64,000 nt of DNA from Minisyncoccota bacterium (GCA_031291875.1 JARLIE010000112.1:114-64113), one strand, 5' to 3'; positions 1 through 64,000 are shown, counted from the first letter of the stretch. Translations and numbers: made by a program. The notes: generated by a model not told the origin, from the letters alone.

Positions 1-2
1 CG

Positions 3-245
3 GTCTACCACTTCGTCTGGCACCGTTTTGCGGATGAAATTATCGAAGAATCGAAACCAATCCTCAAAGGCGAGGATCAAGCGTCGAAAGACAGCCGAGC
101 TGCCGCGCTCTACCAGATCCTCCTGGTATCATTGAAACTACTCCACCCGTTTATGCCGTACGTGACCGAATCTATCTGGCAGGAATTGCCGCGAAAAGAC
201 ACTGACGCGCTCATGGTCTCCTTGTGGCCCGAGCACAACCTATGA
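3..245 (+). CDS. valS: Valyl-tRNA synthetase, C-terminal fragment (5' end off window)
   Basis: The frame-3 translation ...VYHFVWHRFADEIIE...LKLLHPFMPYVTESIWQELP matches the class I aaRS anticodon-binding region, and LHPFMPFITEE-like is typical of ValRS. It ends at TGA 243-245, overlapping the next start (ATGA). Confidence 0.55.
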   Translation, partial: VYHFVWHRFADEIIEESKPILKGEDQASKDSRAAALYQILLVSLKLLHPFMPYVTESIWQELPRKDTDALMVSLWPEHNL

Positions 246-964
246 TCGATTGGTCGACACTCATCCTCGCTGTTTGCGCCGGATTCTTCCCGGCACTCGC
301 GTGGCTCTGGTTTTGGCTTCGCGAAGACAGCGAGCATCCCGAGCCGCGCCGTTTGATCGCACTCGCCTTTGCCGGCGGCATGGTCATGATCGCGGTCGTA
401 ATCCCGATCGAGGAATACGTGCAGACGCTTCCCCTCTTTGTCGCCTCGCAAATCCTGCTCCTCACCGCATGGGCCGGCATTGAAGAATTTTGCAAATACC
501 TCGCTGCTCGAACACTCGTATTGTGGCGCCGCGAAGATGACGAACCGATCGACCCGGTCATCTATATGGTGACGACCGCACTCGGCTTTTCAGCGGTCGA
601 AAACGCGTTGTTTCTCGCCTCGCCACTGGGCGGCGGCACGTTGCTCGCGACAATCCAAACCGGCGATCTGCGATTCGTCGGCGCAACGCTCGTGCACGTC
701 CTTTCCTCATCGGTTATCGGTCTCATGCTCGGCATCACGTTTTATGATCGCCGCAAATGGATGCGCCCGTACGCAGTCACACTTGGAGTTATCCTCGCCA
801 CGCTTTTGCATGGAGCTTTCAATTTCTTTATACTGAATGCAGGATCGCAGCAAACGATCCTCGTGCTCACGTTCGTGTGGGGTGGAGTCATACTGCTCTT
901 GGCCGCACTCGAATGGATCAAGCGTATTCGACCTCGAGCGCAAGGTGCACAAAACTTCAACTAA
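242..964 (+). CDS. PrsW-family intramembrane metalloprotease (alternative start 224)
   Basis: Polytopic membrane protein with the PrsW motifs EEFCKY (EExxK), FSAVENALF and HVLSS. The ATG at 242 overlaps the valS stop. Confidence 0.7.
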   Translation: MIDWSTLILAVCAGFFPALAWLWFWLREDSEHPEPRRLIALAFAGGMVMIAVVIPIEEYVQTLPLFVASQILLLTAWAGIEEFCKYLAARTLVLWRREDDEPIDPVIYMVTTALGFSAVENALFLASPLGGGTLLATIQTGDLRFVGATLVHVLSSSVIGLMLGITFYDRRKWMRPYAVTLGVILATLLHGAFNFFILNAGSQQTILVLTFVWGGVILLLAALEWIKRIRPRAQGAQNFN

Positions 965-994
965 TCTTCATGGGTAATCGGTGAAACTATTTCT

Positions 995-1489
995 ATGGCA
1001 AAAGGAGGATTCTTTTCAAAACTAACTGGTAAGACGGAAGACTACGGCGACTACCTCGACGAGCTTGAGGGGGCGCACGCGAAATTCGAAGGCACCGGCG
1101 CAGAGCGTCACGCACATATCTCCACGCGCGATGAAGACTGGAAGCCGCAAGAAGATCCGGGAGGTGAATTGGCCGTCGACGTGTACCAAACCAACGACGC
1201 GATCGTCGTTAAGGCTTTCATTGCCGGCGTACAACCAACAACCATCGACATTTCCCTCACCCGCGAAATGCTCACGATCTCAGGCCAACGCCAAGACGAG
1301 CGCGAAGTCGAAGAAGAAGACTACTATCAGAAGGAGCTCTTTTGGGGCTCGTTCTCACGCACCATTCTCCTTCCGGAGGAGGTCGATGTCGACCTCGCCG
1401 AAGCCTCCGAAAAGCACGGTATTTTGATGATCCGTTTGCCGAAGATCAACAAGGGCAAACAAACAAAGCTTAAGGTAAGAAGCCGTTAG
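995..1489 (+). CDS. Hsp20/alpha-crystallin small heat-shock protein
   Basis: Alpha-crystallin domain signature: AVDVYQT..IVVKA..AGV....IDISL..LTISGQR.....F.R...LP..VD...A....GIL.I.LPK. Confidence 0.85.
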   Translation: MAKGGFFSKLTGKTEDYGDYLDELEGAHAKFEGTGAERHAHISTRDEDWKPQEDPGGELAVDVYQTNDAIVVKAFIAGVQPTTIDISLTREMLTISGQRQDEREVEEEDYYQKELFWGSFSRTILLPEEVDVDLAEASEKHGILMIRLPKINKGKQTKLKVRSR

Positions 1490-2367
1490 TCCTCGAGAAG
1501 TCCGAGGCGATACACATCGAAGGAATTCTCTCCTTCAAACATATCCGACGGATTCGGAAGGTAGAGGCGGGGGCGTGAGATCTCGTCCGTCGCATCTTTG
1601 AGCAGCCGGTGGAAGACTTTAAAATCCTCGGCGCATTCTTGATAATCGATCACATAGCGTTTGAGTTGCGGCGAGCCGTCAGCGTTGCGCGATTTTTTGC
1701 ATTCATAAATCATGAATCGGCGCACCGGCTTCCCAAACGCTTCCTTAACCGTGTAGTAATTGAAAAGCGCCTGCATCACAAATAGCGTCTTACTCCCTTT
1801 CTGTTTACTAAATTGATCGACGAACTTATGGTCGACGATATCGACGCTTCCCTTTTCGAGTTTGGACTCGACGACGAGATCTGAGATCGCCTTGACCGGA
1901 AGCGGCAAGCCCTCCACCTTGGCCATGCCCGAGAACTCGACACCAAGCACAGTGTGTTTTGGCGGCTTTTCGAGATAGAAATTGATGACCTGCAAGTATT
2001 CCCGTTCCATGCTCGCGCGTTTCGCTTTCTTTGCCGCTTTTGATTTGGCCTTGCCGAAGTTGATGTCGAAATCCGCCGTATCGCGCAAATACTCGAGCCC
2101 AAGTTCGATCGAACCGTCTTTGCCGATGCCCGAATAAAAGTGCTGCAGGGCAAGGTGCGCCGAGCTTCCGATGACGGAAGCCGGATTGCGCGGCGTATCG
2201 TAGATTTTTTCTACATAACGCTTGTACCACGCTAAGGGATTGCGCAGCAGGGCCATCAGTGAAGAGTGGCTCCAGTACTTGATTGGGTACTGCGGTGTGA
2301 GCGCTGCAACTTCAGCGTCGTGCTTCCATTGCTCGAGATCGCTACGAATCTTGGAGGGCACTGCCAT
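1486..2367 (-). CDS. RecB/Cas4-like PD-(D/E)XK nuclease, stand-alone, no Fe-S Cys cluster
   Basis: Motifs SHSSLxxxxxNPxxWYxxY (motif I), ISDLVVE plus VDIVDHK (D...D/ExK), and QALFNYY (QxxxY). Confidence 0.5.
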   Translation of the reverse strand: MAVPSKIRSDLEQWKHDAEVAALTPQYPIKYWSHSSLMALLRNPLAWYKRYVEKIYDTPRNPASVIGSSAHLALQHFYSGIGKDGSIELGLEYLRDTADFDINFGKAKSKAAKKAKRASMEREYLQVINFYLEKPPKHTVLGVEFSGMAKVEGLPLPVKAISDLVVESKLEKGSVDIVDHKFVDQFSKQKGSKTLFVMQALFNYYTVKEAFGKPVRRFMIYECKKSRNADGSPQLKRYVIDYQECAEDFKVFHRLLKDATDEISRPRLYLPNPSDMFEGENSFDVYRLGLLED

Positions 2368-2437
2368 GGCAAAAGTATACCAGCCGCAGCAAGCGGCGCT
2401 TCATCAGGGCTTTTTTGGCCTATGCTATAGTTAATTC

Positions 2438-2959
2438 ATGAAAACAACGACGCTCGCGTGGATCGCTGGCATATTGCTAATCCTGGTTGGTGGCTGGTAC
2501 GTGTGGATGCAAAGCGCACTCCCCGCTCCCCAGCAAGCAGCGATCACGAGCACTACGTCGCCCGACACCTCGAGCAGTACATCGGACCAGAGCACGAGCA
2601 GTCCCAATACAATCCAAAATAATCTTACGCTCGGCACCGATGCTACCTCGACGCTCGGTACCTACCTCATCGGCTACAACGGCATGACGCTCTACGCGTA
2701 TTCAAAAGATTCCACGGGGACGAGCACTTGCTACGACAAATGCTCCGAAACTTGGCCTCCCTATATCGTACCCAACGGCATGCAGCTCAACATCCAATCC
2801 GGCGTAACCGGGGCAAAGGCAGGCACCATCACGCGGGCCGACGGTACTGTCCAAGTTACCTACAATGGCAAACCGCTGTACTTCTACAACGGCGACGTAA
2901 GTTCGGGAGACGTGACGGGCGAAAGCGTCGGCAATCTCTGGCGCGTAGTTAAGCCATAA
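2438..2959 (+). CDS. Secreted/lipoprotein of the 'Yx[FWY]xxD secreted repeat' family (COG4315-like)
   Basis: N-terminal TM/signal peptide and an S/T-rich linker. Two repeats match the family motif: GMTLYAYSKDSTG...CYDKCSETWPP and GKPLYFYNGDVSSGDVTGE...WRVV. Confidence 0.6.
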   Translation: MKTTTLAWIAGILLILVGGWYVWMQSALPAPQQAAITSTTSPDTSSSTSDQSTSSPNTIQNNLTLGTDATSTLGTYLIGYNGMTLYAYSKDSTGTSTCYDKCSETWPPYIVPNGMQLNIQSGVTGAKAGTITRADGTVQVTYNGKPLYFYNGDVSSGDVTGESVGNLWRVVKP

Positions 2960-3025
2960 AAACCACTGAAAGCAAGCGACACCGGTTACGTCTTCATGAT
3001 GTTAGGAGCTCATAATAACTAAACC

Positions 3026-3337
3026 ATGCTTCTCTCTCTTATCGTCGGCATTATTCTCGGGGCCATCGCAGTCGTGTTCGCGTTTCAAAACGTAGCGGTC
3101 GTCACGGTAAGTTTCTTTACCTGGCAAATCAGCGCTTCGCTCGCCATCGTGATCTTGGGCTCCATACTTTGCGGTATTGTCCTTACGCTCCTTGTGCTCT
3201 TGCCGAGCGTTATTCGCGATGAAATCTTTGTGGCGACACTCAAGCGTCAAAAGCGAGATCTTGAAAACCAGCTCGCTCAAACGCGAACTCCGCAGCCCGC
3301 TGCGGCTCCGGCCGGGAACGTCGCGTCCTCGATTTGA
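3026..3337 (+). CDS. LapA/DUF1049-like small inner-membrane protein
   Basis: 103 aa with two TM helices followed by a charged coiled tail (KRQKRDLENQLAQ), the typical LapA-domain architecture. Confidence 0.45.
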   Translation: MLLSLIVGIILGAIAVVFAFQNVAVVTVSFFTWQISASLAIVILGSILCGIVLTLLVLLPSVIRDEIFVATLKRQKRDLENQLAQTRTPQPAAAPAGNVASSI

Positions 3338-3392
3338 TTTCTTCTCGCTTCGGGTATACCGTGGAACCAGCCTAACCAAAAAGGAGGTAGCC

Positions 3393-3803
3393 ATGACCAC
3401 CTGTACCGTTCTTGGCGTTGGGATCTCTAGCTTCGCTCGCGAACAGATTGTCGCGTCTATACACAATGGGTTCGTGCGTCGAGGCCGGACCTGGAATACG
3501 AGCGAGCTGAGGATCGCGGAAAATTGCGAGGAAGCGGTGTCTCTCGCGAGGTCGCATCAGCTCGACGTCGTGCATTTTTGCAACCAAACCGGCATCAAGC
3601 CGTTGCGGTATTCACACAAGTGCGAACAGTTGGCAGCGCTCTTCGAGCTCTATCACGAGCCACCGCTCCTATGTTCGATGGACTACCCGCTGCTGCAGCG
3701 GCTCACGCCAACGTTCGTGCGTCATAACATGCTGATTCGGCACTGTGATCTGAGTGACGGTATTTACCAAAGCTATATACGGCGGCGTCAGAAGACCGCG
3801 TAA
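3393..3803 (+). CDS. Hypothetical protein (136 aa)
   Basis: ATG is 6 nt after a consensus SD (AAAGGAGG). The longer track ORF 3177..3803 is an upstream extension in the same frame. It is followed by a hairpin terminator. No recognisable domain; the N-terminus VLGVGISSF..EQIV is only vaguely WecB/TagA-like. Confidence 0.45.
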   Translation: MTTCTVLGVGISSFAREQIVASIHNGFVRRGRTWNTSELRIAENCEEAVSLARSHQLDVVHFCNQTGIKPLRYSHKCEQLAALFELYHEPPLLCSMDYPLLQRLTPTFVRHNMLIRHCDLSDGIYQSYIRRRQKTA

Positions 3804-3861
3804 CCTGATTTTTCCTCTACGCGACGATCTGAGTGTGAATGGGCATCATTCACACGCGAAA

Positions 3862-3900
3862 CTAAAAGGCCCCGAACATCGGGGCCTTTCGTTTTTGTCT
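3862..3900. terminator. Bidirectional rho-independent terminator (GGCCCCGaacatCGGGGCC, A-tract 5', T-tract 3')
   Basis: A perfect 7-bp GC stem flanked by aaaa and tttcgttttt. It serves the + strand gene ending 3803 and the - strand rpoD ending 3900. Confidence 0.7.
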
Positions 3901-5141
3901 TAGTAGCTGCGCAGCTGCTTCGCGCGTTCGTGGAAGCGGATGCGTTCGAGGGCTTTTGCCTCGATCTGGCGGATACGCTCGCGAGTAACGCCGAATTCGC
4001 GACCCACTTCTTCAAGGGTGTAGCAGATGCCTTCGTCGGTGAGACCATTGCGCATTTCGAGGATCTTTCGCTCTTTGGGCGAAAGCTCATCGAGAATGTT
4101 CATCATCTGCTCGGAGAGGATGCGACGGGAAGCGTCCTGATCTGGCGAGGCAATCGTTTCGTCGGCGATGAAGCTGCCAAGCGTCGAGCGCTCGTCGTCG
4201 TCTTCGCCTACCGGGCTCTCGAGCGAAACGGTGTCTTGATTGATCTTTTGGATGGTGTAAATCTTGTCGACTTCAATACCCATTTCAGCGGCGATTTCTT
4301 CCGGAAGCGGGTCGCGGCCGAGGTGCTGCGAGAGTTCGCGAACCTTTTGCTTGTATTTCGCGATAGTTTCCACCATATGCACCGGGATTCGGATGGTGCG
4401 AGATTGGTCGGCCAAAGCGCGAGTGATGGCCTGGCGGATCCACCAGGTAGCGTAAGTCGAGAATTTGTAACCCTTGGTGTAGTCGAATTTGTCCACCGCC
4501 TTGAAGAGGCCCAGGTTGCCTTCCTGGATGAGGTCGAGGAGCGTAAGGTCCGGAGAGCGGTTGACGTATTTCTTCGCGATGGAAACGACCAAGCGGAGGT
4601 TGGAACGAGCAAGGATGCCACGGGCCTCATCGTCGCCGTCGACGATGCGCTTTGCGAGCGTCTTTTCTTGTTCGCCGTTGAGGAGTGGATACTGACCAAT
4701 TTCGCGTAGATACATTTGGACGGAATCGTAGTTGGAGTCGGAGCGGCGATTCTGGAGTTTTTTGCTTGCGAGGATCGCGTCTGCGGAGTCATCGCCAAGC
4801 ATGCCACCTCCCTCGAGGACGTCGATTCCGGCAGCGCTAAAGCGCTCGTACATATCTTCGAGCAGCGTCATGTTGTCTTCGATTGTCGGGAATTCGCGGA
4901 GGATCTCGTCGAACGTGATATAGCCGCGTTCGCGACCGAGCTTGATCAACGATTCAACTTTGTCCTGGGTCTTCCCTTGAATCAACGACTTCCCTTTCGC
5001 GGCCGGGCGAGCGACGGCTTTTTTTGCAGTTCCGCGCGTAGCGCGAGAGGACGCCGTGCGACGTTTGGTTGTAGAAGTTGCGCTAGCGGCTTTCACACGC
5101 TTTATGCTCTTCTTTTTCGCCTGTTTTTTTGATGAAGCCAT
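3900..5141 (-). CDS. rpoD: RNA polymerase sigma-70 factor RpoD (ATG at 5141; the track ORF extends to a GTG at 5225)
   Basis: Regions 1.2 to 4 are present: [46 protein letters not shown] and [24 protein letters not shown]. There is a basic low-complexity N-terminus. It sits downstream of dnaG, the classic dnaG-rpoD arrangement. Confidence 0.9.
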
Positions 5142-5275
5142 AAAAAATTTTTGACCGCAAGAGAAAGCTGCCCCGAATCTTCGGAGGCCGCTTTTCTGGG
5201 GTGTTTTGTCTTTACTACTCACCACGAGGCCCCTTTATTTCATAGATGGACCTTCCCCGCGACAAGTAATTGGCT

Positions 5276-5304
5276 ATAGTACTCCTCTCTTGACAAAAGT
5301 GCAA
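5276..5304 (-). promoter_or_regulatory. Putative sigma-70 promoter of rpoD (TTGCAC-17-TACTAT) inside the dnaG-rpoD spacer
   Basis: On the minus strand, the -35 TTGCAC and -10 TACTAT are separated by 17 nt. Three CCTGTG repeats lie just upstream at ~5315-5344. Confidence 0.45.
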
Positions 5305-5344
5305 CTTCTCTCTTCACAGGTTATGCACAGGACTTATACACAGG

Positions 5345-6979
5345 TTATTCACCTTCCTCTACCTTGCTGAGTTTCTCGTACAGCTCTGCCGAGCGCTTCT
5401 TCCCTTGCACCTGCCGCAGCAGGAGCTCCCAGTCTTCGGATAACGAGCGGCTTTTGCCGTGCGCCCGCTCCCCCTCAAATCGTAATATTTCTTTTTCTTG
5501 TTCGGGGAGTTGTTCGAGTGCTTTAAAAATTTCTGCACCCGTCGCGTCATGCAGCTCTTGTTCAAACTGCAATACGTCGACGGCAGGCTTCTCAAGCGAG
5601 CGTTGCCAAAGCAAAAGCGCGTAGGCTTGCTTAACCCGGTCAGTCTTTTGTGTAGCAACTCGAGGTACCGCTTCATGCGTGGGCGCGCTTTGCGGTACAC
5701 GAGCGACTTTGCCGAGCGCTTCATTGACCGCCGATTCGGAAACCTTCAATCGAGCCGCAATCTCGCGAGCGTACTGCTCGCGCGCGATCGGTGAACTCAC
5801 GTCGGAGAGAAAAGGTAGCACGGCAATTTCGACCGAACGGCGGAAGTTGTCCGGACTTTTGGCGTGTTCTTCGAGTACATCGAGCAGGAACGTAATAATG
5901 TCTTTGGATTCGCGGATCGCTTTTTTCCATGCATCGGGACCTTCCTTGAGAATGAGATCGGCGGGATCCATGCCACTGGGCAAGCGGGCTACTTTTACAT
6001 TGAGTCCACCCTGGAGGGCGGCACGGGCGGCCCTGCTTGCAGCCTTAATGCCCGCCTCGTCCGCATCGAGCGCGATCACCAAATTATCGGTCATTCGACG
6101 GATGAGCTGGGCATGTTCTTGGGTAAAGGCGGTGCCGGAAACAGCAACCGTGTTACCCCATCCCGCCTGGTGCGACAGTAGAAGGTCGACCTGGCCTTCG
6201 ACCAATACGGCACAGGAAAGCTTGCGCATCGAGAGCTTCGCCTTATCAAAGCCGTACAAAATCCGTGATTTATGGAAGAGCGGCGTTTCGGGCGAGTTCA
6301 AATATTTGGGAGCTTCCGGCGAGGCATTCTCACCGAAAATTCGGCCCGAAAAGCCGACCACTCGGCCCGCAGAATCCGCAATCGGAAACATGATTCGGTT
6401 GCGGAATTTGTCGAGAATGCCGCGATCGCCTTTCTTGCCAACCCCGGCTTCGACGATCTCCCTGTCGGTAAAGCCTTTTTGCTTGAGCTGGTCGCTCGCG
6501 TCGGTCCAGCCGGATCCGGCAAGTCCTAAGCGAAATTCGCGAATGGTCGAATCCGTTATTCCGCGCTCGCGTAAGTACTGCTTCGCGTCGTCCGAAAGTC
6601 GCGAAGTATAAAAAATAGCGGTTGTTTCCAGAAGCTCGAATAGACGTTCGCGCTCGTCCTTGCTGCCTTGGCCCGCACCTGTCGAGTGGCCGCGCTCGTA
6701 GACAATCTCCACGCCCGCTTTGTCGGCGAGGACCTTGAGTGCGCCCCTGAAATCGAGTCCTTCAATCTTTTCGACAAAGGTAAAAATATCGCCGCCTTCG
6801 CCGCAGCCAAAACAGTGATATGTGCCGCGATCCGCCGAAACGAAAAACGACGGGGTTTTCTCGGCATGGAAGGGGCACCGGGCGCGCAGCGTGGTACCGG
6901 CCCTATCGAGCTTCACGTACTGCGAAACCACGTCGACGATTGAAAGCCTGTCTTTGATTTGCTGGACCGTATCGCTCAT
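5345..6979 (-). CDS. dnaG: DNA primase DnaG
   Basis: CHC2 zinc finger (CPFHAEKTPSF...HCFGCGEGGD), Toprim region (VLVEGQVDLL...ALDADEAG), and a C-terminal helicase-interaction region. Confidence 0.95.
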   Translation of the reverse strand: MSDTVQQIKDRLSIVDVVSQYVKLDRAGTTLRARCPFHAEKTPSFFVSADRGTYHCFGCGEGGDIFTFVEKIEGLDFRGALKVLADKAGVEIVYERGHSTGAGQGSKDERERLFELLETTAIFYTSRLSDDAKQYLRERGITDSTIREFRLGLAGSGWTDASDQLKQKGFTDREIVEAGVGKKGDRGILDKFRNRIMFPIADSAGRVVGFSGRIFGENASPEAPKYLNSPETPLFHKSRILYGFDKAKLSMRKLSCAVLVEGQVDLLLSHQAGWGNTVAVSGTAFTQEHAQLIRRMTDNLVIALDADEAGIKAASRAARAALQGGLNVKVARLPSGMDPADLILKEGPDAWKKAIRESKDIITFLLDVLEEHAKSPDNFRRSVEIAVLPFLSDVSSPIAREQYAREIAARLKVSESAVNEALGKVARVPQSAPTHEAVPRVATQKTDRVKQAYALLLWQRSLEKPAVDVLQFEQELHDATGAEIFKALEQLPEQEKEILRFEGERAHGKSRSLSEDWELLLRQVQGKKRSAELYEKLSKVEEGE

Positions 6980-7113
6980 ACCTAGTCATTATGCTCCTTT
7001 CGAAAAAGAAAGCGAAAACCGACGTCTTGACTTCTTTTGGAGTGCTGCCATATTTTGCCTTAGACCGTCTTCCGACGTGACCTAGAGCGAAAATTCCTAC
7101 CGAGGAGGGTTCG

Positions 7114-7371
7114 ATGAGATACGGTATGTATGACGATGACGAAAGTGAAGCGGCACGAAAATTCCTTCGCGAAATGAAGCTCTCACCGAGAGAATGCGAC
7201 GTGGTACTGGGGGTGACGCTTCAAGATCTCACCAATCGAGAAATTGGAGAAAACCTCGGTTTGAGCAAACGAACCATTGAGACACATCGGGAGCACGCGC
7301 TCAGAAAACTGGGCATTCATGGCACCGTTGATCTTTGTAAATTCGTGTTTATTGGAATTGCTCCAAAATAA
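7114..7371 (+). CDS. Stand-alone LuxR/GerE-type HTH transcription regulator (85 aa)
   Basis: LSPRECDVVLGVTLQDLTNREIGENLGLSKRTIETHREHALRKLG matches the LuxR_C HTH. It has its own promoter-like TTGACT-16-CATATT and SD GAGGAGGG upstream, and a hairpin terminator downstream. Confidence 0.7.
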   Translation: MRYGMYDDDESEAARKFLREMKLSPRECDVVLGVTLQDLTNREIGENLGLSKRTIETHREHALRKLGIHGTVDLCKFVFIGIAPK

Positions 7372-7399
7372 TCTGCGAACTGATCACCACTGATCGATG

Positions 7400-7505
7400 A
7401 GCGGGCGACACTGTCGCCCGTTTCGATTTATATACAAAACAATTTCCGAGCGTAATTTTCAGCAGACAAATACGAAAAAGGTCGCCAAAAATGGCGACCT
7501 TTTTC
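7400..7505. terminator. Two convergent hairpin terminators between the luxR-like gene (+) and rpoC (-)
   Basis: GGGCGACActgTCGCCC followed by GTTTCGATTT on the plus strand, and GGTCGCCAaaaaTGGCGACC followed by TTTTTCGTATTTG on the minus strand. Confidence 0.6.
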
Positions 7506-7523
7506 AGCGTAACCCTGTAGAAC

Positions 7524-10500
7524 CTAGCGCTCTACCGTATCGCGATTGCGCTCGATCGACGGAACGTCGACCGGTTGCTGGGATCGGAGATCCGCTTCCA
7601 TTTGCTCGACGAGGTCGAACTTCTTGGAACCGGCGAATCCGGTACCGGCCGGGATAAGGCGACCGATGATGACGTTCTCTTTGAGGCCGACCAGGCGGTC
7701 GACCGCTCCCGAAACCGCCGCTTCGGCGAGTTTGCGAGGCGTGTTCTGGAAGGAAATTGCGGAGAGGAAGGACGCGCGAGTGAGGGAGACTTCGGTGATA
7801 CCGAGGAGCAATTGCTTGCCCTTTGCCGGCTCTTTTTCCGACTCTTTCGCCTCGCGGTTCAAACGCTCGAACTCAAAGTCCGCGACAATTTCGCCGACAG
7901 AAACACTGGTGTCGCCTGCGTTCGTGATCGAAACGCGCGAGAACATCTGCTTGACGATGATTTCAAGGTGCTTGCGCGCCGTTGAAACACCCTGCAATTC
8001 GTAGATGCGAGTGATTTCGCCAATGATGTACTCCTGCGCGCGTTCCTTGCCCGCGAAGAGGAAGAGCTCGTCGAGGTCTGCCGAACCGTCGGTGAGGAAG
8101 TCGCCCTTTTGGACAGAGTCCCCTACCTTCACCACGATCGCGCGAAGTGGGTGGATTCGATACTCGGTTTCTTTCTTGACGCCCTTTGCTGTTTTGGCGG
8201 TAGAAGCGGTTTCCGGAACGATCGTAATGACCGTTTCGTCGCCGTCCTTTTGGATATCTGCGATAACACCAGAGACTCGGGCGATCGCTGCTGGGAGCTT
8301 CGGTTGGCGCGTTTCGAAGACTTCTTCGACGCGCGGAAGACCCATCGTGATGTCACCACCTTGCGTCGCGACACCTCCAGTGTGGAAGGTACGCATCGTA
8401 AGCTGGGTACCCGGTTCGCCGATCGCTTGCGCGGCGATAACGCCTACCGCTTCGCCGACATCGACGAGTTCCTGAGTTGTGAGGTCGAGACCATAGCACT
8501 TTTGGCAAACACCTCGAGCGACTTTGCAGCCGATCGGTGAGCGAACGATCGCTTCCACGACGCTCGTATTCTCTTCGATCGCCTTAGCGTCGTCGCGAGA
8601 GACGAGGTGGCCACGCTTGAAGCCGCCCGCTTCTTCAGCGAGCACTCGGCCCGCGAGACGGTCGGCGAACGAGCCGCCGAGTGTTTCCTTGCCCGGACGA
8701 ACGATCGTGACGCCATCCTTCGTACCGCAGTCTTCTTCGAGCACAACGACATCGTGCGCAACATCGAAGAGACGACGAGTGAGGTAACCGGCGCGCGCCG
8801 TGTTGAGCGCAGTGTCGGCGAGACCCTTACGGGCGCCGTGCGTTGAGATGAAGTACTCGATCGGTGTGAGACCTTCCTTGAGCGAGGCGGTAATCGGGAA
8901 TTCGATGATTTCGCCGCGCGGGTTGGTGATGAGACCCTTCATGCCCGCCATTTGGTGGAGCTGTACGACGCTACCACGAGCGCCTGAGGTGATCATGTCG
9001 TGAACTGGACCGTTTCTGTCGAGCGATTCGACAACGTGCTTGCGCAGGTCATTGGAAACTTTCGCCCAGATTTCGATTGTCATGCGCTTGCGCTCTTCTT
9101 CGGTGAGAAGACCCTGTTCGTAGTTTTCGTTCTCACGAGCGACCGCTTCGCGGCCCGCGTTGACCATTTCTTGTTTAATCTCCGGAACAACGACGTCCGA
9201 GAGCGACCACGTGATACCAGCTTCGGTCGCGTAGCGGAAGCCAAACTTCTTGATCTTGTCGAGGATCTGCGGGATGCCGTCGAGCTTGTAGTGCGTAACG
9301 AGCGAGTGCACGAGGGCTCGCATGCGAGAACTCGTGATTTCTTCGTTGAGGTACGGGAAGTCTGTCGGAAGGACGGAGTTGAAGAGAAGTCGGCCGACGG
9401 AAGTCTCGAAGATCTTGCCCTCGAAGTGCTTGTACTTCGCGCTGTCGGACGGGAGAACCTTGATCTTTGCGCGCAAATCGATCGCGCCAAAGTCGTGGGC
9501 GGTGATTGCGGCATTCGTAGATGGGAACGCTGAGCCTTCGCCCTTCGCGCCCTCCATGGTCTTTGTCATCCAGTAACAGCCGAGCACGATGTCGAGCAGC
9601 TTGGATGCGACAACGACGTCACCAGAACCCGGCTTCAAGACGTTCTTGTTGGCCGACATGATCTTGGCGGCTTCGAGCTGAGCGGCTTCGGAAAGCGGCA
9701 CGTGTACGGCCATCGCGTCGCCGTCGAAGTCGGCGTTGTATGCCGGACAGACGAGCGGGTGAACCTGGATCGCGTTGCCTTCGATGAGAACCGGGCGGAA
9801 CGCCTGGATCGATTGGCGGTGAAGTGTCGGAGCGCGGTTGAGGAGGACATACTTGCCCTTAATCGCCTCTTCGAGAATCGGCCAAACTTCCGGTGCTTCG
9901 TCTTCAATCAAACGTCCAGCGCCACGAATGTTGTACGCGTGTTCGCGAGCAAGAACACCCTGGATGACGAACGGACGGAAGAGTTCAAGCACCATGTGCT
10001 TCGGCAAACCACACTCGTCGAGCGCCAAGTCCGGACCGACAACGATGACCGAGCGGCCCGAGTAGTCGACGCGCTTACCGAGGAGGTTTTGGCGGAGGTA
10101 GCCGTGCTTACCCTTGAGGTAATCAGCGAGCGACTTGAGCGCGCGGCGGCGTCCACCGAAGATACCCAAGACACCTGCGCCGCGGCGCATCGAGTTGTCG
10201 AGGAGTGCGTCCACTGCTTCCTGCAAAATGCGCTTTTCGTTGCGGAGAATGACTTCCGGCGCGTGGATTTGCTGGAGGCGCTTCAAGCGGTTGTTACGGT
10301 TGATGACGCGGCGGTAGAGGTCGTTGAGGTCGGAAGATGCGTGACGACCACCTTCGAGGGCGACCATCGGACGAAGCGCCGGCGGAACGACCGGGAGGCG
10401 TGTCATGAACATCCACTCCGGGCGGACACTCGCGCGGCGAAGGTTCTCAGCCAGCGCAAGGCGCTTCCTGAGTTTGTCCTTCTCTGCGGCACCTGAGTTT

Positions 10501-11225
10501 TCGTACTCTTCCTTCACACGTTTTACGAACGCGGTAAGGTCGATTTTCTTCAAAATTTCATAGAGCGCTTCAGCGCCGATCGCGGCGCGGAACATCGCGC
10601 CGTATTTGACTGCGAACAAGTGGTAGGCGGCTTCATCGAGAACGATACCGATCTGGATTGAATCGATTTCTTTCTTCGCCTTGGTGGCCATGTCCTTGAG
10701 GCGCGTCTTTTCGTCGGCGTTGGAGGCAGCCTTCGTTTTGGTCGCGAGCTCCTGCTCGAGATCCTTCAAAAGGCGGGCGCGCTCGTCTTCGTCGATCGAG
10801 GTGACGATGTAGCCAGCGAAGTACACGACTTTTTCAACTTCGGCAGCGGAGAGGCCGAGCATCAACGCGATGCGCGACGGGATGCCGCGGAGGAACCAGA
10901 TGTGTGCAACGGGGGTCGCAAGGTCGATGTGACCCATGCGCTCGCGGCGCACGATGGCGCGGGTGATCTCGACACCACACTTCTCACAGACGATGCCGCG
11001 GAAACGGATGCCTCGATATTTGCCACAGTAACATTCGTAGTCTTTTTCAGGACCGAACACACGCTCGTCGAAGAGGCCGTTCTTTTCCGGTCGCTGAGTG
11101 CGGTAGGTGATGGTTTCAGGTTTGGTGATTTCACCGTAGGACCAATCGAGAATTCGCTCGGGAGAAGCCAGACGCATCGCGACTGCTTCGAAATCCTGCG
11201 GGATGTTGTCTTTTTTCTTTTGCAT
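7524..11225 (-). CDS. rpoC: DNA-directed RNA polymerase subunit beta' (RpoC)
   Basis: The N-terminal zinc-binding region, [12 protein letters not shown] catalytic motif and trigger-loop regions are conserved over 1233 aa. Confidence 0.97.
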
Positions 11226-11233
11226 ATGCGTGA

Positions 11234-14200
11234 TTACTGGTTAGCCTCATCGCCGATAAATTCGATATCGATGCCCAAGCCTCGCAAGTGTCTGACCAAG
11301 ACATTGAAGGTCGCGGGTGTGTTGGTTTCTTCGATTCGTTTGCCGGAGACGATCGCGTCGAACGCTGCAGAGCGGCCGAGGATGTCGTCCGATTTGATGG
11401 TGAGGATTTCGCGCAGCGAGTATGCAGCGCCGTAGCCGAGGAATGCCCAGACTTCCATTTCTCCAACGCGCTGACCGCCGTTTTGAGCTTTGCCGCCGAG
11501 CGGTTGCTGCGTCGTGAGCGAGTAGGGCCCGATCGAGCGCATGTGGATCTTGTCTTCGACCATGTGGTGCAGCTTGAGCATGTACATGACGCCGACCATG
11601 ACCGGTTGAGCGAACGATTCGCCGGTACGACCATCGAAAAGTACACGCTTGCCGTTCTCGTTGAGACCGGCCTTCTTGAGCTCTTCTTTGATCTCGACTT
11701 CAGTTGCCGAACCGAAGGAAGGAACGACCGCTTGATAGCCGAGCATTTCAGCGGCAAGACCAAGGTGCGTTTCGTAAATCTGTCCGAGGTTCATACGGGA
11801 CGGGACGCCAAGCGGTGTGAGGATGATGTCCACCGGGTTGCCGTTTTCATCGTACGGCATGTCCTCTTCCGGCAAGATGCGGGAAATGACGCCCTTGTTG
11901 CCGTGACGGCCGGCGAGCTTGTCGCCGACGGAGATGGTGCGCAACTGCGCAACTTCCACGTGCACACGCTTGATGACACCGGATTCGAGCTGGTCGCCGT
12001 TTTCGCGTGAGAAAATCTTCACGCCGACGATGCGACCGCGTTTGCCGCCTTCCATGCGAAGCGAGGTGTCTTTCACGTCCTTCGCTTTCTCGCCGAAGAT
12101 TGCGTGCAAGAGACGCTCTTCCGGTGTGAGCTGCGTCTCGCCCTTGGGCGTTACTTTACCGACGAGGATATCGCCGGGGCGTACCTCGGCGCCGATGCGG
12201 ATTATGCCGTCTTCATCGAGGTTGCGGAGTTTAAATTCGGAAACGTTCGGAATGTCATGGGTCGTGACCTCGGGCCCAAGCTTGGTGTCGCGCACCACGC
12301 AGACGAACTCCTCCATGTGAATGGAAGTGAACTTCGCCTCTTTCGCGAGTTTTTCTGAAATAACGATGGCGTCTTCGAAGTTATTCCCGAACCAAGGCAA
12401 GAACGCGACACGAACGTTTTGACCGATCGAGAGCTGGCCGCCGACCGAGGTCGATGCGTCCGCGAGGACCGCGCCCTTCTTAACTGTTTCGCCGACCGAA
12501 ACGAGCGGGCGCTGGTGGAAGGTCGTGAAGCCGTTGGTGCGGGAGAAATTCACGAGCTCGTACTCTTTTGTCTTGCCGTCTTGGTTTTTGACCTTGATCT
12601 TTTGCGCGTCCGAGTAAATCACCTCGCCCGCATCTTCTGCGATAACGAGACGACCGGAGTCTTTAGCCGCAGCGGATTCAACGCCGGTTGCAACAACCGG
12701 TGCTTCCGGTACAACGAGCGGAACGGCCTGCTTTTGCATGTTCGAACCCATGAGCGCTCGGTTCGCGTCGTCGTTTTCAACGAACGGAATCAAGGATGTC
12801 GCCACGGAGAACGGCTGGTTGGTCGCGACCTCGATGTAGTCCACGTCGGTGTTCTTCACGAGCGTCGGCTTGCCATTCTTACGAACTTCACTGAACTTCT
12901 CGGTGAGCTTGCCGTCGTCGTCGCGAGCTGTAGCTGCGTGTGCGATTGCATATTGCTCTTCCTCGAGCGCGTTCATGTACTTGATCTCCTTGGTGATGAT
13001 GCCGTTTTCCACCTTCGCATACGGCGTCTCGATAATGCCGAATTCGTTGGGGCGGGAGTAGAGCGACATGTGCAATACGAGTCCGATGTTCTTACCTTCA
13101 GGGGTGTGGATCGGACAAACGCGACCGTAGTGGGACGAGTGAACGTCGCGCACTTCGAGGCCGGCGCGCTCAGAGGTGAGACCGCCGCGACCGAGCGTTG
13201 AGAGCGTGCGAAGGTGCTCGATCTCGTCGAGGATGTTGTATTGCTGCATGAGCTGCGAGAGCTGGTCGGTCGTGAAGAACTCACGAATCGCGGCCTGGAA
13301 CGGGCGCGGGTTGATGAGCGAGACCGGGAGCGTTGTCTCCGGGTCGACCATCGCCATGCGGTCTTGGATGTTGCGCTTCATGCGAGAGAGGCCGACGCGC
13401 ATGCGCTGTTCGAGCAATTCGCCCGCAAAACGTACGCGACGGAAACCGAGGTGGTCGATGTCGTCCGGTTCCGCGTGCAGGTTGGTGTTCAGCTCCGCGA
13501 TGTGGACGATAATGCGCTCAAGCGTCTCGAGGTCGAGGGTCGATTGCGCAAGGTGCTTCTCGTCGGTCGGGAGGCCGAAGCGGCGGTTGAAGTGGAATCG
13601 ACCGACCTTCGAGAAGTCATATCGTTCCGAAGAAAGAATAGCGTCGACGTGGTCGCGCGCTGATTCTGCGGTCGCAATGTCGCCGTCGCGAAGGCGGCGG
13701 TAGATCTCGACATATGCCTCTTCCACGCTCTTTGCGTGGTCGAGTTGGAGCGAAGCCGCGATGGTCTCGCGAGCTGCTGTCTTGCCGAATTTATTGAGGA
13801 TTTGAGCGTCAGAACCGAGGCCAAGGACACGGAGCAACGAGGTGATTGGGAAACGGCGTTTGCGGTCGATTTTTACGTAGATGCCGCCGTCCGGGTCGGA
13901 TTCAATTTCAATCCAAACACCGCGGGCCGGAATAACCTTCGCCGCGTAGTAGTTTTTGCCTTTGTACGGGATACCTTCAAAGAAAACACCGTAGCTGCGG
14001 GCAAGCTGCGGTACAACAATGCGTTCGACGCCGTTGATGATGAACGTGCCGTGTGGAGTCATCCACGGGAAATCAGCGAGGAAGATTTCCTGTTCCTTTT
14101 TTTCTCCGGTCGTTTTGTTTTTGAGACGAACTACCATCGAAAGCGGCGCCTCGTAGGTGCGCATCAGTTTTTTTGCGTTCTGTTCGTCGATGCGAAGATC

Positions 14201-14410
14201 GGCAAAGCTGAACTTAACGAGTTCGAGCTCGAACTTCTTGCCCGAGTGATCGGAGATGGGAGAGAATTCCTTGAAGACGCGCTCGGCGCCTCCTTCAACG
14301 AACTCGGTGAACGATGCGATCTGGCTCTCGACCAGCGACGGCATCTTTACGAGCGGCTCGCGGAACTTACCGAAGAACTTTTGCGGACGCGCAACTTTAG
14401 CTTTTGACAT
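11234..14410 (-). CDS. rpoB: DNA-directed RNA polymerase subunit beta (RpoB)
   Basis: 1058 aa with RpoB signature regions such as GRHGNKGV..., NMQRQAVPL-like and the fork/clamp regions. It lies immediately upstream of rpoC on the same strand. Confidence 0.97.
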   Translation of the reverse strand: MSKAKVARPQKFFGKFREPLVKMPSLVESQIASFTEFVEGGAERVFKEFSPISDHSGKKFELELVKFSFADLRIDEQNAKKLMRTYEAPLSMVVRLKNKTTGEKKEQEIFLADFPWMTPHGTFIINGVERIVVPQLARSYGVFFEGIPYKGKNYYAAKVIPARGVWIEIESDPDGGIYVKIDRKRRFPITSLLRVLGLGSDAQILNKFGKTAARETIAASLQLDHAKSVEEAYVEIYRRLRDGDIATAESARDHVDAILSSERYDFSKVGRFHFNRRFGLPTDEKHLAQSTLDLETLERIIVHIAELNTNLHAEPDDIDHLGFRRVRFAGELLEQRMRVGLSRMKRNIQDRMAMVDPETTLPVSLINPRPFQAAIREFFTTDQLSQLMQQYNILDEIEHLRTLSTLGRGGLTSERAGLEVRDVHSSHYGRVCPIHTPEGKNIGLVLHMSLYSRPNEFGIIETPYAKVENGIITKEIKYMNALEEEQYAIAHAATARDDDGKLTEKFSEVRKNGKPTLVKNTDVDYIEVATNQPFSVATSLIPFVENDDANRALMGSNMQKQAVPLVVPEAPVVATGVESAAAKDSGRLVIAEDAGEVIYSDAQKIKVKNQDGKTKEYELVNFSRTNGFTTFHQRPLVSVGETVKKGAVLADASTSVGGQLSIGQNVRVAFLPWFGNNFEDAIVISEKLAKEAKFTSIHMEEFVCVVRDTKLGPEVTTHDIPNVSEFKLRNLDEDGIIRIGAEVRPGDILVGKVTPKGETQLTPEERLLHAIFGEKAKDVKDTSLRMEGGKRGRIVGVKIFSRENGDQLESGVIKRVHVEVAQLRTISVGDKLAGRHGNKGVISRILPEEDMPYDENGNPVDIILTPLGVPSRMNLGQIYETHLGLAAEMLGYQAVVPSFGSATEVEIKEELKKAGLNENGKRVLFDGRTGESFAQPVMVGVMYMLKLHHMVEDKIHMRSIGPYSLTTQQPLGGKAQNGGQRVGEMEVWAFLGYGAAYSLREILTIKSDDILGRSAAFDAIVSGKRIEETNTPATFNVLVRHLRGLGIDIEFIGDEANQ

Positions 14411-14562
14411 AGCTTTTTATGTGTAACGAAACGAGCAAGGCCTGCCCTTGCAGCGTTCCCCATATTAAATTGAGCTTCTAAAAAAGTGACCCTCTCAAAC
14501 ACTTCCTTTACTCAAAAGCGGCGTCCGCAACTCAATCTTGGGCCCCGAGCAAATATGTCGCG

Positions 14563-14591
14563 AGTATAAGGGTGATTTATCGCTTCGTCAA
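14563..14591 (-). promoter_or_regulatory. Putative sigma-70 promoter of rpoBC (TTGACG-17-TATACT) with a ~150-nt 5' UTR
   Basis: Near-consensus hexamers with 17-nt spacing on the minus strand, directly downstream of the terminator of the preceding small gene. Confidence 0.5.
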
Positions 14592-14593
14592 GC

Positions 14594-14620
14594 AAAAGGC
14601 CCCGCATTTGCAGGGCCTTT
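14594..14620 (-). terminator. Rho-independent terminator (GGCCCcgcatttgcaGGGCC plus TTTTGCTTG on the minus strand)
   Basis: GC stem-loop followed by a T-tract in the minus orientation. It ends the 14655..14978 gene before the rpoB promoter. Confidence 0.6.
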
Positions 14621-14654
14621 CGTTAACCGCATTAAAAAGATCGCCGCAGTCGCC

Positions 14655-14978
14655 TTAGTCTTCGTCAGTCAGCTCGAACGGGTGCTGCTTCATGCGCTTC
14701 CAGAGCGCCTGTCGGGCACGTTCTTGTCGGCAGTGCCGAATGAGCTGCTCGCCGATGCAGTGCGGAACACTGACAGCGCGGGCCGGACGAAAATCGTCGA
14801 AAAGACCTTCCGATAGCACCATTGCCCTGCCGCGGGGCCGGCGATCGAAATTGATCGAAGCGTCCGAATTCGGACTGCGAGCCTTGGGAGTGCCGCTGTA
14901 CGCTGCATTCACCAAAGCATCGACGGCCGGTTGGGTCCGCTTCCTATCGACGAGCATTTTCGTCTGCATTCCAGTCAT
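14655..14978 (-). CDS. Hypothetical small protein (107 aa), own SD/promoter/terminator
   Basis: SD AAAGGAGAAACGC-ATG. Upstream promoter-like TTGTCA-17-TACCAT; downstream terminator. No recognisable domain; contains HCIGEQLIRHC and an acidic C-terminus. Confidence 0.45.
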   Translation of the reverse strand: MTGMQTKMLVDRKRTQPAVDALVNAAYSGTPKARSPNSDASINFDRRPRGRAMVLSEGLFDDFRPARAVSVPHCIGEQLIRHCRQERARQALWKRMKQHPFELTDED

Positions 14979-15070
14979 GCGCGTTTCTCCTTTTTCTACG
15001 CATGGTCGGTTCAGTACGACCGCAGTGGATGGTACACCCAGCCGCTGTATTTGACAATATAAAAAAGAAT

Positions 15071-15110
15071 GGCGGGCGAACCACAGAGGTTCGCCCGCCT
15101 TACATTGTAC
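15071..15110 (-). terminator. Rho-independent terminator after the 15140..15400 gene (GGCGGGCGAACCnnnnGGTTCGCCCGCC plus ATTCTTTTTTAT)
   Basis: A 12-bp perfect stem followed by a T-run on the minus strand. Confidence 0.65.
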
Positions 15111-15139
15111 CCATGAGCGTTTCCCGGATCACTGCTTGC

Positions 15140-15400
15140 TTAAATGTAAGTCAGCGGTTTGCCATCTGCTCGACGAACTTCGAGCCGACCTCCTTCTTCC
15201 ACGACGATTGCCGGGACGGAAATCCGGTCGCCAAAATCGTACGGTTTGTGCTTCTTCGATTGTCTCGTTTGCGTTTGTGGCGCCGGAACGGGAGCCACTG
15301 GTGCGGTCGAAGGCCGTCCGGACGCCGGATACGACTGCGGACGTCGCTGCGCTTGCAGTAAGGTTGGTTGGCCGAAGAAGCCTCGCGGGTTCCTGTTCAT
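15140..15400 (-). CDS. Hypothetical small protein (86 aa, Pro/Gln-rich N-terminus, beta-rich C-terminus)
   Basis: SD CAGGAG 7 nt before the ATG. A promoter TTGAAA-17-TATTGT overlapped by a perfect 14-bp palindrome lies upstream, and a strong terminator downstream. Confidence 0.5.
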   Translation of the reverse strand: MNRNPRGFFGQPTLLQAQRRPQSYPASGRPSTAPVAPVPAPQTQTRQSKKHKPYDFGDRISVPAIVVEEGGRLEVRRADGKPLTYI

Positions 15401-15461
15401 GTACGCACTCCTGTTGTCGGGAGGGGTTGAACTTGGCGCTTTGCTTTGGCGCGCTGCACCT

Positions 15462-15490
15462 ACAATAACATGTTATTCAGCTTGTTTCAA
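15462..15490 (-). promoter_or_regulatory. Promoter TTGAAA-17-TATTGT overlapped by perfect palindrome AATAACATGTTATT (candidate operator)
   Basis: The palindrome at ~15464-15477 spans the -10 element and spacer, overlapping the last codons of trmD. Confidence 0.45.
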
Positions 15491-16124
15491 GTCCTCGCTT
15501 TTTCCATTTTTCGATCTCCGCATGATTCCCCGAGAGCAGCACTTTGGGCACGCGATACTTTTTCTTTTTCCATTCCAAAACTTCCGGTCGCGTATACACT
15601 TCTGGCGACGAGACGCGCGAGCGCTCCAGCGACTGCGGCTTACCGAGCACCTCCGGAACGAAGCGCGCGATCGCATCGATCATGGTTGCCGCAGGCAATT
15701 CCCCTCCCGTCAGCACATAGGGCCCGACGGTAACTTTTTTCGCTTTCAGAAGCTTTTCGACGCGAGCGTCGACACCCTCGTAATGTCCGCAAATGAAGAC
15801 AATGTCCTTCTTTTTTGAAAGTTTCTGCGCCATCGCTTCGTCGAACTGTGCGCCATCTGTGGAAAAGAAGATTTTCTCAACCCCCTTTCGTTTACCGATC
15901 GCTTTTTGCGTCGCACGAAGCATTGCGTCTGGCTCGAGTACCATACCTGGGCCGCCACCGTACGGGCGACGATCGACGCGGCCGTATTTGTCATGCGTGA
16001 AGTCCTTCGGGTCGTAAAACGAGATCTTTATTTTCTTTTTTTCCTGTGCCTTGCCGATGATCGAGCTTTTGAGGTATGGCTCGATAGACTCAGGAAAGAG
16101 AGTCACGATGTGGAAGTGAATCAT
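15477..16124 (-). CDS. trmD: tRNA (guanine37-N1)-methyltransferase TrmD
   Basis: SPOUT/TrmD signature: HIVTLFPE...YDPKDFT.DK...VD..PYGGGPGMV.. and a C-terminal domain. Confidence 0.9.
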   Translation of the reverse strand: MIHFHIVTLFPESIEPYLKSSIIGKAQEKKKIKISFYDPKDFTHDKYGRVDRRPYGGGPGMVLEPDAMLRATQKAIGKRKGVEKIFFSTDGAQFDEAMAQKLSKKKDIVFICGHYEGVDARVEKLLKAKKVTVGPYVLTGGELPAATMIDAIARFVPEVLGKPQSLERSRVSSPEVYTRPEVLEWKKKKYRVPKVLLSGNHAEIEKWKKRGLETS

Positions 16125-16138
16125 ACAACTAAACTCCA

Positions 16139-16211
16139 GGCGGAAGGCGGGATACTTATTTCGTGACCCGAACGATAGGCGGAAGCGCGAAATAAGTACC
16201 CCGCCTTCCGC
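16139..16211 (-). other. Long RNA hairpin (~24-bp stem, 24-nt loop) in the KH-trmD intergenic region, abutting the trmD SD
   Basis: GGCGGAAGGCGGGATACTTATTTCG ...24 nt... CGAAATAAGTACCCCGCCTTCCGC, with one internal mismatch. There is no T-tract, so it is not an intrinsic terminator. Confidence 0.6.
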
Positions 16212-16219
16212 AATCCCAC

Positions 16220-16549
16220 TTAAATATTTTTCAAATCGTTGATGACGTCGTCGACGGTCGTGTCGCGTTCGTACGGCATCGACTGACCGGCAGCGCGCTC
16301 GCTGCCTTCCGGTTCTTCGATCTTGAGGTTAACGCGGGCGTCGTTCTTCATACCAACGACACGCAGAATCGTGCGGATCGCCTTCGCGGTCGCGCCGGAG
16401 CGACCGATGACCTTACCCATATCGTCTTTATTAACGGAGAGCGTGAGGAGAACACCCATCTCGTCGACCGTGCGGGTAATTTTCACGTCGTCGGGATTTT
16501 CGACAAGCGCTTTGATGACGTACTCGAGAAATTGCTGGTCGCGTTCCAT
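16220..16549 (-). CDS. KH-domain RNA-binding protein (UPF0109/YlqC-like)
   Basis: GKVIGRSGATAKAIRTIL is a KH GxxG-type motif. It sits in the conserved rpsP-KH-(rimM)-trmD neighbourhood. Confidence 0.8.
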   Translation of the reverse strand: MERDQQFLEYVIKALVENPDDVKITRTVDEMGVLLTLSVNKDDMGKVIGRSGATAKAIRTILRVVGMKNDARVNLKIEEPEGSERAAGQSMPYERDTTVDDVINDLKNI

Positions 16550-16611
16550 ATCAGATTTCAGCTAAGCTAATGTATTCAAAATACGAGAATACACGAATAA
16601 TGTCAACAGCA

Positions 16612-16998
16612 CTATTCGGATTTCGCATCCTCGGCAGGAGCTTCAGATGCGGCCTCTTCAGGAGCCGCAGGAGTCTCGGCGACCGCTGCCGCTACGGGCG
16701 CAGCTTCCTCCGCCGGTGCTTCCGGAGCCTTGTAGGCCGGAAGAACGTTGATTTTCTTGCCGGAAATGACCCCGGCGCCGATGAGCATGTTGTGCATGGT
16801 CGCCGAAGGCTGAGCGCCGACAGAAAGCCAGTATTTGACGCGGGCCTCATCGAGCGTGCGAGCTTTCGTGCGCGGGTTGTAGGTGCCGAGCTTTTCAACG
16901 AATTTACCCGCCTTCGGAGAAGCGGTGTGTTCAGTAACGACAATACGGTACGACGCCTGATTGATGCGTCCAATTCGCTGCATTCGGATCTTCAACAT
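16612..16998 (-). CDS. rpsP: 30S ribosomal protein S16 with an Ala/Pro/Glu-rich C-terminal extension
   Basis: MLKIRMQRIGRINQASYRIVV...GTYNP...V.YWLSVGAQPS is the S16 signature. The ~45-aa tail is low-complexity (APEAPAEEAAP). Confidence 0.9.
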   Translation of the reverse strand: MLKIRMQRIGRINQASYRIVVTEHTASPKAGKFVEKLGTYNPRTKARTLDEARVKYWLSVGAQPSATMHNMLIGAGVISGKKINVLPAYKAPEAPAEEAAPVAAAVAETPAAPEEAASEAPAEDAKSE

Positions 16999-17055
16999 AT
17001 GTGGGCCGCAATGTACCAGAAACGACCGAAAACTTCAAGTCTTTGGCTATTTCGG

Positions 17056-19263
17056 CTATTTGGCGACACGTTCGGCCTCTTCCAGCTTCACCGACAAAAG
17101 CTTCGAAACACCGTCTTGCCCCATCGTCACGCCATACAATTCCCCCGCCGCGGCCATCGTCGCGCGGTTGTGCGTAATAACGATGAGCTGCGATTTTTGT
17201 CCGAGTTCGCGAATCATATCCGCGTAGCGTTTGGAGTTGGCCTCGTCGAGCGCCGCATCCGTTTCGTCGAGAATCAAAAACGGCGGTGGATTGACCTGCG
17301 ACATTGAAAAGATAAGCGCGATCGACGTGAGCGCGCGTTCGCCGCCAGAGAGGACCTCGAGTCCGTGCACCTTCTTGCGCGGCAAGTGTACGGAAACGGA
17401 AAGTCCCGCATACATTGAATCTTCCTCCTCGATCACCTCTTCGGTCTCCTCGTCCAGGTCTTCCTTGCGCGCCTTTGCACGACGCGGCTCTTCGATCTTG
17501 AGTGAGGCTTCCCCGCCGCCAAAAAGCTTTTGGAAGAAATTGCGCAACGCATCGTTGATATGTTTGAGGCCGTCTCGGAATTTCTCGTCGATCGTCTTTT
17601 CGAGTTCCGCGATAATGTCTTTGAGTGAAGCGGCGGACGCCTCGAGGTCGATCAGCTCTTTCGCCAAAAATTCGTCTCGTTCCTTCGTTTGGTTGAATTC
17701 TTTTACGACCGCATCGCCGTTGCCGACACCTGATTCTTCTATCTTAATTTTCAAGCGTTCGATCGAGCGGCGGCGCTTATCTTGTTCGCCGCGGTCCTCC
17801 GAAAGAGCGCCTTCCGGAATCTCATCTTTGTCCCAGCTCTGTAATGCGGATCCGACGAGTGCGACCCCTTCGCGAACCTCCTCATCGAATCGCTGCCGCA
17901 ATCCGGCCAACTGCACGCGAGAGGCGTGCGCGGCATCGAGTTTCGAACGAACTTCGCGAATCTTGGATTCAAGTTCGACCGACTCACGCTCCGCGGCAAA
18001 CGACTGCTCGCGCGTCTGCGCAATGCCGGCGCGAGCCATATCGATATCAGTGGATAGTTTCGCCTCTTCCCCTTCGATTTGCTGCAGAGCACTCGAGAGT
18101 CGTTCCACATCACGGCGCACTTCCTCGTTGGTTTGCGGCGCGGAGCCCGAAAGCCCATCAACGAACGCTCGAATACGACTGCGAACGTCGGTAACGATGG
18201 AGCGCAGCGACGCGACATCTTCCGTTCGCTCAACGTTTGAAAGCGACTCGTCCACTTCGCGTACAAATTGGCGCACGTGCGGCACCGGGACGATTGATTC
18301 GACGGTTACATTGGTCGCTTCGAGCGCACCTTCCGCACGGCCGAGTTCGCGGGCAATTTCCTCGCGTCGACGGCGCACTTCCGAAAGCCTGCCCTCGAGC
18401 TCGCGCACACGGGATTGCATATCGGCAACCTGCGTCTGCACGCCGCCGCCCTTTTTGGCGGACGCTTCGTGCAATCGTTCCGTGAGCGCTCGCAATTCGT
18501 ACTCATGCGCCTCTTTTTCCTGCGAAAGCCGCGCGTCTTCCTGGGTGATCCACGCGTGTTCGCGGGCCAAATACTCACTGAGTTTGCTCCCGAGTTCTTC
18601 CTTGAGTTCGCGAGCCTTCTCGATCTTCTCCACCTGCTGCCGCAGGAAGTGCAAATGCGGTGCGAGTTCGCGGCGCAGCGATTTTGTTTTTTCAATGTTG
18701 ATGCCCGTCTCTTCGAGCTTACGTTCGCTCTCTATCTTTTTGTGCTGGTACAGCTTGAGGCCGAGCGCGTCTTCGACCATTTCGCGGCGCTCGCGCGGCG
18801 AGGCGTTGAGGATACGGTCGGCTTCGCCCTGCGAAATGATTTGATAACCTGAGCCGCCGATGTTGGCACCGGCGAGCAGGCGGATCACGTCTTTCAAACG
18901 CACCTGCGAGCCGTTCATCAGATATTCGTTCTGGCCGTCGCGATAGACGACGCGCTCGATCACCACTTCACTGAAATCGATATCGAGGAGACGTTTGGAG
19001 TTATCGAAAACGACTTTCACGCTCGCGCGGTTTTGTCGCGGCATGGCGGGCGAGCCGCCCCAGATAAGATCTTCGCCTTTTTTGGAGCGCATCGATTTCA
19101 TCGACTGCTCGCCAAGCACGAAACGAAATCCTTCGGCGACATTCGATTTTCCCGAACCGTTGGGTCCAACGATCGAGGCGATCGGTGAGGTGAAAACGAG
19201 TTCGGATCTTTTCCCGAACGATTTAAAGCCCGAAAGCTCGATGGATTTGAGGGCCAGGAACAT
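17056..19263 (-). CDS. smc: SMC-family chromosome segregation ATPase, unusually short (735 aa) with no recognisable hinge
   Basis: N-terminal head with IVGPNGSGKSNVAEGFRFVLGEQS (Walker A). C-terminal head with LSGGERALTSIALIFSM...PFLILDETDAALDEAN...LIVITHNR...LYGVTMGQDGVSKL (signature, Walker B, D-loop). The middle is coiled-coil-like only. Gene neighbourhood is smc-rnc. Confidence 0.8.
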   Translation of the reverse strand: MFLALKSIELSGFKSFGKRSELVFTSPIASIVGPNGSGKSNVAEGFRFVLGEQSMKSMRSKKGEDLIWGGSPAMPRQNRASVKVVFDNSKRLLDIDFSEVVIERVVYRDGQNEYLMNGSQVRLKDVIRLLAGANIGGSGYQIISQGEADRILNASPRERREMVEDALGLKLYQHKKIESERKLEETGINIEKTKSLRRELAPHLHFLRQQVEKIEKARELKEELGSKLSEYLAREHAWITQEDARLSQEKEAHEYELRALTERLHEASAKKGGGVQTQVADMQSRVRELEGRLSEVRRRREEIARELGRAEGALEATNVTVESIVPVPHVRQFVREVDESLSNVERTEDVASLRSIVTDVRSRIRAFVDGLSGSAPQTNEEVRRDVERLSSALQQIEGEEAKLSTDIDMARAGIAQTREQSFAAERESVELESKIREVRSKLDAAHASRVQLAGLRQRFDEEVREGVALVGSALQSWDKDEIPEGALSEDRGEQDKRRRSIERLKIKIEESGVGNGDAVVKEFNQTKERDEFLAKELIDLEASAASLKDIIAELEKTIDEKFRDGLKHINDALRNFFQKLFGGGEASLKIEEPRRAKARKEDLDEETEEVIEEEDSMYAGLSVSVHLPRKKVHGLEVLSGGERALTSIALIFSMSQVNPPPFLILDETDAALDEANSKRYADMIRELGQKSQLIVITHNRATMAAAGELYGVTMGQDGVSKLLSVKLEEAERVAK

Positions 19264-19288
19264 GCCCGCTTATTGTAGCAAAAAGATT

Positions 19289-19316
19289 CGAGCCCCGGTG
19301 TCGGGGCTCGGAGAAC
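19289..19316 (-). terminator. Hairpin terminator (GAGCCCCGacacCGGGGCTC plus AATCTTTTTGCT) between the small ORF and smc
   Basis: An 8-bp GC stem followed by a T-rich tract on the minus strand. Confidence 0.5.
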
Positions 19317-19320
19317 TCTG

Positions 19321-19500
19321 TCAGAAGAAGAGAAAGGGCGGCCGGTCGTTTCGTACCGATTCGTCGGTCGCCTCACCCGTTGTGCTGCGCGACGGCACGG
19401 TCAACCAGATAATGAACCCTAAAGCGACGATGCCGCCGAATATCCAGATAGCGATCGCTGCAGGCTGCGGTATCGGATCTAGTAACCAATCCAAGTTCAT
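19321..19500 (-). CDS. Small membrane protein (59 aa), below the ORF-track cut-off
   Basis: SD GGGAGG followed 6 nt later by ATG. Translation MNLDWLLDPIPQPAAIAIWIFGGIVALGFIIWLTVPSRSTTGEATDESVRNDRPPFLFF has one clear TM helix. Stop is TGA at 19321-19323. Confidence 0.4.
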   Translation of the reverse strand: MNLDWLLDPIPQPAAIAIWIFGGIVALGFIIWLTVPSRSTTGEATDESVRNDRPPFLFF

Positions 19501-19556
19501 GGGTGTCCTCCCGGAGATTGTGCTGGTACTAGCGTACCACAGCAGGAGCTACCGCC

Positions 19557-20246
19557 TTACCATCCTTTTGCGGCCAGCGCTTTCTCCGCTGCGGCCTGTT
19601 CGGCTTCCTGTTTCGAGCGACCTTCGCCGAGCGCTATTTTTTCGGTTCCGATATAGGCGCCCACAATAAAGGTTTTGTCGTGATCTGGACCGGACTGGTC
19701 GACGAGTTGATACGACGGCGTAATACCGTGCTTTTCCTGCGCCAGTTCTTGCAGACGACTCTTTGCGTCCTGCCAAAGCCGACGCGCAACAACGTCGTCG
19801 GTCTTGTGAAAAAGCTGCTTCCCGATGAAATCGCGTGCGGCTTGATATCCCTGGTCGAGGTACAGGGCGCCGATCAAGGACTCGAACGCGTTTGCCAGAA
19901 TGATCTGTCGCGCGCGTCCGGTATCTTTGGATTCGCCGCGGGAGAGCAACAGAAACTCGTTCATGCCGAGCTTTTGCGCGGCTTCCGAAATAGATTGCGT
20001 GTTGACGAGCGCCGCGCGATACGCGGTAAGGTCGCCTTCCGGCTTGTCCGGGTATTTTACAAACAAAAATTCAGAGACGACGAGTTCGAGCACTGCATCG
20101 CCGAGATATTCGAGACGCTCGTTGTGTTCTCGGCCCAACTCGCGATGTTCGTTGATGTACGAGCGGTGCGTAAACGCCGTTTCGAGCAGTCGCTGGTTTT
20201 TGAATTGGTGACCGATTCGTGTTTCGAATTTTGAGAAATCTGGCAT
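19557..20246 (-). CDS. rnc: Ribonuclease III
   Basis: RNase III signature ERLEYLGDAVLELVVSEFLF plus a C-terminal dsRBD (GPDHDKTFIVGAYIGTEKIALGEGRSKQEAEQAAA). Confidence 0.95.
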   Translation of the reverse strand: MPDFSKFETRIGHQFKNQRLLETAFTHRSYINEHRELGREHNERLEYLGDAVLELVVSEFLFVKYPDKPEGDLTAYRAALVNTQSISEAAQKLGMNEFLLLSRGESKDTGRARQIILANAFESLIGALYLDQGYQAARDFIGKQLFHKTDDVVARRLWQDAKSRLQELAQEKHGITPSYQLVDQSGPDHDKTFIVGAYIGTEKIALGEGRSKQEAEQAAAEKALAAKGW

Positions 20247-20320
20247 ATGTCAGGTTATACCCTTCAGCTTTCAATTCGCGGAACCACACGTTCCACCAAT
20301 TGCCAGCTGCAAGCTACAAG

Positions 20321-21232
20321 CTAGCTTCTATCCTTTTGCGCGAGAATATTAATTGCTCGGGTGACGACCGGCAGAATGTCATCGTAAAAGTTGAGGTCGC
20401 CCACGGTTGCGAGCGGAAACCACTGTGCATCATCGAGCCCGCCTTCCCGCTTGAGTGTAAGGTCGGCGAATTCGGCGCGCGCCAAGAAGTAGGTCGCATG
20501 GCGTTTCTTCTTGCCGCCCGGCGTGCTTGAGTCGTTGGCGACGTACTCGTTCTCGCCGAGCTGCTCCTCAAGGGTGCAATCGAGCCCAATTTCCTCCCGC
20601 ACTTTGCGCTTAACGCCATCTTCGTGCTTTTCGCCCTGCTGCAACTTACCCTTCGAGAGCGTCCAGTGACCGAATATATCGTGCACGAGCGCGAGATAAA
20701 CCTCACTGGCCTCGCGCGCATAGACGACGGCGCCGATGAGCTCCTCGATCGGCATTTTCCCGCTTTTGGTGGTGGGTTGTTTGCGCGGCGTTCCGTCTGT
20801 CTTGCCCGGCTCACCGAGCTCGATGTATACCGCGCCCAAAACGCCATTGACGAACCGTCCCGAAGAATTCGAGCCGAACGTCTTAGCGAGCTCGATCGCT
20901 TCATTGATGGCGACTTTCGCCGGTACCTGCGCGCGATCGGCATACAAAAGTTCGGTCAACCCGAGTCGCAAAATATTGCGGTCGATCGCGGCAATTTTCT
21001 CCAGGGGCCACTCCGGCGCCGCTCGCACAATGACCTCGTCGATCTCCTTTTGCTTTGCGAGTGCGTTTTGCAAAAGCTCCTTCATGAAAGGCATGTCGGA
21101 GTCGCGAGCGCCAAACTCTTTGGAGTAATCGGCAAGGCGCCCGACGCATTCGTCGAGCTGCATGGAGGGATTTTGGTCGCGTTCAAAGAGTACCTGGAGG
21201 ACGATCGAGCGGGCTAGGTGTCTGTTTGCCAT
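20321..21232 (-). CDS. nusB: NusB antitermination factor fused to a C-terminal NUDIX hydrolase domain
   Basis: Residues ~1-145 are NusB; [31 protein letters not shown] is near-identical to E. coli NusB [30 protein letters not shown]. Residues ~160-300 carry a Nudix box [30 protein letters not shown] (Gx5Ex7REVxEEIG). Confidence 0.8.
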   Translation of the reverse strand: [303 protein letters not shown]

Positions 21233-21280
21233 TGTTTCTAAAGATCAGGTGGGTAAAGAACAAAGAGGAGTTGAGGGAGG

Positions 21281-21544
21281 CTACGTCGTTGCCTCTTTTT
21301 GACCGGTGTCTTGTCCTGATTCACGGAGCGCTTTTTCGCGGCGCTTCAAACGGCGCTCTTCGCGCTTCTTTTGGGCAACAATGTCGATAACGACGCGTCC
21401 CTTGTACATACCCGTAACCGGATTGACGCGGTGCGGGATGTAGAGGTTACCAGCCGAGTCCTTGGCAAGGCGCGCACCTTTGATTGCGTGGTGAGAGCGC
21501 CGCTGGGCGGTTTGGGATCGGTTGCGACGCATTCGAACTACCAT
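21281..21544 (-). CDS. rpmF: 50S ribosomal protein L32 with a basic C-terminal extension (the track ORF is extended upstream; ATG at 21544)
   Basis: MVVRMRRNRSQTAQRRSHHAI is the bL32 N-terminal signature. Confidence 0.75.
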   Translation of the reverse strand: MVVRMRRNRSQTAQRRSHHAIKGARLAKDSAGNLYIPHRVNPVTGMYKGRVVIDIVAQKKREERRLKRREKALRESGQDTGQKEATT

Positions 21545-21609
21545 ATGGGGTGAGAGTATACAGAAAAAAACGATTTTGGCAATGAAGTTCGGTTCCACCC
21601 GGTGAACAC

Positions 21610-22206
21610 CTATATCCGGGTACAGAATGTCACCCGATGCAGCTCGCAAAGCCCAGCTTTTCTGATGTAGCGCCGGTGGGCCTCGGTTCCGTATCCTTTA
21701 TGCTCCCCAAACTGGTAGCCTGTATGCACCGACGCCGCTTCCTCCATATATCGATCGCGCGACACTTTCGCAATAATCGACGCAAAGGCAATCGCCGGAA
21801 TATTCTCGTCACCACGGACGAATGATTCCTGCGACCATTTAGCCGGCACACGCAGTCCTGCATCCAAAAGGACCGAAACACGCGACGGGCGGATGCCGAG
21901 TTGTTCAATCGCGCGAGCGGCGGCCTCATTCGTCGCGTTCACAATACCAATCTCGTCGATCGTCTTTGCGTCCGAGAATGCGTGCGCGTGTCGAAGCCGC
22001 GCATGTGAAGTAATGTATCCAAAAAGAATAGTGCGCTGCTGAGAAGTAAGCTGTTTGGAATCACGTAAAACTGGTTTGCCCTTTTTTGCGACGAGCGAGA
22101 AAGCCTCTTTCCAATCAAGATCCGCCGGGTAGAGCACGACCCCGACGCTCACCGGTCCGGCGAGCGCCCCGCGCCCCGCCTCGTCGATACCGATCAGCCA
22201 TTCCAC
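21610..22206 (-). CDS. rnhB: Ribonuclease HII (probable GTG start at 22206; the track ORF extends to 22386)
   Basis: LIGIDEAGRGALAGPV is the RNase HII catalytic motif. The upstream in-frame part is an Arg/Ser-rich non-homologous extension. TACAAT lies 7 nt upstream of the GTG. Confidence 0.8.
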   Translation of the reverse strand: MEWLIGIDEAGRGALAGPVSVGVVLYPADLDWKEAFSLVAKKGKPVLRDSKQLTSQQRTILFGYITSHARLRHAHAFSDAKTIDEIGIVNATNEAAARAIEQLGIRPSRVSVLLDAGLRVPAKWSQESFVRGDENIPAIAFASIIAKVSRDRYMEEAASVHTGYQFGEHKGYGTEAHRRYIRKAGLCELHRVTFCTRI

Positions 22207-22267
22207 CTCTCTATTGTAGCAAAAGGGACGAGACCGTGATGATGCACGGTCTCGTTTATTCAGAATG

Positions 22268-22726
22268 CTATACGTTCTCTTTCTCGAGCGGCTGCATATA
22301 GACGTCCGCCGCGGTTTGTGCGAGTTCTCGCAGCCACGGATCGGCCTGCTCGAGCCAGCAGTTGGCGCTGACCGGTTGCAAATCAATCCGGTAATACTCG
22401 CAGTACGGAAGTACGACCGAGATGACTGTGCTCATATTTCGAAGGATCGAATGTTCGAGGCCATCGAATGAACCGCTCAAACTCGGCGCAAGATGATTAC
22501 GCAAACGAAGAAGAAAATAGATACGTTCGCGACTCTCACGATCTCGAACCTCCTCGAAAACCGTACTGACGTGCTCATAGAGCGCATACATCCGTCGACG
22601 CTCCTGCTGAGACTCCGGAGTCCGAATCCAGATGTATCTTTTGTTGCGCACGACGAGCGAAGCGAGAAATAGGTCGATAAACCGCTCGATGGTCGGTGCT
22701 TCCGTTACGGCTGATACTGCAGTCAT
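22268..22726 (-). CDS. Hypothetical protein (152 aa), divergent from dnaE
   Basis: SD AAGGGAG 7 nt upstream of the internal ATG at 22726. No recognisable domain. Confidence 0.4.
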   Translation of the reverse strand: MTAVSAVTEAPTIERFIDLFLASLVVRNKRYIWIRTPESQQERRRMYALYEHVSTVFEEVRDRESRERIYFLLRLRNHLAPSLSGSFDGLEHSILRNMSTVISVVLPYCEYYRIDLQPVSANCWLEQADPWLRELAQTAADVYMQPLEKENV

Positions 22727-22838
22727 TTGATGGCTCCCTTCTGCAATCACTCTATCGCGTCATTGAAAATTGGAAAGCTCTGATTCTGGTGTGTGCCGCA
22801 CAAACGGTAGGCGGCCGAGCTTTTGTTATACTTGCCGT

Positions 22839-25800
22839 ATGAGCGTGCGCGGCTTTTGTCATTTGCATACCCACTCGCACTACTCGCTGCTTGAGGCGCT
22901 GCCGCGCATTCCGGATCTTGTCGCCGCCGCGAAAAAAGACGGCATGACGGCTCTCGCCCTCACCGACAACGGCAACATGTACGGCGCGATCGATTTCTAC
23001 AAAGAATGCAAAGCGCAGGGTATCAAGCCCATTATCGGAGTCGACGTTTTCGTTGCTCCCCGCACGAGGCTCGACAAAGAACACAACATCGACGATAAGC
23101 TCGGCCGCCTTATTCTGCTCGCCAAAAATGAAGTTGGCTACAAAAATCTCTTGAAGCTCGTCTCCGATTCGTACCTCGAGGGCTTCTATGTTCGACCTCG
23201 CGTCGACCGCGAACTCATCGAGCGTCATCGCGAGGGATTGATCGCGATCCTTCCCTCCCACGGCGGCGAAGTCGCCTATGCGCTGCGCCACAGTGATCCC
23301 GATCGCGCCTCACAATCGCTCGAATGGCATCAAAAAATATTCGGTGATGATTTCTACCTCGAAATCACACGACACCCGGAAATTCCCGATCACGAAACTG
23401 AGATGAAAAACCTTGCTGAGTTCGCTCGCACGCGCAGTGCGCAGATCGTTGCGGCGCACGACGTCTACTATCTCGACCCTGCGGACGGGCTCGCCTGCGA
23501 CCTCGTCAACAGAATCCGCACCGGCGGCGTACTCGATCGTGAGAACGGCGAGTACCGCATGCGCGACTTCTCCTTTTTGCCGCAAAAGAAAATGCTGCAA
23601 CTCTTTAAAGATATGCCCGAGGCGATCGAGCACGCAGCGAAAATCGCCGAAGCATGCAATGTGGAACTCGATCTCGGCAAATGGGTCTTTCCGAACTTTC
23701 CCGTTCCTGAAGGATCGTCCCACGACGCCGAGCTGCGCAAACTCGTGTTCTCCGGATTCGAGCGCCGCGGCGTCGCGCAGACTCCCGAGGTACTTGAGCG
23801 CGTCGAATACGAGCTCAACGTTATCGCGAAAAAGGGATACTCGACGTACTTTCTCGTCGTTTCCGATCTTCTACGCTACGCGAAGAGCGCGGGCATCCTC
23901 ACCAACACGCGTGGTTCTGCGGCCGGCTCGCTCGTTTCGTATTTGGCGGACATTACGACGGTAAATCCCCTTATGTACGGACTTCCCTTCGAACGTTTCC
24001 TGAACCCGGAGCGCCCATCGCCACCGGATATCGACATGGATATCGCCGACAACCGTCGCGACGACCTGATTCGCTATGCACGCCAAAAGTACGGCGAGGA
24101 TCACGTCGCGCAGATCGGCACGTTCGGAACAATGCTCGCGCGCGCCGCTGTGCGCGACGTCTCGCGCGCGCTTGGCTACTCGTACAACACCGGCGATATG
24201 ATCGCGAAGCTCATCCCGATCGGCAAGCAAGGCTTTCCTGTTTCGATCGAAAGCACGCTTCGCGACGTGCCCGAATTCAAGACGATCCACGACAAAGACG
24301 CGGAGGCGCAGGAGATCATCGATCTCGCGCAAAAGATCGAGGGCAACTCGCGACACGTGGGCGTACACGCGGCCGGCGTCGTCATCGCGCCGACCGCCGT
24401 CACCGATTTCGTGCCGATTCAGTACGATCCCAAGGGCGGCAAGACCATCACGCAATACGACATGCACGCCGTCGAAGACGCCGGTCTTCTCAAGTACGAC
24501 TTCCTCGGTCTGACCAACCTCTCGATCCTCGCTGACGCCGTGCAGCGCGCAAAGGAACGCCTCGGCGTCGAAGTAGATCTCGATTCGTTGCCGCTCGACG
24601 ATGAACGAACGTACGCGATGCTGGCACGCGGCGAGACGCTCGGCGTCTTTCAGCTCGCGGGCGGCGGCATGACGGCCTACCTCATCGACCTGAAGCCGAC
24701 CGTCATCCACGACATCAACGCCATGGTCGCGCTCTATCGTCCCGGGCCGATGGCCTTCATCCCCGAATACATCGCTCGCAAGCAGAATCCGCGACTAATC
24801 AAATATATCGATCCTCGTCTCGAAGCGATCCTCAAAAATTCCTACGGCATTATCACGTACCAGGACGACGTGCTCTACATCGCAATCCAGCTTGCCGGCT
24901 ACTCCTGGCTCGAGGCCGACAAGTTCCGCAAAGCGATGGGTAAAAAAATCCCTGAGGAAATGGCTGCGCAAAAAGAAAAATTCCACAAGGGTGCGCTTGC
25001 GGGCGGCATGAAGCCGGAAGTCGTCAAACAACTCTGGGAACAGATCGAAACGTTCGCCGCGTACGGTTTCAACAAAGCGCACGCCGCCAGCTACGGTAAC
25101 CTCGCGTACAAAACGGCGTACATGAAAGCCAACTTCCCCGTCGATTACATGGCGGCGCTGCTCACTGCCGAATCTGGTGACGTCGAAAAGATCTCCGAAA
25201 CGGTCGCCGAATGCAAACGCATGGGAATTTCTGTATCACCGCCGTCGGTCAATGAAAGTTACGGAACCTTTACCGTCGTCGACGAAAAGACGATCAGATT
25301 CGGCCTCCACTCCGTGAAAAATTTCGGCACGGGCGTAGCCGACGCGATCATCGCAGCGCGCGCTGGCAAGCCCTTCAAAGACCTCAGTGATTTCCTTTCT
25401 CGGGTCGTCGACAAAAACCTCAACAAAAAGTCGCTCGAGGCACTGATCCAATCCGGCGCGATGGATGAATTTGGCGAGCGCGGCCAATTGATGGCAAATC
25501 TGGAGCTGATTTTGGAGTACCATCGCGAACACCTCAAGGCACCCTCCGATATGGGATCGCTCTTTGGTGCCGCATCGACAAGCAGCGCGCCGATTCGATT
25601 GCAGCCGGCGCAACCGGCGAGTCAGGATCAAAAATTGGACTGGGAAAAGGAGCTGCTCGGTCTGTATATTTCCGGCCATCCGCTCGACAAACATCAAGCG
25701 AAGCTTCAGAACGCGAAAAATTCGATCAAGCACGCCAAGGAACACCTCAAGGGGGTCGAGACGGTGATCGCCGGCTTCCTCGAGTCGACCCAACCAATCC

Positions 25801-25997
25801 TCACCAAAAACGGCGAACGAATGCTCTTTGGCCGTATCGCAGATTTATCGAGCTCGATCGAACTCGTCGCCTTCCCGCGCATTCTGAAAGAGAACGAAAA
25901 GCTTTTTGTCGCGGGCACCTGCATCATGCTCAAGGGAAAAATTTCGGAGCGCAACGGCGAGCCGAGCTTCGTCGTCGACAAGGTCCGAGCACTGTAA
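22839..25997 (+). CDS. dnaE: DNA polymerase III alpha subunit DnaE
   Basis: PHP domain (CHLHTHSHYSLLEAL...ALTDNGNMYGA), polymerase core (GRxxPPDIDMD..., FNKAHAAxY) and an OB fold at the C-terminus. TATACT lies 6 nt before the ATG. Confidence 0.95.
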   Translation: MSVRGFCHLHTHSHYSLLEALPRIPDLVAAAKKDGMTALALTDNGNMYGAIDFYKECKAQGIKPIIGVDVFVAPRTRLDKEHNIDDKLGRLILLAKNEVGYKNLLKLVSDSYLEGFYVRPRVDRELIERHREGLIAILPSHGGEVAYALRHSDPDRASQSLEWHQKIFGDDFYLEITRHPEIPDHETEMKNLAEFARTRSAQIVAAHDVYYLDPADGLACDLVNRIRTGGVLDRENGEYRMRDFSFLPQKKMLQLFKDMPEAIEHAAKIAEACNVELDLGKWVFPNFPVPEGSSHDAELRKLVFSGFERRGVAQTPEVLERVEYELNVIAKKGYSTYFLVVSDLLRYAKSAGILTNTRGSAAGSLVSYLADITTVNPLMYGLPFERFLNPERPSPPDIDMDIADNRRDDLIRYARQKYGEDHVAQIGTFGTMLARAAVRDVSRALGYSYNTGDMIAKLIPIGKQGFPVSIESTLRDVPEFKTIHDKDAEAQEIIDLAQKIEGNSRHVGVHAAGVVIAPTAVTDFVPIQYDPKGGKTITQYDMHAVEDAGLLKYDFLGLTNLSILADAVQRAKERLGVEVDLDSLPLDDERTYAMLARGETLGVFQLAGGGMTAYLIDLKPTVIHDINAMVALYRPGPMAFIPEYIARKQNPRLIKYIDPRLEAILKNSYGIITYQDDVLYIAIQLAGYSWLEADKFRKAMGKKIPEEMAAQKEKFHKGALAGGMKPEVVKQLWEQIETFAAYGFNKAHAASYGNLAYKTAYMKANFPVDYMAALLTAESGDVEKISETVAECKRMGISVSPPSVNESYGTFTVVDEKTIRFGLHSVKNFGTGVADAIIAARAGKPFKDLSDFLSRVVDKNLNKKSLEALIQSGAMDEFGERGQLMANLELILEYHREHLKAPSDMGSLFGAASTSSAPIRLQPAQPASQDQKLDWEKELLGLYISGHPLDKHQAKLQNAKNSIKHAKEHLKGVETVIAGFLESTQPILTKNGERMLFGRIADLSSSIELVAFPRILKENEKLFVAGTCIMLKGKISERNGEPSFVVDKVRAL

Positions 25998-26092
25998 CGC
26001 TATACACCTATTGATATTGACTCTCGCGCGAGAAGTCTTATCTTACCCACAGACAGGCAGTTGTGCGTGTCGTGGAATCGGAGAATGGCGTA

Positions 26093-26470
26093 ATGGCTGC
26101 AAAAACATTCGACGCTGCTGCGCTTGCGGTTGTAGCTCAAGGATTGAAGGAGGAAGAAATTCCTTTCGCGGTTCGAGAATTCAGGATTTCGCTCGATCGA
26201 GTCATTCGCTCGATTGAAAACCTCGGCGCAAATCCGCAGGAGTTTGCAGGCCGCCATCGGGATCAGGACGACCCCGTATGGAAACTTGCGAGACATTTCG
26301 CCGGCAAGCAGCCGGTGCGGTGCTGCGATCATGTCTTCACGGAACTTCGGACGTTTCGCAACAGGCTGAAGCGCCTGCGAACGCAAAACCAAACCGAATA
26401 CGACGTTGCAATGATCGTTGCCACGGCCGACTTCATCGACGCATCGGAGCTTTTCCTGGAACCGGTGTGA
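26093..26470 (+). CDS. Hypothetical protein (125 aa)
   Basis: SD GGAGA 8 nt before the ATG. It is followed by a strong terminator GCCGGCgcgtttgtgtGCCGGC plus TTTTCTTTT at ~26505-26535. Strand choice over the antisense ORF 26000..26392 rests on the SD and terminator only. Confidence 0.35.
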   Translation: MAAKTFDAAALAVVAQGLKEEEIPFAVREFRISLDRVIRSIENLGANPQEFAGRHRDQDDPVWKLARHFAGKQPVRCCDHVFTELRTFRNRLKRLRTQNQTEYDVAMIVATADFIDASELFLEPV

Positions 26471-26535
26471 CTGCGATCAACGAAACTAGGACTTTGCTTC
26501 TGCTACCGAGCCGGCGCGTTTGTGTGCCGGCTTTT

Positions 26536-26564
26536 CTTTTGCACTCTTTCCCGCACTTGGTATC
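26536..26564 (+). promoter_or_regulatory. Putative thrS promoter TTGCAC-16-TATCAT with a short leader
   Basis: Near-consensus hexamers ~20 nt upstream of the thrS ATG. There is no room for a T-box leader. Confidence 0.4.
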
Positions 26565-26583
26565 ATCAACCGATATCCAAACT

Positions 26584-28329
26584 ATGGCTGAAATTGAACA
26601 CAAACGACACACTCTCGCGCACCTCCTAGCCGCTGCGGTGCTTGAGCGACACCCCAACGCACACCTCACGCTCGGTCCCGCCATCGACACCGGTTTCTAT
26701 TACGACATCGACTTCGGCGAAGAAAAAATTTCCGACAGCGATCTGCCGAAGATCGAGAAGGTAATGAGAAAGCTGCTTCCGAGCTGGAAAGAATTTACAC
26801 ACAAAGAAGTTTCAGCCGATGAAGCTCAAAAGCTCTTCGCGGGCAATCCATTCAAGCTCGAGCTGATCGATGAAATTACTGCAAGAGGAGAAAAAATTAC
26901 GCTCTATACGTGCGGTGCGTTTACGGATCTTTGTCGCGGCTCTCACGCCGAACACCCGAGCAAAGACATCGATGCGGATTCATTCAAGCTCGATCGTGTC
27001 GCGGGCGCCTATTGGCGCGGCGACGAAAAGAATAAGATGCTCACCCGCATCTACGGTCTCGCGTTCGATACCAAAGAAGAGCTCGACGCATATTTGAATC
27101 AGCGCGAAGAAGCCAAAAAGCGCGACCACCGCAAGATCGCCCGTGAGCAGGATCTTCTCGTCTTTTCAGATCTGATCGGCTCCGGCATGCCGATGTACAC
27201 ACCCAAAGGCAATATCGTCCGCAATGCGATCATCAACTATTCGCGCGAACTCAACGGGAAGCTCGGCTTCGGCGAGGTGCACACGCCCAACGTAAACAAA
27301 GCTGAACTTTTCAAACTTTCCGGACACTACGACGCGTACAAAGAAGACATGCTCTCGGTGCGCTCACAGTACGTCGCGGACGAAATGTTTCTAAAGCCGA
27401 TGAACTGTCCGCAGCACACGCAAATCTACGCGTCACAACCGCGCAGCTATCGCGATCTCCCGATCCGTTATGCCGACTTCGCCAATTTGTATCGCGATGA
27501 GCGCCCGGGAGAACTCTCCGGCCTCACCCGCCTGCGTTCCTTTGCACAAGATGACGGCCATATTTTTTGCCGCGAGGATCAGATCGAACAAGAAGTTTCT
27601 GCCGTCCTCGGCGCGATTCAAGAGGCCCTCAAAACCTACCAGATCAGCTACTGGATGCGCCTTTCGCTTCGCGATCCCAACAATACGGAGAAATATCTCG
27701 GCGACCCTGCCGTCTGGGAAAAGGCCCAAAACATCATGCGCGAACTTCTGAAGAGTAAAAATATCGAGTTCAAGGAAGCGGAGGGCGAAGCCGCGTTTTA
27801 TGGCCCCAAGATCGACATCATGGCAGTCGACGCGATCGGCAGACAATGGCAAATCTCGACGGTGCAGCTCGACTTCGTGCAACCAACCCGTTTCGGACTC
27901 GAGTACACAGCCGAAGACGGCTCAAAGAAAACTCCCGTCATGATTCATCGCGCGCTCATCGGCTCGCCGGATCGATTCCTGGGCATTCTTATCGAACACT
28001 ACGCCGGCGCTTTTCCGCTTTGGATGGCACCTGTGCAAGTACAGGTGTTGCCCATTTCCGAAAAACAATCGCACTATGCGGCTGAAATCGTCGAAGCGCT
28101 GCAGAAAAACGACATTCGCGCGGAACTTTCGGCCGACGACTCGCTCGGCAAGCGCATCCGCAACGGAAAACTGGAGCGAGTTCCCTATTTTATCGTCGTC
28201 GGCGATAAGGAAATGGAAGACAAAACGGTGACGGTTGAGAATAATCGAACTGCTGAAAAATCGACCGTTGCGCTCTCCGACTTTATTCAGTCGACACTCC
28301 AAAAAATTAAAGAGCGCGCAGTCGTATAA
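26584..28329 (+). CDS. thrS: Threonyl-tRNA synthetase (no N-terminal TGS domain; starts at MAEIEHKRH)
   Basis: Second additional domain (HLLAAAV...GPAI..GFYYD), class II core motifs and a C-terminal anticodon-binding domain. The track ORF 26278.. is extended upstream. Confidence 0.93.
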   Translation: MAEIEHKRHTLAHLLAAAVLERHPNAHLTLGPAIDTGFYYDIDFGEEKISDSDLPKIEKVMRKLLPSWKEFTHKEVSADEAQKLFAGNPFKLELIDEITARGEKITLYTCGAFTDLCRGSHAEHPSKDIDADSFKLDRVAGAYWRGDEKNKMLTRIYGLAFDTKEELDAYLNQREEAKKRDHRKIAREQDLLVFSDLIGSGMPMYTPKGNIVRNAIINYSRELNGKLGFGEVHTPNVNKAELFKLSGHYDAYKEDMLSVRSQYVADEMFLKPMNCPQHTQIYASQPRSYRDLPIRYADFANLYRDERPGELSGLTRLRSFAQDDGHIFCREDQIEQEVSAVLGAIQEALKTYQISYWMRLSLRDPNNTEKYLGDPAVWEKAQNIMRELLKSKNIEFKEAEGEAAFYGPKIDIMAVDAIGRQWQISTVQLDFVQPTRFGLEYTAEDGSKKTPVMIHRALIGSPDRFLGILIEHYAGAFPLWMAPVQVQVLPISEKQSHYAAEIVEALQKNDIRAELSADDSLGKRIRNGKLERVPYFIVVGDKEMEDKTVTVENNRTAEKSTVALSDFIQSTLQKIKERAVV

Positions 28330-28374
28330 TCACTCGATTCACGATAGATAAACAAAAACTCCCGCGGTATGCGG

Positions 28375-28415
28375 GAGTTTTTGTTTTCACTTTGGAGCCT
28401 GTCTGCCGTAGAGGC
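28375..28415. terminator. Bidirectional terminator (CTCCCGCggtatGCGGGAG flanked by an A-run and a T-run) between convergent thrS and the repeat-protein gene
   Basis: A 7-bp stem with AAAAA to the 5' side and TTTTTGTTTT to the 3' side. Confidence 0.65.
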
Positions 28416-28446
28416 AAGTGGCGCGATGGCGGCGGACTTTGGTGAA

Positions 28447-29943
28447 TTAGACTCGAGCGATAACGATGCGCGGCGCGCCGCCATCGGTTACAACCTTCAT
28501 CGAGTCGCTGGTCGGGCGGGTGTGCGCGAAACCCGGGAGCGAATCTATGGTCGCTGTCTGCACCGGAGCCGGTTTGGCTGCGACGGTGCTCGCGACGGAA
28601 GTCTCGATCTTGTGTTCGACGACCGGAGCCGCTGCAACCACATGCTTTTCGACAGTCGTCTTGCGAGCGACCAGGGCGAATTTGCGAGCAGGAATCATCG
28701 AGCCCGCGAAAGCCGCCATACCTCCCTTGTAATACACGAGCAGGTAGCCTGCCGAGAAGGCGAAGGCAACGAGCATCGTCCAGTACATCGCGTCACCTGT
28801 CGTTCCGAAGTCGAAACCGGTGTACGGGATCTGCGAGAGCGTTACGGACGGAGTCTGCGGGTAGTAAGAGCCGACGTTCACGTACGTGTTGCACGTAGCC
28901 GTCTGACCGTTGTACCCGTAGACCGTGAGCACGTAGTTCATCGAGCCGTACGGGCGCACACTGAGGCTTCCGTTCGGAGCGACGTTGCCGTAGCTCGAGA
29001 GCGTTGCCGAAGTCGCGCCGTAGCTCTGCCAGGTAAGGTAGGTGTACTGACCGCTTTGGATCGAGTTCGGCGAAGCCGTGATGGTGCAGGAAACGTTCTG
29101 GTAGTTGTAGTTGGTCGGGAACGTGTACTGAACCGGGTACGTGATCGGTGTTTGGGAGACCGGAACGACCGTCGTGACTGTGTTGCCGCTATTGCTGACG
29201 TTGGTAACCGTATTGCAGCTGTAGTTGGTGCAGGTGTTGTTGGTGACGATGTTTGGCTGAGGCTGAACGACCGGCGTAATGATCTGCTGTTGCTGACGCT
29301 GCTGCTGGTACGCGATCGGAATGTTTTGGACGATCGGCGCCGACGGGATGTAGGTCGATCCACCGCCGTACGAGTAACCGCCGGTTGAATAGCCGCCGCT
29401 CGAGAAGCCGTAGCTTGCAGGCGCGGAGATTACTGCTGGGGTCGAATAGCTGGAGGTGGTGTAGCCGGATTCAGTCGCGGTCGTCGGAAATTCCGAGTAC
29501 GTTACGCCGCTTTCGGTGACGCAGCTGGAGCAGTCCGTCGTTGGAAACTCGCTGTATGTCGTGTTCGGAAATTCGCTGTAGGAGCTCGGGAACTCGCTGT
29601 AAGTGGAACAGTCGGTAGAACAACCCGACGGGAAATCACTGTAGGTGCTTCCGCTGTCGTAGCCCATATTGTTCGAACTTCCGCTGTCGTACCCCATGTT
29701 GTACGAGCTGCCGGTTGAGTCATAGCCCACATTGTTCGAGCTGCCGCTTGAGTCGTAGCCCATGTTGTATGAGCCGCTGCCGGAGTCGTAGCCCATATCG
29801 TACGAACCGCCGCTTGAGTCGTAGCCCATGTCTTGTGCATGCGCGAACACGACCGGAATGGCGATCGCGAAGAAACCAATCGCGAGCGTGAACAGTTTCG
29901 AATTTTTGGTCAAGATACTCATAAGTTTTGTAGTGTTTTCCAC
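28447..29943 (-). CDS. Secreted/surface-anchored repetitive protein (498 aa): signal peptide, MGYDSxGSSxN tandem repeats, YSEFP repeats, S/T/Y/Q-rich region, beta-rich domain, C-terminal TM segment
   Basis: Signal peptide MSILTKNSKLFTLAIGFFAIAIPVVFAHAQ (start may be ATG 29922). Seven tandem ~11-aa repeats (DNA period ~33 bp at ~29630-29840) and five xYSEFP repeats. A late hydrophobic helix WTMLVAFAFSAGYLLVYY is preceded by IPYTG. Confidence 0.6.
   Translation of the reverse strand: MENTTKLMSILTKNSKLFTLAIGFFAIAIPVVFAHAQDMGYDSSGGSYDMGYDSGSGSYNMGYDSSGSSNNVGYDSTGSSYNMGYDSGSSNNMGYDSGSTYSDFPSGCSTDCSTYSEFPSSYSEFPNTTYSEFPTTDCSSCVTESGVTYSEFPTTATESGYTTSSYSTPAVISAPASYGFSSGGYSTGGYSYGGGSTYIPSAPIVQNIPIAYQQQRQQQQIITPVVQPQPNIVTNNTCTNYSCNTVTNVSNSGNTVTTVVPVSQTPITYPVQYTFPTNYNYQNVSCTITASPNSIQSGQYTYLTWQSYGATSATLSSYGNVAPNGSLSVRPYGSMNYVLTVYGYNGQTATCNTYVNVGSYYPQTPSVTLSQIPYTGFDFGTTGDAMYWTMLVAFAFSAGYLLVYYKGGMAAFAGSMIPARKFALVARKTTVEKHVVAAAPVVEHKIETSVASTVAAKPAPVQTATIDSLPGFAHTRPTSDSMKVVTDGGAPRIVIARV
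29630..29840 (-). repeat. Coding tandem repeat (~33-bp period, 7 copies) encoding MGYDS[SG]GSS[YN]N
   Basis: Seen directly in the DNA: gtagcccat[ag]ttgt[at]cga[ga]c[ct][gt]ccg... units. The copies are diverged at the DNA level. Confidence 0.7.
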
Positions 29944-29974
29944 TTACTAAAGGTCCCGATAAAATTACTAATGA

Positions 29975-30015
29975 CCCGTCTATTATATATGAAGTAAAGC
30001 CCCCTGTCAAGTGTC
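29975..30015 (-). terminator. Hairpin terminator GCCCCCTGTCaagtgtcctcGACAGGGGGC downstream of the 30043 gene
   Basis: A 10-bp perfect stem followed by TTTACTTCAT on the minus strand. Confidence 0.5.
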
Positions 30016-30042
30016 CTCGACAGGGGGCCTATTTGGTCGCTT

Positions 30043-30576
30043 TCAACGGAGTTTGCGTTCGGCGTTGAGTCGCTCGCAGTCGTTCAGCCGCGCCTTCTTG
30101 TCGAAGAATGCGGGGTCGAGCTTCTGAAGATCGACGTGATCCGGCAGTCCATCGGCCCAGTCCCCTTTGTAGACGACTGCGTCGGCAACGTTTCCGTTCG
30201 CGTCGTTGACGCAGCGGCCGTTGCTCGCACTGTCGTTCTTCAGGGTCGGCGGCAGATTGATCACCGCACCGTCGGCGCCGTACGTGATGACGACACCGAC
30301 ACCATTGGGTGTCTCATGCACATCCACGCCGGGATTGCAGGCCTTGATCGCCTGGTCATCGCCGAGATGGAGCGTGATCATGAAGACATTCTTCTCCGGC
30401 GTGACGTCCGGGCGCGTGAACTTCACCGGCTGACAGCCGACTTGATTCACGGCCGGAGCGGCTTGCTGAGCCGGCGGCATCACGACATCCGGCGTTGCGG
30501 GCGCCGACTGGCCATAGGCAGCGGCACCGAACACGGAAGCGAAGATGGTAGCGACGAAAAGAGCGGATTTGGACAT
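30043..30576 (-). CDS. Secreted hypothetical protein (177 aa) with a signal peptide
   Basis: SD GAAGGAGA. Signal peptide MSKSALFVATIFASVFGAAAYGQ. Its own promoter-like TTGACA is upstream. No known domain. Confidence 0.5.
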   Translation of the reverse strand: MSKSALFVATIFASVFGAAAYGQSAPATPDVVMPPAQQAAPAVNQVGCQPVKFTRPDVTPEKNVFMITLHLGDDQAIKACNPGVDVHETPNGVGVVITYGADGAVINLPPTLKNDSASNGRCVNDANGNVADAVVYKGDWADGLPDHVDLQKLDPAFFDKKARLNDCERLNAERKLR

Positions 30577-30629
30577 TGCTGTCTCCTTCGGTTGAATCTG
30601 AAGGAATGGTATCACATATATTTATATTG

Positions 30630-30670
30630 TCAAGTGCATGAAAAAAGCGGGCAAAGAATGCCCGCTTTTA
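30630..30670. terminator. Bidirectional terminator AAAAAA-GCGGGCAaagaaTGCCCGC-TTTTAGCTTTT
   Basis: A 7-bp stem flanked by A and T runs; ends the 30687..31238 gene. Confidence 0.65.
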
Positions 30671-30686
30671 GCTTTTGCGCGAAAGA

Positions 30687-31238
30687 TCAGCGATACCCGG
30701 CACATGCGCTGCGACCGGGAAATTCCTTGGACGGCACCAAGCTGCCTCCTCGGGCCGTGCATTCCTCAGGATTGCGCGGAGCTCCGGGAACGTACCCTGG
30801 CCCTGCTACAGCGACGTGAACGCCGCCACCGTAGTACCCGGTGCTTGCCGAAGGACAAGGTTGCACGTTGGGAATGTTTTGTCCTGTCGGACAACACACC
30901 GGCAGCGATGGCCTCACGACGATGGGCGGCGCGGGGATCCGATGGATCACCGGCTGCTCGACGACGTAAATGTCCTTGCGGACCGTCACTGTTTCCGGCG
31001 GCGGAGGCGTCACCTCCACCGGCTTTTGCGGTGCGCAGCACGGCACCTTAACCCGGTGCCTGAAATGCCGATACACCGGTACGCGGACAAGTCTCTCCTC
31101 GTACCCGACGACCCGTTTGGAGGTCACCGTACGTTCACAGCATTCCGAGGTATATCCCGCTTCGCCGGCGCGAGCCGACGAGACGAAAGACGTGAGGCCC
31201 GCACACAGGAGGGCCGCGCACAAAATCACGATTCTCAT
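30687..31238 (-). CDS. Secreted Cys-containing protein (183 aa) with a conserved ~42-aa C-terminal domain shared with 31416..31853
   Basis: SD AAGGAG. Signal peptide MRIVILCAALLCAGLTSFVSSARA. C-terminal VAVAGPGYVPGAPRNPEECTARGGSLVPSKEFPGRSACAGYR; the paralog ends VAVATPGYVPGAPRNPSECVARGGAVVPSRMYPGRSACAGFQ. Confidence 0.55.
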   Translation of the reverse strand: MRIVILCAALLCAGLTSFVSSARAGEAGYTSECCERTVTSKRVVGYEERLVRVPVYRHFRHRVKVPCCAPQKPVEVTPPPPETVTVRKDIYVVEQPVIHRIPAPPIVVRPSLPVCCPTGQNIPNVQPCPSASTGYYGGGVHVAVAGPGYVPGAPRNPEECTARGGSLVPSKEFPGRSACAGYR

Positions 31239-31415
31239 CGTATGCTCCTTTGGTCGCCCGATCGCGGGCTACTGTAAAGATCGATGTCCTCCCCTTTTGG
31301 TTTGGACGGCTTGCCTTCTTCCGAAGACTGTTCCGGGAACGGAGTGTTCCATGCCCGAAATGATGTTCGTAAGAGTTTTCGGAAGCGGCGGAGTATTCCA
31401 CCGCTTCCGAAATAA

Positions 31416-31853
31416 TCATTGGAATCCCGCACACGCACTGCGGCCGGGATACATTCTTGAAGGAACTACCGCCCCACCGCGAGCAACGCATTCGCTGGGA
31501 TTTCGCGGAGCGCCAGGCACATATCCAGGAGTAGCGACTGCCACCCTCGGACCGCCCCCGTTGAAGCTCGGACCGCCGCTGTTTGCGACAGCTCCGCCCC
31601 CCGCGTCACTGCCGAGGCGTTGTGCAGCTCGGCATCCGACCCCAGTTGTGTCGCATAGAAGCGCCACGGTAGTCGGAAGGATGTAATTGGTAAGCGCCAT
31701 GAGAATACCGATTGCGACGCCGACCCAGATGAGTGCATTTCTTGCTCCTGCAGGCATTACAGGGTTCTCCTTTTTTCCATGATCGTCGCCTTTCTTTTTG
31801 TCGTCGGGTTTCTTTTGATCGTGACCGTGTCCATGATCGTCGCTCATTTTCAC
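31416..31853 (-). CDS. Single-pass membrane protein (145 aa): His-rich cytoplasmic N-terminus (DDHGHGHD), one TM helix, and an extracellular Cys C-terminal domain paralogous to 30687..31238
   Basis: Upstream promoter-like TTGACT-16-TACAAT and a terminator before it. The conserved C-terminal domain is described above. Confidence 0.55.
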   Translation of the reverse strand: MKMSDDHGHGHDQKKPDDKKKGDDHGKKENPVMPAGARNALIWVGVAIGILMALTNYILPTTVALLCDTTGVGCRAAQRLGSDAGGGAVANSGGPSFNGGGPRVAVATPGYVPGAPRNPSECVARGGAVVPSRMYPGRSACAGFQ

Positions 31854-31869
31854 TCCGTGGAGGCAAAAT

Positions 31870-31915
31870 TAGACTGTCGGTATTGTATCAATAAAATACA
31901 AAAAGTCAAGGCGGG
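31870..31915 (-). terminator. Terminator AGGCGGGaccggaaacggcCCCGCCT plus TGACTTTTTGTATTTTATTG
   Basis: A 7-bp stem and T-rich tract on the minus strand, between the two His-rich membrane protein genes. Confidence 0.5.
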
Positions 31916-31941
31916 GCCGTTTCCGGTCCCGCCTGGATTGT

Positions 31942-32373
31942 TCAATGGTGATCATGCGCTTCGTGCCCACCTCCCCCTGCATCGATCTTGCCGCGTATAT
32001 GCAGCAAGGCCATGAGGAGCGTGATGTCGATGATCGACGTCACCAGGTTGGCAACGATGATGATCCACGCATCCCGCACCGGCGGCCATTTGACCAAGAT
32101 GAAGATGCCGAGAAACACCACCGTGACCGCAAGTGGAATCCACGAAGTGATCACGTCGATGTCGAACTCGGGATCGGTCATCCTCGGCGCGAGGGCAACC
32201 GGCGGGATCTGCGTGATGATGTACATCATCACGAGGAAGATCCACCAACTGTCCGCGATGTGCTCGAAAGCCCACAGCGGAAGGTAACCGAGCAGAAGTC
32301 CGCCGAGGGTTGCCGCCGTCATGGCCGCGAATGCGCCGGAGGCGCAGGCCGAAAACAAAGCCAAAATACCCAT
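31942..32373 (-). CDS. Small 4-TM membrane protein (143 aa) ending in a His-rich tail GGGGHEAHDHH (track ORF extended to 32646)
   Basis: SD AAGGA 9 nt before the ATG at 32373. Four predicted TM helices. Confidence 0.45.
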   Translation of the reverse strand: MGILALFSACASGAFAAMTAATLGGLLLGYLPLWAFEHIADSWWIFLVMMYIITQIPPVALAPRMTDPEFDIDVITSWIPLAVTVVFLGIFILVKWPPVRDAWIIIVANLVTSIIDITLLMALLHIRGKIDAGGGGHEAHDHH

Positions 32374-32666
32374 ATAGTTGATCCTTGTTGTTGTGTCCGT
32401 CGCAGCAGGTATGACCCGAGTAGGCACCGTGATCTCCGGCGCCGCGATCGGCCAAGGCGGTCGAAATACGAGCGCCGTCGAGCTATCGTCCGGCATGAGT
32501 GCCCTCCATTGATTTCGAAGAACAGTGCTCTCGCGTAGTGCGAAAAGCTTCATAGAAATTATATCATCGTATGTAGTATTGTCAAATTTGACCCGTGGCG
32601 ATACCCCACGTATTGTCCAAGCAGCTTGCGAATATTTCGCAAACAAGATCTTTACAGGAGAGTGAA

Positions 32667-32897
32667 ATGGCCGATGCTCCCGCCACTCCCAATGTCGACC
32701 TGGATGCCGGGAAGCTCCTTGAAACGTTGCAAAAGCGGCTTCCGGAGGTTCTCGTGCTTCACCAAAAGGTCCGGATCATTTTCGAGTACGTGACACCGCA
32801 CCCGGTGACTGGCGAAGATGTCCCTATCACGCCTCAGGTCGTCGAGCAAAGGCCCGGCGGCCAAACGCAAACGACGGCCGAGGAAAAACCCGGCTAA
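32667..32897 (+). CDS. Small hypothetical protein (76 aa)
   Basis: SD AGGAGAG 6 nt before the ATG. A bidirectional terminator (AGGCGTCGCaaaGCGACGCCT flanked by A and T runs) lies at ~32915-32948. Confidence 0.4.
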   Translation: MADAPATPNVDLDAGKLLETLQKRLPEVLVLHQKVRIIFEYVTPHPVTGEDVPITPQVVEQRPGGQTQTTAEEKPG

Positions 32898-32961
32898 TAA
32901 ATCGGGACTCAAAACAAAAGGCGTCGCAAAGCGACGCCTTTTTCATTTGGTTTGAGAACAG

Positions 32962-33408
32962 TTACTGCGGACTGATGTTGATCGGAGCCGCGCCGATCGT
33001 GCGCGTGTTGATGACCATTTCGATCAGCAGTCCGATCAAGAACGATCCGACAAGCATGAGCGTAAACGCCGTGATCGCTTCCGCTCGGATGCCGAAGATC
33101 AGCAGCCGGACCCTGTCGTACCACACGAAGCCGATCTGTACGATAAGACATACGGCGACGCCGTTATCGGCAAGCACCGCAAGCCAGCGATCCCGGCGAA
33201 CGACGGTGAGCGCCGATGTCAGCATCTCGAGCAACACATAGATGGTACAGATGTAGGCCATGACGTACCCGTCCGGAGCGCTGCGAGTCAGCCAGAACGT
33301 GTAGTAAATCCAGATGCCGAGCACTACTCCCTGCAGGCAACTGATCGCATTGGCGCCTAGATGCACCGCATGGTGGTGAACAATGAACGAGGCTAGACGG
33401 CCGAACAT
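32962..33408 (-). CDS. Small 4-TM membrane protein (148 aa) with an N-terminal HHHAVH cluster (track ORF extended to 33489)
   Basis: SD GGGAG 9 nt before the ATG at 33408. Four TM helices. Weak topological resemblance to the 31942..32373 protein. Confidence 0.4.
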   Translation of the reverse strand: MFGRLASFIVHHHAVHLGANAISCLQGVVLGIWIYYTFWLTRSAPDGYVMAYICTIYVLLEMLTSALTVVRRDRWLAVLADNGVAVCLIVQIGFVWYDRVRLLIFGIRAEAITAFTLMLVGSFLIGLLIEMVINTRTIGAAPINISPQ

Positions 33409-33529
33409 GGAGAATCTCCCGTTGGATTGAACTGCGCAAAACCTGTACTGAAACGGCTTTGAAGTCAAGCAAAAAAGAAGAAGGCGCACCAGGGTGCGCC
33501 TTCAAAAGTTTGAACAAAGAACAGAATGA

Positions 33530-33949
33530 TCAGTTTCCGCGCGCGCCGTTACGGGGGCACGGACCGGAGTCGCAGTAGAAGATCCCGGTCGAGAGATCGC
33601 GGTGGCCAGTCCAGGGCGTCCTCTGCGGCGCGAATTGCTGGTGGCCGAACATGCCGATGATGCGGTATGCCATGCCGATTCCCGCTGGGACGGGAGTTCC
33701 ACCGCCCACGATCACGCCTTGCTGCTGATTCGGATAGTAGATCTGACCGTTGGGCAGGATCCCGTAGCCGCCCGGCGAAACGGGGCTGATCGTATGACCC
33801 GGATTGCTCCGATGCCACGTCTGCATCCAGCCGTCGTAGTCGGATCCGCACAGACCGCCGACATGAATGTTGCACGGCGGACCAGCGAATGCGGCCGACG
33901 AGAACATGAGAGCGACAGTCGTGATCAATGAGAAAACGATCTTACGCAT
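33530..33949 (-). CDS. Small secreted Gly/Pro-rich, Cys-containing protein (139 aa)
   Basis: Signal peptide MRKIVFSLITTVALMFSSAAFA. C-terminal CDSGPCPRNGARGN is vaguely reminiscent of the PRN..ARGG domain of the 30687/31416 paralogs. Confidence 0.45.
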   Translation of the reverse strand: MRKIVFSLITTVALMFSSAAFAGPPCNIHVGGLCGSDYDGWMQTWHRSNPGHTISPVSPGGYGILPNGQIYYPNQQQGVIVGGGTPVPAGIGMAYRIIGMFGHQQFAPQRTPWTGHRDLSTGIFYCDSGPCPRNGARGN

Positions 33950-34029
33950 TGAGTAGTCCTCCTTTGGAGTCCCGGAATGGAACCTTTATCTGTTTTAATT
34001 ATACACTTTAAAAGTGTATAAGTCAAGTG

Positions 34030-34584
34030 CTAGTACTTCCCTATTTTAAGCGGTGTACCGATCGCCACCGGTGTTCCAATCGAGACCGGAGCGCCGATGG
34101 AGACGGCGCTACCAATCGTGGCTGGCTGCGCGATTTGCACGGCATGAGCTATCTGAACCGGATGCGCGATTTGTGTTGGGGTTGCGATGGTTACGGCGTG
34201 CGCGATCGAGACTGCCGATGCGATAGTAACGGGATGCGCGATTGTGACGGGCGATGCGATTTGTACTGGCGAGGCTATCTGCACAGGTGAAGCAATGGTG
34301 ACAGCGTGAGCGATTTGCACAGCACTGCCGATGGGTACTGCTGACGCGATCTGTACCGCGGAGGCGATAGGCACCGCGCTTCCTATGGCTGCCGCACTTG
34401 CGATAGAGGTTGCGCCGGCGATCGGAACAGCGCTTGCGATTGAGGCGGAGCTAGCAAAAGAAACAGCGCTTGCAATCGGCGCAGCGGAAGCGATCGAGCA
34501 GCCGCAGTCCTGCGCGTACGTTGCGACAGCGCTAAACGGAAGCGCGAGCAACAGCCCCGCAGTTATTTTGGCTCGTATGGTCAT
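34030..34584 (-). CDS. Secreted protein composed of 26 contiguous hexapeptide repeats [I-A/G-x-A/P-V/T-x] (left-handed beta-helix-like), 184 aa
   Basis: Signal peptide MTIRAKITAGLLLALPFSAVATYAQD is followed by IASAAP IASAVS ... IGTPLK. The repeats fit the LbH consensus [LIV]-[GAED]-x2-[STAV]-x. DNA period is 18 bp (~34038-34506). The gene starts 5 nt downstream of the sortase stop. Confidence 0.6.
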   Translation of the reverse strand: MTIRAKITAGLLLALPFSAVATYAQDCGCSIASAAPIASAVSFASSASIASAVPIAGATSIASAAAIGSAVPIASAVQIASAVPIGSAVQIAHAVTIASPVQIASPVQIASPVTIAHPVTIASAVSIAHAVTIATPTQIAHPVQIAHAVQIAQPATIGSAVSIGAPVSIGTPVAIGTPLKIGKY

Positions 34585-34588
34585 ATGA

Positions 34589-35254
34589 TTATTGAGAAAC
34601 TACGCCGACGTAATGCGCGGTGAGAACGAAACGCGCACTGGTACCGGTGAGCGTATCGCAGGTTACGAGCGTGAGTTTTTGGCCCTGCGAAGGGTCGAGG
34701 CTGATGGTCGTGCCGTCGCCTGCATCCGCCTTCACAACGGAATCGACGCTGTAGAGGTACGCTTTGCCGTCGGCGCCATCGAGCTCAATCGAATCGCCGG
34801 GATTGAGGTTCGGGATCTGATTGAACGCTTGGAACATTTTATTGGTCACGATCGGCAGGTGCGAAGAGTGCGCGAAAATCAGCACATTGCCTTTGACGCC
34901 AAGCTGCGCTGAGCTGACGTAGCGGGCCGGTCCCTTATTGAGTAGCGCGTCGAGCGCGTCGACATCGGTAGTCGCAGGATTTTGCACCGGCAAGTCGATC
35001 CCGACCGAAGGAATTTTGATTTCGGTAGGTAAAACACCTTGTGTTGCTGTAGCAGCCGGGGCGTTATCTTCGACACCCAGCTGCGGCAACGAAGAGATGG
35101 CCACCTGATCGCACGTGCCATCGATTTGGCACGGAACGAAGCCGACGGAGTCGGCAGCACTAAGTGAAAGCGCAAAAACAACGACAGTTGTCGCGAGAAA
35201 GACCCCGAACGGAGGACTTTTTTTTGCTGGCTTTGCTGAATTGGCGGCGCTCAT
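34589..35254 (-). CDS. Sortase-family transpeptidase
   Basis: N-terminal TM anchor, IPSVGIDLPV (beta6/7), NVLIFAHSSH (catalytic His region), LTLVTCDT (TLxTC catalytic Cys) and RFVLTA (Arg). Confidence 0.85.
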   Translation of the reverse strand: MSAANSAKPAKKSPPFGVFLATTVVVFALSLSAADSVGFVPCQIDGTCDQVAISSLPQLGVEDNAPAATATQGVLPTEIKIPSVGIDLPVQNPATTDVDALDALLNKGPARYVSSAQLGVKGNVLIFAHSSHLPIVTNKMFQAFNQIPNLNPGDSIELDGADGKAYLYSVDSVVKADAGDGTTISLDPSQGQKLTLVTCDTLTGTSARFVLTAHYVGVVSQ

Positions 35255-35265
35255 AGGTAGCGAGA

Positions 35266-35293
35266 ATAATACATCATTATGTCAATTTGTCAA
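35266..35293 (-). promoter_or_regulatory. Sortase-operon promoter TTGACA-16-TATTAT, with clustered TGTCAA/TTGACA repeats in the divergent region
   Basis: Consensus -35, good -10, and only ~11 nt to the ATG, suggesting a very short leader. Two direct copies and one inverted copy of TGTCAA lie within 35280-35310. Confidence 0.5.
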
Positions 35294-35360
35294 TAAAGCT
35301 ACCTTGACAAAATCAATTCTGTATGCGAATATACGGGCACTAAAAACTAAGCGAAATTCT

Positions 35361-36377
35361 ATGGCAGAACACGCGCATCCCGAATTGCCGACAGCAGACT
35401 CTCACGATACCCACGAAGAGCGCAAGTCTTCCCTCTTGACCGATATTCTCACGATTATCGGTTTTGCCATTCTTTTCATTATCATCATTTGGGGCATCAT
35501 CCACTTGGTCGAGCTCATCGCGAGCTCGTTCTCTTCCAACGGCTCCAAGCCACAAGCGACGATCCAAGTAAGTGCGCCCGCAGAAGTCGTATCTGGGCAG
35601 CCTGTTACGATCTCGTGGAACTACCAAGCGCCTTCGAACGGTTCCTATGCGTTCTTGTATCAGTGCCAAAGCGGACTCTCCTTCCAGATGTCGACCGCAA
35701 AGGACTCGAATATCCCCTGCGGCGTCGCCTACTCGATTGGCAACGCGAGCAGTACCGTTGCCGGTAAAACGGGCTCGATCACGCTCATTCCGATGCTGAC
35801 GAGTACCTCTTCGGTGCGCGACACCGTCTCGCTTGTATTCATCCCGAGCCAGAGTGGCTCCCAAGTGCAGGGCACGGCAACCATGACGATTGACCCGGTA
35901 TCCAAAACGGTCACGCAAGTAAAAACGACTCAGCCGAGCTCTTCCGTGGTGAAAACGCGCGGCACCTCCTACGGCGGCCCCGCGGATCTCTCGGTGCGCA
36001 TCATATCGGCGTACGTGGATCAAACTGGTACCGGTATCGTCACCTTCGACATCGCGAATATCGGCGGTTCGACCAGCGACGCCTACACCTTCAGCGCACA
36101 GTTGCCGACCGCACAGTCGTACCCGTACGTCTCCCCGTTCCAAGCGCCGCTCGCTCCCGGATCGCACGTGACAAGTACCCTGCGCTTCACGGACGTTGCC
36201 TCGGGTGGCGGACTCTTCAGTGTCTCGATTCTCGACGGTCGCGATGCAAATCCGTCCGACGATTACGCTTCGACGCAGCTGAGCGCGCCGTACCAGCAGT
36301 ACGGACCAACGGGCTACAACAATTACAACAACTACCAGCCGGGACCCTACATCCAGTACCCGAACAATACGTACTAA
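35361..36377 (+). CDS. Membrane-anchored extracellular protein (338 aa): His-rich cytoplasmic N-terminus, one TM helix, S/T-rich beta-rich ectodomain, Y/N/Q-rich C-terminus
   Basis: MAEHAHPELPTADSHDTHEE, then TM LLTDILTIIGFAILFIIIIWGIIHLV. No known domain. The track ORF 35115.. is an upstream extension. Confidence 0.5.
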   Translation: MAEHAHPELPTADSHDTHEERKSSLLTDILTIIGFAILFIIIIWGIIHLVELIASSFSSNGSKPQATIQVSAPAEVVSGQPVTISWNYQAPSNGSYAFLYQCQSGLSFQMSTAKDSNIPCGVAYSIGNASSTVAGKTGSITLIPMLTSTSSVRDTVSLVFIPSQSGSQVQGTATMTIDPVSKTVTQVKTTQPSSSVVKTRGTSYGGPADLSVRIISAYVDQTGTGIVTFDIANIGGSTSDAYTFSAQLPTAQSYPYVSPFQAPLAPGSHVTSTLRFTDVASGGGLFSVSILDGRDANPSDDYASTQLSAPYQQYGPTGYNNYNNYQPGPYIQYPNNTY

Positions 36378-36429
36378 TAAAAAAGTAAAAAACCGCGACC
36401 CGATTTTCGGGTCGCGGTTTTTGTTGGCG

Positions 36430-38484
36430 TTAAATGTCGAGTGTCGCCTCCTTCGCGTGCGACTGGATGAAGGATTTGCGAGCAGGTACGTCGGTGCCCA
36501 TGAGCATGTCGAAGACTTGGTCGGCATCTTGTGCGTCTTCGATATCGACTCGCTTCAGAATGCGACGAGTAGGGTCCATAGTCGTTTCCCACAATTCTTC
36601 CGAGTTCATTTCACCCAAACCTTTGTATCGTTGGACTGAGATTTTCGGCTTTCGCTTGGCGTTCGCTGCCTCTTCCTCCACTTCTTCTGGTTCGGATTCG
36701 GATTCCTCCTCGGTCCCTTCTACTTCGATCGGCATCTCTTCGCCGACGAACTTAATGCGTTCTTCGTCGGAATAGGCGTATGCGATCTCTTTGCCTTTAC
36801 GGATCTTAAAGAGCGGCGGCTGCGCGATGTAGAGGAAGCCACCATCGACGACCGGGCGGAAGTGTCGGTAAAAGAGTGTTAAAAGAAGTGTACGGATGTG
36901 CGCACCGTCGACGTCGGCATCAGTTGCGATGATAATCTTGTGATAGCGGAGTTTTGAAAGGTCGAAAATGTCGCCGATTGCGGTACCGAGCGCGACGACG
37001 AGGTTTTTGATCTGCTCGGACGCGAGCATCTTGTCGAGACGCGCACGCTCGATGTTGAGGATCTTGCCTCGAAGCGGAAGTACGGCCTGGATGCGGCGGT
37101 CGCGGCCCGTTTTGGCCGTGCCACCTGCCGAGTCCCCCTCCACGATAAAGAGCTCTGATTCTTCCGCGCTCTTGCTTTGGCAGTCGGCCAATTTGCCCGG
37201 CAGCGTCATGCCGTCGAGCGCCCCCTTGCGCAGAATCGAATCTTTGGCGGCCTTCGCCGCCTTGCGAGCCTTCATTGCGAGCGTCGCCTTGCCGATAATC
37301 GCGCGAGCTTCGTCCGGATGCTCTTCGAGGAATGCCGCGAACGCTTCACCAAATACGGAGGCTGTCGCACCCTGCGCCTCGACACTGCCGAGTTTGCCCT
37401 TCGTCTGACCTTCGAATTGGATTTCACGCAGTTTTACCGAGACAACGGCTGTGAGGCCTTCGAGCACATCCTCACCGGTGAAGCTGTCGCCCTTGTTGAC
37501 CGCGTTGAGGGTACGCGTGAGCGCGGTTTTGAAACCGGTTATATGCGTACCGCCTTCCGGGTTGTAGATGTTGTTGGCGAAAGCCGAAATGCGCGACGTG
37601 ATGTCGTCGACATATTGCAAAGCGACTTCCACCTGAACATCATCGACTTCCTTGTCGACATAAAAGACATTCTTATGGACCGGTTCAAGGTGTTTGTTCT
37701 GGAACGAAACGAGGGAGCGCAATCCGCCCTCGAAGTAAAAGGTGACCGACGGCGCGTCCATGCCGAGTTCGCGCATGTAAAATACGCCGACATCATCGAT
37801 GTCTTTCGCGTCGCGAAGATCGATAATCGAAATGCGAAGTCCACGCACCAGGTATGCCTGCTGGCGCAAGTGGTTCACGATGCGATCCCAGTTGTATTCG
37901 ATGGTCGGGAAAATGGTCGGGTCGGCCTGGAAAACAGTGATGGTGCCGTGGAGGTCGGAACTTGCGAGCTTTTTTACTTTTGCGACGGCTTTTCCGCCGT
38001 TTTTGTATTCCTGCTCGTATTTGCCGCCGTCGCGGTGAACCTCGACGCGGGCATAGGTTGAAAGCGCGTTGACGACAGAAGCACCGACGCCGTGCAGACC
38101 GCCGGATACCTTGTAACCTTCGCCGCCGAATTTACCGCCCGCGTGCAGCGTCGTCATGATCGTTTCGAGTGCTGAGACTTTGGTCTTCGGGTGAATGTCG
38201 ACGGGGATACCGCGGCCGTTGTCGGCGACACGGACCATGTTGTTGGGCAACATTACGACCTCAATGTCGTTCGCGAAGCCACCCATCGCCTCGTCGCGAG
38301 AGTTGTCGAAGATTTCCCAGATCAAGTGATGCAAACCATCGACGCCGGTGGTGCCGATGTACATACCCGGGCGGCGGCGCACTGCCTCCAAGCCCTCGAG
38401 CACTGTAATATCCGCCGCTCCGTACGAAGAACCCCCATTTTTCGGGGCCGATTTCTTCTCTTTTTCTGCCTTAGTTGTAGCCAT
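36430..38484 (-). CDS. gyrB: DNA gyrase subunit B
   Basis: GHKL ATPase (GLHHLIWEIFDNSRDEA, GLHGVGASVVNALS), Toprim (EGDSAGG...PLRGKILN), and a GyrB C-terminal tail carrying an acidic insertion. Confidence 0.95.
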   Translation of the reverse strand: MATTKAEKEKKSAPKNGGSSYGAADITVLEGLEAVRRRPGMYIGTTGVDGLHHLIWEIFDNSRDEAMGGFANDIEVVMLPNNMVRVADNGRGIPVDIHPKTKVSALETIMTTLHAGGKFGGEGYKVSGGLHGVGASVVNALSTYARVEVHRDGGKYEQEYKNGGKAVAKVKKLASSDLHGTITVFQADPTIFPTIEYNWDRIVNHLRQQAYLVRGLRISIIDLRDAKDIDDVGVFYMRELGMDAPSVTFYFEGGLRSLVSFQNKHLEPVHKNVFYVDKEVDDVQVEVALQYVDDITSRISAFANNIYNPEGGTHITGFKTALTRTLNAVNKGDSFTGEDVLEGLTAVVSVKLREIQFEGQTKGKLGSVEAQGATASVFGEAFAAFLEEHPDEARAIIGKATLAMKARKAAKAAKDSILRKGALDGMTLPGKLADCQSKSAEESELFIVEGDSAGGTAKTGRDRRIQAVLPLRGKILNIERARLDKMLASEQIKNLVVALGTAIGDIFDLSKLRYHKIIIATDADVDGAHIRTLLLTLFYRHFRPVVDGGFLYIAQPPLFKIRKGKEIAYAYSDEERIKFVGEEMPIEVEGTEEESESEPEEVEEEAANAKRKPKISVQRYKGLGEMNSEELWETTMDPTRRILKRVDIEDAQDADQVFDMLMGTDVPARKSFIQSHAKEATLDI

Positions 38485-38561
38485 GTTTTAGTGATTTGAG
38501 TATACCAAATGCCCGGGTAGTCCGCCACCGCAAACACCACAGTTTTGAGCCTGCGTATATA

Positions 38562-40346
38562 TTACCGAACCGCAAATCCCTTCGCCGCAACGGCACTCGA
38601 AATCGTATTCATGATCGCGTTGACCTCGGCGTCGGTGAGCGTCCGGTCTAAGGATTGGAACACTAAATGGAACGCGTACGAAATACGGTCGTCTTTTTTG
38701 AATTGATCAAAAAGATCAACGTGCTGCAGGAGCCCCTGCGAGTACTCACCAAAAATCCTGATAACTTCTGTAAACGACTGATCGCTTTGTGGGACCCACA
38801 TCGCGATGTCGCGCACGATAAACGGATATTTCGAGAATGGCTTGTAGCGCGTCGCGGTTGAGGTCGGGAACTTTTCATATGCTGAAGCTGATTTTCCTTC
38901 GAGCCGGTCTTCGCGCACCCCCTTTTCGTCGGCACTACCGAGCATAGTGATCTCATCCCCCTTCTGCCAAATCACGCCGATCTCGAAGAGACGAACCTTT
39001 TGCAAACCAAGCAGCGTCTTGGTGCGTTCGTTTTTCTCGTAGGCCTCCTTGAGACCGTCGATGAGTGTTCGGCGCAGGTAGGGACGCACCCCGTCCACTT
39101 TGTTGGCGACGACTCGATCACCTTTGTCGGCGAAAACTGACGTGACTACCTCGGAATACCCTTGCGCGATAAGGTTTTCGCGTGCCTCTTCGGCAGCATA
39201 AAAATGCTCGTTTACCTGCGGGTGCGCACGAGACGCCGATAATGCGACCGCGGGAATCGTGTCGTACCCGATGATACGGCCGACCTCTTCAATAAGATCT
39301 TCGGCGATTACGAGGTCGAGTCGCTCGAACGGAGCAAATACCGTGAATTGTTCACCTTCGCGCGAAAACGCGAATCGCAAACGAGTGAAGGCGTCTTCAA
39401 TATCCTCGATTCGAAGTTGCGTGCCGAGTACTCGATTGAGCTTCTCGAGCGAGACCGATACGGATCTTGGCGCTTGTGGCTGAGGGTATTCGTCGACATA
39501 TCCGACGACTTCCCCGCCCGCAAGTTCCAGAATCGTGTCGACGACAGCGTGCATCGCATACGAAACAAGCTCCGGCGAAAGTATCTGTTCGAACCGACTT
39601 GAAGCGTCCGTGCGCAATTTGAGCATCTGGGATGTTTTGCGAACGGAGACGCCGTAGAAATTTGCCGACTCTATGATGATGTCTTGCGTTTCCTCCGTGA
39701 TGGCCGCCGGAGCGCCGCCTTTGACGCCGGCAATGCCGATGGGCATATCCGTATGGCCGTCCGCGATCACAAGCATCGAATCCGAGAGCAGGTATTCCTT
39801 GCCATCGAGCGCAACCATTCGCTCGTCTTTCTTCCCTTTGCGAACCGCAATCGCGTATTTACCGTCACGATCAGAGAGCTTGCCTGCGTCGAACGCGTGC
39901 AACGGCTGGCCGATGTGGAACATCACGTAGTTGGTTGCATCAACGACATTGTTGATCGACTTTTGCCCAAGCGATTCCAATCTCTCGCGCAGCCACTGCG
40001 GCGAGGGGCCGACCTTTACGCCGCGGATATGACAAGCGACGTAGCGCGGGCACAAATCTTTTTCCTTGATGTCGACCGAGACACTCGACGTCACTGGCTC
40101 AAGTATCGGCGCTTGCGCGAGGTCGTCGCGCGACATTTTCACATTCAAAATCGCCGAAAGCTCTTTGGCAATACCGCGATGGCACAAGCAATCGTGTCCA
40201 CGATTCGCCGTAACTTTTACGTCGAGGATCTCGTCCTCGATGGACTCGATTTCGAATGCGTGGAATGTGAGTGCATCACCAAGCGCTATCGCGTTCGGTA
40301 ACTCGTCGTCGAAAAACTTTTGCAGCCAGACTCGGGAGATTTTCAT
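38562..40346 (-). CDS. pheT: Phenylalanyl-tRNA synthetase beta subunit (short form lacking the N-terminal tRNA-binding domain)
   Basis: B3/B4, B5 and C-terminal catalytic-like/anticodon-binding domains. Immediately downstream of pheS. Confidence 0.9.
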   Translation of the reverse strand: MKISRVWLQKFFDDELPNAIALGDALTFHAFEIESIEDEILDVKVTANRGHDCLCHRGIAKELSAILNVKMSRDDLAQAPILEPVTSSVSVDIKEKDLCPRYVACHIRGVKVGPSPQWLRERLESLGQKSINNVVDATNYVMFHIGQPLHAFDAGKLSDRDGKYAIAVRKGKKDERMVALDGKEYLLSDSMLVIADGHTDMPIGIAGVKGGAPAAITEETQDIIIESANFYGVSVRKTSQMLKLRTDASSRFEQILSPELVSYAMHAVVDTILELAGGEVVGYVDEYPQPQAPRSVSVSLEKLNRVLGTQLRIEDIEDAFTRLRFAFSREGEQFTVFAPFERLDLVIAEDLIEEVGRIIGYDTIPAVALSASRAHPQVNEHFYAAEEARENLIAQGYSEVVTSVFADKGDRVVANKVDGVRPYLRRTLIDGLKEAYEKNERTKTLLGLQKVRLFEIGVIWQKGDEITMLGSADEKGVREDRLEGKSASAYEKFPTSTATRYKPFSKYPFIVRDIAMWVPQSDQSFTEVIRIFGEYSQGLLQHVDLFDQFKKDDRISYAFHLVFQSLDRTLTDAEVNAIMNTISSAVAAKGFAVR

Positions 40347-40347
40347 A

Positions 40348-41085
40348 CTAAAACTGGTTTACGAACCGAAGGTCGGCGGAGTGCATGAGACGAACGTCGT
40401 CGATGCCCCAGCGCAAAAGCGCGAGGCGATCGAGACCCATGCCGAACGCGAAGCCCTGGTGTTTTTCGGGATCAACGCCCGCGTTTCTGAGCACGCTCGG
40501 ATGCACCATACCCGCACCCATCATTTCGATCCAACGATCGCGCAATTTCTCCGGCGCTTTGTCGCCAACGAGGCGCATATCGACTTCGACCGAAGGTTCG
40601 GTGAACGGAAAAAAGCTCGGACGAAAACGAATCTCGACCTGAGAGCCCTTAAAAAGTTCTTGGAGAAAACGCTCGAGTGTTCCCTTTAAATTGGCGAGGG
40701 TGACATCTTCGCCGACCGCGAGACCCTCGATTTGGAAAAACTCTGCTTCATGAGTCATGTCCGTCGCTTCATTGCGAAACACCTTGCCGGGGACGATGAC
40801 GCGATACGGGGGTTCGACACCCTTCTTAGCCTGCGACTCCATGTAGCGCACCTGTACGGGCGAAGTGTGGGTGCGCAACACCATGCCTGGCTCGTCCTTG
40901 ATGAAAAACGTGTCCTGCATATCGCGTGCAGGGTGATCCTTGGGCACATTGAGTGCGTCAAAGTTGTACCACTCGTTTTCGACGAGCGGGCCTTCGGCGA
41001 AGGTAAAGCCCATAGCAAAAAATATCTGGTTGGCCTCGCGAATCAGCGAAGAAATTGGGTGTATATGACCCCGTTCATCCGACAT
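40348..41085 (-). CDS. pheS: Phenylalanyl-tRNA synthetase alpha subunit (short form)
   Basis: Class II motifs: FAMGFTF, PARDMQDTFF, RTHTSPVQ, GFAFGMGLDRLAL. Confidence 0.93.
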   Translation of the reverse strand: MSDERGHIHPISSLIREANQIFFAMGFTFAEGPLVENEWYNFDALNVPKDHPARDMQDTFFIKDEPGMVLRTHTSPVQVRYMESQAKKGVEPPYRVIVPGKVFRNEATDMTHEAEFFQIEGLAVGEDVTLANLKGTLERFLQELFKGSQVEIRFRPSFFPFTEPSVEVDMRLVGDKAPEKLRDRWIEMMGAGMVHPSVLRNAGVDPEKHQGFAFGMGLDRLALLRWGIDDVRLMHSADLRFVNQF

Positions 41086-41185
41086 TCAGCTAGTATACCG
41101 TACAACTTATTTTGTATCCGCTTCTACGGCCGACCAGCCGTAGGGGCTGACAAAACGGCTTTTTTCTGGTAAAATCCTGCGAACC

Positions 41186-42409
41186 ATGATCGACGCTGCG
41201 GTCACCTATACATTGTTGTTCGTCTCGCTGTACTTCGAGATCTTCCTGCTCGTCGCTTTCTTGCAACGCGCTTTTTTGTCCAATACGAATATTTCCACGG
41301 CAGTTTCGAAGTATCCCAAGGTGGCGATTATCGTCCCTTGCTACAACGAGGAAAGCGGCATAAGCGCGACCATCGCGTCGCTTTTGGCATTGCAGTATCC
41401 GAAGGATGCTTTCGAGGTCATCGTTGTGGATGACGGCTCGAAAGACCGTACCTTTGAGATCGCCAAGCAGTTCGAGGCAGATTCACGAGTGCACGTTTTT
41501 CACAAAGAAAACGGTGGCAAGCACTCGGCAATGAATCTCGGACTCTCGAAGACGAATGCGGAACTTATCGGCTGTCTGGATGCGGACTCTATCGTCGAAC
41601 CGGAGGCGCTCCTCAGTATCGTTTCGATTTTCCAAAACGAGAAGGTCGCCGCCGTCACGCCGGGTATCCACGTCAAAGAAACGGGTAATCTTCTGCAGCA
41701 CATGCAAAAAGTCGAGTATCGGCTTTCTATTTTCAACCGCTTCATGCTGGCGGCGCTCGGCAGCGCGTTCATTACCCCGGGGCCCTTCTCTATCTTTCGC
41801 GCATCGATCGTTCGAGAACTCGGCGGTTGGCGCTACGGCCACTCGACCGAAGACATGGAAATGGCGCTCCGTATGCAGGACGCCGGCTTCTTGATCGCAA
41901 ACGCGCCGAAAGCAATCGTCCACACAGGAACCCCAAAGACCATCCGCAAACTCTTCCACCAGCGCGTACGCTGGACGTACGGCTGGCTTCGCAACGCCGT
42001 TGATTACCGCCACATGATCGGCAATCGCAACTACGGCAATCTCGGCATTATCATCTTGCCGAGCGCGCTCATCTCGATTGGCGCGGCGCTCTTTTTCTTC
42101 TTCAAAATCATCTTGGAGTTCGCGGTGCTCGCGCAGCACGAGTTCCTCAAAATCCAAGTCACGGGCACTGTCCCGCACCCCATGTTCAGCTTCTTTTATT
42201 TCAACACCAGCATGATGTCGATTCTGGTATGGGTCGCCGTCGGCCTCATCCTTCTCCTGGTCGCTTTGGGCTCTTTGATTGGCACGGGCAAACGCACGTT
42301 GCCGATCGGAACCCCACTTTTCGTGCTTTTTTACAGCTTTCTCGTGCCGCTATGGCTCGGGACGGCGGTAGTTCGCGCGGCGTTTAAAACTGGTGTACGC
42401 TGGCGCTGA
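41186..42409 (+). CDS. Membrane-integrated family-2 glycosyltransferase (processive, QxxRW type)
   Basis: VAIIVPCYNEE, VIVVDDGS, DAD, QRVRWTYGW, plus N- and C-terminal TM helices. Confidence 0.85.
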   Translation: MIDAAVTYTLLFVSLYFEIFLLVAFLQRAFLSNTNISTAVSKYPKVAIIVPCYNEESGISATIASLLALQYPKDAFEVIVVDDGSKDRTFEIAKQFEADSRVHVFHKENGGKHSAMNLGLSKTNAELIGCLDADSIVEPEALLSIVSIFQNEKVAAVTPGIHVKETGNLLQHMQKVEYRLSIFNRFMLAALGSAFITPGPFSIFRASIVRELGGWRYGHSTEDMEMALRMQDAGFLIANAPKAIVHTGTPKTIRKLFHQRVRWTYGWLRNAVDYRHMIGNRNYGNLGIIILPSALISIGAALFFFFKIILEFAVLAQHEFLKIQVTGTVPHPMFSFFYFNTSMMSILVWVAVGLILLLVALGSLIGTGKRTLPIGTPLFVLFYSFLVPLWLGTAVVRAAFKTGVRWR

Positions 42410-42412
42410 TCT

Positions 42413-43114
42413 ATGGACCCGGTCGTCAATACCCGCACCGCTCGCTGGAGCAGCTACCTCGTCGCGTTTTTGATTACGGCGCTTATTTTCGCGACCGCAC
42501 TCTATGTCTCCAATTACTTTAACGAGCAACGTGTAGCGGATATCCAGGCGACGGAAAACGATGTTTCCGCGCAAATTCTCTCGACAGAGACACAGTTCGA
42601 CCTTCTGCAGGAGCACCCGTGTTCCGATGTCAGCGAAACGGACCTCGCGCCGAGCGAAATGACCTCACTGGGATCTGAGCTCGATTACCTGGAGGCGCAG
42701 GGCGGCAACCAGGCCGAGATCGCGAGACTCAAGAGCACGTATTCCCTGCTTGAAATCAAAGACTATCTTGCGATGCGCCAGCTCGCGACAAAATGCAGCT
42801 TGAAGCCGGTCTTTATTTTGTACTTCTATTCCAACAAGGGCGACTGTCCGCAATGTGAGGCGCAAGGCGACGTGCTCACCGCGTTTTCGCAGGAATACCC
42901 CATGCTTCGCGTCTATTCGTTCGACTACAACCTGCAGGTCGGCGCGCTACAGACACTCATCTCGATCGACCACGTTGACAACAATTTGCCGGCGCTTGTG
43001 ATCAACGGAAAAACCTACTATGGATTCCAGTCGATGCAGGCTATTCAAAAGATATTGCCCCAATTGAAGACGCTTCAGACGGCTAGTTCGACGGCGAGTT
43101 CTACTGCTAAGTAG
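42413..43114 (+). CDS. Membrane-anchored protein with a CPQC (CxxC) motif in an extracytoplasmic domain, translationally coupled to the GT2
   Basis: The start is 3 nt after the GT2 stop. N-terminal TM helix. FILYFYSNKGDCPQCEAQG resembles a thioredoxin-like CxxC context. Confidence 0.4.
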   Translation: MDPVVNTRTARWSSYLVAFLITALIFATALYVSNYFNEQRVADIQATENDVSAQILSTETQFDLLQEHPCSDVSETDLAPSEMTSLGSELDYLEAQGGNQAEIARLKSTYSLLEIKDYLAMRQLATKCSLKPVFILYFYSNKGDCPQCEAQGDVLTAFSQEYPMLRVYSFDYNLQVGALQTLISIDHVDNNLPALVINGKTYYGFQSMQAIQKILPQLKTLQTASSTASSTAK

Positions 43115-43118
43115 TTGT

Positions 43119-43267
43119 GGAAGTTGGAGTTGGGCTTCGTCGTCTAGGAGTTGATCGGCGGCTCAAAAACAAGCGGTCCGCAGAGTACCTACAAATTAGT
43201 TGGAGTTTGTTGGAAGTTGGAGTTGGGCTTCGCCGGCAATTAGTCGGTCGGTGGCTCAAAAACAAGA
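43119..43267 (+). repeat. Two ~56-bp direct repeats (93-bp period), each ending in GGCTCAAAAACAAG
   Basis: Copy A at ~43119-43174 and copy B at ~43212-43267 are ~80% identical (GGAAGTTGGAGTTGGGCTTCG...GGCTCAAAAACAAG). The terminal motif GGCGGCTCAAAAACAA also occurs, inverted, at the 3' end and flank of the adjacent tRNA-Thr. Confidence 0.6.
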
Positions 43268-43294
43268 CGGCCCCTTCAGGGCCGGTTGTTTTTG

Positions 43295-43367
43295 AGCCGC
43301 CTCCCAGACTTGAACTGGGGACCTTCTCTTTACAAAAGAGTTGCTCTACCAACTGAGCTAAGGCGGC
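43295..43367 (-). tRNA. tRNA-Thr (anticodon UGU), no encoded CCA
   Basis: Manual fold: acceptor GCCGCCT/AGGCGGC (7 bp), D-arm GCTC-AGTTGGTA-GAGC, anticodon stem CTCT/AGAG with loop TTTGTAA, T-arm CCCAG-TTCAAGT-CTGGG, discriminator U. A terminator hairpin plus T-tract follows. Confidence 0.8.
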
Positions 43368-43378
43368 TTGTTCGGCGA

Positions 43379-43816
43379 TTATAGAGCGGATAGCTCTTCT
43401 TCGCCATTGTCGTTCTCCTGCCTCTCTACAGAGGCATCCTCGGAACCGCTCTTGTGTTCTGCGACCTTCTTGAGGAACTCCGACTTCGTTTCGCGCGGCT
43501 CGAAGTTGCGCTTGTGCGAGACGCTGTCGGCGAGGCGGTGGGATTGCTTACCGAGCCAGATCGCAAGATGCCCTGCATCCACCGCAATCCCCTGTACGAT
43601 GCTGGTCGCCGCGTCCAAAAGAAACGGTGGCAGATGCTCGACATCTTTGCGAGCTGCAAGCGCAAGCTCTTTGAGGTGAAGCGCCTGGGCATCGGCCCGC
43701 TGACGGAGATTTCGGAACAGGACTCGCTCATGCGAGAGTTCCCAGCGCTTCAACGTGAAGAGCCCGACAATAAGTATGAGTGCGATGAAGAAAACGATGG
43801 CAGTGGAAATAACCAT
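43379..43816 (-). CDS. Hypothetical membrane-anchored protein (145 aa)
   Basis: N-terminal TM helix and a charged C-terminal region. Translationally adjacent to tsf. Confidence 0.4.
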   Translation of the reverse strand: MVISTAIVFFIALILIVGLFTLKRWELSHERVLFRNLRQRADAQALHLKELALAARKDVEHLPPFLLDAATSIVQGIAVDAGHLAIWLGKQSHRLADSVSHKRNFEPRETKSEFLKKVAEHKSGSEDASVERQENDNGEEELSAL

Positions 43817-43820
43817 GGCC

Positions 43821-44402
43821 TTAGCGTACCGAAAGGCGCTCGAAGCGGGTTACTTCGATCTTCTCGCCGAACTTCTGTACGTACGTGTCAATCAATTCGC
43901 GAATCGTAATGCTGGAGTCTCGCAGGTAAGGCTGGTCGAGCAAGACGCGTTCGGCGAGGTACCCGTCGAGCTTTCCTTGCAACGCCTTCTCGCGAGCCGC
44001 CTCCGGCACATTCTTTACCTCCTCTTCGAAAACATCCTTCGCGGCGCGAATGTCTTCTTCCTTCACGTCTTCGCGAGAGCGGAATTTCGGATTCATTGCC
44101 GCGACCTGCATCGCGATCTCATAAGCCAATTTTGAAAAGTCCTCGTTCTTGGAGACGAAGTCGGTCTCGCAGGAAAGAACGACTGCGCCGAGAACCTGCC
44201 CACCCGCGTGGGTGTAGGCCGCGACCACGCCTGCCGCGAGCTCGCGGTCTGCCTTCTTAGAAGCGATCGCTGAAGATGCCTTGCGAAGAATTACTTTCGC
44301 CTTTTCGATGTCGCCTCCTGCCTCTTCGAGCGCCTTGCGGCACTGCATGATTGAAACGCCAGTATCGTCGCGAAGTTGTTTAAGTGCGTCTGAAACCGCC
44401 AT
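43821..44402 (-). CDS. tsf: Elongation factor Ts (short form)
   Basis: UBA-like N-terminus (VSIMQCRKALEEAGGDIEKA) and TSF signatures (LSCETDFV, AMQVAAMNP). Confidence 0.9.
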   Translation of the reverse strand: MAVSDALKQLRDDTGVSIMQCRKALEEAGGDIEKAKVILRKASSAIASKKADRELAAGVVAAYTHAGGQVLGAVVLSCETDFVSKNEDFSKLAYEIAMQVAAMNPKFRSREDVKEEDIRAAKDVFEEEVKNVPEAAREKALQGKLDGYLAERVLLDQPYLRDSSITIRELIDTYVQKFGEKIEVTRFERLSVR

Positions 44403-44447
44403 AGGTAAAAATGATTATAGTAGATATCCTACCAAACTTTTAAGCTG

Positions 44448-45158
44448 TTATTTCTGCGCGTGCGATGCGCGAGTGGACGCCTTCTTGCCGTCCTGAATCG
44501 CTTCGATAACGCGGTCGATCACGTAACGGATCGCGCGGACCGAAGTGTCGCTGCCCGGAATCGGGAAACGAGAAAGGGAGAAATCGCAGTCTGAGCTCGA
44601 GAGCGCGACGACCGGGATACCGAGCTGTTTGGCTTCCAAAACAGCGGTGTGTTCGTGGCGAGAGTCGACGACGAACATGGCGCCCGGCATTTCCGTCAGC
44701 GAGACGAGGCCGCCAAATCGATTGCGAAGTTCTTCGATCTCGCGATCGATCATGAGGCGTTCGCGCTTCGTGTATTTCTCGAGCTGGCCCGCTTCACGCT
44801 CCTTCTCAAGCGTCAAAAGGCGCTCGATTCGCTTGCGGATATTCTTGAAGTTGGTGAGTGTACCGCCGATCCAGCGGCCGGCAACGTACGGCTGTGCAAC
44901 CTGGTGTGCGGCAGATTCAACGAGGGCGCGAGCCTCCGGCTTGCCGCCGACGAAGAGGATGGCCTTGCCAGAACCGGAAACCGAGGAAAGGAAGGTAGAA
45001 GCTGCATCGAGGCGCTTCTTTGTCTCCTCAAGGTTGAAAATATCGGTTCGGTCTTTGGTTCCAAAAAGGAACGGCGCGGCGCTCGGGTGCCTGCGCGCGC
45101 GGGCGTAGCCGAAGTGCACGCCGGCGTCGTAGAGTTCTTGTACGTCTTGAACTGACAT
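44448..45158 (-). CDS. rpsB: 30S ribosomal protein S2
   Basis: LYDAGVHFGYARARRHP, LFVGGKPEA and the S2 fold. rpsB-tsf operon. Confidence 0.92.
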   Translation of the reverse strand: MSVQDVQELYDAGVHFGYARARRHPSAAPFLFGTKDRTDIFNLEETKKRLDAASTFLSSVSGSGKAILFVGGKPEARALVESAAHQVAQPYVAGRWIGGTLTNFKNIRKRIERLLTLEKEREAGQLEKYTKRERLMIDREIEELRNRFGGLVSLTEMPGAMFVVDSRHEHTAVLEAKQLGIPVVALSSSDCDFSLSRFPIPGSDTSVRAIRYVIDRVIEAIQDGKKASTRASHAQK

Positions 45159-45181
45159 AAGTGCGCCGCAATATACCAAAA

Positions 45182-46165
45182 TCACTCTTCTTCTGCAACC
45201 GCCTCGCCTCCCTGGGCTTTTGCGAGAGCTTCCAGGATCGGATCGAGACCTCCGTTCATGATTTTCGGGATGTTGGACCAGGACTCCTTGATGCGGTGAT
45301 CAGTGATGCGATCTTGAGGGAAATTGTAGGTACGAACCTTCTCTGAGCGATCGCCAGTGCCGATTTGCGAGGAGCGGTCGTCCGCTCGTTTGCGATCCTC
45401 TTCCTCGTCTTTCAGCAACTGCAATTTTGATAGGAGACGCGACATGGCGAGCTCTCGATTTTTCAACTGAGAACGCTCGGATTGCGAGCGGACATCGATA
45501 CCGGTCGGCTTATGGATAATGCGCACAGCTGTTTCCACTTTGTTGACGTTTTGTCCGCCGGCGCCGCCTGAGCGCGAAGTCTCGATTTCGAGATCGGAGG
45601 GATTGATCTCAATTTTCGAACGTTTATAGATCGGCAAAATGGCGACGGAGGCCGTCGAGGTGTGAATGCGACCAGCCTTTTCGGTGGCGGGGACACGCTG
45701 CACGCGGTGCACACCCGTTTCGTAGCGAAGAATGCGGTAACAATCAGGGCCTTTGATCTCGAATTGCGCCTCTTTGTAACCGCCCAATCCGGCGCGAGAC
45801 TCATCAATCGGTTTGACCGTCCAGCCCTTGAGCTGAGCGTATTTCGTGTACATTTGCGCGAGTTCTTCGGCAAAGAGCGACGCCTCGTCCCCGCCGACGC
45901 CGGCGCGAACCTCGAGCACAATTTCGTTGGGCCATTCGCGCTCATTGGGATCGCCGATTATCTTCGTCAGCTGCTCCAGCAGCGCCTGTTTCTGCTTGTC
46001 GATATCGTCGATTTCCTTGTCGGCGAGCTCCTTCATCGTAGGGTCAACCTCGATGAGTTCCTGCGCGTCTTTTTCAGCTTGCAGGAGGCGTTTCCATTCT
46101 TGAACGAGAAACGAGACGCGGTGATCGTCCGCGTAGTCTTCGGGATTGAGCAGCAATTCAGCCAT
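45182..46165 (-). CDS. prfA: Peptide chain release factor 1
   Basis: PAT tripeptide ([14 protein letters not shown]) and GGQ ([17 protein letters not shown]). TATACT lies 6 nt before the ATG. Confidence 0.9.
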
Positions 46166-46214
46166 ACAAAAAGTATAACGCAGCGGCCCCAAAGGGGCCG
46201 CTGCGAAAGAGTCG
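46166..46214 (-). terminator. Strong hairpin terminator CGCAGCGGCCCCaaaGGGGCCGCTGCG plus TTATACTTTTTGT
   Basis: A 12-bp perfect GC-rich stem after rpmE. Its T-rich tail overlaps the -10-like TATACT of prfA. Confidence 0.6.
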
Positions 46215-46475
46215 TTATTTCTTGGTCGTTTTCTTAGCGGCGCGGGCGCGGAATTTCTCGACGCGGCCGGCAGTATCGATCGTCTTTGCGGTGCCCGTGT
46301 AGAACGGGTGCGAGGCGGAGGAGATTTCCACCTGGAAGAGCGGGTATTCTTTGCCGTCCTCCCATTTGTCCGTGCGTTCAGTCTCGATCGTAGAACCGAG
46401 CAAGAAGCGCTTCCCAGCCGTCACATCCTCAAAGATGACGAGGCGGTAGTTTTCCGGGTGAATGTCCTTTTTCAT
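46215..46475 (-). CDS. rpmE: 50S ribosomal protein L31
   Basis: [10 protein letters not shown]...HPFYTG is the bL31 signature. Promoter-like TTGCAA-17-TATAGT lies 9 nt before the ATG. Confidence 0.9.
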
Positions 46476-46548
46476 AACGCGCGAACTATACCGAAAACCA
46501 AGCAGATTTGCAACTTTAGGCGCAGGTCTCGCAACTTACGGTAATGTA

Positions 46549-47085
46549 TCAGCGGTATATTCTGAAAACTTCCCTAGTATCCTGTTCAAAGCCGGACAAA
46601 GGTAACACTTTGGCCGGCTCTTTTTTATAAAATTGAACTCGATACATGAAAATAGTCGTTGGCGGACAAGCGCGACTAAGCCGGTCTTCAAACTCTCGTA
46701 TGAAATCTCTCGGCAAATAGATATTTTTGTATTCAGCCGGTTCGTCTAAGTGATCCAGAAAATTCCCCCATACGAACTTTGGTTTATTTCTCTTAAACAA
46801 GCATCTACCTTTGGCCACCAGGTGCCGAAAAAGACTTTTCTCTATGGCGGTGATATGCAATGTCGGGATCGCCGCCTGCATCCGTATCGCCATAGTTCCA
46901 TAGCAACTTCCGAGGTCGTAGAATCTCCCGTTTGGATTACCGTTCCGAAGGATGTCTTCCGTGATTAGCTGCACCGCTTCGGGAGAGGTTTCAAAGTCTT
47001 CGTCATCGAAGATCAGGTTGTAAATCACTCCTATCGCGATTCCTAGTGCTACGAGCAAGCCGACGATGATCAAAACAAAGGTCAT
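46549..47085 (-). CDS. Membrane-anchored putative class I SAM-dependent methyltransferase (178 aa; alternative start 47115)
   Basis: N-terminal TM helix. FYDLGSCYGTMAI resembles the SAM motif I (hhDLGxGxG), and LHITAIE resembles motif II. Confidence 0.35.
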   Translation of the reverse strand: MTFVLIIVGLLVALGIAIGVIYNLIFDDEDFETSPEAVQLITEDILRNGNPNGRFYDLGSCYGTMAIRMQAAIPTLHITAIEKSLFRHLVAKGRCLFKRNKPKFVWGNFLDHLDEPAEYKNIYLPRDFIREFEDRLSRACPPTTIFMYRVQFYKKEPAKVLPLSGFEQDTREVFRIYR

Positions 47086-47115
47086 GTGCGGGATGATACT
47101 AGATACCGACAGCAA

Positions 47116-48426
47116 TCAACAGGAAATAATCGGCGACGTACTCTGCACGCCGTTGATAACATCGATTTGTTGCTGCATTTTCTGGGTGAGACACATAACG
47201 TCGTTTCCGTAGAATGCGAACGAGGGATTTCTATAGTTACTGCCGGCGAAATATTTGAGAGCTGCCGTTCGTTCCGCCGAAGCAGTTCCGGCTCCTGCGC
47301 CCAAATCTCCCATATAGAGCGCGGTTGCGAAAGTAGCCGTGCGAGGATTCCACGGATTCGGCGGGTTTTGGCCGCTCGCGCTTGCGATACGGCTTTGGTA
47401 GAGCACCCACGTCGAAGGAATAAATTGAGCCGGTCCCATCGCACCTCCCCACCCGTAAGACGGCTTACAGGAGACCTTTTCTGAAGAAGGATCGAGGCCG
47501 AGCTGTGACATGACCTGCAAATACGTCGGAATATTGGTCGGATTCATGGCAGTCGTATAACTGCAGTTACCGACGTTTTTACCGAGATCGCTTTCTTCCG
47601 AAAGAATACCCATGATAAACGCGGGCGGAACGCCGGTGACGCTGCTTGCATCTTTGGCGTAGTTATAAATGTCGCCGAACGAGGTGCTCGAGTTACTGTC
47701 GCGCAGGGAGAAGAGCGCCTGCTCGATTTGCTTCGCGTTTTGTTGCTGGTTGGCGATGAGCTGCTGGTAGAGCGATTCCTGTCCTTTCGTTTGTGCAATA
47801 AGGTTTTGCTTTTGCTGTTCGGTATTCACAAGAGAATCTGCCTGCGCCTGCTGTGCTTGCAGGAGCTGGCTCGCCTGCTCGTTCTCGGCTTCCAGGGTTT
47901 GCTCGCGAGTCGTAAGATCAGTCTTCTGGCTTTGTAGTTGGGTGAATGAGTCACCGAGCGCGGTTTGTATAGCCTGAAAATCGCTAACCTCAGAAAACGC
48001 GGCCGGTAGCGAGCCTTGGAGAAGTTGGATAGCAAGCGGCGTTTCGTTGATCTCGTTCGTTTCGCGCATTATTTGGGCAAGCGAGTCTTGGCCCGCTGAT
48101 ACCTTCGAATTGACGGTCGAGATGCCGGATTGCGCCTGCCCGATCTGATCCTGCAGCTGCTGAATCGTCAGATTGCGCTGTTGAATTTCGAGCTGCGCCT
48201 CTTTAATCTGGGAATCGAGGATGGCGACCTGATTTTCGAGTGTCGCGCGAGCCTGTTGTTGGAGCGCGAGTTTTGATTGGTTTTGCGCGATTTCCTGGTT
48301 GAGCTGATCAAGCTGCGCCTGCAGCGCGGCTTGCTGAGCAGCAGTATTGGCTGCCCACGTGTAGGACGGTGTTATGACGACCATGGCACATGCAAATGCC
48401 GCAAAAAAACGAGCGCGTATGCGCAT
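47116..48426 (-). CDS. Secreted coiled-coil protein with a C-terminal lytic transglycosylase (SLT/MltB-like) domain
   Basis: Signal peptide MRIRARFFAAFACAMVVITPSYTWA. A ~250-aa Q/L-rich coiled coil. C-terminal AFIMGILSEESDLGKN...GWGGAMGPAQFIPSTW (GAMGPxQFxPxTW is an MltB-family motif). Confidence 0.55.
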   Translation of the reverse strand: MRIRARFFAAFACAMVVITPSYTWAANTAAQQAALQAQLDQLNQEIAQNQSKLALQQQARATLENQVAILDSQIKEAQLEIQQRNLTIQQLQDQIGQAQSGISTVNSKVSAGQDSLAQIMRETNEINETPLAIQLLQGSLPAAFSEVSDFQAIQTALGDSFTQLQSQKTDLTTREQTLEAENEQASQLLQAQQAQADSLVNTEQQKQNLIAQTKGQESLYQQLIANQQQNAKQIEQALFSLRDSNSSTSFGDIYNYAKDASSVTGVPPAFIMGILSEESDLGKNVGNCSYTTAMNPTNIPTYLQVMSQLGLDPSSEKVSCKPSYGWGGAMGPAQFIPSTWVLYQSRIASASGQNPPNPWNPRTATFATALYMGDLGAGAGTASAERTAALKYFAGSNYRNPSFAFYGNDVMCLTQKMQQQIDVINGVQSTSPIISC

Positions 48427-48466
48427 ATGAGTAGTACAAGTGTAGCACGGAGAATCTTGCTGCGGC

Positions 48467-48625
48467 GGAAATTCCGGTACCGCTATTTTGCAGGCAGACA
48501 AAACTCGCCCGCGTTTATTATTTCGAACTAACGGCAACGCTATTCCAATGGGTTGTACTCGTATACCCGAACCGCACTGTGCTCGAACAGTTGTCGTCCT
48601 GCAAAATAGCAGTACCGGAATTTCC
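48467..48625. repeat. 28-bp near-perfect inverted repeat (1 mismatch) flanking a 103-bp core; MITE-like element or long regulatory stem
   Basis: Left arm GGAAATTCCGGTACCGCTATTTTGCAGG (~48467-48494); right arm CCTGCAAAATAGCAGTACCGGAATTTCC (~48598-48625). It lies between ctc and the MltB-like gene. Confidence 0.65.
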
Positions 48626-48626
48626 G

Positions 48627-49268
48627 TTATTCCTTGCTCTCTCCCGCACCTTCTGCGGGTTCCGCAGGTTCTGCGCCTGCAACTTCAGCCGGAGCGACAG
48701 GTGTCGGAGCAACCGAGAGGTCTTCTTCGTGGAACTCAGTGACGGAGGCGACGATTTCCTCGGCGTCCGTCTTGAGCTCCGCCGAAGGCGGCAGCGCGAT
48801 TTGCGACGCGAGAATGTGGTCGCCGACGTTCTTGAGCATCGTGAGGTCAACGACGAGGTGTTGCGGGAGCTCCTGCGGAGCGACTTCGATTTCGACTTCG
48901 TGCAATGCCTTCGAGATGATGTGACCGAGCTTCTCAGCCGGCGCTTCGCCCTCGAACTCGAGCGGAATATTGATGGTGATTTTCTTGCCCTTCTCAAGCA
49001 CGTAAAAGTCGGCGTGGAGGAGCTTGCCAGTCACGGGGTGCACCTGCACTTCGTGGATGAGTGTGTCCTTTTCAAGACCTTCGCCCTTGAGGGTCACGAT
49101 GGTCGTCTCGCCTGCTGCACGAAAGACCTGTTCAAACTTGCGAGCATCGACGGAAACCGGGGTTGCCGTTTCGACGCGACCGTAAAAAACTGCCGGGACG
49201 AGGCCCTGCTTGCGAATATCTTCGAGCGATTCTTTCGAATCGCGTGTCTTGACTTCCAAGGTCAACAT
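48627..49268 (-). CDS. rplY: 50S ribosomal protein L25 / general stress protein Ctc, with an acidic Ala/Pro/Glu tail
   Basis: Full-length L25/Ctc: LEVKTRDSKESLEDIRKQGLVPAVFYG... Confidence 0.88.
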   Translation of the reverse strand: MLTLEVKTRDSKESLEDIRKQGLVPAVFYGRVETATPVSVDARKFEQVFRAAGETTIVTLKGEGLEKDTLIHEVQVHPVTGKLLHADFYVLEKGKKITINIPLEFEGEAPAEKLGHIISKALHEVEIEVAPQELPQHLVVDLTMLKNVGDHILASQIALPPSAELKTDAEEIVASVTEFHEEDLSVAPTPVAPAEVAGAEPAEPAEGAGESKE

Positions 49269-49331
49269 GCGCGGGATTATACGGTTTTTTCGCCGATGTG
49301 CAACGGGCGCTCTGCAGGGAGCCTTAGTCGC

Positions 49332-50186
49332 CTATATTCCCCCGAATAATTTTATGAATTTTTCAACCAACTTTTCGACTGCCTGTTCGCCCGGAGCGAT
49401 GTATTTATAGGGAGCGACCTCGTCCGGAAACTGTTGAAGTCCTTGTTCAATACCCTTGCGATAGGCAACGCGAAGGTCGGTAGAAATGTGGATTTCTGCC
49501 GCACCTGCTTTTGCGACAGCGACGAAATCCTCATCCGGCGATCCCGATCCGCCGTGGAGCACGATAGGAAGGCCTGTCGATTGCGCGATTTCCTCGACAC
49601 GCTTCGCGTCGAGCTTTTGTTGCGCGCCACTGCGCAGTACGCCGTGCATGTTGCCAACCGCCGGCGCAATCAGGTCGATACCGGTCTCGCGGGCAAACTG
49701 TGCCGCTTGCTGCGGGTCGGTGAAATCCTTGTCGATGTCCGCAGGCGGTGCATCCAACACCTCTGAACCGGAGCCGATCATGCCGAGCTCGCCCTCGACG
49801 AGCACGTCACGGCCGCAGGCGCGGGCGTAGGCGACGGCTTCGCGGGTCAGCGCCATATTCTGATCGAACGGCAGGTGGCTCGCGTCGATAATGACACTAT
49901 CAAACCCGGCATCGATGGCTTCTTTTATTTTATCGATCGTGTGGGTGTGATCGGCGTTCAAAAAAAGGTTGAGTCCTTCCGCTCGCGCGGCCATCACGAG
50001 CGCCACAGCTTCATGCACGCCGAGCGCCTCGCGTTCGCCTTCGGACACGCCGACAATCGCGGGCATGGCACATGCCTTGGCAGCCTCTTTGACGGCACGA
50101 AATTGGTACGAATCGGAGATATTAAAGTGGCCGATAGCGATGCGCTTACCGCGCGCATCCTCTATTACTTCGCGGAGTGTTTGCAT
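49332..50186 (-). CDS. fba: Class II fructose/tagatose-bisphosphate aldolase (track ORF extended to 50249)
   Basis: IAIGHFN, GVSEGE, LHGGSGSPDED, and His/Glu zinc ligands in the canonical positions. Confidence 0.85.
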   Translation of the reverse strand: MQTLREVIEDARGKRIAIGHFNISDSYQFRAVKEAAKACAMPAIVGVSEGEREALGVHEAVALVMAARAEGLNLFLNADHTHTIDKIKEAIDAGFDSVIIDASHLPFDQNMALTREAVAYARACGRDVLVEGELGMIGSGSEVLDAPPADIDKDFTDPQQAAQFARETGIDLIAPAVGNMHGVLRSGAQQKLDAKRVEEIAQSTGLPIVLHGGSGSPDEDFVAVAKAGAAEIHISTDLRVAYRKGIEQGLQQFPDEVAPYKYIAPGEQAVEKLVEKFIKLFGGI

Positions 50187-50195
50187 GCACAAATA

Positions 50196-50222
50196 GTAGC
50201 ATGCGGGCGGGACTGTTCGTCC
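50196..50222 (-). other. 9-bp perfect GC hairpin (GGGCGGGAC-loop-GTCCCGCCC) between the upstream hypothetical gene and fba
   Basis: Seen in sequence. In the plus orientation it is followed by GTATCTTTTGTTT. It may act as a bidirectional terminator or attenuator. Confidence 0.4.
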
Positions 50223-50245
50223 CGCCCGTATCTTTTGTTTCAAAG

Positions 50246-50674
50246 TCATTCTTGCTGTTTCTTCTCTTTCTCTTCCTTCTGCCGAGCCTTGCGGCGCTTG
50301 TTCCGAGTGCTCGTTTTTCGCAGCTCAAATTCCCCGTTTTCATTTACGAGGCCGATCGTGCGCTGAATCAGGCCCTCATCCCGGTATTCCACCAGAATCC
50401 AGGCCCCTACCGGCAGGTCTTTTGAAGGGATTACCAGCGCTTCATCCGGAATCGTATGATCGATTTCCTCGATCGTGACCCTGCCTGGCGTGACAGCGGT
50501 GACCGAAAACAGCGCGTACTGGTCGACATTCGGCGACTGCATAAATTGCGGTAGGTTCCCCTCGAAAATGGAAACCAACAACCACGGAAATTCGGGTGTC
50601 GGCGTCTCCATCCGAAAGAATACGCGTTGCTTCAGGTTTTTGAACGGCACGCTTTTCGGGATCGGCGTTTTCAT
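50246..50674 (-). CDS. Hypothetical protein (142 aa) with a basic K/R/E-rich C-terminal tail
   Basis: No recognisable domain. Divergent from pfkB. Confidence 0.35.
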   Translation of the reverse strand: MKTPIPKSVPFKNLKQRVFFRMETPTPEFPWLLVSIFEGNLPQFMQSPNVDQYALFSVTAVTPGRVTIEEIDHTIPDEALVIPSKDLPVGAWILVEYRDEGLIQRTIGLVNENGEFELRKTSTRNKRRKARQKEEKEKKQQE

Positions 50675-50752
50675 CTTTGCCTCCTCATGACTTGAATCCG
50701 GCCGGCACTATAGCGCGAGAGGCTGAAAAATCCATGTGGTACCATGAATCGC

Positions 50753-51739
50753 ATGAAATATGATTTCGTCGCGCTTGGCGACATTGTTATCGACGCGTTC
50801 ATCAAGTTAGAAGATGCGGAAGAGTTGGTCGATCACGGCGTGCGTGAACTCTGCGTGCGCTTTGGCGATAAGGTTCCTTATGCCGATGTCACCGAAGTCC
50901 TCGCGGTCGGCAACGCAACCAACGCCGCGGTCGCGGCTCGTAAGATCGGTCTTTCGTCGGCCTTCATAACCTGGCTCGGTAACGACGAGAACGGTAAACG
51001 CTGCCTCGAACAGGTCCGCAAGCAGGGCGTCGCGGACGAATTCGTCACGCTGGAAGACGGTAAAAAAACCAACTATCACTATGTGCTCATGTACGGTCCT
51101 GAGCGCACCATTCTGATTAAGCACGAAGCCTACAACTACCATTTACCGGCGAATTTCGAGCCGCCGAAGTACCTCTACTTTTCTTCCATTTCGGAAAGTG
51201 CGAAAGAATTTCACCATGAAGTCGCGAAGTTTTGTGTCGAACATCCGGAAACAAAGCTCGTCTTTCAGCCGGGAACGTTCCAAATCAAGCTGGGTAAAGA
51301 CGAACTCAAGGATATTTACGCGGTGACCGAAATTTTCTTCTGTAACAAGGAGGAGGCGCAGAACATTCTCGGCACGAGTGAAAGCGACGTAAAGAAATTA
51401 ATGGAAGGCATCCGCGCGCTCGGCCCCAAAATTGTCTGCGTCACCGACGGCCCCAACGGTTCTAACATTCTCGAAACCGACGGAAGCGCCTGGCACATAC
51501 CGATGTATCCGGATCCGGCGCCGCCGATTTCACGCACGGGCGCTGGCGACGCCACGGCCTCGACAACGGTTTCGTTCATCGAGCAAGGACTCTCGGCGCG
51601 CGAATCGTTGATGCGAGGACTCATCAACGCCGCGTCCGTCGTCCAGGGCGTAGGCGCGCAAACGAAACTTCTTTCGAAGGACGAGATCGAAGCTTGGTAC
51701 GCAAAGCGTCCAGCGGAGTTCCAAGCGACTCAATTGTAA
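50753..51739 (+). CDS. PfkB-family carbohydrate kinase (ribokinase-like)
   Basis: N-terminal GG-like (ALGDIVIDAF) and C-terminal RTGAGDATAST (DTxGAGD anion-hole motif). Confidence 0.8.
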   Translation: MKYDFVALGDIVIDAFIKLEDAEELVDHGVRELCVRFGDKVPYADVTEVLAVGNATNAAVAARKIGLSSAFITWLGNDENGKRCLEQVRKQGVADEFVTLEDGKKTNYHYVLMYGPERTILIKHEAYNYHLPANFEPPKYLYFSSISESAKEFHHEVAKFCVEHPETKLVFQPGTFQIKLGKDELKDIYAVTEIFFCNKEEAQNILGTSESDVKKLMEGIRALGPKIVCVTDGPNGSNILETDGSAWHIPMYPDPAPPISRTGAGDATASTTVSFIEQGLSARESLMRGLINAASVVQGVGAQTKLLSKDEIEAWYAKRPAEFQATQL

Positions 51740-51835
51740 AATCCCGAGTTAGCACGCTCTCAAAATGACACCTCCGGGTGTCATTTTGGTTGCTGCGAAA
51801 GTCAAAAAAGAGCTCAGTTGAGCCTTTTTCTATGT

Positions 51836-51863
51836 TTGACAATGTACTATTTTATGCTATAAT
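51836..51863 (+). promoter_or_regulatory. Consensus sigma-70 promoter TTGACA-16-TATAAT for the SleB-like gene
   Basis: Both hexamers match consensus exactly. The 5' UTR contains hairpin CGGAGAatagTCTCCG and SD GGAGGG. Confidence 0.6.
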
Positions 51864-51910
51864 TACCGACGGAGAATAGTCTCCGATTTGTAGCGCGTAC
51901 GGAGGGACAA

Positions 51911-52468
51911 ATGCGGTATATACGTCTGTGGCCGGTGGAGGCAAAACTTCACTCGATCGCGCCGAAATTTACCTGGGCTTGCATCGCCTTCTTCTCGATC
52001 TTCTTCGTGACCTATCTCAGCAAGGTTGAGATCAAAACCAACCAGGCGACGATGTGTCTCGCCGAGAACATCTACCACGAAGGTCGCGGTGAGTCGCTCG
52101 ACAACCAACGCACGATGGGCATGCTCATGCTCGCGAGGATCACCGATCCCGACAAGCAATGGCCGAAGTCGATCTGCGGATCAGCGGCGCAAGACAGAGC
52201 CTACAGCTGGGTGCTCGAATATCGGCTCGCGACAAATCGAGACGAACAGCGAGCGTGGAAAACGTCGCAATCGGTGGCACGCGATCTTATCGAAAACGCG
52301 TGGAGCAAATACAAGCTCCCCGCCGGATGGGAATGCGCTCGCTACTACAAAGTCACGGGGTGGAAGAGCAAATACTTCGCGACGAAGCTTCTTCCGGTCG
52401 GCTCATTCGGCAAGCACACGGCGTACGAAGATCGTAAAGGGTGCCGTATAGCATTGCCGACGAGTTAA
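51911..52468 (+). CDS. SleB/CwlJ-family cell-wall hydrolase (Hydrolase_2)
   Basis: N-terminal TM/signal segment. CLAENIYHEGRGESLDNQRTMGMLMLARI and the downstream NR/W motifs are typical of the SleB catalytic domain. Confidence 0.65.
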   Translation: MRYIRLWPVEAKLHSIAPKFTWACIAFFSIFFVTYLSKVEIKTNQATMCLAENIYHEGRGESLDNQRTMGMLMLARITDPDKQWPKSICGSAAQDRAYSWVLEYRLATNRDEQRAWKTSQSVARDLIENAWSKYKLPAGWECARYYKVTGWKSKYFATKLLPVGSFGKHTAYEDRKGCRIALPTS

Positions 52469-52469
52469 C

Positions 52470-52512
52470 GGCAACGTTCTTTACACAATAGGGTCCGCTT
52501 TCGAGCGGACCC
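52470..52512. terminator. Terminator TAGGGTCCGCtttcgaGCGGACCCTA plus TCTCTATTTTTTAG
   Basis: A 10-bp stem and T-tract after the SleB-like gene (plus strand), convergent with tktC. Confidence 0.65.
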
Positions 52513-52517
52513 TATCT

Positions 52518-53504
52518 CTATTTTTTAGAAATTACTTTTCTCACCGATTCGGTGATTGCAGGCGCGTCGAGTCCATACTCCTTGAGCAATTCCTGCATCG
52601 TCCCCGATTGCCCGAAGCGATCGCGCACGCCGACAAACTCGATCGGCATCGGAGACCTTTGCGCCAACAGCTCCGCGATTGCGCCGCCGAGGCCGCCAGC
52701 TACCTGGTGCTCTTCGACGGTTACGACCGCACGCGCTTGCTGCGCTTCGCGAACGATCGTTTCTTCGTCGAGCGGTTTGATCGTGTGTACGTTGACGACG
52801 GTCGCGCCGATCCCCTGCCCTTCGAGTTCGCGAGCGGCCAGAAGCGCTTGAAAAAGAAGTGGTCCTGTCGCGAAGATAGCGACCTGCGGTGCGTCGTTTT
52901 TCCAAACGACATTCGCTTTTCCGAATTCAAAAGGCGTTTCTGTAGTCGTCATCAAGGGCGTTTTTTCGCGGCCCAAACGGATGTACGCGGGACTCTTGGT
53001 TTGTGCGATCGCAATCGTCGCCTTGCGCGCTTCTTCGGCGTCGCACGGCGATACAATCGTCATATTGGGTTGCACGCGCATCAGTGCGATGTCTTCGAGC
53101 GCCTGGTGCGTCGCGCCGTCCGGCCCAACGGAGATACCTGCATGCGAACCAACCACTTTCACCGGCTGCTCGTTGATGGAAACGGTCGTGCGGATCTGCT
53201 CATTATTGCGACCGGGCGAGAATGTCGCGTATGACGTAATGAAAGGGATTTTGCCGAATGCCGCCATGCCGGAGGCGACCGTCACGAGATTTTGTTCGGC
53301 AACACCGATCTCAACGAACCGTTCGGGAAATTTCTTTTTGAATTCTTCCATGCGGGTCGATTCCGTAAGGTCGGCGCACAGCGCAACGATACGCGGATCA
53401 TTCTGTGCCGCTTCCACTAACCCACTACCAAAACCATCGCGCGTCGGCTTTTGCTCTTTTGCCTCGAAGAGGTCTTCCCGGAGTTTCTGTTCAGGATTCA
53501 ACAT
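52518..53504 (-). CDS. Transketolase, C-terminal subunit (track ORF 52518..53861 is an upstream extension)
   Basis: Pyrimidine-binding and C-terminal domains (GFGSGLVEAAQNDPRIVALCADL, VGVAEQNLVTVASGMA, GSHAGISVGPDGATHQ). Confidence 0.85.
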   Translation of the reverse strand: MLNPEQKLREDLFEAKEQKPTRDGFGSGLVEAAQNDPRIVALCADLTESTRMEEFKKKFPERFVEIGVAEQNLVTVASGMAAFGKIPFITSYATFSPGRNNEQIRTTVSINEQPVKVVGSHAGISVGPDGATHQALEDIALMRVQPNMTIVSPCDAEEARKATIAIAQTKSPAYIRLGREKTPLMTTTETPFEFGKANVVWKNDAPQVAIFATGPLLFQALLAARELEGQGIGATVVNVHTIKPLDEETIVREAQQARAVVTVEEHQVAGGLGGAIAELLAQRSPMPIEFVGVRDRFGQSGTMQELLKEYGLDAPAITESVRKVISKK

Positions 53505-53511
53505 AAGATAC

Positions 53512-54159
53512 TTAGCAACCGACCGTAGCGTATTTCCCCATACCGACAAAGACCGCATTGTGTCCGGAGCTGCATTGCCCGTTGGTGACGGTCCCGCAGC
53601 GACCGCTGTAATTGTCGACGTACCCGGTCGGAAAATCGTCCATATTTTCAGGCGTTCGCCAAACCAAGACGCAATAGTCATCCGCTCCGTAGGTGTCTTG
53701 GTAGAGATACCCTGCATCGCCGCCGATGTTTTTGGGATCGGCAAGCGGAGAGATATACGGCGCGAGAACCTGTGAAAGTGTGCCGATTTGTATTGAGCCG
53801 TTGGGCGTCGAGCAAAGTTGCTTCGGCGCATATGCTCCACTATCGAAGCTGCTCCAAACACCTAACGCACCGCTGCAGCTGTAGGGGTAGTGGCCAGTAG
53901 TGGCATGGTAGAGCTCGAGTGCGTTTTGGAACGATCGCATATCCTCAAGCCGTTTCGCGTCGCGAGATTTGTAGCGACCATTATTTAGGCTCGCGAGAAT
54001 AATGCTCGCAAGTAAACCGATGAGCGCAATGACGACCAAGAGTTCGATGAGGGTGAACCCCCGTTCGAGCGAGGTGATCGTGAGCTTTTTTGCAAGACGA
54101 ATATCAGATTCATTGACGTTTGTCGCAAAATTCCTCGAGAGAGTCTTCATAAAATCCAT
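53512..54159 (-). CDS. Type IV pilin / pseudopilin-like protein with a long leader (prepilin signal ...LERG|FTLIELLVVIALIGLLASI)
   Basis: N-terminal methylation/cleavage motif GFTLIEL followed by a hydrophobic helix. Four Cys in the C-terminal domain. Located between the tktN and tktC genes with 1-7 nt gaps. Confidence 0.75.
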   Translation of the reverse strand: MDFMKTLSRNFATNVNESDIRLAKKLTITSLERGFTLIELLVVIALIGLLASIILASLNNGRYKSRDAKRLEDMRSFQNALELYHATTGHYPYSCSGALGVWSSFDSGAYAPKQLCSTPNGSIQIGTLSQVLAPYISPLADPKNIGGDAGYLYQDTYGADDYCVLVWRTPENMDDFPTGYVDNYSGRCGTVTNGQCSSGHNAVFVGMGKYATVGC

Positions 54160-54160
54160 A

Positions 54161-55021
54161 CTACTGGTGTTCGCTTTGGATTTTACCACCCATGGTTCGC
54201 AACTCATTCAGAAAGACGTTGCCCTCCTCTTGCGTCGGCGGCTTACCGTGCCACCGATAATCACCTTCGATTTCTTTGATGCCTTTGCCGGGGATCGTGT
54301 GGGCGATGATGAGCGTCGGTTTTTCCGCGATCGCCTTCGCCTCGTCGCACGCGGCGATGAATTGCGGGATATTGTGACCGTCGACTTCAAGCACGTGCCA
54401 GCCGAACGCTTCATACTTCTCGCGCAACGGTTCGAGCGGCATGATCGACTCGGTGTAACCGTCGATTTGGATATTATTGCGATCAATAATCCCCGTGAGG
54501 TTCGAGAGCTTGTTGGCACCGGCGAACATGATCGCTTCCCAGGTGTTGCCCGCGTCGTGTTCGCCATCGGACATCGCACAATAAATCCTAACCTTCGAAG
54601 CATCCATGCGCGCGGCGTATGCCATCCCGGCAGCTTGCGAAAGACCTGAGCCCAAAGGGCCGGAGGTGGTTTCGAGTCCGGGCAAGCGAACGCGTTCGGG
54701 GTGCCCTTGGAGACGAGAGCCGAATTTGCGTAGGGTCAGACACTCTTCAACCGGAAAGTAGCCGGCATGCGCCATTGCCGCGTAGCGCACGGGTACGATG
54801 TGACCATTGGAGAGCACGAGTCGATCACGCTGCGGGTGCTCGGGATTTTTGGGATCGTGCACGAGCACGTGGAAATAGAGCGCGGTAAAAATATCTGCCA
54901 TGCCCAAGGGCCCTGCGGTGTGTCCGGAACCGGCGGCAACCAGCATCTCAATGATCGTTTGCCGTAGCTCGTTCGCTTTGCTGGCGAGCGCTTTTGCTTC
55001 GGAATCCGTGAGGGGTTCCAT
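54161..55021 (-). CDS. Transketolase, N-terminal (thiamine-diphosphate-binding) subunit
   Basis: GSGHTAGPLGMADI, SNGH, GPLGSGLSQAAGMA and DGEHDAGNTWEA are TPP-binding motifs. Confidence 0.88.
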   Translation of the reverse strand: MEPLTDSEAKALASKANELRQTIIEMLVAAGSGHTAGPLGMADIFTALYFHVLVHDPKNPEHPQRDRLVLSNGHIVPVRYAAMAHAGYFPVEECLTLRKFGSRLQGHPERVRLPGLETTSGPLGSGLSQAAGMAYAARMDASKVRIYCAMSDGEHDAGNTWEAIMFAGANKLSNLTGIIDRNNIQIDGYTESIMPLEPLREKYEAFGWHVLEVDGHNIPQFIAACDEAKAIAEKPTLIIAHTIPGKGIKEIEGDYRWHGKPPTQEEGNVFLNELRTMGGKIQSEHQ

Positions 55022-55022
55022 G

Positions 55023-55187
55023 CTATTGAGAAAGCTCGAATGTCGGGCTCATGTATTTGAGATAGGGAGAATCGCGATTGATCGCGTTTACGACGGTCGT
55101 CGTCATAAAAATACCGAACGCGAGAATGAAGGCGACGGATATATAGAAGTTGACCTTTTGAGTGAGTGAAAACGAAGATGACATCAT
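55023..55187 (-). CDS. Possible small membrane protein (54 aa) between rpe and tktN; low confidence, no SD
   Basis: Open frame MMSSSFSLTQKVNFYISVAFILAFGIFMTTTVVNAINRDSPYLKYMSPTFELSQ with one TM helix. Its stop is 1 nt before the tktN ATG. Below the ORF-track size cut-off. Confidence 0.25.
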   Translation of the reverse strand: MMSSSFSLTQKVNFYISVAFILAFGIFMTTTVVNAINRDSPYLKYMSPTFELSQ

Positions 55188-55223
55188 ACTTCACGAATGT
55201 GCGCGTTCCCGCGCTTCTACGAA

Positions 55224-55886
55224 TTATAGCCCGCTTTGCGCGCTTGAGACCAACGTTTTATACACACTCGCGGGATCTTCTGCGTGAGAGAGCGCCGAAC
55301 CGACAGCAAAACGTCTTGCGCCGGCGCGGGCGAGCGTCGCTATTTGCGTCACGCCAATCCCGCCGTCGACCTCAATCATGAGTTCGGGATACCTCGCGTG
55401 TAAATCGGCTACCCTGCCGTAGGCTCGCTCATCGAACGGAATCCCCTGTACGCCGATGCGCGGTATAGACATAAGCGTGACGCAATCGCACGAGAGCACG
55501 AAGGGCTCGATCGTCTCGAGCGGTGCGTCGATGAGGAGTGCGATGCCTACCTCCTTCGCACCGTTTGATTTCCAGGCGTCGAACGCATGCTTTGCCTCGT
55601 CTTCGGATTCAAACGCCATCGCGTGGGCGATAATGCGCTTTGCGCCGGCAGCTACGAATGCGTTGCCAACAGCTTCCGGATGTTCAACCATCAAGTGTGC
55701 TTCGTAAAAGTACTCATCCGACTCGGGAAATCGGATTCCCGCCGGCGGCATCCAGGTTACATTCGGAGCGAATATGCCGTCAGCCGCGTCGACATGGAAC
55801 GTACGCGCGAAACCGCGAGATCGTTCGAAAAACGCGTCGATGTCCGCAGGCGAATTGGGTACAACAGTGGGAACAACCTCAATCAT
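55224..55886 (-). CDS. rpe: Ribulose-phosphate 3-epimerase
   Basis: HVDAADGIFAPN, metal-binding His/Asp, and the C-terminal GG..G phosphate-binding region. Confidence 0.85.
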   Translation of the reverse strand: MIEVVPTVVPNSPADIDAFFERSRGFARTFHVDAADGIFAPNVTWMPPAGIRFPESDEYFYEAHLMVEHPEAVGNAFVAAGAKRIIAHAMAFESEDEAKHAFDAWKSNGAKEVGIALLIDAPLETIEPFVLSCDCVTLMSIPRIGVQGIPFDERAYGRVADLHARYPELMIEVDGGIGVTQIATLARAGARRFAVGSALSHAEDPASVYKTLVSSAQSGL

Positions 55887-56374
55887 GCGAGTTCATCGAT
55901 CTGGCCGATGCGGCGCAGGTGGCGTTCGTCGTTCGGGAATTCGGTCGTGAGGAATTCGCGAACCGCGTCTTTGGCCTCGTCGAGCGATATAAAGCGGTAG
56001 CCGAAGCTCAGCGCGTTAGCGTCGTTGTGTTCACGTGCGGATCGGATGACATCCAAATGATTCCCCTGCATGTCGGTTTGTTCTCGGGATGCTTTGCCAT
56101 AGTAGAGCGCACAGCGAACGCCGCGAAAACGATTCGCCATCATCGCTTCTCCTTGGCCAGAGCCGCCGCCGAGAATCGCTCGGCTCTCGATGCCCGCAAG
56201 CGCGTCGGTAGAAAGCTTATGCGCGGCTTTCGAAATGATCGGCGGATAATCATCCGATGGATCGAGCTCGAATGCGCCGCAATCCTCAACGACGTGCCCG
56301 AGCTCTTGTACGAAGCGCATGAGCTCGCCTTTCATCTCAAACCCTCCATGATCGGCCGCGAAGTAGACTTTCAT
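55883..56374 (-). CDS. rpiB: Ribose-5-phosphate isomerase B (RpiB/LacAB family)
   Basis: MKVYFAADHGGFEMK, CG.G.G, and the C-terminal His region. Confidence 0.85.
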   Translation of the reverse strand: MKVYFAADHGGFEMKGELMRFVQELGHVVEDCGAFELDPSDDYPPIISKAAHKLSTDALAGIESRAILGGGSGQGEAMMANRFRGVRCALYYGKASREQTDMQGNHLDVIRSAREHNDANALSFGYRFISLDEAKDAVREFLTTEFPNDERHLRRIGQIDELA

Positions 56375-57391
56375 TTAGAGATGCTTTGTCGTTTCCGCAA
56401 CGTGCTCGACTAACGTGTGCACATACCCCATTTCGTTGTCGTACCACGCGAGAACCTTTACGAGGTTGCCGTCGATCACGCGTGTGAGGCCAAGATCCGC
56501 GATTGAGCCGTACGGCTCGCCGAGGATGTCGGATGAAACGAGTTCTTCTTCGGTGATGGTGAAGATTCCCTTCCAGCGATCCTGTGAGGCGGCGTTCTTG
56601 AGTGCCTGATTCACCTCTTCGACCGTGGTCGGGCGCTTCGCGATAAAGGTGACATCCGCGATAGAACCGGCCGGAACCGGAACGCGCAGTGAAATCCCGT
56701 CGAATTTCCCCTCAAGCGCCGGGTAGGCTTTGGTTACCGCAATTGCGGCGCCCGTGGAGGTAGGGACGATGTTGAGCGCAGCAGCGCGGCCTTCTTTCAT
56801 GTCTTTCTTGGAGGGTCCGTCGACGATCGCCTGGGAAGCTGTGTAGCCGTGCGTCGTGGAAAGCACTGCCTTTTCGATACCGATCGCCTCATCGAGAATC
56901 GCGATGACCGGAGAAGCTGCATTGGTGGTGCAGGATGCGTTGGAGGTAACAGAAACACTAGCGAAACGGTCGTTGTTGATGCCCATCAAGATCGTCGCGC
57001 CGGGAGTGGTGCCGTCGCCGTCCTTGGCCGGAGCTGTGATAACGACGCGCTTGGCGCCCGCAGTAAGGTGCGCGCCCGCTTTGGAGTAGTCGGTAAAAAG
57101 ACCGGTGGATTCAACGACAACGTCGACGCCGAGGTCTTTCCAAGGCAGGTGTGCCGGGTCCTTTTCAGCGAGAATTTTGATCTCCTTGCCGTCGACGATA
57201 AGGGCCCCTTCCTTAAAGGAGACGGAAAACGGCGCCTTTTTGTATACCGAGTCGTATTTCAATAAATAAGCCAAATTTTCGGGGGTCGTGAGGTCGTTGA
57301 TCGCAACGATTTCTATCTCAGAACGTCCGTGGGCTGCCCGTAAAAAACCTCGGCCAATGCGGCCAAAACCGTTAATCGCTATTTTTGCCAT
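56375..57391 (-). CDS. gap: Glyceraldehyde-3-phosphate dehydrogenase, type I
   Basis: INGFGRIGR (NAD binding), SNASCTTN (catalytic Cys), WYDNEMGY. Confidence 0.95.
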   Translation of the reverse strand: MAKIAINGFGRIGRGFLRAAHGRSEIEIVAINDLTTPENLAYLLKYDSVYKKAPFSVSFKEGALIVDGKEIKILAEKDPAHLPWKDLGVDVVVESTGLFTDYSKAGAHLTAGAKRVVITAPAKDGDGTTPGATILMGINNDRFASVSVTSNASCTTNAASPVIAILDEAIGIEKAVLSTTHGYTASQAIVDGPSKKDMKEGRAAALNIVPTSTGAAIAVTKAYPALEGKFDGISLRVPVPAGSIADVTFIAKRPTTVEEVNQALKNAASQDRWKGIFTITEEELVSSDILGEPYGSIADLGLTRVIDGNLVKVLAWYDNEMGYVHTLVEHVAETTKHL

Positions 57392-57457
57392 AGGGCTATC
57401 CTAGCATGGCAATTTTTGTGTCCTTTTAAACGCCTGTGAATGGTGCCCATTCACAGG

Positions 57458-60400
57458 TTACGGAGTTGTTGAGGTCGCACTGGTGCTTGTTGAGCTTGAG
57501 GTAGATGTTGAAGCTGTAGTCACTGGAGTGCTGGTGCTCGTTGAAGATGGCGTCGAGGTACTGCTTGAACTGGTCGAGGTCGCGCTCGTCGAAGTGCTCG
57601 TGGAACTCGTCGAGGTCGCAGCGTTCGGATCGACAACGTTCACAATGCGGGTCGCCGTGCCAGTGAGGCCGTTTTGGTCGGTCGCACTATAGACGATGGT
57701 GTGTTGGCCCGCGACCGAGGTGTCGATCGTGATTTGCGACATCGGAGTCGAGGTGGCGCCATCTACCGATGCAGTGATGCCGAGGTTCAAGTCCCCCGTC
57801 GGACCGGTGATCGTTGCGCCAAGGTCGTTGTACGTTGCACCAACATTCACGCTCGCGGGATTGTTGCCGTTCACCTGCAAGACCGGCGAAGTCGAGACAC
57901 TCGAGCTCGTGCTGCTCGAGGTCGACGAACTTGTGGTCGAACCAGTGGAGCTGCCGCTACCTGCGCCCGAGAGCAGCTGATCGAGCTGCGCCTTGGTTAC
58001 GCACGTCTGTGCGCCGGTCGAGTCGGAGATGCAGAGCTTCTGGGTGTCGACCTCGTTGGCATGGACAACCTTGGCGTAGAAGTCCTGGATCGTGTTGCCC
58101 GCATCCGCAAACCAGCTTGCGAGCGCCGATTTGACCGCCGAGAGGAAGCCTTGATCGAGAACCGGCGTCGTGCTCGTCGAGGAGGTCGCGGAGAACGAGT
58201 ACGGGAAGGCGGTAATGCAAGAGCCGTTGAGACAGAGCTTCGCGTTGGTCGTCGTCGCGGCCGTCGAGGTGCCGATGCCGAGGTCGCCGAACTGATCGAT
58301 GACGACGGCTGGCGTCGAAGTCCCCTCGTAGATCGAGATAATGCTCGGCATGGTCGTCGAGGCGTACGTCGCGTTGAAGACACTATTGATGTCTTGGATC
58401 GACTTCGTGAGGTACGGCGTGAAGCCGGCGTAGTTGAGGAGCAAGGTTCCGTTGTCGGACGACGTGACGAGATCCGGCAAGACCTGCTGTACCTGCTGCG
58501 CGATGAAACCGGAGTGCTGCGGCGTGCCGGTCGTTTCTGATTTCCAGTTGTAGTAGACCGGGTTGAGTTCCAAAATGTCGGTGAGCGCGGAAGAGGTCGA
58601 GATCGAATTGATGTTCTTCTTGAGCGTGATGTCGGAAGAACAGTTCACGCTGCCAGCAGTCGGATTGATCGTACATTCGCCGTTGGCGTTCTCGAATCCG
58701 GCGACGACACCGGAGACATTCGAGCTTCCGACTGTGAGAAGGTACGGCGCCGAGCTCGTGCCGATGCTCAAGCTGTTATTGAAGCTTCCAACGCCGTTGG
58801 AGTTGATTGAGAAGGCTGAGACGGACGAGGTTGCGGAGAAGGTCGAAGTTGCAACGTAGAGGTTGTTGCCGACAGAGCGGAAGGTCCAGGCGTTATCGGC
58901 GGCCGAGCCGTCGGCGAGCGCAAGTTGCGGGCCAGTGCTAGAAGCGATTTCAAGCGAGACTGAAGGAGTAGACGTACCGATGCCAACGTATGCGTTGGTG
59001 CTGCTACCAATCGAGTAGAGCGTGAGCGCCGTGCCGTAGGCCCCGGTCGTGCTGTTGTAAGCATTGAAGTTGAGGTTGGTGTTCAAGGTGGTCCCGACCG
59101 GAATCATTTCAATGTTCCAGTTGGTAGTAGTCGAGATGCTGCCGGTCCATGCGTTGCCGGAGAAACGCAAGCGCGGGGAGATTTGAACTGGTGCGCCAGC
59201 AGTCGCACCGGTGTTGTTCTGTAAAATCAAACCATCACTTGAGGTCGTGACAATGTTTGCGCGCGTAAGTGTTTCAATGTTGTTAACTGCAAGTGTTGAG
59301 TTGGCGGTAAACGCACCGAGCGCCAAAACAGGCGTGCCGAAGTGGGTAGTTGAAGTAAGACCAGTCGTTTGTCCGGTGGTCTGAGCAGTGGAATACGGCA
59401 TCGCATAGCCACCTGGGTTCAATTGCGCGCCCCAGGCGACGATCGTTTGCTTGTCGTTGCCGATCGTGACTAACGCTTTGGTATCAGAGCTCGAAGGGTT
59501 GTTTTGAATAACATCGAATCGTCTCCATTGCGACGTAATCGTCACAACATTGGCGGTACCGGTCGTGGTCGCCGTGCCAGTGCCCCAATCGACTTCAAGC
59601 GAAGTAGTTGCGGTGCCGCTCGCCGCGCGCAAGTAGACACTGAATGTCCAGCTGCCTGTAGTGCCGGCCGCGTTTACGAATTGGACAAGCTTTGATCCGC
59701 TTGCGGTGCCGGCGAGCTGCTGCGCCGTCGCCCCGCCACGAGGGTCGGTTTGCGAAGCAGTGATCGTTTCACTCGTTGCCGTCCACGTCGGACTAGAGTT
59801 GAAGGTTTCGGTTTGGAGCAGGTAGTTTTGGTACAGACCGACGTTTAGGAACGGACTGTCGATGTTGTAGAGCTCGGCGACGCTCGTGGTGCCGTTGAGT
59901 GCATCGATCGGCGCGATTGGGTCGGTGCGACCAAAACCGACATTACCTGCTTGCGAGATATGGAAGACGGAACCGCCGGAAGAGCTGGCCACATCGAGAA
60001 GCTGCGTTGCGGTCGAGAGACCCTGGATCGCGAACGAGGCCGCGTCCGTACTGGTGCCGACGGAGACGACGCCGTTTTGGTTGACCCCTCCGACAAAGAA
60101 CGAAGGTGTCGAACTGCCGGTGTTGGAAACAATGAATGCGGTCGGCAAGTTACCAATTTCTACGGCAAGTTTTGCGTACGAGGTAGTGGTGCCAATGCCA
60201 ACCAGGCCGACCGAAGAGTTTGTCGTCGAAATATTGAAGATCGGAATATTCGAGCTTGAGGTCGCGATTGAGAAAGCGTTTTTGGAGTTGTTCGGGACGA
60301 TAATGTCTGACGACGTTCCGAAGGTAAACGTGCCGTTGTCCTGGATAGTAAAGAGTGGGTTGTTGGAGGCGTCGGCTGCGGCAAAAGCATAGCCGGTGCC

Positions 60401-63400
60401 CAACGTGTCGGGGCCGCTGACCGAGAGCTTGGCCCACGGGCTTGTGGTGCCGACACCGATCGTTCCGGCGTTGGAAACAAAGAGTGTCGAGGTGCCGCTA
60501 ACGATTGCGCCGTTTGCCGCGTAGAACGCGAATTGTCCTTGCGTACCCGCGTTCACGCTCGGCGCGCCGCCGCCGGAAATACAGACGCCGTTATACGCAT
60601 AACAGCCGCTCGTGATATTGATGCCGCCGGTCGTCGAGAAGGTCGAGGTTGCGGTCGAGAAGTTGATGCCGTTGGTGTTGCCGATCGAGAAGAGTGAACC
60701 CGGGGTCGTCGTGCCGATACCGATGCTACCGGTTGAAAGGAAGCTGCCGCTGCCATTGAGACCAGTACCGTAAATAATATTACCGATATCGAGCTGGTTG
60801 GAGGCGGTCGTAGATGCAGCAGTAAGGCTGTTGCCGATCAAAATATTGTTAGTGCCGGTGGTGATACTGGGGTCGCTAAAATCATTTGAACCAAGGACGA
60901 TGTTGTGATTGCCGGTTGTAATCGTGCTTCCCGCAGCATTACCGATCAAGATGTTGTAATCTGAACCAGTCTGAGCATCAATGCCTGCATTGACGCCGAT
61001 GTATACGCCGCCCTGGTTGGAATAATTACCGGTGCCCGCGCCAGCACCGGCACCGATTGCGACCGTATTGGTCGCGGATTGATTATAGAAGAGTGCCGAA
61101 CTGCCGACTGCGACATTGGAATTGCCCGTAGTGTTGTTGGACAATGCACTGTTGCCGAGAGCGGCGTTGTTACCACCAGTGGTATTGAAATACATCGAAG
61201 ACACGCCGATCGCTTCGTTATTGGAACCCGTCGTGTTGTTGAACAATGAATATGCCCCGAAGATTGAGTTGCTACTGCCAGTCGTGTTATTGAATCCTGA
61301 TTGGAGACCGAAGAACGAGTTGGTATTTCCGATAGTGTCGTTATATCCCGATTCATAGCCAACGGTCGTGTTGTTGCTACCAGCTTCATCGTTAACATGA
61401 AGGAGTGACAAGAAACCGATTGCAGTGTTTCCCGTCGAAGAGGTGGCACTCTGGAGCGCGCCGTATCCAAAGAGTGTGTTCCCGGTTTGCGTTGTTGTGG
61501 CGAGTAGGCTTTGGCCGGCCGTGAGCCCAGCGATCGTTATACCGTTCGTGCTCGACGCGGTGAGGAGTGTAGTCCCATTCAATTGGTAGGTTCCGTTTGA
61601 TTGCACGTTGACCGTATTGAAGGCACCGGCACCGGCGTCGGTGAAGCTGCCGACGACCGTCGACGACGCTTGCGAAACGAAGCCTTGGCCGAACGTTTGG
61701 AGCGCGCTCCAGTTGGTCGCGATGGCGTTGAGACAATTTCCGCCAATTGCATAGCAGCCGTTTGCGAGGTTGAATCCGCCGCTCGTGTAGAACGTCGAGG
61801 TTGCCGTCGTGAAGTTGGCGACGTTATTGATCGCGAAGATAGAGCCAGGAGTCGTCGTGCCGATACCAATGTTGCCTGTTGAAAGAATGTTACCAACGCC
61901 TGTATTACCGGTGCCGAAGAGTATATTTTGGATATTGAGCTGACCGTTCGCCGTCGCTGATGGGAGTGCCAAGTTGGAGCCGATCAAAATGTTCTGTGAA
62001 CCGGTCGTAAGGTTGTTGATACCCGGCGTTGATGTTGCTGTGCCAATGATGACGTTGTTACTGCCGGAGGTGATACCGAAGCCCGCTTGGTAGCCGAGCA
62101 GTGTATTGAAGTCGGAACCGTTTCCGAATGAGAGGCCCGCCTGATACCCAACGACCGTGCCACCTTGGTTCGAGAATTGAGAAATGCCGGAAGCTGCGCC
62201 GAAACCGATTGCCACCGTATTCGTCGCGGAAACGTTGCTGTAGCCGGCGCTCAGACCGATACCGACGTTTTGGCTTCCGGTAGTGTTGAGCATGAATGTT
62301 TGCGAGCCGACACCAAGGTTATTACTACCAGTCGTGTTGTTGTAAAACGCATTCGTGCCGAAAGCAGAGTTATTGGAACCTTGATTGTATTTCAACGAAC
62401 CATCGCCCAAAGATGTGTTCGACGTAGTCCATGAACCGCCCAATGATTGAGAATCAGTTCCGATCGCAACATTGTAGGTACCAGTCGCGTTGTCGAGGAG
62501 CGCGTTACTACCGGCTGCAATGTTATATGAACCGGTCGTGTTGTTGATAAGCGCGAGCGAGCCAAGCGCAGTATTCTCGATGCCGCTCGTGTTCAGATTG
62601 AGCGCCCAAGCGCCGAGCGCGGTGTTGTGATCACCGGAAGAGTCGGCAGCAATTGCACCGAAACCAACCGCCGTGTTGTAACCAGTATGAAAGACGGTCG
62701 AACTGCCTTGCAATGCGGCAGTACCAACCGCGGTGTCATACAGGGATGTTGTCGCATATTGGAGTGCGTTGTAACCGATAGCAGTGGCAAAGTTGATAGC
62801 CGAGGTCAGATTTTGTCCTGCATTCAACCCGACCTCTGTTGAACCATTGGTCGTTGACGCATTGAGCAACAAGCTGCCGCCAAGCTGGTAGCCGCCGGTC
62901 GTCGGCGATGTGTTGATGAAGCCAGTCGTCGTGAGATTGCCGCCGATCGTCGCCGCACCGGAAGTCTGCAGGGTTCCGGCTGCGGTGTTGAGAACGCCGA
63001 GACCCAAACCTCCCGTAAAGTAGCCGTTGCCGATAACCGAAAGATTCGTTACCGGAGACGAGGTGCCAATACCGAGGTTGCCTGCGGCGGTAAGGCGCAT
63101 GCGCTCAAGCGTGCTGTCTGTGGTGCCCGGAAGACCGCTGAGTGTGTAGAACGCGAGATCGGTATTTTGCGCGCGCCAGTAGTTGCCCGCGCCGCCACCT
63201 GCGTTGATCGCCAAGTTGACTGCGGCGATCTTCGCGCCGATCGTGTCGTTTTGCACGTCGCGGTAGCTGGAGAAAACTATTTGATCGATTGACGAGGTCG
63301 CATTGAGTGCAACGTTGGTCGGGCCAGGGTTGATTCCACCGATACGAAGCGAAGTGGTCGTCGCGGACGAGTTGTTGTCGAGCGTCGCGAGCTCGAATGG

Positions 63401-64000
63401 ATTACGCGGGTTGGTCGTCCCGAGGCCAAAGAAGCCGCTGCCTTGCTGGAGCACGAGCTGCGAGTTGCCGATAGTGAAGCCTTGTCCCGCGGCGATGGTT
63501 GAGGTTCCGCTTGTACCGGCCAAAGCGATTGTGCCTGCCGTTGTATTGAGAGCGCCAACACCGAGACCACCGGTCGCGTACGCATTACCAGCGACAGAAA
63601 GGTTTGTCGCAGGCGAGGTCGTACCGATGCCGAGGTTACCGTTAGCGTCGAGACGCATGTACTCGCTTTGGTTTTTTCCGAACGTGATTACATCCGAGCT
63701 CTGATTACCAAACTGGATGTACCCCATGTCGGTGTTGTCGACACGACGCTGGATGCGCCATGAAGTCGTCGTCCAGTCGGTGCCGCCGGCACTCGAGCGG
63801 ATCGCGGAGGTAAAGAGGCTATCCACATTGGCGTCTGTAACCATAAGACGAGAAAGCGTCGTTGTGGAATAGGCGGTAGTCGGAAGCGCACCACCACTTA
63901 CGAGGAACTTCGAACTCGGCGATCCGCTTTCGGAAGAAAGACCTACGAGAACCGAGCCGCCGTTCGTCGCGAGTGTGACGCCGTTTGCAAACGTTGAGGT
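57458..64000 (-). CDS. Giant secreted repeat protein (>2180 aa; 5' end beyond the window): tail-fibre-like GIGTTxP repeats, YadA-head-like NxAxG repeats, intramolecular chaperone/peptidase S74 domain, Big-like/S-T-rich C-terminal tail
   Basis: The minus-strand frame stays open past 63844 to the window end. Recurrent NLGIGTTSPxxxLSV modules. Long runs of ~14-aa N[TS]AxG / NNTTGxxN repeats. SSDITLKKNINSI...LNPVYYNWK matches the S74 intramolecular-chaperone Ser-Lys motif. C-terminal SSTSSS/TSTS low complexity. Confidence 0.8.
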   Translation of the reverse strand, partial: TSTFANGVTLATNGGSVLVGLSSESGSPSSKFLVSGGALPTTAYSTTTLSRLMVTDANVDSLFTSAIRSSAGGTDWTTTSWRIQRRVDNTDMGYIQFGNQSSDVITFGKNQSEYMRLDANGNLGIGTTSPATNLSVAGNAYATGGLGVGALNTTAGTIALAGTSGTSTIAAGQGFTIGNSQLVLQQGSGFFGLGTTNPRNPFELATLDNNSSATTTSLRIGGINPGPTNVALNATSSIDQIVFSSYRDVQNDTIGAKIAAVNLAINAGGGAGNYWRAQNTDLAFYTLSGLPGTTDSTLERMRLTAAGNLGIGTSSPVTNLSVIGNGYFTGGLGLGVLNTAAGTLQTSGAATIGGNLTTTGFINTSPTTGGYQLGGSLLLNASTTNGSTEVGLNAGQNLTSAINFATAIGYNALQYATTSLYDTAVGTAALQGSSTVFHTGYNTAVGFGAIAADSSGDHNTALGAWALNLNTSGIENTALGSLALINNTTGSYNIAAGSNALLDNATGTYNVAIGTDSQSLGGSWTTSNTSLGDGSLKYNQGSNNSAFGTNAFYNNTTGSNNLGVGSQTFMLNTTGSQNVGIGLSAGYSNVSATNTVAIGFGAASGISQFSNQGGTVVGYQAGLSFGNGSDFNTLLGYQAGFGITSGSNNVIIGTATSTPGINNLTTGSQNILIGSNLALPSATANGQLNIQNILFGTGNTGVGNILSTGNIGIGTTTPGSIFAINNVANFTTATSTFYTSGGFNLANGCYAIGGNCLNAIATNWSALQTFGQGFVSQASSTVVGSFTDAGAGAFNTVNVQSNGTYQLNGTTLLTASSTNGITIAGLTAGQSLLATTTQTGNTLFGYGALQSATSSTGNTAIGFLSLLHVNDEAGSNNTTVGYESGYNDTIGNTNSFFGLQSGFNNTTGSSNSIFGAYSLFNNTTGSNNEAIGVSSMYFNTTGGNNAALGNSALSNNTTGNSNVAVGSSALFYNQSATNTVAIGAGAGAGTGNYSNQGGVYIGVNAGIDAQTGSDYNILIGNAAGSTITTGNHNIVLGSNDFSDPSITTGTNNILIGNSLTAASTTASNQLDIGNIIYGTGLNGSGSFLSTGSIGIGTTTPGSLFSIGNTNGINFSTATSTFSTTGGINITSGCYAYNGVCISGGGAPSVNAGTQGQFAFYAANGAIVSGTSTLFVSNAGTIGVGTTSPWAKLSVSGPDTLGTGYAFAAADASNNPLFTIQDNGTFTFGTSSDIIVPNNSKNAFSIATSSSNIPIFNISTTNSSVGLVGIGTTTSYAKLAVEIGNLPTAFIVSNTGSSTPSFFVGGVNQNGVVSVGTSTDAASFAIQGLSTATQLLDVASSSGGSVFHISQAGNVGFGRTDPIAPIDALNGTTSVAELYNIDSPFLNVGLYQNYLLQTETFNSSPTWTATSETITASQTDPRGGATAQQLAGTASGSKLVQFVNAAGTTGSWTFSVYLRAASGTATTSLEVDWGTGTATTTGTANVVTITSQWRRFDVIQNNPSSSDTKALVTIGNDKQTIVAWGAQLNPGGYAMPYSTAQTTGQTTGLTSTTHFGTPVLALGAFTANSTLAVNNIETLTRANIVTTSSDGLILQNNTGATAGAPVQISPRLRFSGNAWTGSISTTTNWNIEMIPVGTTLNTNLNFNAYNSTTGAYGTALTLYSIGSSTNAYVGIGTSTPSVSLEIASSTGPQLALADGSAADNAWTFRSVGNNLYVATSTFSATSSVSAFSINSNGVGSFNNSLSIGTSSAPYLLTVGSSNVSGVVAGFENANGECTINPTAGSVNCSSDITLKKNINSISTSSALTDILELNPVYYNWKSETTGTPQHSGFIAQQVQQVLPDLVTSSDNGTLLLNYAGFTPYLTKSIQDINSVFNATYASTTMPSIISIYEGTSTPAVVIDQFGDLGIGTSTAATTTNAKLCLNGSCITAFPYSFSATSSTSTTPVLDQGFLSAVKSALASWFADAGNTIQDFYAKVVHANEVDTQKLCISDSTGAQTCVTKAQLDQLLSGAGSGSSTGSTTSSSTSSSTSSSVSTSPVLQVNGNNPASVNVGATYNDLGATITGPTGDLNLGITASVDGATSTPMSQITIDTSVAGQHTIVYSATDQNGLTGTATRIVNVVDPNAATSTSSTSTSTSATSTSSSSTSTPSSTSTSTPVTTASTSTSSSTSTSATSTTP

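Follow-up and report, generated by a model that had tools for sequence, protein, structure and literature searches.

A candidate giant cell-surface fiber with an internal S74 chaperone, encoded in the core chromosome of a Kaiserbacteria-like Patescibacterium

We describe a giant gene on the minus strand of the window (the whole 64,000-nucleotide stretch of DNA that was analyzed), the product of which, judged from its sequence, is most likely a trimeric fiber, anchored at the N-terminus, from which self-cleavage at S1788|S1789 releases a fragment of 392 residues. With moderate confidence, we read the locus as a chromosomal gene for a giant exported cell-surface fiber that is composed of phage-fiber-type modules and matured by a C-proximal S74 chaperone. 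The overall layout, a fiber- or adhesin-like giant protein with an Ig-like domain and a Ser/Thr tail behind S74, had been proposed in an earlier sequence-only reading of the window and was borne out by Pfam, alignment, an AF2 model, and Foldseek.

A giant open reading frame in a core chromosome

The minus-strand frame is free of stops from its own stop codon at 57458-57460 up to position 64000, i.e., over 2180 codons; given the base composition, an open run of this length has a chance of ~1e-37. The frame holds no start codon upstream of the ATG at 63844, and the gene therefore extends past the window edge, just as the sequence-only reading had it; the N-terminus was not recovered from any collection searched. 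All 10 Cys of the visible ORF fall into five close pairs and charged residues make up 5.9%, an extracytoplasmic signature, and no transmembrane-like segment was detected in the visible 2180 amino acids.

The gene is followed, 66 nt downstream and on the same strand, by GAPDH. RpoB/C, DnaE, GyrB, and others are also encoded in the window, and the 57 kb downstream is core chromosome. All 20 neighboring window ORFs that were scanned are housekeeping or cell-envelope genes, with no phage or prophage gene among them, in keeping with the earlier claim that the window holds no prophage. The RpoB is 93% identical to that of a Paceibacterota MAG. The organism is a Kaiserbacteria-like Patescibacterium that carries the giant-fiber gene in its core chromosome, and it is a tiny bacterium that probably depends on a host. 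The features of the gene are as follows (nucleotides of the window; amino acids of the visible ORF):

57458..64000 (-), giant ORF of 2180 codons plus stop codon (57458-57460), N-terminus beyond the window edge
62993..64000 (-), aa 1-336, two modules, each closing with MRL..GNLGIGTxSP; GIGT at aa 121 and 307
61727..62992 (-), aa 337-758, solenoid module A with 17-residue N-x-A-x-G...NTTG repeats; GIGT at aa 709 and Cys pair 749/756 at its end
60575..61702 (-), aa 767-1142, solenoid module B; GIGT at aa 1091, Cys 1133/1140
59849..60574 (-), aa 1143-1384, short shaft modules; GIGT at aa 1179 and 1265
59351..59848 (-), aa 1385-1550, orphan globular insert
58637..59350 (-), aa 1551-1788, stalk into the chaperone; GIGT near aa 1673; Cys1776-Cys1787 loop CTINPTAGSVNC at its end, just before the predicted cut
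58355..58636 (-), aa 1789-1882, S74 core; catalytic Ser1789 (nt 58634-58636) and Lys1794 (nt 58619-58621); predicted cut S1788|S1789
58154..58354 (-), aa 1883-1949, lineage-specific insert with a degenerate GDLGIGTST motif and Cys 1923/1928; low-confidence model
57959..58153 (-), aa 1950-2014, helix WFADAGN..DFYAK, then the invariant Cys1990...Cys2000 hairpin and helix (LCxxxxTCVTKAQLDQLL)
57890..57958 (-), aa 2015-2037, Ser/Thr/Gly-rich linker
57626..57889 (-), aa 2038-2125, Ig-like domain, PF16403, model pLDDT 85-95
57461..57625 (-), aa 2126-2180, disordered Ser/Thr-rich tail, TSTTP at its end

Shaft modules and repeats

Residues 115-268 of the shaft are 39% identical to residues 301-432, and solenoid module B is a second copy of module A within the protein (42% identity over 433 columns). 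The GIGTxxP-type motif, to which the sequence-only reading had pointed, occurs seven times in the giant ORF, whereas the 694 other open segments in the six frames of the window contain no copy. The repeat modules match virion and tail-spike families in PHROGs (E 3.7e-35 and 1.1e-18). The NxAxG repeats recur with a period of 17 residues (spacings 17, 17, 17, 17, 18, and 16), and the repeat region was modeled as a β-solenoid (pLDDT 71, pTM 0.71).

The NxAxG repeats had been likened to the heads of trimeric autotransporters. The repeats are real, and they have in common with such heads the short Asn/Gly/Ala-rich units that form a modeled β-solenoid, for which the top PDB folds were the heads of CbpF (9gh5), YadA (1p9h), and BoaA (3s6l), at E values of 1.7e-3 to 1.3 and TM scores of 0.18-0.42, with 0.18-0.33 for the heads ranked first at E 1.7e-3. 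The period in trimeric autotransporter heads, however, is 14 residues rather than 17, the repeats have no sequence match in the PDB, and neither Hep_Hag, which had been put forward as a profile to check, nor YadA_anchor matched the window protein in Pfam at E ≤ 1. Trimeric autotransporters furthermore end in a C-terminal YadA-type β-barrel, whereas the window protein ends in an Ig-like domain and a disordered Ser/Thr tail; Patescibacteria are not known to possess an outer membrane, which such an anchor needs. As modeled, the solenoid would bear a weak resemblance to trimeric-autotransporter heads.

The globular insert at aa 1385-1550 has no homolog in a word-prefiltered search of 5.8 billion proteins, and its sole profile match, to CBM_6, lies below threshold. 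We infer that it is a candidate ligand-binding domain.

An S74 domain with an intact catalytic apparatus

The S74 motif SDITLKKNINSI lies at aa 1789-1800 (nt 58601-58636), and Pfam Peptidase_S74 (PF13884) matched aa 1789-1846 along the entire model (positions 1-58 of 58) with 57.5 bits against a curated cut-off of 22 bits (E 1.7e-15). S1789, D1790, L1793, and K1794 are invariant across 24 aligned sequences, so that the chaperone motif named in the sequence-only reading is upheld by both profile and dyad. Ser1789 and Lys1794 align residue by residue with the dyads of MyRF (7dc3; S587/K592) and the phage S16 fiber (6f45), and Y1817, W1819, I1833, and Q1835 are intact and align with MyRF residues that were mutated near its cleavage site (Y615/Y617 for Y1817/W1819 and I637/Q639 for I1833/Q1835). 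In the AF2 model, a monomer with a mean pLDDT of 65.7 and a low-confidence insert, the chaperone core reached a pLDDT of 71-92, with a helix at aa 1858-1880. The top Foldseek PDB match of the model was the MyRF ICA domain 7dc3 (E 2.8e-4, TM 0.55 on the target), 206 viral S74 fiber models in BFVD match the predicted fold at E ≤ 1e-3, and the S74 region also matches a PHROGs long-tail-fiber family. Judged by alignment, the catalytic apparatus of the domain (Ser1789, Lys1794, and the four residues aligned with mutated MyRF positions) is intact.

The +3 position of the motif, which corresponds to MyRF Arg590, is Thr1792 (SDITLK) in the window protein versus Arg in at least 90% of aligned relatives; Thr stands there in 18 of 171 related S74 domains (~10%). 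The Ser and Lys of the dyad lie five residues apart in both endoNF (S911/K916) and MyRF, where the cut is N-terminal of the Ser, both residues are essential, and the R590A mutant continues to be cleaved but with aberrant extra cuts (PMC8326128). Given the Thr at +3 and these aberrant cuts, processing of the window protein may, by analogy, be less efficient or altered.

The window protein is like MYRF in that its S74 domain is internal, with more domains behind it. In MYRF, a eukaryotic transcription factor of the ER membrane, a transmembrane helix follows S74 and the DNA-binding N-terminus is released, whereas the S74 domain of the window protein would be extracytoplasmic and is followed by an Ig-like domain. 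A comparable release could be imagined here, with the C-terminal Ig-like domain and Ser/Thr tail holding the cell while autocleavage frees the N-terminal fiber to the medium or a host: In MYRF, the nonterminal S74 frees an N-terminal trimer from a C-terminal anchor, and the model finds its best structural match in the MyRF ICA domain. But neither a transmembrane segment nor a signal of the LPXTG, PEP, or PGF type is present in the last 300 residues, and relatives have their membrane anchors at the N-terminus, not at the C-terminus. We deem such a release very unlikely.

A conserved Ig-like domain behind the chaperone

The chaperone core reaches to about aa 1882, beyond the 58-residue Pfam match, and the true extension therefore measures about 300 residues (298 past the core); the ~330 residues given in the sequence-only reading hold when counted from the Pfam match (334), not from the core. 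Within the extension, Pfam Bact_surface_Ig-like (PF16403, formerly DUF5011) matched aa 2042-2122 with 32.6 bits (cut-off 27 bits; E 8.6e-8), which confirmed the suspected Ig-like region but placed it in PF16403 instead of Big_2/Big_3. The Foldseek matches of the domain model were PKD, Rib, and Big_3 domains, and it resembles the SraP adhesin module too. The final 80 residues (aa 2101-2180) are 64% Ser+Thr, in line with the low-complexity tail described earlier; a 36-nt imperfect tandem repeat lies within the tail at 57551-57619, and no hydrophobic or sorting motif was found in aa 2126-2180.

Within the C-terminal region, identity was highest for the Ig-like domain (52%), followed by the hairpin (44%), the chaperone core (42.5%), and the stalk (31%), making the Ig-like domain the best-conserved segment there. 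Its sequences in Patescibacteria and Methylocystis are 50-60% identical, while the shafts are unalignable. Because it is better conserved than the chaperone core and common to both groups while the shafts cannot be aligned, we consider that the Ig-like domain most likely has a generic assembly or retention role, rather than one in host recognition. Alternatively, S74 may only trimerize and fold the fiber and cut poorly, with the Cys hairpin, the Ig-like domain, and a glycosylated Ser/Thr tail staying as the distal tip and the Ig-like domain acting as the adhesin. Such a retained tip would fit the replacement of the +3 Arg by Thr and the likeness of the Ig-like fold to Rib, PKD, and SraP adhesin modules, and a discarded domain is not expected to be the best-conserved segment. 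Yet the Ser-Lys dyad and the MyRF-aligned aromatic and Ile/Gln residues are kept in every Ig-bearing relative aligned, MyRF R590A still cleaves, and a host-specific adhesin should vary, in contrast to the identity that this domain maintains across the two groups. We regard the retained tip as unlikely.

Comparison with phage fibers

Like endoNF, the T5 L-shaped tail fiber, and the S16 long-tail-fiber distal subunit (6f45), the window protein is predicted to be a β-structured trimeric-type fiber with S74, and it shares with phage fibers the S-D-x-x-x-K Ser-Lys dyad, an NW(K) aromatic motif, and a GFIAQ motif. Unlike them, it continues after the core with the insert, Cys hairpin, Ig-like domain, and Ser/Thr tail, and its gene is bacterial-chromosomal, encodes >2180 aa, and adjoins no virion genes. 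Matches in the phage collections extend no farther than the chaperone core, which makes up 26% of the C-terminal query, and the post-chaperone module was absent from the 50,697 phage genomes searched and from an IMG/VR pattern scan of 2.9 million viral contigs. Two hallmarks of phage tail fibers or tailspikes are thus lacking: No virion gene cluster shows among the 20 window ORFs scanned, and the chaperone is not the C-terminal end.

The gene could still specify the tail fiber of a phage, prophage, tailocin, or eCIS, i.e., a particle component instead of a cellular surface protein, as the PHROGs virion/tail-spike and long-tail-fiber matches might suggest; S74 is typical of phage fibers, and the upstream flank lies outside the window. 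Against this stand the downstream core chromosome with its adjacent GAPDH, the lack of the post-chaperone module in the viral collections, and the N-terminal signal or HTH-TM anchors of relatives. No phage structural cluster was found around the homologs examined: The P0001 gene adjoins ATP synthase genes, at the syntenic locus L090, a giant S74-Ig gene precedes a GAPDH with 88% identity, and the Methylocystis copy and L091 lie in mobile-element-like regions without virion genes. A particle component thus appears extremely improbable to us.

A widespread family of cellular proteins

Among the nearest 146 cluster representatives at 50% identity, 44 (~30%) carry S74 and then the same Ig-like domain, always in the order S74, Cys hairpin, Ig (44 of 44 Ig-bearing representatives), and S74-then-Ig was likewise found in 35 of the best 120 homologs. 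The Cys hairpin is present in 80 of the 146, for which the median extension after the chaperone core is 172 residues. The architecture had been called atypical; by these comparisons, the S74-plus-extension layout is so only relative to the phages searched, where the module is absent, and not within its own family. Relatives in Ca. Kaiserbacteria (P0025), Methylocystis parvus (P0043), M. hirsuta (P0117), and metagenomes (P0001/P0004) have the same module set, with C-termini that match the window protein (S74, Cys hairpin, PF16403, and a Ser/Thr- or Pro-rich tail) at 36-45% identity over the shared parts. Their shafts vary widely in length and content (1300-3500 aa), and only the window protein has the orphan insert of aa 1385-1550. 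Databases name these relatives "tail fiber domain-containing protein" or "immunoglobulin-like domain-containing protein." No experimental characterization of them was found in the searchable literature. By homology, the window protein belongs to a widespread, experimentally uncharacterized family, the domain order of which recurs in cellular relatives.

The N-termini of full-length relatives consist of a signal/transmembrane segment at aa 1-25 or of HTH_17 plus a transmembrane helix. The HTH_17 arrangement was present in 23 of 266 relatives, among them those closest to the window protein at full length (P0001, P0004, and P0003).

Relatives also occur in free-living Methylocystis and Limnobacter, with the S74-hairpin-Ig order found in cultured Methylocystis. 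Carriers that live freely, and a composition that is that of a generic β-solenoid, would suit a structural component of the envelope or a sheath, or else a fiber of a matrix or biofilm, that has no role in host contact. However, the shafts of positional homologs with 88% identical GAPDH are almost wholly different, and the orphan insert is present. Receptor-binding proteins under diversifying pressure typically show this pattern, and housekeeping envelope proteins typically do not; we hold a purely structural component to be quite unlikely.

Proposed maturation and implications

For the self-cutting surface fiber that we favor, the missing N-terminus would carry the anchor, as in full-length relatives, and three chains would be exported. 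The C-proximal S74 domains would then trimerize and nucleate shaft folding, which would proceed from C-terminus to N-terminus, with the Ig-like domain holding the last-exported C-termini at the surface of the producer for trimerization until cleavage. The Ser-Lys dyad would subsequently cut between S1788 and S1789, leaving a fiber with the disulfide loop CTINPTAGSVNC as its distal end. Set back 240-400 residues from this tip, the orphan CBM-like insert would be the element that likely confers specificity. The shed product would be a 392-residue trimeric fragment comprising the chaperone, Cys hairpin, Ig-like domain, and Ser/Thr tail. Because the organism is a Patescibacterium, an episymbiont surface fiber is plausible, where attachment is suggested by the architecture and the lifestyle of the phylum.

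A more speculative and rather improbable extension, by analogy with P0001, P0004, and P0003, is that the N-terminus consists of a cytoplasmic HTH_17 and one transmembrane helix, which would join the fiber to a DNA-binding domain, and that the shed trimer is itself functional. If true, the family would consist of single-polypeptide devices and would parallel MYRF among prokaryotes: Fiber contact or tension, or a second cleavage, would be relayed to gene expression, and the shed chaperone and Ig-like trimer would be a functional product in its own right.

An open reading frame for a giant fibre-like protein that leaves the window

The sequence-only reading had proposed a giant tail-fibre- or adhesin-like gene running off the window, and the reading frame bears this out. 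On the minus strand, 2180 sense codons separate the stop codon at 57458-57460 from the window edge at 64000, an uninterrupted run that would arise by chance with a probability of ~1e-37 at the base composition of the window. As the frame has no start before an ATG at 63844 and no stop upstream of it, the gene extends past the window. Residues are numbered in the translation of 57461-64000 (minus strand), where residue i begins at nucleotide 64000-3(i-1). Ser, Thr, Gly, Ala, and Asn make up 61% of the visible protein and charged residues just 5.9%, and all 10 cysteines fall into five pairs of near neighbours. Nowhere in this visible part are 19 consecutive residues hydrophobic enough for a membrane helix, and no C-terminal sorting motif was found in it. 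Its modules are arranged as follows:

aa 1-336 (minus strand): two GIGT-capped modules
aa 337-758 and aa 767-1142: duplicated solenoid modules (42% identity over 433 columns) of 17-residue N-x-A-x-G...NTTG repeats
aa 1143-1384 (minus strand): short GIGT modules
aa 1385-1550 (window 59351-59848, minus strand): globular insert
aa 1551-1788: stalk, ending in the loop C1776-TINPTAGSVN-C1787
from S1789: S74 core

The phage-fibre-type GIGT repeats noticed earlier (GIGTxxP-type motif) occur in seven copies in the giant ORF and in none of the other open six-frame segments of the window. The proposed intramolecular chaperone was confirmed by a Pfam match to the full Peptidase_S74 model at aa 1789-1846 (57.5 bits against a cut-off of 22; E = 1.7e-15). 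The extra Ig-like region and Ser/Thr-rich tail described behind it were likewise recovered, the former as a Bact_surface_Ig-like domain (PF16403; aa 2042-2122; 32.6 bits against a cut-off of 27) and the latter as the last 80 residues (aa 2101-2180), of which 64% are Ser or Thr. The anatomy first read from the DNA was largely right. No Pfam domain besides these two matched the window protein at E ≤ 1, and NCBIfam had no model or family for it. In PHROGs, the repeat region matched a tail-spike family and, at E = 3.7e-35, a virion structural family; the S74 region matched a long-tail-fibre distal-subunit family. Within the region coding for the tail, an imperfect 36-nt tandem repeat at 57551-57619 (1.9 copies, 81% match) is a possible site of length variation or assembly breaks.

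For the globular insert, a word-prefiltered search of 5.8 billion proteins returned no homologue at E ≤ 1e-3, and the top 120 relatives showed no counterpart; the sole lead was a CBM_6 match below the threshold (17.6 bits against 28.9; E = 0.005). The N-x-A-x-G repeats had been likened to trimeric-autotransporter heads. Modeled from their alignment (A2), the module of 17-residue repeats is predicted to form a β-solenoid to which each repeat contributes one strand (pLDDT 71, pTM 0.71), whose best PDB folds were the autotransporter heads CbpF (E = 1.7e-3), then YadA, BoaA, and UspA1, followed by left-handed β-helix enzymes, all at low TM-scores of 0.18-0.42. Given these scores, the 17-residue period, and the lack of any Hep_Hag or YadA_anchor profile match in Pfam or sequence match in the PDB, we rejected membership of that family; the N-x-A-x-G repeats themselves stand, and their weak likeness to such heads, as modeled, appears to be one of fold class.

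The chaperone core is followed by a Cys hairpin and a conserved Ig-like domain

We aligned the C-terminal region of the window protein with that of 23 relatives (alignment A1). Invariant in this set were S1789, D1790, L1793, K1794, G1831, A1834, Q1835, and P1842 and, as a second feature, the pair C1990 and C2000 within the motif LCxxxxTCVTxxQLxxLL. Mean pairwise identity was highest in the Ig-like domain (52%), followed by the hairpin (44%), the core (42.5%), and the stalk (31%). In an AlphaFold2 model of aa 1750-2180 (mean pLDDT 65.7), the S74 core is modeled confidently (pLDDT 71-92) and closes with a helix at aa 1858-1880. An insert at low confidence (aa 1883-1949) comes next, then a helix, the Cys hairpin, and another helix (pLDDT 81-88), and lastly an Ig-like sandwich (aa 2038-2125; pLDDT 85-95) with a disordered tail. 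The top PDB match of this model was the intramolecular chaperone (ICA) domain of MyRF (7dc3; E = 2.8e-4), with PKD, Rib, and Big-type Ig domains next, and in a viral structure library 206 S74 fibre models matched at E ≤ 1e-3, each over 85-181 columns, i.e., over the chaperone alone.

By PDB sequence alignment, S1789 and K1794 correspond to S587 and K592 of MyRF, Y1817/W1819 to Y615/Y617, and I1833/Q1835 to I637/Q639. The MyRF chain is cleaved N-terminal of the catalytic Ser, and both S587A and K592A abolish cleavage (PMC8326128). Since the MyRF cut falls at that position, the cut in the window protein is predicted at S1788|S1789, where it would free 392 residues. The main rival explanation is a variant that does not cleave and in which the Ig-like domain sits at the fibre tip. 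At position +3 of the catalytic motif, where Arg is near-invariant elsewhere, the window protein carries Thr1792; the relative closest to it in the C-terminal region (P0050) has the same SDxTxK variant, as do 18 of 171 related domains, and the R590A mutation in MyRF does not fully block cleavage but gives aberrant extra cuts (PMC8326128). Cleavage at S1788|S1789 remains the reading that we prefer.

The post-chaperone extension in cells and phages

Of 1.84 billion cluster representatives, 30,076 matched the S74 core alone at E ≤ 1e-3. In the nearest 146, a median of 172 residues follows the core (more than 200 in 48 of them), the Cys hairpin is present in 80, and the same Ig-like domain in 44 (~30%), in all 44 after the S74 core. 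The same domain order recurs in ~35 of the top 120 full-length homologues. Named relatives are mostly Patescibacteria (Wolfebacteria, Kaiserbacteria, Paceibacterota, and Minisyncoccia), and others come from Methylocystis and Limnobacter. Across 50,697 phage genomes, 257 records matched, by the chaperone core only (26% of the query), and the post-chaperone part was never matched. Viral contigs were screened by a single-protein scan and a pattern scan for the Ig subfamily, in which its two best-conserved patterns yielded no confirmed locus among the 2.9 million contigs of IMG/VR. On the relative counts, set against these phage and viral scans, the extension is normal in the cellular S74 family and unseen in phages within the sensitivity of the searches. 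The architecture had been called atypical, which holds against phages but not within the cellular family. We found no paper in the searchable literature connecting S74 or intramolecular chaperones with Patescibacteria or CPR.

Two to four S74 cores per polypeptide were present in 21 of the 146 nearest representatives (P0169, P0200, P0266, P0123, P0133, and 16 others), with four cores ~1100 aa apart in P0169 (5473 aa), which suggests polyprotein-like fibres, possibly cut into several pieces.

If some genomes encoded the post-chaperone module in a gene of its own, this would show that it works alone. A query of the Cys hairpin plus the Ig-like domain returned "Ig-only" proteins alone (67 matches of 82-244 aa). 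On long contigs, all three such ORFs examined (L089, 10001-10597; L090, 10001-10708; L091, 10001-10489) were frameshifted continuations of S74 genes, and we rejected a naturally separate gene; the short database proteins with Bact_surface_Ig-like only appear to be gene-calling artefacts. On L089, one giant gene is split into six ORFs, the HTH_17 piece first.

A conserved chromosomal locus with a variable shaft

A GAPDH gene begins 66 nt downstream of the giant gene on the same strand, with no intrinsic terminator-like site between them. Next come RpiB, Rpe, a transketolase split in two around a pilin-like ORF, FBA, and PfkB. This ORF (53512-54207, minus strand) is type IV pilin-like (N_methyl motif, E = 4.7e-7) and separates the N- and C-terminal transketolase halves. 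The remaining genes include RpoB, RpoC, DnaE, GyrB, ThrRS, PheT, DnaG, RpoD, and SMC, with one tRNA-Thr. We saw no phage genes in the window, in line with the earlier impression, and a prophage origin was rejected on the genomic context of both the window and the homologue P0001, a metagenome protein. RpoB shares 93% identity with a "Candidatus Paceibacterota" MAG and 82-87% with Kaiserbacteria and Parcubacteria MAGs. Several of the closest RpoB matches are MAGs labeled "uncultured Candidatus Saccharibacteria", a label that may be generic because other close matches carry other names (Kaiserbacteria, Parcubacteria, and Paceibacterota). RpoB (1058 aa) and RpoC (1233 aa; together at 7524-14410, minus strand) are, we presume, compact for bacterial subunits.

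Four homologue neighbourhoods were examined. P0001 adjoins ATP synthase genes and two further giant surface proteins. In the cultured methanotroph Methylocystis parvus, the S74-Ig homologue (L088, CP187161.1, 10001-15417; 1324 aa, with an N-terminal signal or TM segment) overlaps a downstream GH5 cellulase gene by 4 nt. The presence of HsdR and ArdC genes close by points to a mobile island, and this homologue may serve as a tractable experimental model. The homologue on contig L091 sits among relaxase, TrwB-like, and integrase genes. The fourth contig, L090 (ENA ERZ25073694 ctg113057), is syntenic with the window, its stretch 691-10708 being the positional homologue of window 57458-64000: its giant S74 gene is followed by the Ig ORF, a β-lactamase-like gene, GAPDH (88% identity), a pilin-like gene, RpiB, Rpe, and transketolase, the pilin-like gene here lying between GAPDH and RpiB. 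The S74-Cys hairpin-Ig C-termini of the two proteins are 54% identical, while their shafts share just a few short segments and can hardly be aligned. The locus is conserved, and the fibre shaft is hypervariable between these positional homologues.

The missing N-terminus

The exact 40-mer at the window end was not found in genome or metagenome contig collections, and a metagenome scan with aa 1-300 gave distant matches only. The exact GAPDH sequence was found solely on a ~2-kb Logan contig (L001; SRR23300980, 1984 nt), which matches window 55671-57654 at 100% identity and stops within the part of the giant gene that codes for the Ser/Thr tail; the missing 5′ end could therefore be reassembled from SRR23300980. 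The N-terminus on L090 is unreliable, as its first ~700 nt are compositionally foreign (GC 62%; the opposite strand carries an OmpA-like gene) and may be a chimeric assembly.

Two kinds of start are seen in full-length S74-Ig relatives. One is a hydrophobic segment, signal- or TM-like, in the first 25 residues (e.g., in P0013, P0043 from Methylocystis parvus, P0117 from M. hirsuta, and P0153); the other is an HTH_17 domain and then a hydrophobic helix at ~aa 65-225. Of 266 relatives, 23 show the HTH_17 start, and 13 of these combine it with S74 and the Ig-like domain, the closest full-length homologues (P0001, P0004, and P0003) among them. One of four N-termini tested passed the HTH_17 Pfam threshold, the other three falling just below. 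Further HTH_17 N-termini are those of P0009, P0041, P0053, P0103, P0135, P0139, P0181, P0188, P0207, P0216, P0224, P0248, and P0258. Such HTH_17 (excisionase/MerR-like) S74 fibre proteins reach 7275 aa, in the order HTH, TM, fibre, S74, and often Ig; they recall MYRF, although the domain order differs.

A proposed model for the fibre and its significance

In the cleaving reading, the fibre would be exported and held through its N-terminus, whereupon the C-proximal S74 domains of three chains would associate and template folding of the shaft. The Ser-Lys dyad would then cut at S1788|S1789. Distally, the mature fibre would end in the disulphide loop that precedes the cut, and the globular insert, a few hundred residues further back, would be the likely specificity element. 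The shed fragment would include the Cys hairpin, the Ig-like domain, and the Ser/Thr tail. Because the Ig-like domain is conserved across lineages with unrelated shafts, the most economical reading would give it a generic role before cleavage, e.g., retaining the last-exported ends at the producer surface so that they meet. Its function is open to experiment, since cultured Methylocystis species carry the same C-terminal module.

The window protein adds one member to a large family of cellular S74 fibres, annotated in databases and experimentally untouched; given the many such entries, it is a representative example rather than a separate discovery. The comparison defines a cell-specific addition to the S74 chaperone, in which a Cys hairpin is joined by an Ig-like domain of high conservation; an HTH-TM N-terminus or a role for the shed Ig-bearing trimer, if demonstrated, would be of greater interest. 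Patescibacteria presumably live attached to other cells, and to our knowledge their contact molecules are almost unknown outside Saccharibacteria. The gene shows a Kaiserbacteria-like lineage apparently building a chromosomally encoded surface fibre from phage-fibre modules, the S74 chaperone among them; its hypervariable shaft between positional homologues would fit partner recognition.
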